Part shown: positions 1 through 64,000 of the stretch, in pieces
How the letters are laid out: every line of letters begins with the position of its first letter
Numbering within the stretch: the first letter of the stretch is position 1
Notes under the pieces: model-generated
Database searches by the model: none
Seen by the model: the letters and a program-made list of their open reading frames with translations, nothing else
Told to the model about the DNA's origin: nothing
Made by a program: the position numbers and the translations under genes
Assembly (NCBI GenBank): GCA_036172245.1
Contig: JAYWIR010000017.1
Span: 992,001-1,056,000, forward strand
Reading direction: 5' to 3'
DNA from: Raillietiella orientalis
Lineage: Eukaryota
DNA length: 64,000 nt

Positions 1-291
1 ATCGCTTTTCCACTTTTACAAGAGATCATCTCCTTCAGCTCCGCGAAACGGAAAGATTCCGGCACTGCAAGGAAAGATGGACTGTTTAAAGGCGCAGTAG
101 GTAACGGCATATCCGCATGTGCGTTGCGAATCCAGGTACCGTCAGCTGACCACAGGGAAGCTGCTTGATTTTCACTAAGGAATATCAACTAGGTTACAGA
201 GATGACTCGTTTTAAGACGAGAAACTCGGAAATTTCACAATAAATGCATGAGAGACATAAACAGCGCCACAATCACTGCATGAGCACTTAC

Positions 292-3200
292 CCAGTAATG
301 GGACTGCCAAAGACGTCGGCGGAATGATTTCTGCTAGCAGAAGAAAAAAGACCGTCAGTGAAAGAAGAATGGAAATAGAAAGAACGACTTTTTCTCCAGA
401 ATCACAAGGAAGGTAGAAGACAACCACCGTCAGAAAAGAGATTCCTACGCAGGGGACAATCAAGTTCACCGTATAAAACAATGTCTTCCGTCGGATGGTG
501 ACATTGAAGGTGATGTCAGGGTAAGGCTCTTTACAGCAAGGATAGAACTCTTCGTTTCTGCTAGCAGGTATAGCGAGCAAATCCCATTCCACGGAAACAT
601 AGAATTCCCTCAGGTCGACTGCTTCAGGTACAAAATTCGAGCCTGGCACTTGTTTCACGTGGCGCAAGTCAACTTGGAATCCATCATAGGTCCAGGATCC
701 GAATTTGAGCGTGCAGTTTTGCTCATCAAAAGGGAACCAGCGGACGTCGATCTCGCAGTAGGACTTGAAGTTGGCCGGTGGGATCCACGTGACCTCGCCT
801 GTGTATCGCAACGTGGCTTTCGTTAGCATTATGACCTCGAAATTTCCATCGGCGCTAGTCAAGGATAAAACAGATGGATCCGGAAGATGAGATGAGACTT
901 ACTTATTGTACAACACGATGTCCGGCAGCCAGATGTGCTCCGGTGGTACAGACAATTCCTCCACTCCACCGTATTCGGACGGGTCCCATCGCAGCTTATA
1001 GTCCATCCATCTCTGTTATCTTTTCTTTTGAATACGCTTTTTTTTTTTTCGATTGCTATCAGCCTACCTGCTCTACCCAAACGTTTGTAGTCATCATTTG
1101 GTTCCGGAGGTTCTGAAAGTAAATACTTTAGTATCAAGCCGATCCCTCGATTTCAAGAAGAAAAAAAGAAGAAAAAAGTTGCAGTTATTCGCGCAGAAAG
1201 CCGGAACGACCCAGTCTTCCCAGGGTTGCCAATTTAGCGGTTTTCCAGCCAGATCTAGGGTTTTGGGAAACCCATCTAGCGGCTAAAAGCATTTTATCCC
1301 ACTGAGCGGGAATTCTAGCGGGAATTTCAAACCCCGGTACAGAGCCGTTCCTGCCTTCCGGGCGCGTTGCGGAAGAAGGACAGGTTCCTCAGGTTCTGGC
1401 GAGTAGGAGGGTCGCGACGGTGCGCGCAGAAGGGTTTGGGCACGAGCTCTCCTGGACCCGCCGTCGGCGCAGATCTTTGTGGTAGTAGCAAATACTCCAG
1501 TGAGATCCTGGAGGTCTGATGTGGAGGAGCCTTTCCATGCGAACAGCCTTTGATCATGGTTCAGTCGATCCTGAGTCCCCGGAGTAAGGATAAAACAGGC
1601 CGCCGAGGTTTTTCATGTTTGCAAAGAAAATTTTCAATGGTGGATGTTGTGAATAGTCTTAAATAGAATTACGGATATTCTTTATCCACCCCCGTTTCGA
1701 TCTAGGTGGATGTGGAGTCACATTGATAAGTTACTGCATCGTTGATAAAGACCGTCGAGGAAAATGTTTTTCTTATTATTAAAATATTCTGATATGTAAA
1801 TTGTGATCACGGGATTATAAGACTGGAAGTGCAGCACTCTCCTGACAAATGTACCAAGCACGTACATTAGGAGCTTCATAACATAAAATGCAAACTAACA
1901 ATTAATTGTTGATGACGTGAAATTTATTTTTGCACTGTTGAATCTGAAGATTAAATGATCTAATAAGAATGATGATGATAATGATAAAGTCCTAGGTATT
2001 AAAAGCTGAAGTTTTTTTTTTTTGGGGGGGGATCGCGGGTTCTCGAAGGCCATCTAGCAGGACTCCGTTAACTTCTGTTGGTCCAACCCTGGGTCTTACA
2101 TTGCAGTTACCGGAGAGCGCCTTCTCAAGGTACTGAACCGTTTGCACTTTTCTCAGGGAGTCATCGGCATCACCGGTGGAAAACTCATTCGTACTGATCT
2201 GTCAAGTGTACACGCTACTGCAGTAAGGTTAGACATGGTGGATGAAATTCCCCGTTTCCCCGCTGCCGGAGAAGCGAACTTTAGCTGTCGCGAAGCTAGT
2301 AGAAAGTTTTCTCGAGTCTCTGATCAGAAGGAAGTTACATAGACGAGAACTTTGGCACCGGAAGCTAATAATCAGAGCTGACAGTCAAGAAAAAGTGAAA
2401 CTTTTTGTGGAGCGCAGTGGCACAGAAAGATGTCATTTGACATGAAATGACATCTGCGATGATCCTGGGGAAATTCTCATCGCTCCAATTTCTTTCAATT
2501 AGTTCCATGTTCTTTTATTAACATAAGAAGCGGCAGAAGCGGATTGCACGAGCGCATAGTTCGACCGGGCGAATCGTAGCAACCAAAGCTCTGTATCATA
2601 TACTCTCCATAGACAGATGAATCCGCATAGTCCGAAACAAGGCCTCTGCAAATGTCCTTGATCCTAAACTTGGATGTGCTTTTTCCTTTCGTTTTAAAGT
2701 AACCTATTGCACATATAGCTCTCAAAGGAAGCTATTGAAAAGGAAGCTAATGTACCAACTGATGTGAGGCCAATAACGGTGTCAACAGATTCGGATGCAC
2801 AAATCCCGCTGAAAGGATACGCGCTGTTTCTGTATCTGCTCTGTGCACGAAATGGGCATGTATCACGTGGTTGCGATCCACGTGCTGCCTTTCCCGTAGA
2901 CTTATCTCGGACAATGAATGATAAAGTGTACGGCACTTTCGAAGTCACTAATGAGGTTCCGCCGAAAAGTGAGATCCGAATTCGTTGCTCATCAACCAGT
3001 CGTTTCCTCAGTCTCATTTCTTTGACTCTCCCTGCCTTACAAAGAATGGATGCACTGGAAATGCCCAAAGAAAACGCTTGAGTCGAGCCGAATTCTAAAA
3101 AAGATTCTTCGTGAGCGGCATGCGTCACCTCAGGTCCACTCGTCTTGAACAAACATGTAAAGCCAATTTTTTTTTTTTAAAAAAAAGGGGGAAAAAGGCC

Positions 3201-3693
3201 TTAAAAAGGAACATCGAAAGCCGACGGTGCCTCAGAATGTGAAGTTTCCAGTATGAAAGAGATTCCAACCTACAGAAAGCAAAACTGAGCTCTCGCGAGA
3301 AGTGGAACACCAGCATGCAAAACGGAAGAGTTGACCTGACCAAGTGCTAAAACTAATAAGTATCTGAGTCTCTGAAATGTGTCCAAAGCGCAGCGTTGTT
3401 GACACACGACCACGCACTAGGTCACCAAAGAGAAACACACAAAGAGCTAGTACGGTTGTAGTCCTCACCACTTCTATAAGCTGAGTCAATTTCAAATCCA
3501 TATACACCATCAACTTCTCACTTGTATTGCGTACAGGCCGAATAAGGCGGTTGTAGTTGCTCAGTAGGTCGTCATACAGATTGTTGATGTGCTCCACGGC
3601 ATGGGCTTCTGAGGAATAGTTGCCATCTGGAATCATGAGATACACATTACCTTCTTCTCGAGCGAGCAACGTGATGATGAAGAAGGGTAGCAT
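292..3693 (-). CDS. Nicotinic acetylcholine receptor alpha subunit, insect alpha1-4-like group; 5' part only, continues beyond the window start. Exons 3693-3469 (possible 24-nt intron at 3627-3650), 1112-1068, 1012-903, 854-292.
   Basis: The spliced translation reads [74 protein letters not shown]. It has the Cys-loop [15 protein letters not shown], loop B WTYDG, vicinal-cysteine loop [10 protein letters not shown] (diagnostic of alpha subunits) and TM1-TM2 [38 protein letters not shown]. All junctions are GT..AG and phase-compatible. Confidence 0.95.
1400..1576 (+). pseudogene. Isolated 28S (LSU) rRNA fragment inside the nAChR intron
   Basis: GAGTAGGAGGGTCGCGACGG..GCAGATCTTTGTGGTAGTAGCAAATACTCCAG..GTGGAGGAG..GAACAGCC..TCAGTCGATCCTGAG matches the conserved eukaryotic LSU core (GCAGATCTTGGTGGTAGTAGCAAATA...) with substitutions. 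No flanking rDNA is present. Confidence 0.9.
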
Positions 3694-6600
3694 TTCTTGA
3701 CAATACTTATACATGTAATCCAAGTAGGAGCTCCCAACTTAGTGGCTGGAAGAAAAATTTTTTTTTATGATACGTTGTTCCTCATCTCTGTTCTCAATTT
3801 CCGTGTCTTTGAAAAGTTCAATCAGCAATTTCTAGAGCAATGCTTTTGTTTTGTTTTGTTTTTTGGGGGTTCCATTCATCTATTCAATAAATAAATAAAT
3901 AAAAACGCTTTTTCGAGCACTTCAGTTTCTCATTCAGGTTCCCCTGTTCCCTTGTTGCAATTGTAGTGACTCTTGTTAGCAATTGTGGGATTGGTTGCAG
4001 AATCCCAGCTTTCTGAGCATCCTTCAGAAAGGTGAGCACATTGTGCCCAGCAGTCTACCAGCATCCCTTTGAGAGCCTTGGTTTCAACCAAAGTAACGCA
4101 TATCCTTCCGTAGCATTTTTGCCGTCTCACTGCTTCCCGGAATGAATTCAGGGACAGACAACAAGGTACATCACTTTTCCTCCCACTGTTGGAAGCCATA
4201 TTTGAAAACATGACATGCCCACTTTCATCGGGAAGATGAGCATCGCTTCCATAGAAAAAAAAATATAGATAGGTAGATGGATTCTGGTGTGCCTCCCAAG
4301 TAAGATCAAGGTTGCCAAAGATTTCATAAACGCTGCGCACTGAGTTTGCACTCTCCGCCTTTAGTACATCTGAAAAATCCAAACATTCACATCATAGCTC
4401 TCTGAAGCTCTCTCCTTCATGGAAAACAATCATCGCGTCTGGTTTTTTTTCAACTCCAATGCTGCATATTTTTTCGTAATTCTAGTATACAACTTCTATT
4501 GACAGCAAGGTGCCGTTTTTCCATCAAGGGTGCTCTTGTCTTTCGACAACTGATACTTTTAATTAAGAATCCCATCGTTCAAAAATGGAAGAAAAAAAAA
4601 AAAAAAAAACACCCCAAAATATTCATCACCTAAGAATACCGCTCTTTTTTCAGCTCAGCAAGTTCTCTACGGAGAGATATTTTGTAACTGTAACCTGATC
4701 CATCACTGATGGAACGATACATCATCAGGATCTATGACCCAGTTTGATTCTGACGAAACTCCTGCATTCAAAATAATGACGGGAACATTAAGAATACAAT
4801 GATTTCGCTAGAGGACGATCTTCGAGTCGAGAAGAAAGCAGACGAGCTTTAGGTTGCGATCTGAGGAGACGAAGCAAACGCACCTTTATGAGCCCAAAAT
4901 GAGCAACGACAAAATTCATGACCGCGTTGTTCTGAGCTATGTCGAGCAACCACGGAGTCGGGCGCCTGACGAGTCCGAAACCATCCGTGGTAACTCTGGG
5001 AAATTTGAGGTCACACGAACCATCACAAATGCAGAAACTCAAACTCGAAAGCGAATGAGAAAATCGGGTAAAGCTGAACTTAAAAATGCATCGCCAGCAT
5101 TAATAAACATTCTGCAGTTCCCTTGCTCTGCCATTTTCCCTTTAATTCCTTTCTAGCAGTGCTCATCTTTTGTTTGCCAATTGGTCTAGACAAATGCATA
5201 TTTGCCTAGATAAATAAACACGTATCATCCGCATTCGAGTCTGATTTTAATAGATGGGTTTCAATCAAAGAGGAAAACCCTAGCCAACACTTTTTTTTTC
5301 TTAGAGAATTCCTTTTGAAAGTAAGGATTCTGTGGTGCGTGGAATCCCCATCGAAATTTCCGAGGAGGAGATTTCCTGGTAGGGGTTTCGAGGACATTGT
5401 CCTTAGCCTTCCACGAAGAACAATCCCTAATGAGGCGCATTCAGACTTTTGGATGCCGAAATACCCTTAGGCGCCCGCCATCGCTGGGCGACACCGTGAT
5501 GACGTGTTGGATGTAAGTGTCAAATATGAAGAAAGAATATAACAGAACAGTGGTGCTGGAAGACTAAAAAATTATGGCAGCGTGAGCAAGGACTTCTGGA
5601 CTTCTGTCGGTGATGTTCTATCTTTCGGATAGAACATCACCGACTGCTCATGATGTCCCTGACAACATAACTGTATGTGATGTACAGATTCCAGACAACG
5701 GGAAAAATTCACTGCTGTGTACTCTGAAGCGGAAAATATTTCTTGCGTACTTGAAAGTGGGAAACGTGCTGATCTCTGCTAAGTCAACGAATGTGATGTT
5801 ATCATTAGAAACTAACACTTCGAGAGTTTGCATATGCAGACTTCAACATCGCAGGCAACTTCGAAGGAATCTCGTCAAAGCCATTTCTTTTGCAGTTTTC
5901 TTGGCCGGCTATGTGAACTTTTGTGCGCGTGCTAAAATGACGATGGCTTCTTTGGAGAAGGCTGCGAATTTCAATTCACTTTGCGTTCCCCTTCTGACCC
6001 TCTCTTTGACATATAGGTAAGAAAAGCTGGTAAACTTTGAAAAGAAGAAAAAAAAAAGATCAAATTATTCACGTTGGAGTATGCAAATCAGGACCATATG
6101 AGAATTCATTTGAAGGCCCTTCTAAGGGTTGAATGGTGCAGTGGACGCCACTTTCCCCGCTTGAGATACGTAAAGATGCATGCCGTACTTCACACAAAGA
6201 GAACAAACGTCAACCGACCTATTTACACTTCCTTTTGGTGCTGTTCCAATACGTAGTCATTTCTCGTTCCGTCCCCTGCTGCATGTCAGATGTGTGCTCC
6301 GGATGCTCTGTGAGGCAAATCGGAGCAGTTGTCTTGGGCGCTCTTCGATACGATATCCTTAAGCCCTTGGGTTGCTTTCTCGCGTTTCCTTCCTTTCCTT
6401 GGAGATTTAGGCGTCCATACGAGCTCCCTCATGGTGGCTGCACCAGTAATCGTCAGCTTGCTATTCTTCGGCACGCCATGAGAAAACGAATATCCTCTAC
6501 GTCACCTTCCTCACAGTTCCAGAACCGTAAAGCAAGATGTGTGCCAACTTGTGAAGGTGAATGGATGGCTTGCTCTTAAAGAAGACCTCCGTTTCCCATC

Positions 6601-9600
6601 ATACCATTGCAGGAAGAACTGATGCACTTATAGAAAAAAATTTCGGTCCATGAAATGGGGGGTTCACCTAGTCACACTGCCAGGGTGATCAGCTGAACGC
6701 ATTTTGGGAGAAGCGAGAGAGCGATTGAAAGGTGATGCGATAAAAGGTCTCGTGCACTTAATGGAGAAAGTTTTCTCTAAAAATTGCTTGAGTTCGATGA
6801 TGGCACCACGCAAGGTGTATTTGAACGGAGATGCAGAGTTTTCTTTTGGTGATTTTCAGAAAGCTGAGATTTCTGTCGATCAGCTTCAAGAGGAGTTTTG
6901 AAACCCCAGTCAGTGGAACTGCCCGCTTTTGAGAACATGAGATGCAGCTTCCTTCGCTTATCAATGGAGTTTGGTACGTCTCACCCAAATGGGCCTGCGC
7001 CGTCAGCATTCAACGTGCAGCAGCACCCGCGTATGAAATCTGTATGCATAAACAAAGTTGCACTTGGAGAAGCATTTGGCCACAAGTCTTTGGAAGGCTT
7101 TCGGATGCTGGATACTTCCGCTTGTCCTCCTAAATTTATTCCTGGACTGTGAAGCGAGCACGTGTGATTTGGGTGCCTGGTCTATCTTCGCGGAGCGCAT
7201 TTCCGAGTCGTGCCTCCGAGAAGTTCGACTGCTGCATTCCAATTTTTTCGATTCTTTTCGGCTCGGGTTCTTCCTTGCATGCTGATGTCGTGAGGGGACA
7301 AAAGAAAAAAAATCAAAGAAAACATCGAAAGATGAAAAGATATGAACACAATGCAATGAGTTTGTGAGGAATTTCCTCTTGACACAAAGAATGGGAGCAA
7401 TCCTGAAATAGCTTCTTCGCATCCATTTTTAATGCCCAGCTATTTCTAATCTAATAGATTCGATCAAATTATCTTTTAAAAGCAAACAAGACAGATGGAA
7501 AAATTCGAAACAGGGTGATTGAATCATGAAGAATCAGCAGCAAGAGAGAAGGTAGTTAGAGCATTCGCTCATCTTAAAGAAACTCAATCCTTCTGGAAGA
7601 ACTTTTGGAAAACCCAACTACGCGGCAGCCTGAGCTGCAGACCGAGCAACGCGTCTCCTGAAAAGGTGGTTGGACTGAGAGAAGAATTTTTGATTTTCGG
7701 TAGCGGCACAGCGAATGGCACAGAAAATGGGCACCACGGTCGAGCGGCGTCGAACACGCCTACTTGGCTTTACTTCCAGCCTGACGCGAATACAAATTGA
7801 ACCTCATAGGTAATTAAGTTGCTTTTCTCTTGAATCTGAGGATGGCTGCTGCAAGTCTGGAGGGGAATAGTGTCATTCATATAAATGGTACCGTAGATCC
7901 AGATTGGATGATTCACCATACAAGACCACAACGAGGATATGTGTGCCAACGAGGATGTGACCGCAACGAGGATATGTAAGCAGGGCTGGAAAGGAATCAC
8001 GGAACTAGTGATGCTCTACTTGGGCTCCGAAAAAGGTACGGAATCGAATCCAGGGAATGTTTTTTTTCTTTCTCTCTCGCTTTGAGACGATTGCAAAAAA
8101 TGAAAGGCAGAATGCCTCCATGCTGACAAGCGGAGCATCTCGATGCTTAACGCAATTGCGAAACAGACTTTCTGGGCAGTTGTTCGCGTAACAGATTTGA
8201 GTGTCTTCTGTTTCTGCGAACAGAGTCATTCATTCGACCTCGACAAATGGAATGAGAATCGAACAGGCAAAAAATCCTTTGTTTTTTCTTTCCTTTCGTG
8301 AAACAGACTGGGGACTTGCAATCGGCTGAGTAAACCCAATTAGTTATTGCTTTTGTTTTGTTGTGAGCACAAGAGCTTTTTTGTTTTCTTATTTGGTATG
8401 TATTCTTTATGATGAACCCGGATGCTGGGCCGTATGTTCCTCCACAGACGAAGCCGCCGCCATCTGAATAGGCTTGTGAAGCTGTTATTAACTGCTACTT
8501 CAGCAGAACGGATGATTTTCACTGTTGTATTCGAGAAGAAATGACCAGACATCCAAAAAAGGTCAGGCAAGGACTGAGAGCTCATGGAATAAATGACCTG
8601 TCTCATGAGCCACACGACAGAATCGCCGATGTTTCTGATAAAAGTTTCCTTCCTTTTCAGCCTTTCCTCGGATGATGGCTTGGGTGCCTTGCAAATCTTC
8701 AAAGGGCATCAGTGAAGCTGAGCTCACCGCGTACTGCAGCAGTCACGAGCGAAGATTAGTCACTCAAAGGCTGGTCGCGTACTTGCTGTGCCATGGATTG
8801 CGCAAGAGAGAGTGAATGCTAAACATGCCACAGCTGTCACGAGCTACTGAAGACAGTAAGCAGATCGTTGATTCCCTGGTGAAGTTCGTATTCGTCTCTC
8901 CACTTAATTTAACCATATCCGTTTCTTTCCTCCACAGCTTTCCATAGCAGCTATGAATGTTTTTCGATGCTTGGCTGCTCGATTAACCCGTTTTCATGTA
9001 AAATCAGCGCTTGGTGATGTCTCCATTGGATGAGAGTTTACATATCCGACTTCTTTCGCTCTTCCATGATGTTTGGTTTCAGAGTGCCTTTTTTTTTATT
9101 TTGCGGGTGCACGTCTGTATGTCACGCGCAGACACACGAGAGTTGCAATGCTCGTGCTCGTATTGCAACTCTCGCATCATGTCTTGTGTTACGAAAACTT
9201 CGGCAGCAGCCGTCTTTCGACTCTCGAAGCAGATCATCGGGAACTGGTCGCCTTTGAGATTCCTCTGTGTCGCGCATTTTGGAACTCCGACGAATATGGC
9301 TTTTCAAGTCGGAACTTCCTCAAGGACAGTACAAGGCTAACCCGCTCTCTGAAATTATCACGAGTGGGGCTGCAATACCTTCAGTTTTATTACATAGAGT
9401 CGTTGGTCCTTTGTAGTTTAGTTGCCAATGGAAATTTTCCTTAGATTTCCTCATCTCTGCTTCTTGCGTTCTCGTTCAGTCGGATCCTTAACACCGGGTT
9501 CCGATTTTCCATTTTATTCAGTTCCACTCCTCCAAAGGAAGCAGCATTTGCTGTGATACCTCAAAACATCAGAAAGTCCGATGGTCGCCATCGAATTTGC

Positions 9601-11938
9601 AGACAGAGGTGACCTTTGAAGAGAACCGCTTTGGAGCGGGGTTTCCAATGACATGACCACTTTCTCAATCAGGTAATCTATCATTTCAAATATATATCTA
9701 TATAAATTAACAAAAGCACAAGTAAACTGGGCTAGGCATTTCTGTCAGCCTCTGGACCGCAGGAAGGAACTTGATGAAAACCAATGGATGCTCGGTTCGT
9801 CAGATGAATATTCTCTTATCAAGAAAGCACAGCCTGTGCTTTTTTGTTAATATTCACGTGATGGGAAACAGTCCTCGAGTATCAGATGATCGAAATATCT
9901 CTTTCCAAACGAGCATGCTTTCGCGTGCCATGTTATAACATGTGTGGCGTTACACCGTGGCAAGAGACTCGTATGACATGTGACTTCACAGGACTGTGTG
10001 ACATTCAAGTTTTATCGCTGCGTCCCGTGGTATGCCGTTCCAGACGCGCAAGAATTCCGCCCAAAAGCAGACACAGAGACAGAACTGGGCAAAAGGCGAC
10101 CTGCGATATTCCACGTGGCAAGGATACGAGATGTCTACCGAGGAAAGACTACACTCAGACCTTATTTTACTACTACACAGCTACACGCTATGCTCATGCA
10201 ATGTTCCGAATTCACAGAAATGCACGTTTCACTCCGGAGAGACTCAGATTCGAACTCACATCCTGCATGCAAGAGATCATCTGCTTGAGTCATCAATGCA
10301 ATCCAAGCATAAGCACTCACCTATGAAAAAGTGGGCGTTGGCGCCATGCCTCTTATTTAGAGTGGGTGTGATTTTTAGTGCAATTATTTGTTTGCTTCAC
10401 TTGAACTTCGAGGAAATCGATAGTTCGACTGTGCTGCCATCTCTTGGGAGCTCGACTACTGAACATCCTCCCGTACCGAAGTGTGCATGCGCCGCGTGAG
10501 TATTCCCAGCAAGGGAGCCGCTACCAAAACGGCGCCACTGGGACACCATAACTTCTTGTTACTGACCTCTTATTGCAATTAGGACATTGTGGGAAGAGCA
10601 GCAGACTCCGGTTAGCAGTCTTCGCTTGTTGCGGAAACGTCCTTAAGGATACGCATCATGTGACTGATCCATCAACTCATATGGACCGGAGATTCGTACC
10701 GTGGTCCTGCTTTAAATTTCAGTCGACTCAGAGAGCAGCGCAAGCGAATTCTACAGGGAATTCCTCGGAGGTCCTGCTTCCAGACGCTCAGTCTATCGTG
10801 TCAGTGGAGCTGTTTTGTTCGGGTTCACCTGGAAACGCCTCTGCTTATGTAAGGGAGAAGAGAGAAGAAACGCTGAAGGAAATGAGGAGCTTCGAATAGT
10901 TCTGACTGCTTCGGGAAGCCTGCTGGAAACTATCGCTTCTGTGCCGCAATCCTGGAAGATCGCCTGTGCCAGCTCCAAGATGCGTCCTGGAAGAAGGGAG
11001 CGTTGCGCCGAAGGCAGAGGGAGCAGAGGGACGCCAGGAGAAAGGAGATCACGAAACGCGGATCATCAGTACCCTCAGGCTCCATCCGGGAACGACCAGG
11101 AGCTCGGCATCCATCGGCAGAGATCCTTGCGGTTTCGAAATGGCACATGCGGCGTCCTCGGCTACCTGGCTCCCCCCCCCCTCCGCCGAAATGTTTACCG
11201 CGACGCGTGCTGGCTCCGATCTCTGGAGACGTGAGGTCATGAGAACCAACCCTGCCCGTTGCTTCTTTCAGGAGATCCGTTCCCAAAGGCTCCCCGCGGC
11301 TGCTCTCTTCGTAGCCAAGAAGAACGGACTCCCGGTACCTGCCCGTTCCTGGATGAAAGCATCCTGACCTCCTGTAGCGGCAAAAAGGATCCCTGCTGAC
11401 AGGTTTGAAGAAAAAAAACCTGTCGCCACTCTACTTGACTCGGAGACGGCGCCACCAACGGCAAGAAGGAGGGCAGGAAAGGAGGAACTGCACGCCTCCC
11501 TCTTGTGGCTTGGAAACGCCACCGCATCATTCAGACGGGAGGCAGAGAGCTGGAGAAGCAGCAGGCAGTCACCCAAAGCATGATGCAAATAAAGAGAGGA
11601 GATTCTTCTGCTACTTCATCTCGGGGAGCCAGCCATTTTGTTGTCAACGGGAAGTGTGGACTCCTCCTCTGGATGGCCGCGGACCATAGGCAAGACTCGG
11701 CAAATCCCAGTGGCCCTCGCGTGTCGTCTCTGGCTGCCCCTCGACCAGGGCCCTGGGAGTTAGCCTATCCCGCAGGTGGGAAAGGAAAGACGCAGCAGCA
11801 GCGACGGCGGTGCTCTTTTTGTGGGCTCGGAGGATGGGGGGGAGAGGAAGAGCGAAGGACCGATCCCGAAGAGGTGAAGGAGAGCGCAGATTTATTGAGG
11901 CGTCTCCTCAGGCTGGAGGGAGATGCGAACGGGAGAGC

Positions 11939-12244
11939 TCAGGCTCTCCCGCGTGGGCTCGTAATCGAGCAGGTGGAGTTTTCCAGCCTCTCCTTCTCTT
12001 GCCAGGGCACCAGGACCTCGAGCGCGCAAGTGCGCCCCACTCTGTCGGTGCAGTTCAGCACGGTATCGAAGAGGAACCTCCATCCCGAAGTCAGCTGGCT
12101 CCTGAAGTTCTTGATCTGCAGCACCTCGCACTGCTGCACCTCGGAGGAGAGCTCCATCTTCAGCTTCTCGAACTGCTGGACCGACCTGTAGAAGTCATCG
12201 CTGGTTCTGGGAGGGTCGACGGGGTCGGACAGCTTCCGCAGCCC
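11939..12244 (-). CDS. Cystatin-like domain exon (divergent); upstream exon(s) uncertain
   Basis: After a polypyrimidine-TTGCAG acceptor the frame reads GLRKLSDP..FEKLKMELSSEVQQCEVLQIKNFRSQLTSGWRFLFDTVLNCTDRVGRTCALEVLVPWQEKERLENSTCS. It shows an N-terminal G, a QxVxG-like QLTSG loop, a PW hairpin and cysteine spacing typical of type-2 cystatins. Confidence 0.55.
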   Translation of the reverse strand, partial: GLRKLSDPVDPPRTSDDFYRSVQQFEKLKMELSSEVQQCEVLQIKNFRSQLTSGWRFLFDTVLNCTDRVGRTCALEVLVPWQEKERLENSTCSITSPRGRA

Positions 12245-15200
12245 CTGCAAGAACGGGCAGAAGGGGGGGTCGACACAGCGAAGAGGTAGGGTAGGCGGCG
12301 TCTCGTCCTCTCCCGAGCATCCCATCCTACCTCGAGCAGGGTGCGCGCTTTGCCCGCTCTTCCCCGAGAGGCTTTCCTGGAACGCGCGGGCAGGGGAGGC
12401 CCGCAGGAAGTCGGCCTGCGGGAGCCGAAGCCGAGACGCAGGAGGTCGGCAGGGCGCGTGGATGAGGGACTTCCCTTCGCCCACTGACTTCCATGGGATC
12501 CCCCTACTGCACGTCCAGGAAGCTTCCAGGACGCCTGCCCCCGCAAACCGCGCTCGCTCCCGCACGAAGAAACTCCGAACCAACGGTTTCCCGGAAGATG
12601 GAGGGATCCCTCGCGACCAAGAGAAAGGGACTTGAGGGTTGCTCAGGGAAATGCCTGCTCGCCCGACCATCCTAGTGAGAGGCCTTCCGAGAGGCCTTCT
12701 GCGGCGGGAAGGGGTTTCCAGGACGGTGGCTTGAGCGCGTGGCCAGCTAGGAGGCCTCCGCGCTTCCGAGACCGGGGGAACGCGTCCGCAGTGGTCGCAG
12801 AGGCGGACGGTAAGGGAGGGGAGAGATGGAGGCGCTGCTGTGCCTCAGGGATGGCGGGCAACTCACCAGGCGACCTTGAAGGGAAGGCTGCAGCGGGAAG
12901 AACAGGAAGAAAGAGGCGGCGACGGCCAGGAACGTTACTGCTCGAATCATCCTGGAAACGACACGAACGGGGACGCACCCAAAGCGAAACGGGAACTCGA
13001 CTGAAGCGCGGGTGGAGGAAGCTTCCCGCAGTCTGGCGTGCGCCCGGAAATTTGATGCCAGAAAGGACTCACTGCCCCTCTCCTCCACTCCCTCCCCTTC
13101 CTCCTCCTTCTCCACCGCCGCCACTGCCGTTGTTGCTGCGAGCGCGGTGCGCGAGCAGTCCCGCGCGTACGAAAGGGCGGAACAGCGGGTTGAGCGGAAG
13201 GGAGGGGGGGATCGAGAGACGATACGCCGCGTGCGCCTACTTCTCCGCTACGATCTCTTCGCGACGCACTTCCGCGGGCGTGGAGGTCACTCGAGGAGAG
13301 GTGGGCGGAGAGGGCGCGCGCCGGACCGCACACGAACGGCTGGGCTGCCGAAGAGGCTCGTGAAAGGACGCGCGTGAGCACCTCGAGGAGTGCGTCCTCC
13401 AGCGGTGCGGCCGCCGCCTTAAGCCACGCGGTCGAGAACGGGGGAGGGAAGGGAGACAACGCACATGACCCTTGACCTATCCTGCCTGTTTGTCCCGCTT
13501 CGTTCTCGAGGACTCCTCTGAGTCCCCTTTGGGTAAAACGCCTTAGTCTCTCCCTAAGGGGGGGATTTCCTTCAGACCCCCTAGGAGACATCGGTTTCCC
13601 CCACTTCGAGGGGGAAGTGAGATTTCAATCAGGGGGAGGCTCGTGGCAGCGACGGGCGCAGTGGTTCTGGAGGAGCTGCTCCCTTCCCTCTTTTCCTCAA
13701 GGATGGAATCCTGCTGGACTGTCTGTGGGATCACTCCGGGCAGCTGCAGAGACCCATCCCGAGATTCTCCCTTTCCGGACGTCTCCCGCTTATCCCCGGT
13801 ACAGAGGTGTCTCCCTTGCCCTAACTCGGCAGTGTGAGAGACTTCGCAGCTCAGAATGGAGGATGCAAGGACGGAGAGCACCAGCCCTCGCAGCCTCTAG
13901 GCCGAAGAGGCAGAGCGGGAAGAAAAAGGATTAGAATCGCCATGAGGCTCCACCCTCGTTGCGAGTTCCCTGCCTGCCTTTGGGAGATGGAGTGTCGGCG
14001 TAGGCTGCCAGACTTTGACCAGACTCCTGTGGGAATTCTTCGCTTCAGCCCAGATGCCTTTTCCCGGCTTCGTCCTTCACTCCGGACACCTTCTTCTCCT
14101 CCTGTTCCCCTCGCAGTAGCCACGGAGTCGTGTCCCGTCTTTCGAGGTGCTTCCAGCAATGTGCTCGTCATTCTTTCCTTGATCCAGCTGCTCCCCTCTC
14201 TGAGTACTTACTCAGAGAGGGGAAGCTTTGAGAGATTTTCTGACAGCCTTTGGAACTCCATTCCCGGAAAAGAAGGCTGTTTCCGTGCCTTTTGGGGGTA
14301 GGTAAGAGGAAGTAGACGAGGAAGGGAAGAAGAAGGAAGGAGGAGGAAAGTAAGGAGAAGGCTAGAGGAAGAAGAGGAAATTTCGGGAGGCAGAGAGATG
14401 ATGTGCAGGTCTTCTTCCCACCTCTTTCATTGAATTTTGTCCTTTCCCCTGAACAAGAAGCTCTATGTATTCCTGTTGCTCAAGGGAATCTTGAATCTGC
14501 ATCCTCCAATTCCCTCTGTACCCTCAGTAGCTTTTGTTTTCTCCGAAATTGAACTGGGATTTTCATTTTCCCTGGAAGTTCACAAGTGCGCCGTTGACCG
14601 ATATCCTCCTTCACGAACTCCTACTGTTCCCGGAATAGCGCTTTGCATTCACCAAAGATGCAATTTTCTGCCTCCCTTTCCTGCTGCTCCTGCGTGTGCG
14701 CTCGTCTGCTGGTCCCTCGACCCCATCCTGCGCTCAATCCCTGACCTGCCGTCCCTTGTTTTGCTTGCTGTAGAAGATTCGAAGTGATATTGAGCAGAGG
14801 AGTCTGAGTCATGCAGACTGGGAGACCGATCTACCCAGTTCTTCCTGAAGTCTTCTTTTGCTGGTGTTGCCAGTGGGAGGTTGACTTGTGTTTGTCTGCA
14901 GCCGACCCCTCATTTCTACGCCTACACTTCATGGAACATCTCCGGAGTCGTATTCTTCAGGAAGATTCTCGATCTTTAGGAGGAATTTCTCGTACTTCTT
15001 CGAAATTCCTCCCTTTCCTTTCTTGTTCTGCTCATTCAGTTGATCTCTGTGTGGCCCCACTTGAGACCTGCAGGTTTCACGCCATTGTCAAAGTCCGACT
15101 CCCTCAGTAAGCCGAACCAGAAGATGCACTTGGGCTCAGATACGCCTCTTGTCGGAACTTCAACTTCACGACCCAAACGAGCTGCGCCCCAAAAGGTTCC

Positions 15201-16903
15201 AATCCTGCGTGTGGAAGGTGTGTGGTGCCAGATGAGACCGAAGTATACCCTTCACCATTGAGTGTGACATGACGGTCTCATAATCAGAAGGCACCACGAT
15301 CCGGTCAGCGAAGTAAAAGGATTCACAGAAACAGAGGAAATTTTGGGTCTAGAGAGCAGGCGATCCAGGAAGTTTTGATCCGGCTCCAAACTTGAGCTAA
15401 GCCTCGCACTTCAGAAAGAAAATCATCATCCTCTTTTTTTGCTGCTGTTCCTTCGAAAAATCGGAGATGGTTTTCGAAGAGGCATGGAGAAGGAAGAGTT
15501 CGATTCCCCTGAAGAGTACAGGAAGAGGTCTGAGATTTAGTGGCAGGCTCACTAGGATCCTAAGATACATGAAACTCTGGAACTCGGGCCATCTAGCATA
15601 TATAGTGAGATGCGCACCCTGGTGTATTCCAATCTACGACGTAGCCATGCTGAACGTATAATTGGTGCGCCGTCTGAGTCATCAGGCAGGTGAAGCAGTT
15701 GGAAGAAATCTGCAAAGGAGGCAACGGCACAATAAGCAGTTTCCCATGTATCCGGGCAGTGCAGCAGTTTCTCCAGGAGGGAGTATACTAGAAGCAGTCA
15801 TGGAATGCTGAAAGCTTCATCAGAGTGAACATTGCATTGCTGATGACCGAGTGACCTGCTTCCATGTCAATGAAAGTTTCTTCTCATCGATCACGCACCA
15901 ATTTTGTGACGTTTTAGAATCTACGGGTTCCGTTATCAGACTATCCCAAAGTAAACTTTAAATTTACTGAAATGGCTCTTTGTATTCTAGGATGAAAGTG
16001 CATATCCTCTTAATATTTGCTTCTCAGAGACTCATTTCCAATAGATTTTGAAAGTTCAGAATACAGTTATATTTACATCAGCTGCAAAAAAATTTAATGC
16101 ACATTTACAATTTTTTGTCATCTACGTGTGTTGCTGAATCTGCTAAATCTGAAACGACTTGAAACCAACTCAAATTTGCAATTTATTCCCATTCCATCTT
16201 AAAGCAAATGATTTTTTTTAAAGCTCATATATATGAACCCGATTTCCATGCAATAAATAGTACAAATTCTCTAGCAGGATAAGAATATTTTTCACTTTTA
16301 GCATTTAGCTTAAGTGTCTTTTTGTGTGAAAAATGTTTTTAGTAACAAAATTGCCGAGGAACTTGAGTATTCATTGTTTATAGCAAAATCCTTTGATGTT
16401 TACATATTTTTAAATATATTATCAAATAATACCATCAGTTAGATAAGAATTTAGTCGTAGGGATTGTTCAGAGCATTAATTTGCTAATGAAAATTATTTT
16501 CATATCAAGTTTTTAAGTACTGCGGAGAAGTTTGGCCTAGATGTCTAGGTATCATGGGATTAATTACAAGATAGTAATTATGAATATCCTTCATCATTTT
16601 ATTATTTTTTATTTTTTTTCTGAATGATTCCTAATTAATAAAAATTGATCCCATTTTCTGGTGACTTCAATTATTATTAATTTTTTTGATTAGTATTTTT
16701 ATGAACTTTTGTGAACTTGGAAAACTTGGCAACTCTAAGCTGGGATTTGAATTTTGAACTTGTTTGCTTCACAACTGTGTTGTAGATGTACAATGTATAC
16801 TATGTCAGCAACTTTGTTTCATAGCCCCATTTGCAGTCGCCCAAAAAATTGGACGACGTATTAATGACAGAATGCAAGACTATATTTACCCCTGACTGGC
16901 AAA

Positions 16904-19485
16904 ATGCCTGTTGTAAGACGTTATGGAAAACAACGTGATAGCTTTACCGAATGGCAATATGCTTCAGATTCAGATAGCACATTTGATAAGCTTCAAAAAA
17001 GTTATCAAAGGTAATTTGTTTCCGCGACTGTATTGCATTATTTCATATTGTATTCATGCATTACATTATTATTCCATGTTTTGAACCTTCCATATTTGTA
17101 CTGTTGTGTACATTTAATTTGTATGATTATATAATTAATTGATTGAGAAGCATTATTCAGCACACGTATTATAGATGAGAAATGACCATATTTTAGGAAT
17201 CTTTCAACTCTTGGTAGTATAAATTCTGATAAAGCAACTTCCGAGGATTATAGTAACTCGAGTCAAGAGATACATAAGACTGTGGGTGTCTTATTTGCAT
17301 CATTGGATGGTGAGTCATTGAAGCTTTCTGAATATATATCTCATTTGATATGCTGCTTCTTAAGATGGAATTCAAAGTTCCAAAGATGTGAAACAGCGGG
17401 TTCGTAAAAAGTATCCTAATACTGCAATCACTTGTTGCATTAAAAAGCATGATGACCATGTAGTAACAACATTAGACGATGGTAAAATCACCAGCACGCC
17501 GCTAACCAAAATGAATGTGCCTCTCAGTAGGCAAGAAGAACTTCATTTTTCCCCCTTGACTGCCTGTGAAAAATTCTCAGATTGTGGACTTCTCCTCAGC
17601 CCTGAATTCACTCCTCCCTGGTTCCAATGTGTGGTTCAAACTGAGTGTGATGAATCAATAACATCTCACATACCCATTGTGAAAGCTGTTCATCAAGTTG
17701 GCTGCACATCACCTGAGATGTTTCTGTCATCAAAAGACTCTGCATCATTGTCTGAAATGAAAATCTCACATCAAGATTCTAGTGCTGGCAAGTTTGATCT
17801 CTTGAGATCTATGAAGGAATCCTGGAAGAACCATTCTAGAGATGATGAAGAGAAGTATCCATCAACTGAGTTGCTCCACCACAATGCAGATTTGACTGGT
17901 TCTGTATTGGAAATAAGAACAGTATCTCAGAAAAACATAGATGACAACCAGGATTTAGAAGCAATTTCCTGCCAAAGCAATTGTGATTTACCAGCACATC
18001 AATCTTCAGCAGATAAATTGTCCAAACATAATACTTCCAGAGAATCTGCAGAGAAGCTGTCAATGCTTCAAAAAGACTTTGAAGATACCCCACACAAAGT
18101 GAATTTACATCAATGGAAATGTGTGTATGCATTTGCTCTGGGTTGGTCAAAGAGTGTCTTGTGTCCAGGTTGTGTACGGCGGAGTTCCAGTGTAAAATTT
18201 CTCGTTCAGCCCCAAACTTCTGATAAATCTAAACCCAGAAGTTCACTACAGCTGGAAGAACAGATGCAAAAGTTGTCTATATCCAAGACTACTTTTTGGG
18301 AGTTACCCTTACCATTGCAGATTCTCCAATTATGCATTCAGGAGGATATTTTAGATTTCAGTAGTTGGCTGTATTCTAAGTAAGTACATCCTCATTTGTC
18401 CATATACATGATACATTTCAGAAATGTGAGCTCAGGTATCAAAGTGGGGGAGGGCGAGTTTGGTGAAGTTTTTTCCCTTTCACTGAATAAGGCTAAGGAT
18501 GCATGCATTCTGAAGATTGTACCCTTAGGCAGTGGAAATATGAAACAAGAAGAGATCCTTTCAGAAATGCTCATCTCAAAGTGAGTTCTTAAGGATATCA
18601 TTAGGATTACCTACATTTCTCAGGAGACTCAGCGAATTACGAATCTTTGGAGCTTGCTTTGTTCAGGTGCGAGGTTTCTACTGTGTTCAGGGCAAATATC
18701 CAGAACTCCTGTTACACCTGTGGGATGAGTTTGCAATGCAAAAAGGTAAACCAGCCTTCTGTAAATCCTATCTTTATGAAACAGAACTATTAGAGTCAGA
18801 GAATCAGCATCCAAGTGAGTTACCTGATGATCAGAAGTTTGTCATTCTTGAAATGAGGCATGCTGGTGACGAACTTGAGACCTATTCTCTTCACAATGCT
18901 GCTCAAGGTTGGGCGATTTTTCTGCAACTGGTCTGCTCACTGGCACTCGGAGAGTTTCATTTGCAATTTGAACATCGTGATCTCCACCTCAGCAATGTGT
19001 TGTTGCAACCCACTGATTGCCGCAGTCTTACATTTCAGTTGGGAGATCAACAAATCAAAGTGGAGACAGAAGGTATCATAGCAACAATCATTGATTTCAC
19101 CTTGTCGCATCTGACTGATGGTCAAGTAATTTTATTCAATGATGTCAGTGACAATCCTTGGCTCTTCACAGGGCAAGGGAACTATCAATTTGAAGTATAT
19201 CGGCAAATGAAGAAAGCCACAAAGTAGGTACAAGCATATCCAGTTCAGTTTCAATATTTGACTCTTAGCAATGATTGGGCCTCTTTTTGCCCATACACAA
19301 ATGTTCTCTGGCTTCATTATCTCCTTTTTCATTTGTGTGACCATTCTATATACCAGCTGAAGAAAAGCAAGCAGCATCAGAAGGGCATGGGGAAGCTGAA
19401 TGCTATAAAGGGGAACATATTGAAGTACCCTAATGCTATACATGTTTTGAATGCTTGTTTTAGGACTCAGAATCTGCTATATTAA
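16904..19485 (+). CDS. HASPIN: Haspin (histone H3T3) kinase. Exons 16904-17010, 17197-17309, 17365-18379, 18422-18580, 18624-18745, 18794-19223, 19269-19485.
   Basis: A long low-complexity N-terminus precedes KVGEGEFGEVF, ILKIVP, EILSEMLISK, VQGKYPELLLHLWDEF, FEHRDLHLSNVL, the haspin-specific IIDFTLS (replacing DFG), LFTGQGNYQFEVYRQM and W..FCPYTNVLWLHYL. Splice phases are consistent. Confidence 0.93.
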
Positions 19486-19486
19486 A

Positions 19487-20743
19487 ATGCTTTCGAAGTT
19501 CCGAGGTTGTTTACTGGGGGTACTGATTGGGGACTGTGTTGGTGCCCCATTTGAAGGGGACAATGGACCTATAAATGTTTCTGAAGTGCAGAAATACTTG
19601 ATCAATGTAATTGATGAAGGTGTGATAGTGCTTTCTTGCTGTTTAAGCTGTTTTCTACCTCGATTTCAGGACGTACACTGCCATACACAGATGATAGTGC
19701 TTTGACTTTTGCTGTTGCCAAATCCTTAATAGAGACTCTACAATTTGAGCCTACCAGCATGGCGCAAATGTAGGTTCAAGCCACCTAAATCTTGTGACCT
19801 TGTATAGGCTAGTCGAAGCTTACTTTGATGCACCTGAAAGAGGTTATGGACATAACATCGCAAATGTCTTCCATGCTCTTAAGAACTCGAGCTTTGCTGA
19901 TGTGTATACCCCAGCCAGCATGCAGTTTTCAGGGTCAGGATCACATGGGAATGGTGCTGCCATGAGAGTTGCACCTTTTTCTCTCTTTTATCATGATGAT
20001 AGAGAGCGTGGTTTGGAAATGGCTGAGAAACAGGCCCTGATCACACATTCTAATCCCATTGGATATGGGGGTGCAATGATTCAGGCATGTACAAAAAACA
20101 ATTACTTATGCCCTGTTCTTAGTTTGCTGCAATTTACTTAGCACTTCGATTGAGCCCAATTCATGAACTTAGTCCAACGTTAGATTTGAACCAGCATCAG
20201 AAAATCTTATATCTGGAACATCTTATGGATGTTGTACGCATAGTGGGCAGCCCTTTGTGGTGAGAGCATGCCCAGCATTAACTGTTTGTAAAATGATGTT
20301 CACTCCAGTCTACCGTTTGCCTGGAAATTAAACATTATTAAGTCACTGCTAGGAAAGCCACCGGATGCTTCAGAACAGAAAATTGTGATTAATGAACTGG
20401 GTAATGGAGTATCTGCTTTAGATTCGGTTCCCACTGCTGTGTATTGCTTTTTGCGTTCATTTGACCAACTTCCTGGATTGGAGGTTAGAGAATTTGTGTT
20501 GAATTGAAGTGTGAATCTTCCTTCCAGTGCCGAAATCCCTTCGAGAGAACATTACTTCTTGCCATTAGCTTAGGAGGAGACACAGATACAATCGCATCTA
20601 TGGCAGCAGCAATAGCAGGAGTCTATTATGGAGTAGAAATAATTTCTACTCAACTAATGGAAGTTTGCGAAGGATACGAAGAAATGTCTTCGCTAGCAAA
20701 TTCGCTTTTTGAGATTGCAGGATCACCAAACAACGCAATGTGA
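19487..20743 (+). CDS. ADPRS: ADP-ribosylhydrolase ARH3 (ADPRS/ADPRHL2). Exons 19487-19619, 19670-19769, 19808-20084, 20123-20259, 20309-20483, 20528-20743.
   Basis: Motifs are SKFRGCLLGVLIGDCVGAPFE, YTDDS, RGYG, GSGSHGNGAAMRVAP, ITHS, LGNGVSALDSVPTAVYCFLR and ISLGGDTDTIASMAAAIAG. One intron is GC-AG. Confidence 0.93.
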
Positions 20744-23700
20744 AACATGGTGCGAGCCCCATCAGAAATTGAATTTCCGTTTGGTGCATCGTCAGTATTT
20801 TCTCTTATGAATCTATTCCTGGCATGTTGCATGTAAATCAGATGTGCTAAGTTGCTCCATTAGACACTGTTAAACATACAGTCAATCGAAAGTTAATATT
20901 TAAGAGGAAAAATTATTTTTCAAAGAACTAGAGTTTAAAATTCTTCCTATCATCACAAATTTTGCAAGTAAAATTGTATTTTATTCATGTTTTCTGCATT
21001 TGCTGAGGGTCATAATTTCTCATATACGCCTAACTTATATGAAAACATGAAGGAATGTAGAGTTCACAAAAAATCATGTTCACTTTTTCAGTGGCATATT
21101 CCTATCTGGCTCACACTGAACTTAGAGAGCATAAATTCATTAAAAATCCATCCAATTGGCTTGGGATAAATGAGAATACAAAATATTCAGTATATCTCAT
21201 GTAAATTTCTATCATGAAATTTACCCACTTTGATCTTAGCCAAAAGACCGAGAAGCGATGAAATTTTCACCAGAAAATGATTGTACGAAAGTCTAATGGT
21301 GAAAAAGATCATTTTAGAATAACTGTATGTTAGAGAGTTTCTGTGACATTTCTAGGAGGCCAAGGGAAGTTCACGGTAGTATTCGTCCCTGATTATGAGT
21401 GTTTGGGAAAAGAATGTGGACTCTTGATAGATTGTTTTAGATGAAATGTTCCAAAACAGTGGCAATGCCGGTTGCGTAATATCAGCAGCGATAGAAGATA
21501 TTGAAAATCAATAGATGTGAATTTCACATCCTGGCGAATGAAAAGAGATTCTACGGCGTGAGCACCCACATATTGTAGAATTTTTCTTAGTCCAAGTTGC
21601 TGTAGTCATTCTTGGCTGGAACCAAACTTCTTGCTTACAGATGCTAAGATTGTGGAAGGTAATCTGCTTCTAAGCAGGGTATATCAAAGTGGAAAGTACT
21701 TTCCACATCGGTAACAATTCCTTGGATGTTCCTTTGTAGATTTCTTGTGCTTTCTGAAGCATCTGTGTATTGATGACAGTCATCCTTAATGATTTTCTGA
21801 AATATCGTAGATATCTCATAGACTAAGTAACAATTATAATTCCTTGTTATTGCAAATGAGCATATGATCAGCTAACAAGAGTTCACTCTTTCGATGAAAT
21901 CAAGACAGTTCTGGACCTGACACGCTTTAATCTTTGCAACTAGGCAATGAATAAATTAGTGCATGAAGCTTTTCTGTAAGCTAAAGGGTCCAGACTATAA
22001 TCTTGAATTCAGGCGATGATTCAAAGGAAACTTCATCGGGAATGAAATTGGATAAATTCATTAAGTGATTGGTTAGAAACCGGATTCAGAGATGCCGTTT
22101 GTGATCCGCTTGTCTTGTAGTGCTCTGGGTCATATTTTAGTGTTCGTAGTGTTTTATCTTAGGTGATTCTGAAGCCTTTCACTATAAAAATCATTGCAGT
22201 GTGATCCTCTCGGAATAACAAAACCTTTATGATGTCAGTAATATGAAGCAAGACGGGAAAAGCAAATGCAGTAAACAAATCTTAGCCGGGACTTAAAGCG
22301 ATCAGCAGATTACAGTGGAAGAGGAATTGTAGAGCATATCAAGCTTAATTTAGAATATTTTATACTAAGACCACCAGTGTAAACTCTTTTCTTATTTGCT
22401 ACTCTCGGAAAATTCTCTCCCAATGAAGCTTCGCTGTGTCCTAAAAAAATCTAAGATGCAATCATAAATCGAAATGATTTCAGGGGTGCAGGACAGTCAT
22501 CGCAAGCTTTTTCAATTGCAAACAGTGAAATAAACATCTCCAGGAGTGCATAAATGTAGACAGCAGTTTTTTCTGTGTGCTTATGAGATGCGACATCCCA
22601 GGAATTCGGCTGCCACCCTGTTCTTTTACTACAAGTCGAACTCGACTCATGTTTCTGAAATTAAATTACGACTGCTTTCTTGTTGGCATTGTCCCTTTTA
22701 CCAACAACCCACAGCCTAATAACATGTGGAAATAAAAGACTCGATATTCTGGAAGGAAGGCAAACGTTTCGAGGCCTGTTTTTAAACCTGTAAATGCCGC
22801 CGCTTTTAGCGAGCAGAGGAAAATATTCGAAGCTTAGGTACCTCACCTAAAGGGAAGTGAGTGACCTTTGTCAAAGATGGCGAACAATTCTGGAACACCT
22901 TCGAAAACACAAACATAAGAGCAAACATGATAATACAGACTATGAGCAGAGCTGGGTGCTAATTTGATTTGGTTCGAAGTGGGAGTTTTAAGATACGATA
23001 TTCATGCAAAACATATGTATACATGTATTGTAGTCACGTGCACATATGAGCACACGTGACTACAAGGACGAAAGGTCGCGCTTTCGATCTGCTATAGCCT
23101 AAGGTGTTTTACGAAACGCTTGAAGCAAGTCTTGAAAACACTAAAAGTGCCCTACATCCATAGAGAACTCAATGCTTTTTTCCACTGAGCAATCTATTCT
23201 CTATTTCATCGAGATGCAATCTGCTTCTTGATTCTCCGCAAGCAGCATACGAAGTGACGGGTCTTTCAGTTTTTTCACTTTGCAGGAGTGAAATTCACGC
23301 TACAGAGTGATGCTCTGTACTCTCGCTTGTTTTCTTTTTCTTAACACAGTTCGTTAATACCTTTTTGGAAAGAACCAGTGTTGCTAATATGTCATGACCG
23401 CTACACCAGGTCATATTACTCATTAGCAGCACGTGGGGTTTCGAAAAGTGTTAACTTATAGAAAAAGAACAATGGCAAATTCAGGAAAATAATGAACATA
23501 AACCAGACTTCAGGGCGGCAATATTTAGAGTAAGTTTTAGGATACCGATCGAGATCGAGATCCAAGTTCAATTGACCCGAAAGACCATATCCTGACTGGA
23601 ACAGCAATGACGGACTTTTTAAGAAAAACGAAGTCTTATCCGAACAAAGCTCTGATACGGTGTTCGGAAAGAATTATATGTAATTATGGCAGGACAACCA

Positions 23701-24493
23701 GAAGAAACAAAAAGTAGTACTTCTTGAAATCCCGCTTTTCGTACTTTAGGAATGCAGGAGTAGAACGGAAATTTCTCAAATCTGAGTAATCTCCCTCCAG
23801 ACCTATCCGGTTTCTAGGCAACAGTAGAAATTCTTGCTTCATTTCACCGAAAAACCTGAAAGGGTTTTGGCTGCATTTGGATGGAATGCAGCTCTTCAGA
23901 GTGAACCAGATCTCTACTCTCTTTGGAATATCAGTAGGAAATAGAGATTGATAAACAGGACTCCGGAATTTTCCGGGAAATATATCTTGAATAAGAAAGG
24001 TTCCTTTTTTTTCTCTCTCTCTCTCTCTACTCAAGAGGCAGAAATCATCCTGGAACGGTTCTTCAGGGAGATAGTGTTACTGTCGCAGAGTAGGTGACGT
24101 CAAAGCTATTTTATTCTTTTGAGAGGAGACTGCTATCTCTCAGAGAAAGATGGAAATTAGTTTACTGAGCAGTGAAGGTTTCCTTTCGTTCTCAAAGCAG
24201 TAGCGCTCTGTGCCAGTCAATGACACTCATGAATAACAGTGAAACCCCCTTCTATCCCGTAACGGTCATCCCTGTAGTAGTAGATGTTCATTCCTTCTCC
24301 AGAAAAGGAATCTCGAGAAGTGTGGTTATCCATCTCATTGCCCTGTGTCATCTGGTGAAAAACATGGATTTCCCTGCCGAGGCCCAAAACCAGTTTCTCT
24401 CCCGGGAGCAGATTCAGGTACTCGATCTGCACTGACACTTCCGTGCAGGGCAATCCAGGCTGAAAGAAAAGTTCAAAAGTTCTCTTGCCCTTC

Positions 24494-24520
24494 TGTGTGT
24501 GTGTGTGTGTGTGTGTGTGT
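24494..24520. repeat. (TG)n microsatellite
   Basis: Perfect TG run. Similar runs occur at about 43062-43089 (CT then TG) and 47746-47769. Confidence 0.9.
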
Positions 24521-27150
24521 TGTATTTTGTTTCTCCGAAAACAGTAAGGAAAGCAACAGGAATTCTCACAGGTGAACAAATCTGCGAGCTCTTTGCAAAC
24601 TCGTGAATAAGCGGTATGTCCCAGAGAAGCATCTCTACACTTCCCATCTGTCGAATTTCACCGCGTACAGTGCAAATCACTAGACGGTCGGAAAATGGTG
24701 ATATTACTCTCGTTTCTCTTGCTCCTTCGAGCACCCTAATACATTGGGATATCTTTTTCGCGCTACCATGGCATCACATGCGCGAATGTCCGTCTCCAAG
24801 ATGTCTTTCTTGTTTCCCTGTGTAATTCTCAGAAGAACCCTGTCTCTTTTACCTTAATCCATGGGGACTGGATTTCCTCTGATGCCTTAGAGGGTAGTTC
24901 TGCAGGGTTGTTCTTCTAGAGAGGCTAGAAGCGATTCCAAATCGCGACACATGGAATGGAAACGCTTTCTGACCCAAAGGGAACCTCGTAGACACGATGA
25001 TAAAAGACTCTCCAAACGTTCTCTGCTGTGTTTTCTGAACACGATGCTGTGGAGAATGCAAGACGAAACCAAACCAGATTTGGATGATGTTCTCTAAATC
25101 GACTATGCTAACTGGGAGGTTTTCCAGCTTCAAGGCCGGGAATCGCAAAGTGCCTGCGGAGCTCCCCGTAAGGCAGAAAACAATTGCTCAGAAAATAATG
25201 GTGGCAAACTCATGCTAGAGCTTTCTACGAGGAAGACAGACTTTGCATAGGGATCGGTTTGAGTTAGGAACAGCTGCTCGTAAAGATAGATTTACCGAGG
25301 CACTTGCAGCAGGAGGAAGGAATTTCCAGGAATCCGGCATTTGAATGGTATTCGCTTCGCATCAACTCACAGTCGTCTTCTCCACTGCGTTGAAGCGCAT
25401 AAAGTTGGGAGCACTTCCCACATCCAGATTCTTGTTGTGCCAGCAAGTCATAAACGCTGGTGGACATTGTACTTCATGTCTCACTTGAGATTCACCATTT
25501 GTTTCTCCTTGAGAACACGTGTCCAGGTTACTTGGGGAGGGGAGCGCAAAAAAGGTTGGACAAACGAGCAGGAGGCTCTGAGATCAAACAAATGAAGGGG
25601 ATGAGATGCTGAAGATGGAAATATGCTTCCCAAACAGTATTACGAGAACTGCAGATTTTCATATATCTGGGAGTAAACTGGGAGTAAATAGTGAGTTCTT
25701 CTAGCCAGTCAACTGGGAGTAAATAGAGGGTAACAACGTCTGCTTCTTTTGCGAAGGGAAGGAAAGCTGCGCACTCTATTTGGAATTTCGTATTATCATA
25801 ATTTTCTGTATTATACCCTAATATTGCAAAGTATTGCTGATATACCAGAGTGGCTTGGAATTGTTACATGAAGTCCTATCTCTAAGTAACAATAAGCAAT
25901 CAGGAATCTTGTCAATGCCTAGTAAGCAGTCGTATTAAAGACATTCCGGAGGAACTTTATGGGATTCTGAAGACACGAAAACACGACTATGACTGGATAT
26001 GCGACCCATGCCCATGTGGCGTTCAAGCGATGGTTTCCACATCGGATTGCAAAAAATCATAGAGGAACCCCATAACAAATTCTCCTGCAATGATGATAAA
26101 CTCGTAATGAAAATTCTTGGAAGAACAGTTATCTCCTGCAATCACGCGTCAGACTTGGTCGACTGAGCTTCCAATTCTCTTCAGCTGCCGAATCCGTACG
26201 AGACTTCCGACGCACTGGTTCGGATCGGTCTCCGTCTCACTGCCATCTTGAGGGAGAACGCAAAAGTTCCTTCAGAGTTCTTTGGAAAACCAGACTTGAG
26301 TTCCTCCGGAAGGTGTTTTCTCGATAGGTGGCCTGTGGTGCCCGGAATCCAGGCAGCGTGTAGGCGGCCGTCATCTCCCGCGAAGGTTGAGGCTGCGGGT
26401 GGGTGATCCTTTTCAGCATCCGTCACAGCACTGACTTGGCCAGAGAAATCACACCGGTCTTGACGGTCGCCGATCGGACCGGAGTGGGAGCACCGCTCAG
26501 CTTCCTTACTCGTCAAAGGGCTACGAGAGTTCCGGGCAGGGATGTGTCGGCGTTTCGCATGGATATGAGGACGCATGTCCACACGCGGATAATCTGTCCT
26601 GATCCTTTCTCGGAAGCGGTAATTCACTCCCGCGGCAAGGATTTCTTCCGAGAGCTGTAAAACCTCGGAGGCGTCCACGTCGCCGATATGCTACTGGGGT
26701 CACCAAGTGATCCGGATGACCTCGGTCTTCTGGGTTGCAAGTGATAGAGTCAGGACCGCGCCGGTGAGGATCTAAGCCTCCATCCGGAAGACCCGGGACC
26801 AGGAGGTGGTAAGGCTGCTTGAGCCTTTGTCGATGGGTGCAGCGATTGGTGCCCACTTACGCGCGGGGAACAGACCCGAGGCGGCTCCGTTCCCGCAGCC
26901 TGCCTGGAGTCCTCTCTTTTTCTTCCTGAGGAGGACGTCCCTTGTGTACTTGGAGCCACTGCTCAAGCGCGTCCGTTCAAGCTCCTCAGGTGCCTCCAGC
27001 AATGATCCCTTCTCCCTTCCGCGTAGAGAGGAAGGCAACCGGACAAAGGGGAAGGCGACGGCTGGAGGGTGACTCCGTCTCTGTCTTCCCCTTTGTCCCC
27101 TCTTCCTCTTCCCCCCCCCTTTTCCCCCTAGGAGGACGAGGAAGCCTTAC

Positions 27151-27880
27151 GCGTATGAGCAGAGACAGGAACCGCTGCTCGTCCGGCAGCTCGGTCACCA
27201 ACTCCGAGGACACGGGCGTCCGGTGCTTCCTCTTCTTCGCTGTGACGTGGAAGGCGTTGGGGGAGGACGCCAAGGTCACCGCGAAGCCCTTCGCGGGAGC
27301 CTTCCCCTCGAACAGGAGCTCCGCCGGCAGGAACAGGGGGAACCTCGGGAAGGTCGACAGGTCTGCCGCCTTGGTGATGCTGCGAAACGGCGGGGGATGA
27401 GAGAGGGAAAGGGGGGGGGGGTCGATCGGGAGAGGTGACTGGGCTGCCTCCGCCGCTGTACTCACGCCCTTGTCCGGAGGGAGTCGCTGAGGATCAGCAC
27501 CCCTCCCGTCCCCAGCTCGAAGGCGTTTCGGAAGAACGCGCCGACGGCGTTCTCGGGAGAGCCATCCGCGGGCTGAGTTGGAGGACGAAGAAGAGCGAGT
27601 GAGCGCCCGGAGAAGGGAGAGGGAAAGGCGCGTGCGCGCGTCCACCCCCACAGCCTCCACCGTATCTTCCCGGTATCCCTGAGAGGAGAAACAAAAAACA
27701 ACAACAACAAAAAAAAAAAACGCCTCGCCTTCCAAAGACCTGCAGGCGCAGCTGGCACCGCGCATTGGCACCGAAGGACATGGGGTAGTTCTCAGTGTTT
27801 AGAGAGGAGATCCCGACAATGGACCCCATCTTGGTGGTGAGTTGGCACTTGCCGGTCAGCAGGACCACCATGTACCTCCC
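27151..27880 (-). CDS. Divergent CUB-domain-like spliced gene fragment. Exons ~27880-27740, 27572-27466, 27379-27151; both ends uncertain.
   Basis: Phase-compatible splicing gives GKCQLTTKMGSIVGISSLNTENYPMSFGANARCQLRLQ|PADGSPENAVGAFFRNAFELGTGGVLILSDSLRTRA|ITKAADLSTFPRFPLFLPAELLFEGKAPAKGFAVTL. This follows the CUB pattern C..S.NYP...N..C....F..FEL....L...D....F.....GF. Donors are GTCTTT, GTGAGT and GTAAGG, and the acceptors are pyrimidine-rich. Confidence 0.55.
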
Positions 27881-29780
27881 GGAGAAGGAGGAGGCGTTGA
27901 GGTGAGATGATGCCGGCGCCATCTCCGGGGGTACCCTGTCTAAGCTTCTTCCGTGGTTGCGCATCCTGGAGAGTGGCGTCTCCCACGTTTTCTGAAGGGT
28001 GGGAGGAGGTGATCCTGTTTCCACTTGAGAATGGATAAGAAGGAGGAGGAAGGGGTGGAGGAGGGGGAGAGAGGACCCTTCCCATCACTCCTGCGCGCCC
28101 CAGGCTTCTCTCCCTTGGCACCACGACGATCGTCAGTTGCTAGGAACCACTCCCAAGGCCGTGAGAATAGAGACAAAAATGGGGTCGCGACGTGGTCCCA
28201 CCCCCGCGCTACTCCCAGCTTAGCAGCGCCGGTGCAGACCACTTGTTTCTAGGCGCCACTCCTGTATGTCACGGGGAAGGGATCGGCGATCGGGCCCTGC
28301 TGCCCTGGGAGAAAGAGTACCCTCCTCGTCCAGCTCTGGGGACATCCCGAAGGACGCCAGGTGTATCTCAACCATTGATCCCAAGAGGATTCTTTCGAAA
28401 CCCCGAGGAAACCACCAAACTTATCGGTGCCTGAAGAGCGTTCATCCACTGCGCCTCCCGGGGCGGCTCACGGGGACGGCACCGGGATGCCAGAGCGAGA
28501 GCACTCCTCAGATCCAAGAGGAGGGAAGTTCAGGGGAAGATTCTCACGTCGCGTCTCGGAGGGATGTCCAGGCAGGGTCGCGGGAAGGAGCTCCAGGCCA
28601 GCCATGCCGTTTCTTCCCTCTCTTCTCTCCTGGAAGACGACTCTGCGCGACGGGCCCTTCCGGGAGTCCCTCTTGCTGAGAGGGGAGCGCCCTCTCCAGA
28701 GTAGGGGCATTCCAAGAGATCCACGGTGAAGGAGCGCGAGGCGGTCCACGCGCATTTTTCCCCGCCGTTCCTTGCTCTCATCCCTTGCCACTGGCGACCG
28801 ACACGGGAACGAAGCGGGAGATTCCCGCTTCGTTCCTTCCCTCCCACTCCCTATTCGATCGCGCCCCCGTCCCTCACGGGAGCGAGGTCTTCCAGAGGAT
28901 AGCGTATGGCCTCGGAAAAATGGGCCTTTTTTATGTGAGAGGACCCGGTATCCGGAAGGTCGCTCCCGAAAGCTCAAGGGAGGGCAATCCCGGGGAATCC
29001 GTCCGCTGTCTCGACGAGATGACCCCTCTTCCGAAGGAGAGGTGAAGTGTACGCCTCTCCCGATCGGAACGGGTGCAGGCGCACTCCGTGGGGACCAGAG
29101 AAGGAAGTGGGAGGTGCCCCAGGGAACAGGGGTGAGCATGCACCTCTACCCCCCCCACCACCACCACCACTCTCCTCTTTCCCATTCTTCCCTCCTACAC
29201 AGACGCAGCACCGCTCTAGGAGGCAAACACCCGGACTAACGGTCCTTCCGGTCGCCGTTGGAGACTCCCTCCAGCCCGGAAGCCTCTTCCGGTTCTCTCT
29301 CCCCGGAGGGAGCCTCTACCGTTGCCTTCGCTCTCCTCGGAGGCGGGTGCCTTCTTCCTGTCCGAGGGATGGTGGGGTCTTCCTTGCTCATCAGGAGCGA
29401 CAGACGGCGCGAGGCGACTCTCACAGAATTCTCATGGAAGCTCGGCTGATGCTATCGGGAATCTGGACTTCCCCGGGAAAGGGGATGCAGCGCTCCCCTT
29501 TCTCGTCATCTGGATCCTTTCGTGTCCCCTTATTGTCGCAGGAAACAGAAAAGGAGGATGCAGCGCTCCCGGACTTCGAGGCTGGGATCGCTCTGCCGCG
29601 CACCTGCCAGGGAGCGGCAGGGCGACCCTTCTCGAACGCGGTCTAGGCATGGGGAGGGAGTCCCGTCCCGGATGACCAGCAGAGTCCTGGAGAGGAAGGC
29701 AGAAATCCACCACCACGGCTTTCCTTTTTCTTTTTTTTCTTTCTAACCAGGATGCCGGCAAGGGGAAGGAAAGCGTTGGC

Positions 29781-30751
29781 GCTCAGGGGTCTATGAAGGA
29801 GGCGCTGCGGGTTCGGATCCGACTGGAACGCGCCCCGGGTCGCCACTTTTCCCTGTCCTCCTCCCCGTTCCTTCCAGGGATGCAGTAGCGGCAGCTCTCA
29901 CCACGAGCAGGCCGATGGCGATGGCACTCGCCAGCATCTTTCCGGCAGCCAAGGGCGGCGGAGGCATTCCCGACCGACGGTCTCCAGCAGGTAGACGCTC
30001 CCGAACCGACGCTTCCCGGCGGCACGCCCTCGCAGCAGCACCACCGCGGTCCACAGATGCACTGAGCGGATTCCGTCGCGGGAACGCGTGGGTAGCCTCC
30101 CTTCCGCGGCGCCGATCGTCTCGCGCGCGCGCCGGCGAACTGGCGCCTCGAGTGCGGGAGAGGGAAGGCGGAGGGAAAACCGGAAATGCGGGTTGAGGGC
30201 GGTCTCCAGAGGAAGCGCGGAACGGGGACTGCTGCCTGTTCCCAGGAAGAAAGAACCGATGTCCTGTCCTCTGCAGGCCCTTCCCTACTAGGTCTTTCCT
30301 CCTTCCTTCCGGGCATCTCTGCTTCCGGAATTCTGACCTCTTCACACGGAGGCAGCGTCCGTCGGGAGCAGGGCGGGAGGCGCGTGCCCGAATTCCTTCC
30401 CCTGGCAGGCGCCACTCCCTGGTTCTCTCACTTCTCCGGGACTTCGGGAACGCACGCATGCCTCTCCGGAAGCCTCCTCCCTCGTCTGGATCTCCCTTCA
30501 GCCTTTCTTTCCCAAGGACATGTGTCCCTCATGTGTCCCACTCAAGGAACGGGTGGGTGGGAACGAGGAAGACATCGGCTCTTAGGGACCCCTGAGGGAG
30601 GCGCTGCGGGTGTCAGGTCTGACCAGAAAGCGCCCCGGGTCACCGACTCTTCCCCCTCTTCATCCCCCTTCCAGGGAAGCCTCAGCAGCAGCTCTCACCA
30701 AGAGCAGGCCGATGTCGACGACACCCTCCAGCGTCTTTCCGGCAGCCGAGG
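29781..30751 (+). repeat. Two diverged direct copies of a ~170-bp module (29781-29954 and 30579-30751)
   Basis: Shared blocks are GGAGGCGCTGCGGGT..GCGCCCCGGGTC and CCTTCCAGGGA..GCAGCTCTCACCA.GAGCAGGCCGATG..CCAGC.TCTTTCCGGCAGCC.AGG. Confidence 0.85.
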
Positions 30752-32067
30752 CTTGCTTGCAGTCACGCGGCAAACAGAAAAACTTCAAGGAACCCTTCCT
30801 GAAAGGGTCCTTGAAGCCGTTCTAGAAAAACTAGCCTTGGGGTGGCTGCGGAACACACGGCCCCTCGGGAAAAATCGCTGGCTCTCGGGAAGCGTGGGAG
30901 GATCGGTGGGCAAGTGCAGGAGAGGAGGGGTCAGAGGGATGGAGGAAGAATTCAGGACAGAGGAAGAGACTGTCCTTAGGGAAGGCAGGATTTCCGAACT
31001 TCTGGTCAGGCGCGCTTCCTCTCCAACGGTCTCATTTTCCTTGGAAACAGGAGAAAACCTCCGAGAACCGTTCTCAAAGGAACTTCTCACAAGGTGGGAA
31101 AGCTCTCTCTCTCTTCCTCCTCCTCCTCCTTTTCTTCTCAGGAACCTCCTGCTCCCCCTGCAACCCCTGTCAGCAAACCTCACCTCTTCACCACGGAGTA
31201 GGGACGCAAGCTGGAAAAGAGAGAGGCTATTCCCTAGAAGATGAGGAATAAACAGCCCTGTATAACCTCCTCCTTCCATTGCTTGCATTTTCACCAGAGG
31301 TCATAGTGGTCCTCCCGCGTCGGACCGAATGAGAGGAATAATCCCATCTCAGCCATTCCAGGTCTCCCGGAATGGGAGGTGTTCGGAGGTTCTTGACCCG
31401 TGCAGCAACTATCCCAGCGTCCCGTCGGCAGTGGCTCACGTGACATTGACCTCCTCCGGATCTTCCACATCGCCATCCTGCTTTGCCCTTGCGGAGGCCG
31501 TACGCAAAAAGACGCTTCACTGCCGTACTCAACAACGGGAGCTGCCTGCGCCCCTTCCAGGCTCGAGGACGCACGCCGAGCGGAGTCCTGCTTCCGCTTC
31601 GGGCTGGGAAGACCTCACCGTCCCATCCATCCTGGTCTCACTCGCCACGATGAGGTCCAGGCGAGAGTTGCAGTCCGTCGTGACCGAGGTCCCTTGCGGT
31701 GTAAGGGGCGGCGTGCCCAAGAGATCTTTGACCAGGGTAAAGCTCACTCCGGTGTCGCTTCCTGCAGCTGCAGAAAACTTTTCCAGGTCTGGTTGCATTG
31801 GCAGCTGGGATCGGCTATCAACACGCCAGGCGCACGCGTATGGAGTGCTTGCTGCTGTTCGCTTCCAGATGGCCCCAGCTGGGTGGAATGAAGAAGTACC
31901 TCGAAGGCGTCCTGCAAAGGATGGACCCGCGGAAATGCAAATCGATATGCCTTCAGGCAGATACCACCGACACAACAGGTCTCTCAGAGGTCCCTGTCCC
32001 AAGAGTCATGAGGAACAGTCGTCAGGAAGGCGTAGCCGGTGCTGGGAACCCTCGATCATTCTCTTAT

Positions 32068-32457
32068 GGCCCGCATTGGCGACCGTGTGGCTGGGGTCTC
32101 CGCTCGTGGTACCAAGCGTTGCAGATTTGAATCTCCACGTGGAGAATTGACGCCGGAAAATGGATGCGTCGTGGGTTTCGATTTCCCCCTAGAAGAACTC
32201 TGGCTGGACCAGGAGCTTCGCGTGCTTCGGATGCACCCGTCGACTGGCCAGGATTGGAAGTTGATCCTCCGAGATCCTTCCAGGAATCAAGGAGTCGGTT
32301 CCTTTCGGGGTTCTCCTTCGGTTGTGCAAATGGAACCGTCCCTCCTTCCCGAAGGAAGGGAGAGGACCCTCCATCTCGTACCATGGAGCTGGTTGGTTGA
32401 TACCTCTCCAGAGTGTGAAGCGCGCTGTTCCCTGCGGGAAGCGCCCTTCAGAGAAAT
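32068..32457 (+). mobile_element. Putative tRNA-derived SINE, copy 1 (degraded B-box)
   Basis: Collinear similarity over ~390 bp with 40521-40931, including CCGTGTGGCTG.GGTCTCCGC, GGATTGGAAGTTGA, GGAATCAAGGAG, CGGTTGTG, GGAACCGTCCC, GAGCTGGTTG and TTCAGAGA. Confidence 0.65.
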
Positions 32458-35400
32458 TGGGAATCGACCCTTCGGGGTCTCCTTAGAGGTAGGAATATAG
32501 AGAAGATCCTTTCCTGGTTCCCTTCAGAGAAGAAATAATGGAGCGGCCCCCTCCAGAGAAAATAAGGAAAGAATCCCTTCGGGGTTCCCTCCCAAGAGTA
32601 AGAGGAGCAGACTCCTTCTTCCGGAGCCTTCCTGGATTCATAGGTGGTCCTCTCCTGGGGTGCCCCCTGTAACTCGAAGGGTCACACACGCCCTCGGGTG
32701 GCGTGGACAGTGGCAAAGAGCTTCGTGAGTCCCCCTAAGGAGGCGAATGGTTCTTCAGCACCCCATGAGAACCAAAAAACGGGGAAAAAAAGGCAGCTGG
32801 AAAGAAAGCAGCGAAAACAGAAGCATTCAAGAGAATTCCCATCATCAATAGTAACGATCCCCCCGTGAAGTCGCTACTGATTTTTTTTTCAAAAAGAAAA
32901 AATTTTGGGGGATGTGCCTGGGTGATGACGTTTGCCTGAAGGTGCGTTTTCCTAAGGTTCGACCTGATTCGAATCGCTCTCGAACAAGTCCATGAAAAGC
33001 TCCAAGGATCAGCCCATGTCAGCCGGCCCTGGGCAAGGTTCCTCTCTTCGTTCGAGAACCTTTGCTCAAACAGACACCTGTGATTTCAGATGCTCGCCTG
33101 ATCCTCCCTGCGCGTTCTGTTTTTGTTTCCACTCTCTTTTTTTTTTTTTTTTTCGTTTGGCAAAATCAAAACGGAGCTGAAAAGCACCGCATGGAGATTG
33201 AGGGACCATCGCCTCCTCCCCAAGTGAAAGCAGCTCTCGGACACTGGCATGTCATTAGGAGAGCTCTGAATGCTCGTGAAATGCTAACCGTGCCCCTTCC
33301 CAGGAATACGGCCGAAATCTTGGAACTTTATCAACCCACGTATCTGGTTAGGAACACATCCTTCACTATACAAGCCCCGTGGCACTAGCCCATTCGGCAT
33401 TTCTGCTCTCACAGCCACCTCCTAATTCTTCTTTAAAGGATCACTGCAGACGTTTCCTCTGATGTAAGGCCAGGATCCACTCTATCAGTACTTTGCACCC
33501 TGGATGAAGTCTTCATTAGTTATTTTTATGGCAGATGCGTGCAGCGTTCGCTAACAAGAGCGAACCGCCATCAGACGCTCTGCCGGCTGCGTTATTCTTC
33601 GGCTATTTCACCCAGCGTTCCAAACGGCCGATGCAGCTGTGCCACTTCCAGACCTCATCCTCGTCCCCCGTTGTTAGGATTTGGATTCAGTTCACCAAGT
33701 CATCCCGAGACTCGTAATCCCAGGCTAGAGTTCGAACGGTTGCCACAGTGTCTACTCGTTGACAGAGAAGCGGCGGACGGGTTCCCTTGATATTTTTCGA
33801 TTCCTCTCCACCATTCAATTCGAAGAGATCCCCACGGTCTGGAATGCAGTCACGTAGGACTGATCCATCCGATAGAACGTAATGAGTAAACAACAGTTTC
33901 TGCCAAAAATTAAAAGAAAAAGAGAGAGAGATTTTTTTATTTTCTTCATGCATCCCTGAAACAGCACTTTCTGCCCCCAACTGCAATCTCTGCTGATACT
34001 CCGGTTCCCCCGAAGACATGCAGCGTGGTGAATGTTGTCCATAGCTCATCCAATTTTCAAGCTCATAAGAAAGAGACAGGCCCTCCCTTTTTAGTTCACA
34101 AGAACTCGCCTTCCCTCGAACCGATTCCTGAACTCGCGCTCCATCGGATCGGGTGCTCCACGTGGACTGCGTGAAGAATGTGGTCTGGATTTCAGACCTC
34201 ACTGCTTAATGAAGGTCCTTTCGCGAACAAGGCAACAAGTTCACCTATGCTGCCACCTATGCTGAGGTGAGCATCCTGAGTGGTGGCGCGGATACGGGAC
34301 ATTTTGCCCACTTCATCCTTCTACAAGTTGCCTTCCAGACAAGCTGCTAAGAATTTCTTCCTCCGTTCCAGGAGAAGATCGTTCAAGGTTTCCATCTTGG
34401 CTGTTTTCTGCTCCACGTCCAAACCTAACAGGGGATGTGGGTTGTCGGCAAGAATGGACCTCTGTGTCTGCAAAGACTGTGCAGAAGAAAGGTTCAACAA
34501 GGACATGCTGCTCATGTTGCAGTGGGCTTCCTTAGGCTTGCAAGAGTTTTGCTAGGAGTGCCTGGAAACTCTGAGAAGCGGCCCCGAGTGCTTGCCAGTC
34601 GGAAGACCTCACAATCTCCTCTTCCAGACAAAGGGTCCTCAGGCGAGATACTTGTTGCCTCTGGATTCAGAACCGCCGTGAGGAGATGGCATCTCTGCAA
34701 CAGTCTGTCTTCGGCTGCCAACTGGGTGAGGAGGAGGATGCTTTCGGATCAACAAATCTCCGATTCACGGTGCTGTGTGGAAAGGACAGGGGGACACAGC
34801 CACACCTAGAAAGGGAAGCCGAACCTGTGCTCCATTCGTTCGGCAGCGAAGATCCGGTCTGACTCCATGGTGGACACCTGAATCTGTTAGTAGATGACCT
34901 TTATCTGCAAAACCTTGACAACCATACACCTGTTTAATGCATGTTGTTTCGGAACTTTTTGAGGAGCAGGAGGTTGAGGAATGGAACAGAGAAAGAAGAG
35001 AATGCAGTCTTTTTTACTTTGCACTCTGTCAGCTGTCTCTTATGCCGGGAATATTCGATGGCGAACACAGATGAGATGCCAATAAAGAGACCCCAATGAT
35101 TGATAGTTTGAATCGCACTAGTTTCTTGTTCCAGAATATCCCTAAGGATGCCGTATTCTGGAAATGCTGCTTTTGCCCATCAAGGAGAGTGCAGAGCTGC
35201 AGTTTTGGGTGAAGGTTTGACCATTCAGAGCTGCTCACGGAGCAGGGACGACCTCGAAGGCCTTCTGCAAGGTATGGGCGCAGCAAAACAGATGCCGATC
35301 GCAAGATTTCCTGCAGTAATAAGTGTACCGGTCTCTTTCCTAACCCAGATCCCTGCCTACGACAACGATCGCAGACCCGTTTCTCACTCTTCATGATGCT

Positions 35401-36899
35401 GCGTTCAGGAGCCACACAGCAGTGCTACTAGGATCTCCCTTTTGTTGCTGAAATGTTTAAGAGCTTTCGAAGCATGTCGAGACTTTGTTGTTTGTTTGTT
35501 TCTCGTTACCTAGGGTGCCTGAAAGGCTGCAAGGTGAACTTCCACCGGCATCCCGGAGTTCTAGCATTCTCTCGTCCAGGTGGATCGAAAGCAGCAGAAT
35601 AGGAGGCTGCTACCTTTGGCACGGCATGACATCTCCCATCCTTTCCTGGTTCGCATCTGCACGCAGAGCTGCTAAGAAATTTCCGTTCACAGAATGCTGC
35701 CTCTGTTGGTTCACGGACGTCTGAGCTGCAGCTAGACAATAGGAAATACGCAGGACCAGAAGCAGTACCAAGACAAACAAGGGATGGGATGGGATTCCCA
35801 TGGACTTTGTATCCATGCAACAACCCGTTCTCAGAGCAGCGCTTGATCCTCCTGGTGGCGGTCCTCTGTGGAGAAATCGGTATTACCTGGTTATCGAAGA
35901 ACAATAAATGCGTTCTTAATGAGATCAATTTCGGCCTTTCGGTAGTCCAGAGTGGAGACTCACCCAGACCCAGTATCTTTCATAGTCTTTACAAAGGACC
36001 CAAACAAACCTTCAGTTCTGCTGCAAATCCATGGAGCAAGGTGTTCAGATTCACGGGCAGGAGGATTTGCATCTGCAGTCCAGATATCGGTCCCTTCCAG
36101 CATCACCTGGAAAGTTAATAAGCTTCATGTCGGGGCGCTTCTCTGGTGAGTTCTTCCTCCGCACCCTTCAAAACAAGCCTGGAACTGCTGCGTTTTCGGA
36201 TAGCAGATCTGGAACCAGCAGGGGATACTGGAAACCTCACCTGGAAGGTGGGAGAATCACGGATGAGCTTTGGATTCCCTCTCACTCGTAGATAAAACTG
36301 GGACCTCAATAGGGTGCGCTTGTGGGGAAGGGTCTTTCAGAGGTTGTGCCCACTTGTTGCCATCCATCGAGGGAGGGTCCATCAATCAGTTACGGGAGGC
36401 ACGACCTTTCATTCTTCCTGCGGTGGATATTGACGGCGGCAGCTAGTTCTTCTAGCTGCCATGAAACCCCCCTTCCGGAAGTCTGGACCCAAGACAGACG
36501 TCGCGTCCTAATCGGAGTCCTGGACGAGAGCTCATGAGCGCCTGCAGCTCCGTCGGAGCTGGCGCCTCCTGGAATCTCTTGCTATCTCCAGCCCTCCGGA
36601 CGCCGCCTCCTCTTCATGAAGGAAGGAAGACCCCGGTTCCACACGGCAGCGCTACGTGTCTCGGAAGGCGACAGCGCCAACCTTCTTCCCTCCCTGATCC
36701 CCTCCGCGCGCCTCCATCGATATCCTCTCCTCTCGTCGCTGAGGTCTCCGACCCGATCGGTCTCCGACGCCGTCAGACGTCGGAGACCCGCCGCTCCCTG
36801 CGCCCTTTGTAAACGCGGAAGCTCCGCAGCCTCGAGAGTGAAAAGCCGTTCAATCCGGCCTTTGTGTTGAAGGGACGGCGGCGGAACGCGAGATGAGGA

Positions 36900-37800
36900 A
36901 GAGGAAGGGTCAGCACTGGAAGGTGCTCACGAAGAGGCCATGCGACCTACCTCCCCACCCGCCCGCCCACTCCAAAAAATCACACAGTCGCACACACAGA
37001 TCGGGGTCGGAGGGGGCGTCCCGGGTTGTACGAGCCTCCTCTGCGCGCGCCGCCACGCGGAAGCGTCCACCCCTCGCTCTCTCCGCTTGCCTCGCCGGGT
37101 GCTGCTGAGAGGTCGCTGCAGCCGCCGTCGGGGCCGTCCGGATGCTCTTGGCCGCGTCTCCCCCTCCCCCTCCTCCTCCGGGCGGCGGCAGAGTCCACTC
37201 GTCGCTAACCACCCGATTGGTCGGTCGTCCCCCGGCGAGCTTGCCGGGAGCCGCCGCCGCCGCCCTGCGAGCGAGGGCGCGCGCTGCCGCGCGCGAGCGG
37301 GTCCTCCCGTAGTCGCGCCGTTCCAGCGGAAGAGGAGCGACCTGCTGCGCGCATCGCTCCGCCGCCGCCGCAAGGGATGACGTGGGCGCGGACGCTCAGC
37401 TGCATCCGCAGGAAGCCGAAGGCCACCCGCTGCAAGATCGTCTTCCTCGACGGGCGCGAGGTGCTCCAGGAGTTCCCGGTAGGCCGTTGCTCCTTCCGCC
37501 CCCGCTCCCGGAGAGGAGGGGAACGGACGTTTGTGCGCGCTCGCGTCCCCCGTCGTCTCCCCCTCCACCTGCTGCCCGTTAGGCTCCGCGTGTTCCCGGC
37601 GCGTTCGCGGACGGGGAGGGGGCGCCGTGCGCAAAAAGTCCGTCTTTTCTGCCGTGCCGGCGCGTGCGCGCGTTTTGCATTTTGTTTTTTTTTTTTCTCT
37701 CTTTTTTGGGTTTTGGGGTTTCCGCCGGATATGTGCTGGGCCCCCGAGGCAGAAGTCACTCCGGAACGAGCGTTGCGGAACGCCGTCGGCTGACCTGCAC
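36900..37800 (+). promoter_or_regulatory. CpG-island-like promoter and 5' region of the FERM gene
   Basis: Very high GC and CpG density around the ATG at 37377, with an inverted CCAAT (GATTGG, about 37215-37220) and GC-rich tracts. Confidence 0.45.
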
Positions 37801-40800
37801 GCGCTCGGCGCGGGGGCGGCACAGCGATGTGTTGTCCGTCCGGCGCCTCAAGAGCACGCCTTGTTCCCCCTCCCCTGCCCCGCCCCCCTTTCCAGCGACT
37901 GCCCGCGTTCTTCCTGCCTCTTCCCCGAGCCAGAGGCGTGGGGATCTATCCAGGAGAGCGCACCCCCACCCGCCAGTAATGAGGAGGGGGAAGAGGAGAC
38001 GCGCCATCTTCCATCTTCCCTCCCTTCTGCTCTCCTTCCCCTGAGGGGTGCGGCCGTCCCTTCGGGGGCGCGTCCTGTTCCAGCTCTTTCCCGAGCCTCT
38101 TCTGTAGCTGATCCTACAACCAGGGGATCGCGGGCGAGGACGCTTAGACTTCCCAAGGCGCCCCCCCTTCTCGCTCTGCTCCCTTCCCTTCCCTCTCCCT
38201 TTCGTCGTCAAGGAAACCTGCGTCCCAGTATCCTCTTTTCCCATTTCCTCCTTCAGGGGGACTACTCATCTGTTTCCTACCCCCACCCTGGCTCTTTCGC
38301 CCAGAGGCCGGCCGGGACCTGGACCGCGGCTTCTTCATCCCGTGGCCGCCATGTTGTCATTCCTTTGCGCGCCCGACCACCCCCATCGGGCGGTGCATCG
38401 CTCCGACGCGCATCGCCGGAGGGTGAAGTCTCGGACCGCCCCGAGCTCGACTGTTCTTCGGGGCAGGTCCGCGAGTATGCTCGGAGGATGAAACAGCGGG
38501 GGAACTTTCAGGGAGGGTCCAGACCAGACCGCCCTTCGTCTGCTTCCCGCGCCACCCCGCAAGCGACCCCTTCGAATCCTCAGCCCGGCGGGGCATCCCC
38601 GGAGCGGGGAACTAAAGGACTCGCGAGCGCACCTCGGTCATTTCATTCTCTCCCCCCCCCCTCTCCCCTGTGTCTCTCCCCTCCGGCGACTCCCCTCAGA
38701 GGAATCTTGAGGGCGGGAAAAGGGGGGAGGTTCTCCTCCCACAAGCGGAGAGCGGTCCCCTTGGGCCCCCACTCCACAGAATTTGCTTCTCCCTCCCCCT
38801 CATCGTGGTTCTCTCGGACAGTCTCGCTTTAGGCTCCCCTGTGGACCTCCCGGGGTGGCTCTCCGGACCGCAGGAGGGGCAACCATGCGGAAGGCGAGTT
38901 CTGAATATCGCGCTTTGTTCCTGGCTGCACTCCTTCTCCCGGTCCCCTGTCCTCTCCACCTCCCATCCCCACGGGGAAAGCGCTCACGTGAACCCCCGTG
39001 GACAGGACGGCGCGCTCGTGTATCTCCTGCGAGCTCGCAGCCCCGGAGGTCTTTTAATCTCCCCGAGAAGATTCTCAGCCTGTCCAACCTCCAGCGCCCG
39101 TTGGAAGCGTCCACGTTCTTCACAGCCGGTCGCTTTGGCCTCGTCTGCGGCCGCTCTGGCTGTATCGGCCGCGTTTCTACGGGCGCCGGGCTACTTGGAA
39201 GTCCCCTGTCCAGTCTCCACCACTCTCGGCGGTGCACCCGCCGCGTGCCTGTCCCCCCCCCCCCTCCTCCCATCCCCTTCTCCATCTCCCCGGCATTCGA
39301 AGAGACAGCGCGCACGCCCGCGCACCGAAGCGCCGCGGGCGTTTTGGCACGGTCAGCCTCTTTCCGCACCTCCGAGCGCGCTGCTCGCGCGCGTGGAGGC
39401 GGCGGCGCCTTTGAGCGCCTGCCGTGTCGTGCGTCGTCGCTCTTGTTTCGTAGCAGCAGGAGAGGGAAAGGAAGGGAGGACAGAAAGAGGAGAGGAGCAA
39501 GAGGAAAGAAGATTGGGGGGAAGAGAAGGAGGAGGAAAGGGAGGAAGAGAGAGGAGGAGGAGGAGGAATAGGAGTCCTCGCTCCTCCTCCTCCCACGAAG
39601 AGCTGCGATCTCTTCCGCGCCAGACCATCGTCTTTCCGAACTCGCTCTTTCGTCTGGCTGCCGCCCTCTTGTGCTGCTAGGCTTCAGGCTCCTTCATCTT
39701 GATTCCATCAGCTGGCTGCGACCACTTTGTATAATTCCCTAATCTGCGCATCCAGATCGAACGTGCGGCTCGGGAAAACGCGGCGCCATCGTTGCACGGT
39801 CCTGTGATTTTACTCCGGATCGGCCCTGCGTTCAGGCTGATTCGGTCGCGGCGCTGCGAGCAGCATCCGAAACAGCCATAACCGTTAATCCGTTGCCCTG
39901 GCTTCCGGCTCCATCTCCGCTCTCCCGCGGGCGAAGGCTCGTTCCATCCTCCTGGTCGCAGGATCACTCGCCATTCCGGATCGTTCGCGCTAGCCGGATG
40001 ATTGCCCTGTCCTCGCCCATTTTCCCGAATCCCTTCGCAGACGGGGAAGCCGGGTGCTCCCATCCTGCCTCCTGCAGGGAAACATTGTTGCCGGCCTTCT
40101 TATGGGCCCGTGGTCTCTGGCGCCAAGTTAATTGATGCAGGAGCACCTGCGCACCCGGAAGGCTCATTCCACCGCCTGCTTTCTTTCTGTTCCTCCAGAT
40201 ACAGGAGTGTTGGTTGCCGCGCGCACGCCGAAGGGTTAAATGAGGGCGTTTCCTCTCCTGTGCCGGTCACGAGGGTACAGAATGCAAGATCGTACGCACT
40301 TTCGTGAGTAGGCTCATCCCGCGAATCTTCCTGTCCTATCTTTTCCCAAGGCTGTACCGCACGTTCGATCGCGGCTCCATCCCGTGCAAAAAGTTCTTAG
40401 CGGTCGTTTCTGGAACCTTCGATGCAGAGGTCCGAGACTTGGCCAACCTCCCATTCGTGTTTGCTTATAAAAGAGCTTCAACTCGTCTTCCCTCACCTGA
40501 CAAAGCCCTCATGGCCCCAAGACCTGCGTTGGCAGCCGTGTGGCTGTGGTCTCCGCGCATGGTATTAAGCGTTTCGGGTTCGAATCCCATCCGGGGAAGG
40601 ATTGACGCCGAGAACGGGGGTGCATCATGGGTTCCGAGTCCCCCCCCTCGCAGGATGGAGCTGGTTCGCCTTTAGGTTTGGGGTGCGGCACTGGTGCAAG
40701 CCGGAACCCCCCTGATGTCCCCGTTGATTCTTCGGGATTGGAAGTTGACCCTCCGGGGTCCTTCCTGGAATCAAGGAGCCGATTTCCCTCGGAGTTCCCC

Positions 40801-43800
40801 TCCGGTTGTGAAAAGGGAACCGTCCCCCTATCGTGGAGGTGGCTCCATCGAGCTGGTTGATTCCTTACCAGAGTGCAAGAAGCGTGCTCCTCCCTTCGAG
40901 GAGCGCCTTTCAGAGAGAGCGAGAAAAAAAAGCAAAACTTGCTATCTGTGAGACAAAAGCTCCATCAAAGTGCACGTCCCGATGCTGTAGTCATGGTGAA
41001 GTGAGAAAAGGTCGCCAGTTGCAAGCTGGTGGCTCGTCAGATCCAGCCGACCAAGACAAGTGGAAGCTGGAACTCAAAACGAGGTTGTGGCGGAAAGACA
41101 CGCTCAGCAGGACTCTCATGGTGACCACTCGGGTCGTGACGAGGAACTCGAGGCGTGCGAGATAGCAGTGACAAAGCCTAGTTAGGAACAGAGAAGAGAA
41201 ATCTCGGGATCGAGGAGCTTTTTGTCCTGCAGCACCCGAAGGAACCAGCCTCGTCTTGCTTGCGTTCTTTCTCTGCGGACAGCATCCGTCCTTTGCCGTG
41301 CCACGCATTCTCCTGCGTCACAAGACCCTCCCAGAGTCTCGGCTCATGTTGGGCTTCTCGGCGCGCGAAGGCCGTCTCCTCTTTTCTCCTGGGCTCAATC
41401 AAACGTGGTGCTCCTGCGAAAGGAAGCTCCCACCATGCGGAACGTGCGAGATTTCTGGCGCGACAGCTCATCTGCTTTTCGTATCGGTCGGGAAATCGGC
41501 CGCAAGGGAGGGTCGTAAAGCGAGATGCGACAGTGCAGAAAACTTTTTCCCGGGAAGGAAGCGGCACTTGGGCGTGGAAGCCGCGGTGGGTACACGTTCC
41601 ATCGTCCTTGAACACGCTTCAGAGCGATCCGGTGCTGAGAGGTCCACACGCAACCACGCAAGGACATTTCGCGCAATCCAAGAAGCCGAGCGGTTTTCCG
41701 TTCCTCGATTTGCTGTGGCCTCGACAGATCCTTTCGTCTGCTCCCTGCCGATGGTACAGTCATTAGAGAGAGCGTGGCTGGCGTTCATGCGGAGAAAGAC
41801 GCTTCTCTCTGCTTGCACTGCGGTCGCCAAGGGGGAAATTGAAAGGAAGAACAAGAATCTTCTTGTAATCAAAGAGGAACTGGGTGGCGCCGCGCACTGG
41901 GATTCTCCCTGGATTCTTCTACCCGCTCTTTTTCCTGCTGAAGCCATCCCGTTTCTCCGTTTTTCGAATCTTATTCAAGGACTCTCCTGGGGATCCTTCA
42001 CTGTGAACGAAGGGAGGGAAGTCCGGTGGAGACATGCGGAAGTCATCGGTGGTGGAACGCGAGCAGCGAGTGTACGAAAGCAGCGAGTGTGACTCAGGGA
42101 GTGCCTGCGGAGGACCTCCCGTGGAGAACTTTCGAAAAATGTTCCAGAAAAATGAGCGCGACCGACTCGATTCTTGCAGCAGCCAACTGGAGCACAGAGA
42201 GCGCATGCGCGTTTAGCAACTTGATGGTTCACCTTGTGGAGCCTCGACTTTGTTCCACGTCTCAGGAGCACGTCAGAATGACAGACTCAACTTTGTTTTG
42301 ATCAGTATAGTTGCAATGAACCCTCACATGTTTGCTCTCTTTTTCCACCAAGACAACAGCAACAAAAAAAACATCCGCCAGTTTGTCTAAAAGTCATGAG
42401 AGGACCTCAGATCTCCTCAGCATGTATTTGAAGGTTTCGTTCCGTTAATGGAATTTCAGTGTGCTCGGTCATCTGTGTCATTCCATAGCTGTAAGGGGTG
42501 ATGCTAACCAGTACAAAATATCCCTCTGGATGAAACGCTGTCCTTACTTGCGGACAGTGTCCTTTGGCTTGATTGCACCAGGAACACATCTGTGCTGGGG
42601 TAGTCCATACAAGGAACCAACTGCGTCCAACTGGTCCTCCTTCCAGAGTCTAATGGCTGAAGGTGCTAAAATTAGTGTAGCGTAGTGTCTGCAGGTCTCC
42701 GCGGATTGTGTTAGACGCTTGCGAGATGCAAGAACCGACGTGACGCCAATGTGATACGAAGTTTCAGATCATTCTTCCATCAATGTGCAGCAGCCAGCGA
42801 GCCTGCGCTATCTCTCAACATCCGATTTCTTAAAACGATGCGATCTTCACCTTTTTGGGGGGACTGGGTGGGTATTCCTTATTTGGTTCGTAGAGCCTCT
42901 GATCGTCTCTTCGTGTGCGTTGTGCACTCATCAGCCGAAAAATAAAAACACAAACAAATGAAGAAAAAAAAACAGTAAGGTCGTACCAAGTGAGACATCA
43001 AGAAAGAAAAAAAAATCATTTGATAATAGTCTTGAGTCTGCGTGAACATCTCCCCCCCCCCCTCTCTCTCTCTCTGTGTGTGTGTGTGTTCCTTAAATAG
43101 ACACCTGCTAAAAGAGGTGATGCAAGAAAAAACGCAAGGAGAACGTGTGATTGTGCGTGTGCCGTTGGAATGCATTTTTTGTTTTTCCCGTTTGTCAGAT
43201 TTTATTTTTTGGATTCCCATCTGCTGGAAGCTCCGCACTTATCGTTTAGTGGCAGCCATGACTGGGGTGGCGCCTTTCTCATACGCTGAGGTTTATAAGG
43301 TTCCCACGGAAAGCAATTTGATGGGGAAGGACGTGGTCGGCTTGCGTTCGAATCCCGGAGGCTGCTTCGGGGTCGTTGAAGCGATCGCAGATCGGCGGAA
43401 ACCCAGCGGTGATGCAGATGAGTGCATGGGGTGACGCTTTCGAAACAGCGGTGCCGCCTGGATCCAGGCTGGTCTTCTGGGAGACAACAACCAATTCATA
43501 TGGCGACAAATCCAAGAAACCAATGTTGCTTGATTGAAAGCTGCTACTCCCTTGGGTGGATAGATAAGGGCGCCACGTAGGGTATGCATGCACGATGGAG
43601 CACCTGATGAGGGCTTCGGAGGGCATCTTCCGACATCCTCGAACCACCTGGCAAGGTGTCCTCCAGCACGCGTGTGAAAGTTTTTGATTCCTCGCTGCTG
43701 TGCAACCCTAAATGACGGGGCTGCAGAATATCGGCACGGGAAAGGGGTGGTTGGTCTCTTCCGGCGCCATTCACTCACACTCGTGCAGAACGTTTCTGAG

Positions 43801-46800
43801 AACTCTGCGACCAGACGAACGAAATTGGAAATTTGCGAACCTGCTGTCGAAAACATCCTTGGTGTACGGTGATCGAAGAACCGACTTGAGCATCTGGGTG
43901 CGAGCGTTACTTTCGCTCGGTGCGTTGCTTACGCAACACGCGCGAAAATCGTACGTGACGCTCGGAGTCTGCATGCGCGTGTAGGTGGGGAACCTCATTC
44001 AAGCATCTTCTGGTTTCCGTCGTCTCTTCGTGTCCTTTCGTTATTTCTACATGTAAGAGCTCGAACGCTGTGCAAATTGGCGCTTTGCCGCTTTGCCGAG
44101 GGAATTTCTTACGGGGTACTTCATGCAGTGCTTTTACCATTTTAGACCGTTGGGTGCAAGAAGCAGCAATCATCCATCAGCAAGAAGCACGCGCACAGTT
44201 CTGTAGCGTATGCACTCTGCACTTTGTGTAGCTCTCGAAAACAAAAAGGAGTGCATCCTCAATCCTCACACTAAAAGGAAGAACAGAGGCAGTCGAAGCA
44301 GGAGTACTGGAAAAGTGTTGGAGTATTTTCTTCGTCCTTCCTCGAACTGAAGAATGACGAAGAGAATTTCAAGGTCTGTCCAAGAAGCAAGAAGAAGCAG
44401 AAAAGTGGAGCAGAGAATGGAGAACCCTTCCCTTTTGGTAGAAGGTTACCCCTTCCCCTCAGAGGTCTTTAACCTAATGGAACGAAAGAAGACACCCGAA
44501 GTATGATCAGCAATAAGCTCGTTCCCAGTTTGGACCGCTCTTTTCAGTTGTCATCGTGCCTCAAGTACAATTGCTGCATTGCCTACGTCGTGGATGGCGT
44601 GTGAGTGCACCTCTGTCTAACAGGGTTCCCCTACTCTGTGTAATGGAAGCTCGAGCTGCGTATCTCTCGTTGCATTCCGCTCTCGAAGGAAGAGCTCTGC
44701 CGGCGATCGGCTGCAACCTTATCACGAATGCTCTCCTCCTGGGTTCGTGTGATTAAGATGATCCAATGTTTTAGCATTTGCTACTTTTATTTTCCTCAGT
44801 AAACGCTTTTCAGACAGCGGCTTTATATGGCACGTGGAGATCCCTTCCGAAGCTCGCGCTTGAAAGAAAAGAGTCTCTCCCCATCTCGATATCTTGAGAG
44901 CGCTCTTAAACTCCGCCAACAACTTGCGAGTAATTCAGATTGTCAGATTAATGAAATAAAGCAGGGAGAAACAAAATATCCATCCGGACGTCTGTTGAGA
45001 GGAACTGCGTTCGCAGCGGGAAGAAATCCATTCAGAACGCGAGCCGATGTGCTCCGATAATTGCACAGAGTTACGATTCCTGTAAACTTGCGCTCCTTGG
45101 GCGCTCGAAGATGGGAGTGCTTGCTTTCCCCGGCGCCCTCTCCTGGATTCTTTTTAGAAAAAAAAAAAAAAAAAAAGCTTCCAGGATTTCGCTACACCTT
45201 TTCCGGTCGACGTTTGAAAAAAATTCCTGCGCAGAACAGGTCCAGTGAGATTCTGGTCTCCAGCGCATCTCCGAGTATCGGCACTTCCGATGCTTCTTGT
45301 TCCTTCAGTCGGGTTCACGCCGTGCACGGAACGGCGAAGCATCGGATGCTGAGAGAGCACCTGAGCGCGTCTTATACGTGGTGGTGAATGAATCTGTTTT
45401 GACGCTCGATCCAAGGCGATGCGCCTCCTCTGCCTCCACCGGCTTCCCTGCAGGAACGGCGCATGCGGAGATGAACATTTCGCAGCTGTTTCCAGAATAT
45501 TTCCAAAGCTTGTTATTTGCGGGAAGCCTTTTATAGCGTAATCGTCCGAAAGGAAAAATTCGAACGACTTGCAGTTAAACGATTGCAGAAATACGGAAGA
45601 CGCGCGTCGCTGGAATGTGGGTTCTCCAGCGTAGGGGGAAACGGGCGGTTACAGATAAGAGAGCATCAAGCCAATCAAGTTCGGCGAGTGGAGAGAACGG
45701 ACGTGAATGCGTCTGTTGTTTTGGAGCGAGCGAAGCCTTTGAATATGTTGACTGCGTCGTGTGTAGAAATCCTAATATTTGAGGGCAAATGCTAAGAGGA
45801 CACGAGAGGCAAAGCATGATTTGCCCTGATTTAGGAACTCGTCAGCATCAGCTCTTACTCCGTTCCGGAGGCAAGAATGTATGGATCGGCGGACATCACT
45901 TCGAAACAACTCCATATCTTGGCTCATTTTAGGAAATCGAAGTCATTCCCGCGTGTATGTAATATTCGCTTCGAAGTTAGTGGATCATTAAAAATGACAA
46001 TCCGAGAAGATGAAATGAGAATTTTATTTTCTTCAATTACGGAACTTCTTTCAGAGATTGTGCGTCTCTGAGATGCAGGCAATTTCTTGTGGCAAATTTT
46101 CGTCCCTGCAAGGAAAAATGTGCCTTTCCGTGTAGCGTTTTTCGTTTTAAAGGGAATGGAATTCCGTGTGCTCTTGAAACGCATTGGACTATCTTAGCTT
46201 TGAAAGCATTTTGAGAACGTTGTTTTTGAACCTGCCCTTTAGTTTTCCAGGAGAACAGGATTAATGATATCGTTGGTTTATTTTCGCTGTTTACTCATTT
46301 CATTTTTAAGAGGGGTTTGAAAGGACCGGTTCTTAAATGATGGGAGACAAGGATTAGGGATCCGAATCGTATCGTCGCCACAATTTTTTCTTAGCACCAC
46401 GAGGGAAATCCGTTCCTCGTTTTCCAGAGCGACGTACGGATGTTTTTTTTTTTTCCTCCCCCCCCAAAGAAACGTAAGCTCATTTGCTTAGAGAAACCCA
46501 TTCTCTCTTCCTTCGAGTCGCATTGCTTTTATCCGAGCAGGTTTGAGAAGGTGAGTGTCGGCGATTCTTTCCGATGATACGCCGGTCTCCTGGAGGTGGG
46601 GGCGAACACATTTGCTTCTTAGGGAGTTTCGTTATTATTTATAACCCCTTCTGCCGTACTCTATGGTTTCCCTTTTGCACGAGGACTTTTGATTTTCATC
46701 ACATTACCGTGTGCTTGTCTGACTTGAAATCCGTGTGCGAACAAACTGTGTTTTTTCGGAATATATTTCCACAACGAAAAGGCAGCCAGCCGAACATGAA

Positions 46801-49800
46801 TGAGGCAGACGGAGGAGCGCGTTTCTTCTTGGAGACCCGAGTTGTTTTGAGGAGCAGAGAAAAGAAAAGCAGCGATAAAAGTAGTAATTAGAGCTTCATT
46901 TGACGGGCTGATGCGAATCGTCGCACAAAGTGGCTTGGAAAAAGCAAACGGATCGGAAATCAAAAACTCCAGAAAACACTACATTAGCAGGCTTTTGTTT
47001 CACCTGCTCTGTTCCTCTAAAACTATCTTCCTCGATTTACCGCTTGTGCAATGACGGTGGAGGTGTCGAAAAGTACGATGGCGTGAGATTGCCATGCATG
47101 GTTCCACTGCAACTGCCACAAGAGCACAATCACTGATGGTTTGGATTTCGTAACAGATTCTTGCAAGGTACGAAAGATAATTTGTAAGGATAATGTACAA
47201 CGGAGCAAGTAAAGAACAGGAACACGTATTCGTAAATGCCATTCTGCACCAGTTGGCTCATAGTGAAACACGAATGAAATGAGTTTTCACTCTTATCTAT
47301 TTGTGAGTCAGCTCATTATTAATATTACTAAAGCCCATTTTTCGTGTTTCCGCATTCGTTGTGAAAGAATTCGCATTAGCAGAACATATTAATGGATGCA
47401 CACGGAGTGTGGAGCTGTATGCGAAGAAGTCTGCCAGTTTTGCATTCGAGGACCCTCATCTTGGAAACGATCGTGTTTAAAAGGTTTCCAACTAGGGCAT
47501 GCATTAAATTCATCTTGCCATCTTTGCGTCTCGAGATGTCCTTTCTCCACGTTCCCCCTTCCAAAGGAAATTCTCTCAGAATAGCTGAGTGTTAGCCCTT
47601 CTAAAAATTTGGAATTATGCATCCGTACAGAATCGGGAGTACATCTCGTGTCCCTGATCTCATTCGATAAGCTGCGCTTTGTTTTATTAAGTCTCCTTCC
47701 CGTGGCGGCAGTTTCGACAGAATCCCAAATGCATTTTTTTTTTTTTGTGTGTGTGTGTGTGTGTGTGTGAGCATCGCGAACGTTATTACTTCCGGACCTT
47801 TATAAAGTATAAATTATTTCACTTAACATATCCGCATGATTGTCACTTCTTTATTATTTCGGCTTGTTGAGTAATACATGTGGAAGCTTATTGTGCTGGG
47901 TTCGGTACACAGCGTCAATTTATGCTTACTTATTTTTGTTTGGGAAATGATAAATTTTGAGAAACACGTTTGGAGCGATTCTCTGAACGATGCTTCGGTC
48001 GCATATCGCGGACTTTATTCTGTTTTGTTCTCTATCCGAACGGTCGAAAATTCTGTTAATCTTGGGTCCAGACCATACACTGCATTTTTAACATGTGGCA
48101 ATCTGTTTCAATGTATGTGCGAGCATTTTATTCTGCCTAAATGCACTTACTATGCACTTTTGTTTATCGTTTCAGAAAAATGCGAAAGGGGAAAATGTGT
48201 ACAATTTTATATTTTCTCACTTGGATCTCTTAGAAACAGCATACTTTGGTGTCAGATACGTGGATCAAACAGGACAGAATGTAAGGTATTCGTTCATCCA
48301 GATAACGATTTCATGTTTTTGTAAAGGAATGGCTGGATCCCAGTATATCTTTGTGCAAGCAGTTAAAGGGTAAATAATTGGAAATCGCATATTTTTTTTT
48401 CATGCTGTATCCAGGAACCCAGCCAATACCATTGTATTTTGGTGTCAAATTCTACGTCGCAGATCCTAGCAAATTAAAAGAAGAAGTAACCAGGTTTGCT
48501 TTTTTTGTTGCAAACTGCTTTCGATCAATTCATATCAGATACCAATTCTTTTTACAGGTTAAGCAAGATGTGCAGCAAGGACGGTTACCTATTTCATTTG
48601 ATATAGCAGCCCAATTAGGCGCCTATGCACTTCAATGTAAGAGATTTTTCAGGAAAAAACAACAACAGAAACACTGAAAATTTCATGTTTAGCGGATCTG
48701 GGAGATTATAATCGTTCGTTGCACAAACCAGGATATGCATCCCATTACAGAACAGTACCCGGTGAAAATGCAGCACTGTGGAATCGAATAGAAGAGCTGC
48801 ATCAAAGATTAAAGGGTATGACCCCGGGTATGGCAGAGCGTCATTATTTAGATAGAGTAAAGTGGTTAGATGTTTACGGAATGGACTTGCATCCTGTTTT
48901 GGTAAGCATAAACAACTGGATTCATGTGCTACTTCTCATAAAGGGAGAAGATCACACTGAATATTATGTGGGTTTAACTCCTTCTGGTATAGTTGTTTTA
49001 CGCGGACAGATCAAAGTGGGAATGTATTTTTGGTAAGGAAAAAAATAAAATAAAATTAATTCACATGTGTTCAACCAAACCCTAACTGATTTCTTCGAAG
49101 GCCACGAATCACAAAGGTTCGTTATCGTGGGAGGCACTTCAAACTTAGAGTGCTTGACAAAATGGTATGAGCATTTTGGAAGCACAGTCCCTACTACACC
49201 TGTTGGCAAATTTTAGGGTAATGCTCACATTTTTTGTTTCGTCTGCCCCTCTCGTGCCGCATCCCGTCAGCTGTGGCGTCGCTGCGTGGAGCATCATGCG
49301 TTTTTTCGATTAGGTGAAGTGAACACCCCGCCCTTTCGTTGGAGAGGATCTCGATATCGATACAGGTAAAACCACCAGGCATTTGGTTCCATTATACCAA
49401 CGTAGGAATTTTAATTCCAGTGGCAGAACTCAATCACAAGCATTAGCAGAAGCCAATAAACAACTTAGAGATCCTCCCGTTGTGGTGCGTACTCTAAGTC
49501 GAAGGAAACAGGAGCATCAACAAACTGAATGCCATAAAAATGAAACCTTCGGTTTGCTGGAAGAAAAACTTTCCATTCCTCTCCCCGCAGAACAGTAAAT
49601 GAAATAGTCAGTCGCCTTAATGTTGAAAAATTATTTCAGAGTGACACGCTCTAGAGGAGGTTCTCCCCTAAGCGTAAGATCGGCACCCGTCTTAAGGACT
49701 ACAGGAGTTCCTCAGCGAGGATTGTATTCGATACAAAGCCCTGTCATCCAAAAAAGTGCACGAAGAATGAGGTACACAAAGAAAGATGAATACGTTCTTT

Positions 49801-50486
49801 TCATTAATGGCTGCTTTAGCACAGGACCTATTTCCGATTGTGAAAGTGATATATCTCAAAGTAGCATCAATATAGACAGAGTAAGACATCCTTATCATAA
49901 TGGTGCATCAGTACATCGACTTGTACAATCAAATTCTCAGCCCGTTCGTGCACACTCTCGATCAGCCATTGTGAGAGGATTGGGATTGCAATCAAATAGC
50001 GCACAAAGTCATTACGATCATCGGTACCGTCCACTTTATATCGTACTTCCCATTTTTTTTTTTTTTTTTTTTACACTTTGTTTTTGTAGAATCGCACGCT
50101 TGTCAAAGCACATCCCGAAGGAGGTGCTACAGCATCTGGAATTCCAGCCTGCCGATCCTTCAGGATTAACATCAGAACAGCTTCGAGAAATTCCCTATGT
50201 GTCCGTTGAGACGAAAACACGTGTAGCAAAAGTCCGTCAAACATCAAGAAACAAAGTATCATCTGAGACTGCTTCTCTTTCGCCCCCTTTGCCAGCACCC
50301 CGTAGGCCGCGTTCAGCACATGATCACCATGCTTACGTCAACTTGAGTACTTTCCCACGTTCCCGTCCGGTTTCCCATGTGAATCGCCATGCGCAAGCCG
50401 ACCCGGTTCGCCAGTCTAGTTTAGAACTTATCCTCTCTCCCCTCATTAGATCAGTGCAGCAGAACATCCAGCCTGCTTTCGTATAA
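37377..50486 (+). CDS. EPB41L4A: Band 4.1-like FERM protein, EPB41L4A/NBL4-like. Exons 37377-37478, 48176-48280, 48327-48369, 48415-48493, 48539-48636, 48693-48901, 48944-49032, 49101-49164, 49217-49365, 49421-49594, 49640-49771, 49820-50023, 50090-50486.
   Basis: The translation reads CKIVFLDG..|[131 protein letters not shown]. The C-terminal [20 protein letters not shown] resembles the EPB41L4A tail. The exon-1 assignment and the last two introns are less certain. Confidence 0.9.
40521..40931 (+). mobile_element. Putative tRNA-derived SINE, copy 2 (in FERM intron 1)
   Basis: It has an A-box-like TGGCAGCCGTGTGG, an exact Pol III B-box GGTTCGAATCC at 40577-40587, a body shared with 32068-32457, and a GAGAGAGCGAGAAAAAAAA tail. 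Confidence 0.7.
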
Positions 50487-50962
50487 TCCGCAGTAGATAG
50501 AAATACGTTGTCGTGTAATAATATGGAAAGAGATGCAATAAACAATAAGTGTAAGACCCGAAAAAGGAAAGACCTCTTAAGAATGATCATATGAACGTGC
50601 TTTGTGGGCAAATGTAACAAATTGACGAAAAGATCATCACAAAAAAACAATTAAGATAGCAGTTTTCTGAGAAGCACTACAAAGACGTTGGTACAAAGTT
50701 TGAAAAATCTGCGTTTTCAGAGGAGGTCTCTTAGGGAGATAGGTTAGCTTCATCGGAAGTAGTGGCAGATTCAACTGAAGCAGTACCGTTTACAAGATAT
50801 TCGAAGCGTGAAACGTTTGCAGAACTACCGACGTTGGAAGGCAGCACGACTTGGTCTCCAAGAAAACGTTCAGATGGTACACCTGGCAATACGGAATAAA
50901 TATGAGATGGCAAAGTTGATAGAGATCCCATCATCAGTGGGCGAGAGGAAATATGCATGAAT

Positions 50963-51811
50963 TCATCTTCTGCATCTGATGTAACAGGTGCAGTCGGGAA
51001 AGCAGAAACGAACTCTAAGGAAGATGCAGAGGGCTTGGAGATGGCTGATAGTGGGGCTGGGAAGCGTTGTTACATGATCAGGAAAAGTACCTAAAGGTGT
51101 ATCCAGTACAGGGAAAGATATGGGAGAAGCAGGAGAATCGGAATCAACATAATCAGTTGGTCCACTGGACTGAGCACCTTTCATTACCAACTCCTGATTA
51201 GCAACTTCCTGTTTTCGGCGCCGTCTTCGGCGTTCATACAACAAAATAAGTGCAGTGAACACTAACGCCTCAACAACAATGGCCAGAAAAGGCCACAGAG
51301 GTGCAAGAAGACCTACATACAGTTATCTAATAACTTACTTTCTAGTAAACCAAAAAGTACTTACTAAGCACCCTAACTTGCAATGAGGTCTCTAATGTTT
51401 CCCAACAGCATACATAGATGCCAGCATCTATCAGTCTCAGAGAACGTAGCTGTAAAAAGGAAAAGCTGCTATTGGGCCACCATATTTTGTAAGAGGGTTG
51501 TGGCTTCAAATCTCTAAGTAGCACACCACCTAAGTATACATGCAAGCACTATATGATGCCGTGCAGATGCCATACCACGCTGCCACTGTAATTTGCTGGA
51601 CATATTAACGACATTTTTCAGTTCGCATGAAAGTACTACAGTTTCCCCCTCCTCTGCACGGACATGCTCCTGGTTTCGAATATCTAACCGTGCTTCTATA
51701 GCAAGGTGTTTGATTTCATATCTAATTATCCTTCCTTCTTACCATGAACCTTCACTATTAATACAGCTTCATCCTTTCCTTCCTTCCTTGTTGCTCTTTT
51801 TTCTCTGTTTC
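50963..51811 (-). CDS. Second basigin-like Ig + transmembrane cassette, either an alternative 3' end of the basigin gene or a truncated paralogue. Exons 51811-~51743, 51695-51576, 51529-51365, 51312-50963.
   Basis: The Ig domain reads VRAEEGETVVLSCEL..LQWQRG|G..LQLRSLRLIDAGIYVC..LQVRVL. It is followed by APLWPFLAIVVEALVFTALILLYERRRRRR, which carries the basigin-type intramembrane Glu. All junctions are phase 1. Confidence 0.75.
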
Positions 51812-52124
51812 CTGAAAAGAAAGCTGAACATTCTTTTCAGTATCAAAACTTGCATGACAACAAACTTCTGTGAAAAAGTGTTATCAACTTTTATTTGTAT
51901 AGTCTGTTTGCTACATCTTAAAACAGTGACCTCGCCCTCTTAAATCAGTAATAATCCCTACTCATTTAAGATCAGTAATAGTTCTTGCTGTAAATTAGAT
52001 AACTTTCAAACAAATGCAGAATGTGCCCCTCCCAAATGAGCAAAATTTATTGAAAAGCAGGGTGGCAGGCGACTAGAAGCAACTAAACAGCTGGCAAGGA
52101 CAAGGAAACTATGACAGCTGGGCA

Positions 52125-53423
52125 TCACTTGCGCTGACGAACTTCTCCTGAGTGATCTTGGCTAGATTTTCTGGGCAGAGGAGCAGCCACAATGGTTGTG
52201 CTGGCCATGCCACAATCAACTCACGTGATCATAGCTGAGGTGGGCTCAGCTTCACTGTCTTCATCCTGGGAGCGAGAACGGCGTCGCTCATATATAAGGA
52301 TGAGAGCACACAGCAGTACCACCTCAATGACAATACCCAAAAAGGGCCAGAGTGCAGCATAGCGATCTACAGCAGCTCAATGCCTGGGCCCACATATTTC
52401 GATGCTTACCTTTGACTCGAACCAAAATAGTGCTGTTAGCTGAACCAGCTGGACTACTGGCTAAACAGGAATACATTGCACGGTCATCTAGGGTCACTTG
52501 ATTAATCATTAGAATGGCATCTTGACTGCCTTTTTCATCTGACAAAAAACGAATGCGAGAACCATTTAACTCTTCATGAGATGGATTGGGGGTAAGTAGC
52601 TCTCCTTCAATATACCACGTTATGATTGGTTTAGGAACTCCTTCTGCACGGCAGTGTAATCGAAGCGTATCACCCTCAACCAGATTTAGACTTTTATGAA
52701 ACAAATCTAGATGTGGGGCCACTGTAACCAAGCAATTTTATGAGTTTTTTTTTTTTCCCCCTGGAACTCAACTCACAGTGAGTTTGAATACTTCTATCCT
52801 CAATTCCTGTAGAGCATGTATATTCTCCTACATCACTTAGCTCAACTGATAAAATATGAAGTGTATGATTATCATTCTCCAAAAAAATATTTTCTCTCAG
52901 TTCTAAAGGAGAATTATCCTTGGACCACTGGATAGGCAAATCTTGCATATCGGTGGTATTGCACTGAATAAGCAATGGCTTTCCAAGATGCATTACTATC
53001 ACATTGTCATAGTCAAAATTGGTTACAATTAGGGCATCTGGAAGCAAAACAAGTTTTTCGGAATCGAATATTAAGATAAATGAAGTTTACTCAGATGTAC
53101 ATAAAAAATCACGTTAGCAGGATGAGAATATGTTGCATTAATATATGACTAAAATTTTGCGTTACATTAAGATTTGTGTGCAGGTTGCTTCAGCTATTAT
53201 AAACTATTGAAGGAAACAATTAGAACTACGTAAAGAGCAGTAAACTAATGATGACGTCTCACCAGCAGAGATTCACATATTAGTAGCTGACGTATTGATA
53301 TATGTCAATGCACGAGTACTTTCAATCAAATTCACAAAATATCGCATTGCAGACCACTGATCTAAACTTACCTGTGTAAACATGAATAAGTAGACCAAAG
53401 AAATGTACGAAAAGAATGGTCAT
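52125..53423 (-). CDS. BSG: Basigin/neuroplastin-like two-Ig membrane protein. Exons 53423-53372, 53037-52777, 52721-52410, 52366-52225, 52170-52125.
   Basis: It has a signal-like MTILFVHFFGLLIHVYT, Ig1 (LIQC..IQWSKD..DVGEYTC) and Ig2 (GDTLRLHCRAEGVPKPIITW..DRAMYSC..ILVRVK). These are followed by TM AALWPFLGIVIEVVLLCALILIYERRR with the conserved Glu and a C-terminal VRQRK. Confidence 0.88.
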
Positions 53424-55875
53424 TTTCACATATAGCTTCACTGCATTATCATTAATTACGTACAATTTCCTGAATTTATCACATATGTCTTAATTTTTAT
53501 TTTTACCCATTCTCCATGCTTTAACACAGGCGTAGTCTGCAGTGTTACCTGATTTAGTGTCGAAGCACTCAGTTATACTTTTGACTCACAACTGTACAGA
53601 AGTCGTTATTATGCAAAGTTACTGCAAACAATATCATGTTTGGAATTGCTATTCCTCTACTGTGTAACCTTATGTAATTGTGGTTTAATACCTATTTCAG
53701 GAGTTTCAAAAATACACAAAATGCAAATCTAAGGAGTGAAATAATAATAATTATGATGATAAAGAATTACAAACAAATTTGCCCATTGCTTCTAAGGAAC
53801 AAATGCACTTTACCAGTCTTCAAGAAAACTTAGTATTTGGCTTCTAAATTCAAAACAAATGAAGAGATTTTGTTTTCAGTTTTAATTAATCAAATACCTG
53901 CTTCATGTCCTCCGTGAAAAAAAAAAAAAACCGTATTGAGATAAAGACATAGTAATTACATCTTGTACTTGATGACAAACTGTGTGGTTGTTGTTATTGA
54001 GCATGCTTGCTTTCCTGATCATGGATGGATTTATAATTTAGCTGACAAGAGGAACAGGTGTTTGATATTCTTTTTTGACCGTATATAATAGTACTTAATT
54101 CCAGTTTCAATGGTGCTTTTTTGTCTTCTAATATTTTCCATTTTACTAATCTTTAAAAACTGTGAATTTTTAACGGAAACAAAGTCCACATTCTATACAG
54201 GCGCAAAATTTCCTCCCTAATAAAAGCATTGTGCACATGGAAACTATAGGCATTTGCATATATGAATAATTGCTCCTTTCCCCTGTAAACTAAGAAACTA
54301 CTGCATGTTGAAATTGGTGAAGTACACGTTATAATTTCTAATGCATTTTCTTTTATGCTCACAAGACCTACTGGTTGCTTTGAGTAACTTGATCCCATGT
54401 TTACGGAAACAGTTGTTTTAAAAAATCTGCCGTGGAATCCACTTGTTTACTTTTAGTTTGATACAAATTTCCTTGAAAGATATCACATTTGCGTATCAGA
54501 TCATTCATATTTCTTTACCACTACCATCTCTTCGTTCGCATAAATTATATCGACCTTATCTTTCCCATTTGCATTGATTTTATGTGAAGATGTGCGTTCC
54601 CAATCTTCGTTATCCTCATGTTTTTCTTTTAATACATTTTTGCTTATTAAGTGAAGATTCCTTAAGCTACCCGCGCCAAGTTCCGAAACGTTTTGAATTC
54701 GTGGAGTCTACACAAATCTACACAGACTAATTAGTGTGAATGAATGCTTGGCTTCGACAGCTGATTCTGAGCATTTTCTTTAGTTTTCAATTCTCTGTTG
54801 CCATCATATAGAACTATATAACAAAAATGACAAAAGAAAAACGTGAAATCTTCCGTGCGTGAGAACTCTGATGCTTTTGGGGCGGTCGGTATCGCATGCG
54901 ACCTCTCCGCCTCAGCTGTTCTAGCTCGCGATTCGATTTTATTCTTTCCCTATTTACCCTACCCTCTGTTTGGCTGTATTATTTTGTGAATTCATGTCAG
55001 TTAATCGTTAAGGTTTTCCCCAATGCCATTCACTTATTCCAAGAAATGCTAACAAAATGTTAAAAAATAAATAAATTATTGCTTACATGTAATAGGAAGG
55101 GTTGCTAAATAGTATTGGAGTTGCGCCATTTAGTGTTTATAAAACGTGAATTTTTTTTCCAATGGAAAACTATGGGCTTCAAAAATTATTTTGGGAGAAC
55201 AAAGTAATGAGGAAGATATACCTTTGTGCTTATCCGAAATTCTTACGACTTGAAAATTATTCCAAAGTTTAGATTCTAACTTTCGGAGTTTGTGTGCAAA
55301 GAGAAAAAAATAGTTATCCTATAAAGTGCAGGGCAAAATCCGTTTCGCAAATGTCGGTGTGAAAAATCATACAACAAAGACCAAGCTAATGCAAACTTCA
55401 AAGACCCCAACATTATACAGTACATTAGTGCGTAATTAAAAAAACACAGTTTAATTTCAGTATGCAACTAACTGCAATCCCTTTGATTGTTGTCGTAATA
55501 TCCGGTTGGGGCAAACTTGTAAAAGACTTCAAAATTTTTGCTAAAAAATAGTCCAGTCAGTCTTATTCACACTTTCTGGCTCCACAACTACACATTTTCA
55601 GATGCAAACCATTTTTTTTTTTTTTTTGCCATTTTTCCTCAACATCTGCTGGTATCAGCGATAATCCAGAGCTATACCCAATCAAGTTCTGAATGATTAC
55701 TGATTATCCCATTGCTAGAGTTCATAATAAAGTTCATGTCAGCAGGAGCAACAGCATGCAATGCCCTGCAATCTGCATAAAAAGCTTGTGCCACTCCTGA
55801 CTGTTAGAAAGTCTATACTTTTTGAGTATGCCATGAAGGAATGGACAAAATGGAAAGGCAGAGTAAATGCACCAG

Positions 55876-57168
55876 TCAAGCAGATGAGATTCTATCTGTA
55901 GATGAAGATACACATGGATCCTGATCATGTGGAGATTCATCACTTGAAGAAGGAGACATAGGAAGGGAATTAAATGGGGGTGAGCTGTCAGAATAACTGT
56001 CACTGGCATCATTGCTTTCATCAACTGACAATTGGTCATGAGGAAACAAAGGTAGGGGATTTGCATCTTTCCATGTCTTTTTTTTCTCAAAAACCATGCT
56101 TTTCAATAAAGCCTCAAATTTATCTTCTGCTGATAAACTGACATTTTGTGCAGTGCTGGCTCGTGCTTTAGACTCTTCTGGTTCACTGTGGTCACTCCAG
56201 TCTTCCAAAAGACTGCGTCGAAGTTCTTCATTAGCATGGGATGAGGACCGTACCACTTTATTTTTCTTGTGTTGCCGTGGATTTACAGAGGGTCTTTGAA
56301 TAGACTCCTGATCTTTGACCTTTTGATGGCACCGACTGTGCAGTAATAAGTTGTTGAGTCGTGTTGTTTGAAAATCACAACGTTCACAAGAAAAAGGATG
56401 CCCAGTATTCGTTTCTGACTCCATAGGAAAGTTGGATTGCTGTTCCCGAATAAAAACTTTATGCTGCTGAGCACCTGGCTGAAACCTAAAAGCAAACTGG
56501 AAGTCACAGTAAAGAGCATTCTGACCTAGGATGAGTGATAGGACGTTGAGAAGAATTCTTTTTTGAGCTACGTGCTTTCATCATTTTCCTAGGTTTTTGA
56601 GTACCATGAGAAACACATGTCAATTCCTTGTGACTTGAAACTTTTCTTTTGACTGTTGTATTGTTGATTCTGTTGATTCGTTTTTTGTTTTCCTTCCTAG
56701 GTGATGGCAATGATGGAGCACCGAAGAGAGAAGCCCACTGAGGCTTGAGAATAAGATCTTTAAGCACCACAGGTTTCCCTCCTGTAGCTTTTTCAGCCAG
56801 CTGCATGCTATGTTCAAATAAATTGCGGAGAGCCACATCTGAAATGCCTGAAACCATAAGGTGTAGCTCTATAATAATTGCAAAGAAACTCACGAGCACC
56901 CCGCCTCAAAAAATCCTCTTTGACCAAGGGATCATTATAGGCATGCAACTGCTGCCCTTCAGCCACTACATCACTGGAAACCATAGAGACTCTCTTTTAA
57001 GTGTTTCACTCACTATTCATCTTCTCCCAGATACTGAATGACTGCTTGAATAGGTCCTGATCCCAAATCCAAGTCTGGAGGCCAATCATTCTGGCTCTGA
57101 ACCTGTGCAGGCCACCACATGCGGCGCCAACGAGCCCACACAATATTGCCTTCTTTAAATTGTGTCAT
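55876..57168 (-). CDS. PWWP-domain + C2H2 zinc-finger chromatin protein. Exons 57168-57014, 56973-56894, 56847-56526, 56485-55876; the 3' end is uncertain.
   Basis: The N-terminus FKEGNIVWARWRRMWWPAQV..VIQYLGEDEY..LFEHSMQLAEK is a PWWP fold. A basic linker follows, then the C2H2 finger FSCERCDFQTTRLNNLLLHSRCH, LLEDWSD and an acidic Ser-rich tail. Splice phases are consistent. Confidence 0.85.
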
Positions 57169-60100
57169 ACCATCAACAGATCATTGAAGGATCACAGGTG
57201 TACTTGCTGGATCATGCAACAAATGTAACATAATAAATAACCAAAGAGTATTTAGTTTTATCTAAAGTTATATTGTAAATGAGAAACTAAGAATTCATGC
57301 CCATGCTATGATTTACCAATCTTATTTTTCCTCTCTCTTTTCACAAAAAAATGATAAATGGAAAAACACTTTACTAGCAGAGCCATAATAAACAACGTAA
57401 GTAAAATGTTTGAATGTATGTATACATACTTAGCTGATGAACTAGGGAATAAAAAAACCGACTATAAGCACATTAAATACAAGTTTCAAAGTCCCCATTA
57501 AATTCTCAAAATTACGCAGTTTACACAGACACATTGACAGTCATAAAGCCAAAAGATCATGGATTTTTCCTGAATTTCATGTATGAAACCTTATTAAAAA
57601 TGCATGAAAGGTAATTTCCTAAATCATTAAAATTCTACTGCCCAATAATATTCTTAAAATACAGTAAATCAGTGGAAATTAATGTTTCACACATTTGGTT
57701 TTCCTTCAATATCCATCTTTAAAGGCCTTACACTAAATTATGCAGAGTTTCATTGCATTTTCATTTTGTGCTAACAATGAAATTTGTTGTTCAGTATGTG
57801 AAATAGCTACTTCAACTACAAACTAGATTTAAGAACTCATTAACACATTTCTTGGCAGCATCATTGCAAATATATAGGAGCATCAACACTTGACAGTTAA
57901 TAATAATCACGAAAATGAAATTTAACGACAGTAAACACAAAGGCAATGGGTACACCTAATGAGCCATCAACCCTGAGATTTTAATCATATGACTGAATGC
58001 ATTCATTGCCACTCTATCAGGAGGAAGAAATTACTAGGCAATGAACTGTGAAAAGAAGTATTCAATGAAACTCAAATAACTGATCACGAGCATTTTGCTT
58101 TGTTTTGTTTCGAAAAGCTTTCAATTGATCTTTGTATATCAAATAGGCTGCAATCCAAAATAATGGCACATCTGAAAAAATACACACACAGCTGTACAAA
58201 AACTTTTCTCGGATTAAAAGTCTATTACTCTACATGCGTTCAAACCCAGGAATGGAGATTAAACTACACAACCAATGGCAGAGAGCAGAGTTCTCGGTAA
58301 TATGGCATTCTACAAAAATCACCGCTTTTGGAACGATGAAGGCCTTTGCCGATTGTATCATTTTGTATACGCATAAATCGTTTACGTTTACATGTACTTT
58401 TACAGCACCAACAACCCAGAAGCATCGGGGGCAACTACAATGGCACACCTGGTTGTTGGGCAGATTTCACGTTCAACTTTCTACACATTTTGCGAGAACA
58501 CTTTTAATCTGGTAAACCCTTGAAATTTGTACGCTAATGTAAGTACTTAAGCGACACGGCTTTCCTGAATCATGGGGTACTTCACTTACTACAACCACAC
58601 AAACATTTGTAACTGAAGTATGCCATCATTGTTACCGACGAATCAATGAGTAATCAAAGTGTGCTCCATTCTACGCTTTTTTCTGTTTATAAAAATGCAT
58701 CCTACCGATAGATTTCCACATATCATCCAAGCAAACTCTTTGATCAATGCAAACATGCAACTTTGTGAAGTCGTTCGAACATTTTTGCTTTTTTCAAAAT
58801 AATTTTATGCTTACGCCAGAAGACCAGTCGAATCCTGATGGCCTGAATGATGCAAAGTTCTTCACATGTTATCTGACTAAAGACACTGATAGTTGTCAAA
58901 AATGGTTCAATTACGAGAATGTATCAGATACTGAGTTGAGATCTTCGGAGCTTAAGCAAAGCAACATTTAGAGGAGACCCTCACGGCTTCACGCTCTAAC
59001 CTTAAAAATATGCTTCGCAAAAGCGAGCAAAATTGCTGATTTTTTTTTTTTTTTTCCTCATTCTGTTTGGGCTATTGGGAAGAAATTTCTCAAATCCAGG
59101 TAACAGTCTTAGAATCACAAGACTTTAAGGAGAATCCCAATGAGTGAAAAGCTCTATCGTTTTGTTGTTTTTGTTGAGAAAATTCCATACTTTTACAAGG
59201 CTTTTCAGCATGGAGAACTTGAGAACAGCTTAACCATATACGTAACCTGGAACAGAGTCGTATACGGTGGTAGAATAGAGCGAACTTCACAAAACTATCG
59301 AAAATGGAGAAAGAAAAATAGAAAGTTTTGAGCCGAACTACCTGTTATTTACAATTTGAGCTTCATTGTTTTGTGCTTGAAAAATACTATCAAAAAGAAA
59401 ATAACGGGTCAAGGCAAGCGGCACATGTTTGTCCAGTACAGCCCGTGTGCGCTTATTGGAAGTGTGCAAACCAATTCAATTATAATCAAACTAAGAGCAT
59501 TGACGTATTATGTGATGATAATTGTTGGGGGAAAAACTACAATAAATTAGAATGGAATAGAATTAACTATATAATTGAGCTTTCTTTGGGAAATTACATG
59601 ACATCGAGAATATGTTTATATAGAGGTGAATCCCACAAGATCCATATTTTGGAGCAGCCCAAAAGAGCCTTCTTCGCTGCAACCCACAAGAAATGTGCTG
59701 CCATGGATTACAATCTCATATAATTTAGCACAATCAGATGTGAAATTTACAAAAGCCAGTTTATTTACTTGACATGAATGTCCTCTAATTTCAGTCTCAG
59801 CTATTAGATTAATTATCTTCCACAGAATCAAACTGAAGGGATGCTCAAAGGAAAATTTTGCCAAACAAGAATTGCGTTCATAAAATAAGAAGCAAAATCT
59901 GGAGAGGGAGTAGAAAGACTAGAATTCTAAATAAAATTTTATCATTCAGTTGCGTCTCAGATGAATCATATTTTCGAGAAAATTTCACAAAAATAAAGTT
60001 TCAAAGAACAATTCCAGGAGAGTATCGGGAGATGTGCAAAAAAGCATTGAGGAGATTCGTCATGGCTGCTTGAGAGTAATAAAGGACCGAATCAAGCTGG

Positions 60101-63100
60101 CTAGAGAGAATCGTTTTCGGCGAGTTTCTACGAGACAGAGATGACAGAACATTTGAGGCAACAGCAAGAAATAAATCTTTTATTCCTGTGCACGCATATG
60201 TTACTGAAATTATCGCAAAGATAAAATGGCAAGAAAGATGAAAAAGATATAAATTAACAGAGATTTTAGAGTGCTTATCGAACTTATACATCTCTTATGA
60301 CAGATTTACCGATATATATTGTATATGCTGGTATCCAGATATGCAGGTATCCAGTGAAGGAGGAGGAAAGCTGCCCTTTGCCCACCTTCTCATGTTCCCT
60401 TCTTTGCCCTCTTCCGCCGCGCTGGGAGGCAGAGCCCCTCCTCCTCCGTCCCCGGTACCTTGTTTCCGGCTGGCCTCCCTCTCGCTTCGAAGGGGAATGC
60501 TCCCTTCCCCGGGAGGCGACCAGGAAAAGGAATTGGAGAAGGGAGGGAGAGAACGAGAGACCTGAGACGTCCTCCTCCGGGAGACCGACCTCCTTCGACT
60601 TCAGTCATCGAAACCCCCTCAGGCAATGTCTTAAAATCCACGACGGGAGGCTCCAAGGGGGAAGACACGGGATGCTCTCGGTGCTCCAGCTCTCCTTGGA
60701 GCGCGCCCTGGGAATCACACATCCGCTACCCAGAACCTTCTTCCTGAAGGGGATGCTCTTCGATCTCGCGGGCGTCTGGCGGAGATGGGAGCACCACTCC
60801 TCTTCTGGCCCAGAGAAGGACCGTAAACAAGGCGGTGCACCGCCGCCCAGGGATCGTCGGAAACTTGATGGGAAGGCAGCAGCCCCCTCTCCCTTGCGGG
60901 CGGACCGCACCATCGTCCGTCTCCAATCACGGCTCGTGGATGGCAATCCCTACCCCTACTCCCTGCTCATCCACTGCCCAGGTCGCTCACCGGGAGTGAG
61001 CAATGAGGAGTCCGAAACTCCCTCTGTGCCCCCCTCCCCGCTTCCTCTACCCCGGAACCGGCCGAGCGAGAGAGTTCTCCTCCTGGGAAGAACGCTGCTC
61101 GCGCTCCTCGTCTTCACGGCTACGGGAGTGAATCCCACAGGGGAGGCTTCTGGATACCACACTTCCTGGTGTGTTCTGCCTCCGTCCTTTAGGTCGTCGG
61201 GTGCTCCTCCTCCGAAGGAACGCACGCGCGCCACCGCGAGGACCCTCGTCAGCGTGGGGGGAGCGCGCAGGTTGCCCTCCCTCCGGCCGGAGAATCGCCG
61301 AGCTCAGTGGTCGTCGGCCTTGGATCGACGGTCTGCAGACATCCGTGGTGTCCCCATGCCTTCCTCCTCGGGTAGCCTTCGAGGCTGGCAGGAGGCGCAG
61401 GAGGGCGCGCGGCCGTGGGCTCTCCGTCTCCTCCTCTTTTTCCGCCTGCCTCGATTCCGAATCCGCCGATGGGGTCTTGGAAGGGGTGAGGGATGGAGTG
61501 AGGCGGGAGCTCCTTTTACACGCATCGGAGCACCGGAGAGTCATCGGACTTAGCGCGGTAAGGGGCCGAAGACGATGACCTCGCTCGCGAATTTTGTCCC
61601 GTCCCTAGAGAGTCTCCATCAAGTCGTTGGCCGAGAACCTAGGGTGGATGGGAGGAACCTCGAGTGCTTTCTCCTCCTCCTCCCCGGCGTTCCCAAGTCA
61701 TGGAGCGTGCTGTGGCATGGCCACTAAAGCATCCTTGCACGCCCCCTGGCAACAGCGCTACCATCTTTGGCTTTATTTTCCTCCCCAAACTAGGGAGACC
61801 CTGGGAGGGGTCAATCCAGAACATATCAAAAGGGGGATTTTCTCCCTTCGACATGTTCTGGCTTCCTCGGCTCCGGTTTTTGGGAGAATCTGGAACAGCA
61901 AGGGCACTTCCCTCGTTTGCTTTTCGCTGGAATGGGAGAGAGTGCCTCCGGAGTAAAGGTTCCTCCCCTGGAATGCCGTACTCTAGGAGATTGGGAGCAG
62001 AGGAAGAGGGTGGAGGAAGAGAAAGGGGGTGGGAACGTTGGTTCCTGATGGCGGAACCTGGACCGAGCCCTCACACCCGTCGCCCGCAGCCTCGCATCCG
62101 CCAGAGGAAGAGACCGCTAGCCGCGGCGCGCCAGGTGCCCACGGATGATCCCTGTGGCAATCGTGACCATGTCAGCTCATCCGCTCGAAAGAGCCTTCAG
62201 ACGGACTCCAAAGCGGCGGCGGCTTTGCCGCGTTAGGGCGGAAGGGAGGGACTGTTGGCTCTAGGTCTGAGAAAACGAGTCACTTCCCAGAAGAACTGAT
62301 GCCTTGCAAGATGACCTGGACAGGATGGGGATCAGACATGGTTCGTAATCGCGACTTTCCATAGGTCTCGAAGGTCTTGACTTTTATGAAAGCTTTGGGC
62401 GTTAGAAGATGAGGGCAGTCCTGGGGGCTTAAGGAGAGTGAAGCGAGGCGAGGTCACAGAAGACTTTGGCTTTCGAAGTCTTAATTTCCAAGGTCCTGAC
62501 CTTGAAAACTGAATCCAACTCAATCCTGCTGCACTCTGTTTAGCGAACGAGAGTTCCGGAATCCCAGGATTTCATCCATGAGCATAACATGAGATGGACA
62601 GGAGCCTTGCGAATCCTGCATGCGCCCTTAGCTGGAGGCCTTCAGCAAGGACAGAGACTTCGAGAGGTAGAGTGAAAGTGGCGGGACTTGTCTTTCCATC
62701 CTCCCACGAGCATTTCCTGGGGACAACCCGAGTCAAAGGAAGTCCGTTTCCGGGGAGCGCTGGTGCCGAACTCCGTGGTGGCGGCATCGCAAGGAACTGA
62801 CGGTATTCACCTTTTCCTTTTCCTCCTTCATTGGGAACAGCCGCTGGACATTGTCCCAGATCTTCAGCTGCCAGCCATGCTTACGGACAGTTTCACTCTC
62901 CCCTTAAAGCAGCAGGAGTCGGCGTTGTTGGTTCTTCATCGGGAGCTCTCATGCAAAGCACTCCTGCACCACTGGAACAGGAAGAGTGCAGATTCCAACT
63001 TTGCCGGCTACGGGGAAGAGAAACCCTGCCGCACCTGCCTGTGGACTGTCTTGCCCTTGGCCGCTTTGAAAAGTCTCTGAAACGGACCCTCAAGAGCCCT

Positions 63101-63593
63101 AACACGCCCAATGTTCCCTCGAACATTGGGCATGGTAGAACTTGAAGTGGCTCCACTGCTTCCTTGATTCTATGTTTACTGTTTTCAATAGACTCCCCGT
63201 CGAATCTGACTGATAAACCTCTTCCTTCTTCACACTGCACTCGCTTCGGATCGCAGACGCGATCCCAAGAAAACGCTCTCTGCGTAGGTGGGATGGCTTT
63301 ATTTCCGTGCCACCGCAAACGTCCCATAATCGTTTCGCAAGAGTGCATTTGAGGAAGAAACGTTTCGCCTTCCGGGTGACTCCTGGTCAAGGCTCCCAAG
63401 ATGCCGCCTGGGATCGAAAGTGTACTACATACGCAAAAATCCCTTAGAAATGCTCAGTAACTTTTTTGGACTGGGCTCTGATGTCATTTTCAGATTCTGA
63501 GCTTATAAAACGGAAACATACAGGACAGAGCAAATAACAAGGCAATGGGTGCACAAATATTCTTGTGGGAAACTGCTGCAAAGTAAAAACCTT

Positions 63594-63685
63594 AGCAACA
63601 GAAGTCATGGAAACCGCAACAATGGAAGCCGTGGAATCCGCAACAATGGAAATCACGGAAACCGGAACAATGGAAGTCGTGGGAA
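63594..63685. repeat. Short tandem repeat, 24-bp unit, about 4 diverged copies
   Basis: Units read CGCAACAATGGAAGCCGTGGAATC / CGCAACAATGGAAATCACGGAAAC / CGGAACAATGGAAGTCGTGGGAAG, preceded by a partial unit. Confidence 0.8.
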
Positions 63686-64000
63686 GTGCAGCGATATAAA
63701 CTCCGACGAATCAGATCGCGAACAGATCGGAAATACTGGTAATCAAATAGCAATCTGCGTACATGTGCCTTTGTTTCGTTTGCTTCTTGGTTGCAGCAAA
63801 AGCTTAGCTACTACCGCTCCTCCCTGTGTTTGGTCCGATCATTAAGCCAGAACTGAGATTAAAAAAACAAATATTTGGTAGCCGACAATGACCCCACAAT
63901 CTCGTTACTGCATTCCGTAACGGAGGCACACTTACGAAGAAGTAAAGAAGAATGGATCATTCTGGAACGAGATACAATACAGCTGCAGACATTATGTTCT

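Follow-up and report, generated by a model that had tools for sequence, protein, structure and literature searches.

The question raised by this locus is how two protein-coding genes may be expressed when the stop codon of the first is followed, after a single base, by the start codon of the second. Within the window, the whole 64-kb stretch of DNA that was analysed, the haspin coding region (16904-19485, plus strand) was modelled by hand and checked by script as six exons, 16904-17010, 17197-17309, 17365-18379, 18422-18580, 18624-19223, and 19269-19485 (stop codon included), which form one open frame of 736 amino acids interrupted by GT-AG introns of 186, 55, 42, 43, and 45 nt. The upstream frame is, judged by its predicted product, a haspin kinase: the Pfam family PF12330 (Haspin_kinase; curated cut-off of 25 bits) scores 122.6 bits on 18544-19227 in the frame of exon 5 and 31.7 bits on 19228-19485 in the frame of exon 6, and the model is 44% identical to arthropod haspins. 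The kinase-fold motifs GEGEFGEVF (Gly-rich loop), ILKIV (Lys), FEHRDLH (HRD), and IIDFT (DFT/DYT) are present, and H-R-D-L-H and D-F-T form invariant columns in a 12-sequence haspin alignment. The protein deviates at three near-invariant positions: F replaces Y in the Gly loop, S replaces G past HRDLH, and H replaces R past DFTLS, giving HRDLHLSN instead of the usual HRDLHWGN and IIDFTLSH instead of the usual ending in SR.

The ARH3 coding region (19487-20743, plus strand) also comprises six exons, 19487-19619, 19670-19769, 19808-20084, 20123-20259, 20309-20483, and 20528-20743 (stop codon included), in one open frame. Two open frames, of 344 and 345 amino acids, were obtained among the exon-boundary combinations tried, and the 345-residue frame with a GTGAG donor was used. 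In this gene model, the intron at 20085-20122 (plus strand) is of the GC-AG type, and all ten introns of haspin and ARH3 are 38-186 nt long. The Pfam family PF03747 (ADP_ribosyl_GH; cut-off of 26.2 bits) matches exon 3 with 62.2 bits and exon 6 with 45, the nearest solved relatives are ARH3, which accounts for 11 of the 12 hits in the PDB (E 3.4e-19 to 2.2e-17), and the protein is 54% identical to an ARH3-like protein of Palaemon. Its N-terminus, MLSKFRGC, aligns with ASKFRGC of the Palaemon protein and MLGRYRGC of the homologue P0216, and the motifs GDCVGAPFEG, YTDDSA, and GGDTDTIASM match the same motifs of Palaemon ARH3 in the alignment; these acidic motifs we take to be the metal-binding Mg site of ARH3. 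The downstream frame is identified from its translation as an ADP-ribosylglycohydrolase of the ARH3 (ADPRHL2/ADPRS) type. An upstream ATG in the ARH3 frame (19451-19453, plus strand), preceded by a two-codon uORF at 19442-19450, would extend the N-terminus by MLVLGLRICYIK; the ARH3 frame, which the preliminary description had reported as open past an acceptor-like site, is open from this ATG.

The two genes lie head to tail on the same strand, and direct reading of the sequence gives CTA TAT TAA A ATG CTT at their junction (TAA-A-ATG, 19483-19489, plus strand), where the haspin TAA occupies 19483-19485, one A follows at 19486, and the ARH3 ATG stands at 19487-19489 in the context AAAAUG. The one-base gap described earlier is confirmed, and so is the claim that the genes truly adjoin; both ends correspond to the natural termini of homologues, and the haspin C-terminus extends just three residues beyond that of the homologue P0016. 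That two intact, co-oriented genes lie 1 nt apart is in itself the non-random feature. The remaining recognisable coding exons of the window are more than 10 kb away from the pair, and exon-like ORFs of an nAChR gene in the same window lie more than 2.3 kb apart. The host genome is arthropod-like judging by homologues and is otherwise not compact.

A continuous CpG-depleted domain (17501-20500) extends from haspin exon 3 to ARH3 exon 5, with a CpG o/e of 0.0-0.38 per 500 nt where the median of the 64-kb window is 0.78. It crosses the junction without a promoter-like gap: the interval 19202-19493 contains no CpG against 10.5 expected (P ~8e-5 if the o/e were 0.9), and the 300 nt upstream of the ARH3 ATG contain one against 10.4 expected. 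In contrast, the haspin 5' end (16754-17053) retains CpG (8 against 9.9 expected) and is likely the promoter/TSS region of the unit. In arthropods, it is exons of broadly expressed, conserved genes that carry methylation, which is absent from insect promoters, according to the accessible part of PMC7343188. The pattern of depletion and retention thus looks like one gene body behind one promoter. The CpG argument presumes germline gene-body methylation and an unmethylated promoter; methylated DNA could also harbour a narrow promoter of the TATA type or one active only in the soma. The anatomy on which the preliminary description had based its suggestion of co-transcription stands, and co-transcription of both genes is the favoured reading, on the indirect grounds of this domain, with trans-splicing, cis-splicing, and an internal promoter each a possible mechanism. 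We tentatively propose that haspin and ARH3 are two intact, separately translated genes in one head-to-tail expression unit, with one promoter and a choice between polyadenylation and splicing.

The polyadenylation arm of this proposal has a candidate signal at the junction, where the preliminary description had seen no room for a haspin poly(A) site. An ATTAAA hexamer (19481-19486, plus strand) overlaps the haspin stop codon and is the sole AATAAA/ATTAAA hexamer between 19300 and 20327; a hexamer search of 19300-21600 found no AATAAA, and ATTAAA only at 19481, 20327, and 21139. Beginning 19 nt past this hexamer, a G+T-rich stretch (19505-19544, plus strand; G+T 0.825) in ARH3 codons 7-20 is the top 40-nt window for G+T in 16904-21400 and a candidate downstream element for haspin polyadenylation. 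Its high G+T is largely dictated by the ARH3 peptide GCLLGVLIGDCVG, as synonymous resampling gave a mean of 0.76 and no support for extra selection for G+T at 19505-19544 (P=0.18). The first poly(A)-signal candidates found past the ARH3 stop codon by the hexamer search are AGTAAA at 20967 and ATTAAA at 21139 (20967-21144, plus strand).

For the splicing arm, a 3' splice-site-like sequence, tttgaatgcttgttttag|G (19446-19463, plus strand), scores 7.1 by PWM. The TTTTAG acceptor-like site in the last haspin exon had been placed at 19457-19462; the site exists, and its position is corrected by one base to 19458-19463, with 19464 as the first base past the AG and 23 nt remaining ahead of the ARH3 AUG. 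The score falls inside the range of the real acceptors (-5.2 to 10.6; n=10, leave-one-out) and ranks 8 of 249 among unused AG sites, and 163 of 8593 AG sites across the 64-kb window score at least as high. Since seven unused AG sites score higher within the same 3.8 kb, the chance of one such site within 40 nt of the ATG is ~8%; the site at 19464 resembles a real acceptor yet not beyond chance. A CTAAT sequence occurs at 19429-19433, 31 nt upstream of the acceptor-like site. As a YTRAY motif is missing from 8 of the 10 real acceptors, it was dropped as a branch-point criterion, and CTAAT is not counted as support.

In the proposed mechanism, transcription from a single promoter at ~16.8-16.9 kb would proceed through haspin and ARH3. 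The haspin mRNA would be produced by cleavage and polyadenylation at ATTAAA 19481-19486, aided by the G+T stretch at 19505-19544, and would have a 3'UTR of ~15-25 nt made of the first ARH3 codons. The ARH3 mRNA would be produced by splicing of an upstream donor to the 3' splice site 19463|19464, which would leave a 23-nt leader followed by the ARH3 AUG in its AAAAUG context. As the two processing events would be mutually exclusive on each transcript, the haspin-to-ARH3 ratio would be set by the processing choice. The donor could come from a 5' exon shared with the haspin unit (in cis) or from a spliced leader (in trans), if the lineage uses one. Genes with shared 5' exons are curated in Drosophila, where 162 gene models are flagged, such as Su(var)3-9/eIF-2gamma (PMC4528330, part available). 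Splicing in cis would require an intron of 2.1 kb or more, against 38-186 nt in all ten real introns; long introns are possible nearby, as the spacing in the nAChR gene indicates. Haspin donor phases are compatible with splicing onto 19464, and the exon-2 donor (17309) would join the 19464 acceptor exactly in frame with ARH3. The resulting 426-residue isoform, which would carry the first 73 haspin residues on a complete ARH3 in the manner of Su(var)3-9/eIF-2gamma, is improbable. These 73 residues include RRYGK, which is similar to the PDS5-interacting motif K/P-S/T-Y-S/T/G-K/R (PMC8198109, part available). If such an isoform were made, a serine-ADP-ribose hydrolase would be placed under the chromosome-targeting module of haspin, and removal of serine-ADP-ribose from H3 would be coupled to the site of H3T3 phosphorylation. 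A spliced-leader operon at this locus, which would be the first in an arthropod, is distinctly unlikely. No SL RNA family reached threshold, nothing reached the Rfam gathering score across the 64-kb window, and a permissive Rfam scan of 15800-22000 yielded just one U2-like match below threshold and two snoRNA rows at chance level.

It is possible, if doubtful, that the genes are instead overlapping independent units, with an ARH3 core promoter in the last haspin exon and a haspin mRNA ending at ATTAAA inside ARH3 exon 1. The candidate core promoter TATAAAG (19404-19410, plus strand) lies 83 nt upstream of the ARH3 ATG, inside the haspin codons A-I-K, and is one of two TATAAA occurrences in 16000-19500. 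A YYANWY-like CTATAC was read by eye ~34 nt past it, and a start at ~19435-19438 would give ARH3 a 5'UTR of ~50 nt with the strong AAAAUG context at its end. In Drosophila, a 3'UTR that runs into the next gene's 5'UTR counts as ordinary in the available part of PMC4528330. However, the 300 nt before the ARH3 ATG are CpG-depleted like a gene body, unlike the haspin 5' end, a housekeeping-type promoter would be expected for ARH3, a TATAAA within ~100 nt has a several-percent chance of occurring in this AT-rich DNA, and the transcript would bear upstream AUGs at 19442 and 19451. A motif search for the Drosophila core-promoter motifs TATCGATA and GGTCACACT found none in 16000-19500.

A dicistronic mRNA of the Drosophila type is unlikely. 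On it, one mature transcript would bear both ORFs, and ribosomes would reach ARH3 by termination-reinitiation at UAAAAUG or through internal entry. The annotation of Drosophila includes 159 dicistronic pairs; in 18 gene pairs coding sequence is shared between different frames, and 26 of the 36 genes concerned lie on polycistronic transcripts (PMC4528330, part available). The common strand, the one-base spacing, and the single CpG-depleted domain over both genes are consistent with such a transcript, and the junction is unstructured (z = +0.97) and would present no hindrance to a ribosome. However, reinitiation would have to follow a 736-codon ORF, and the well-formed poly(A) signal lies exactly at the junction, where cleavage of much of the transcript would be expected. 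Leaky scanning to ARH3 is excluded, as 51 AUGs intervene and 30 of these have a purine at -3. TURBS consists of an 18S-complementary UGGGA motif and a structured element within ~90 nt upstream. For stop-start reinitiation, an option raised in the preliminary description, the TURBS type was rejected, as UGGGA is missing from the 187 nt before the AUG (19300-19486) and no stable structure is predicted, an equal or better fold being reached by 169 of 200 shuffles.

It is very improbable that the locus is a misassembly or that one gene is a decaying pseudogene: the departures of haspin from near-invariant residues (HRDLHLSN and IIDFTLSH) would fit decay, but both frames stay open over 12 exons whose splice sites are canonical or GC-AG, haspin keeps its catalytic HRD and DFT and ARH3 its metal-binding motifs, and the 64-kb window contains no N. 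A haspin-ARH3 fusion protein, whether from read-through, a frameshift, or splicing, is extremely improbable; only the proximity of the ORFs speaks for it, and the preliminary description had also considered a spliced fusion. ARH3 lies in the +1 frame relative to haspin, and a ribosome reading past the TAA would meet a stop after 22 codons. PF03747 occurs in 0 of 89 haspin homologues and PF12330 in 0 of 6 ARH3 homologues, none of the best 150 among 1047 ARH3 representatives exceeds 461 residues, no haspin-like sequence was found in the representatives P0234 and P0236 with long N-terminal extensions, and skipping of ARH3 exon 1 would delete the conserved GDCVGAPFEG.

Haspin writes H3T3ph, which positions Aurora B, and ARH3 reverses serine ADP-ribosylation, histone H3 included (PMC8758696, part available). 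If the proposal of one promoter with a processing choice is true, two marks of one histone tail would be tied to a single locus, and this locus would provide a clean natural case of competition between polyadenylation and splicing at a zero-length intergenic junction. No printed report of a haspin-ARH3 gene pairing was found, and in the available part of PMC8758696 haspin figures only in the reference list; a literature match for haspin as a dicistronic gene was likewise not found. None of 80 metagenome haspin loci contains ARH3; the sequence downstream of haspin amounts to at least 1 kb in 45 of them and to at least 2 kb in 27. These loci were kept from 247 confirmed metagenome matches, with a best whole-exon identity of 40% and no close relative among them, so their count indicates only that the pairing is not general.

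Mammalian haspin (GSG2) is an intronless gene nested in an intron of ITGAE. It shares with the present gene an unusual, tightly shared genomic position, whereas here the partner gene is another one, five introns are present, and haspin lies upstream of its partner and is not nested. In viral termination-reinitiation, known from the TURBS of caliciviruses and from influenza B M2/BM2, stop and start codons are a few bases apart as they are here. In contrast to those viral systems, UGGGA and a predicted upstream structure are absent at the haspin-ARH3 junction, and the gene concerned is cellular, its upstream ORF being very long. At the cholinergic ChAT/VAChT locus, shared 5' exons are resolved by alternative splicing. 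The Su(var)3-9/eIF-2gamma locus of insects shares with our proposal one promoter, an acceptor just before the downstream coding sequence, and a histone-modifying partner (PMC4528330, part available). Compared with such shared-5'-exon loci, the last 22 haspin coding bases would here overlap the ARH3 leader, and the 19464 acceptor is putative.

Spliced-leader operons without an intercistronic region occur in Ciona (median 1 bp) and Oikopleura and as rare SL1-type operons of C. elegans; in these mostly two-gene units, the poly(A) signal and the acceptor are practically superimposed, as the candidate ones are here (PMC7986045, part available). Those operons belong to tunicates and nematodes, whereas the window is arthropod-like; for copepods and amphipods, the available part of PMC7986045 gives spliced leaders as known and operons as not reported. 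The dicistronic and polycistronic pairs of Drosophila (FlyBase; PMC4528330, part available) are like the present pair in that unrelated genes of an arthropod lie on the same strand with little or no spacing, and the coding regions of some of these pairs overlap by less than 40 nt. Neither haspin nor CG40080 turned up in 12 supplementary files of PMC4528330, a result that covers these files and not the whole FlyBase list. Compared with the Drosophila pairs, the haspin-ARH3 pair has a long upstream ORF (736 codons) and a poly(A) signal at the junction, and it is known from sequence alone. Abutting and dicistronic pairs are already well documented in Drosophila, and the haspin-ARH3 pair is to be regarded as a further candidate of this kind rather than as a discovery.

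Haspin and ARH3 abut on the forward strand, and the junction, by direct reading, is ...CTGCTATAT TAA A ATG CTTTCG..., with the haspin TAA at 19483-19485, a single A at 19486 and the ARH3 ATG at 19487-19489, exactly the 1-base spacing of the preliminary description. The haspin gene was modeled as a single open frame of six coding exons (16904-17010, 17197-17309, 17365-18379, 18422-18580, 18624-19223 and 19269-19485) encoding 736 aa; its five introns, all GT-AG, measure 186, 55, 42, 43 and 45 nt. The frames of its last two exons match Pfam Haspin_kinase with 122.6 and 31.7 bits (cut-off 25), and identity to any database protein is at most 44%, the top matches being orthopteran, crayfish and barnacle. 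Alignment of the last exon with the chiton protein P0016 stops 12 residues before the end of P0016 and 15 before that of the present protein, and the haspin C-terminus at the junction is natural. ARH3, also on the forward strand, was modeled as six coding exons (19487-19619, 19670-19769, 19808-20084, 20123-20259, 20309-20483 and 20528-20743) encoding 345 aa. Its third intron (20085-20122) has GC-AG ends and spans just 38 nt, and among the boundary combinations tried, only those using the GC donor preserve the conserved FAAIYLAL segment and the frame. PF03747 matches at 62.2 and 45 bits (cut-off 26.2), 11 of the 12 PDB matches of the downstream protein are ARH3, and exon 3 shows 54% identity with a shrimp protein. 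The N-terminus MLSKFRGC aligns with ...ASKFRGC of Palaemon ARH3, and P0216, the closest ARH3 representative (61% identity), begins with MLGRYRGC; this N-terminus is likewise natural. Because both gene ends at the junction align naturally with homologues, a differently spliced haspin C-terminus that would separate the genes is unlikely.

In the haspin kinase exons (18422-19223), three substitutions occur at positions near-invariant in 11 homologues (GEGEFGEVF for GEGVYGEVF, HRDLHLSN for HRDLHWGN and IIDFTLSH for IIDFTLSR), and the catalytic residues are retained despite them. Exon 1 (16904-17010) encodes the N-terminus MPVVRRYGKQR, whose Y-G-K core resembles the PDS5-interacting motif K/P-S/T-Y-S/T/G-K/R; homologues carry KTYGR, KVYGR and RTYSK at this position. 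An alpha-type nicotinic acetylcholine receptor subunit is represented on the reverse strand by exons more than 2.3 kb apart, at 212-898 (74-75% identity with numerous insect and crustacean receptors) and 3232-3738. Since the best haspin, ARH3 and nicotinic-receptor matches are arthropod, the window is arthropod-like, probably pancrustacean, without a close annotated relative. A degenerate U2-like element (21130-21259, reverse strand, about 390 nt past the ARH3 stop) reaches 35.6 bits with the Rfam U2 model, below its gathering score of 46; it retains the first ~33 nt of U2 nearly exactly, lacks the branch-point-recognition segment and could be a pseudogene or variant snRNA. Elsewhere, a FERM-domain exon (48641-49036, forward), two immunoglobulin I-set exons (52324-53086, reverse) and a tandem repeat (63601-63682; 24-nt unit, 3.4 copies, 79% matches) were found. 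Blocks of 55-64% G+C (10000-14000, 26000-32000, 36000-42000 and 60000-62000; background 36-45%) contain long stop-free frames in all six phases, and six long ORFs tested from them gave no Pfam domain; only two weak internal similarities were found (32070-32454/40523-40916, 66%; 29767-29954/30566-30751, 78%).

We tentatively propose that haspin and ARH3 form a single transcription unit, in which the haspin mRNA would be cleaved at ATTAAA and the ARH3 mRNA would arise by splicing of 19464 to an upstream donor, which could lie in cis or belong to a spliced leader. The junction had been thought to leave no room for a poly(A) site; room for the signal does exist, because the haspin stop is embedded in ATTAAA (19481-19486). 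A forward-strand hexamer search of 19300-21600 gave ATTAAA at 19481, 20327 and 21139, AGTAAA at 20967 and no AATAAA. Within 16904-21400, the G+T content of 40-nt windows peaks at 19505-19544 (0.825), a stretch that begins 19 nt past the ATTAAA at the haspin stop and whose richness is largely set by the conserved peptide GCLLGVLIGDCVG (mean 0.76 on resampling of synonymous codons, P=0.18). Hexamer and G+T-rich stretch are arranged as in a metazoan poly(A) site and constitute a candidate. The TTTTAG acceptor-like site noted previously is present, one base further on (19458-19463 rather than 19457-19462), so that 19464 follows the AG. This site, tttgaatgcttgttttag followed by G, scores 7.1 with a matrix derived from the ten real acceptors of the two genes (leave-one-out -5.2 to 10.6) and ranks 8th of 249 unused AG sites of the locus; across the whole window, this score is reached by 163 of 8593 AG sites. 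The chance of a comparable site within 40 nt of the ARH3 ATG is estimated at about 8%. CTAAT lies 31 nt upstream, a motif absent from 8 of the 10 real acceptors. Two cis products are compatible with the splice phases: splicing exon 1 directly onto 19464 creates an upstream ORF of 42 codons that stops at the haspin TAA, and with both exons 1 and 2 retained before 19464 the product is an in-frame protein of 426 aa bearing haspin residues 1-73 on ARH3. The phase match is only a lead, because five donors make a chance match expected.

An internal promoter for ARH3 is somewhat less probable. TATAAA occurs twice in 16000-19500, once as the TATAAAG at 19404. Every one of these hypotheses has a matching processing or promoter signal, each with a chance probability of some 5-10%, and none is decisive. 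CpG content is an indirect clue, though a discriminating one. Across 213 bins of 300 nt, the median CpG observed/expected ratio is 0.78, and a ratio of 0.3 or less is confined to 14 bins, seven of them within 16.5-20.1 kb. Depletion is unbroken from 17.5 to 20.5 kb (0.0-0.38 per 500 nt), with no CpG between 19201 and 19494. Just 1 CpG (10.4 expected) falls in the 300 nt preceding the ARH3 ATG, and 8 (9.9 expected) fall in the 300 nt surrounding that of haspin. According to the excerpted text of PMC7343188, arthropod methylation is concentrated on the exons of conserved genes with broad expression, and methylation of insect promoters is not observed. Read through this distribution, the locus would resemble a single promoter followed by a single methylated body, with no promoter-like gap before ARH3, assuming that CpG loss reflects germline methylation; a promoter that is narrow or active only in the soma would leave no such gap. 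Haspin and ARH3, with their tiny introns and low CpG content, contrast with the nicotinic receptor, whose widely spaced exons lie in DNA with a ratio of about 0.9; the only other strongly depleted bins are in the immunoglobulin region (52324-53086) and at 55.5-57.9 kb.

An unprocessed dicistronic mRNA is unlikely. Leaky scanning to ARH3 is excluded, because 51 AUGs (30 with a purine at -3) run from the haspin AUG to the ARH3 AUG in the spliced haspin mRNA. The 151 nt around the junction have no stable fold (z = +0.97; 169 of 200 shuffled sequences were equally or more stable), and UGGGA, the motif of viral reinitiation elements, was not found in 19300-19486. That the abutment is an artefact is very improbable, and the fusion considered earlier is hardly credible: ARH3 lies in the +1 frame relative to haspin, TAA read-through reaches a stop after 22 codons, PF03747 occurs in 0 of 89 haspin homologues and PF12330 in 0 of 6 ARH3 homologues, and each of the best 150 of 1047 ARH3 representatives is at most 461 aa.

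Haspin-ARH3 pairing is not general among haspin loci: metagenome contigs yielded 247 confirmed haspin matches, and the 80 best loci among them, which include no close relative, never carry ARH3, with at least 1 kb downstream of haspin in 45 and at least 2 kb in 27. No literature linking the two loci was found. The excerpt of PMC4528330 describes, for Drosophila, 159 dicistronic pairs, 18 gene pairs whose shared coding sequence is read in different frames, and numerous genes with common 5' exons, such as Su(var)3-9/eIF-2gamma. Copepods and amphipods have spliced leaders but no reported operons, according to the excerpted portion of PMC7986045, and "operon" and "polycistronic" are absent from the accessible part of the PMC4664967 text; the PMC7986045 portion also gives operons without an intercistronic region as typical of Ciona, with a median spacing of 1 bp. 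The haspin-ARH3 abutment is a further case of an already known type of arrangement.
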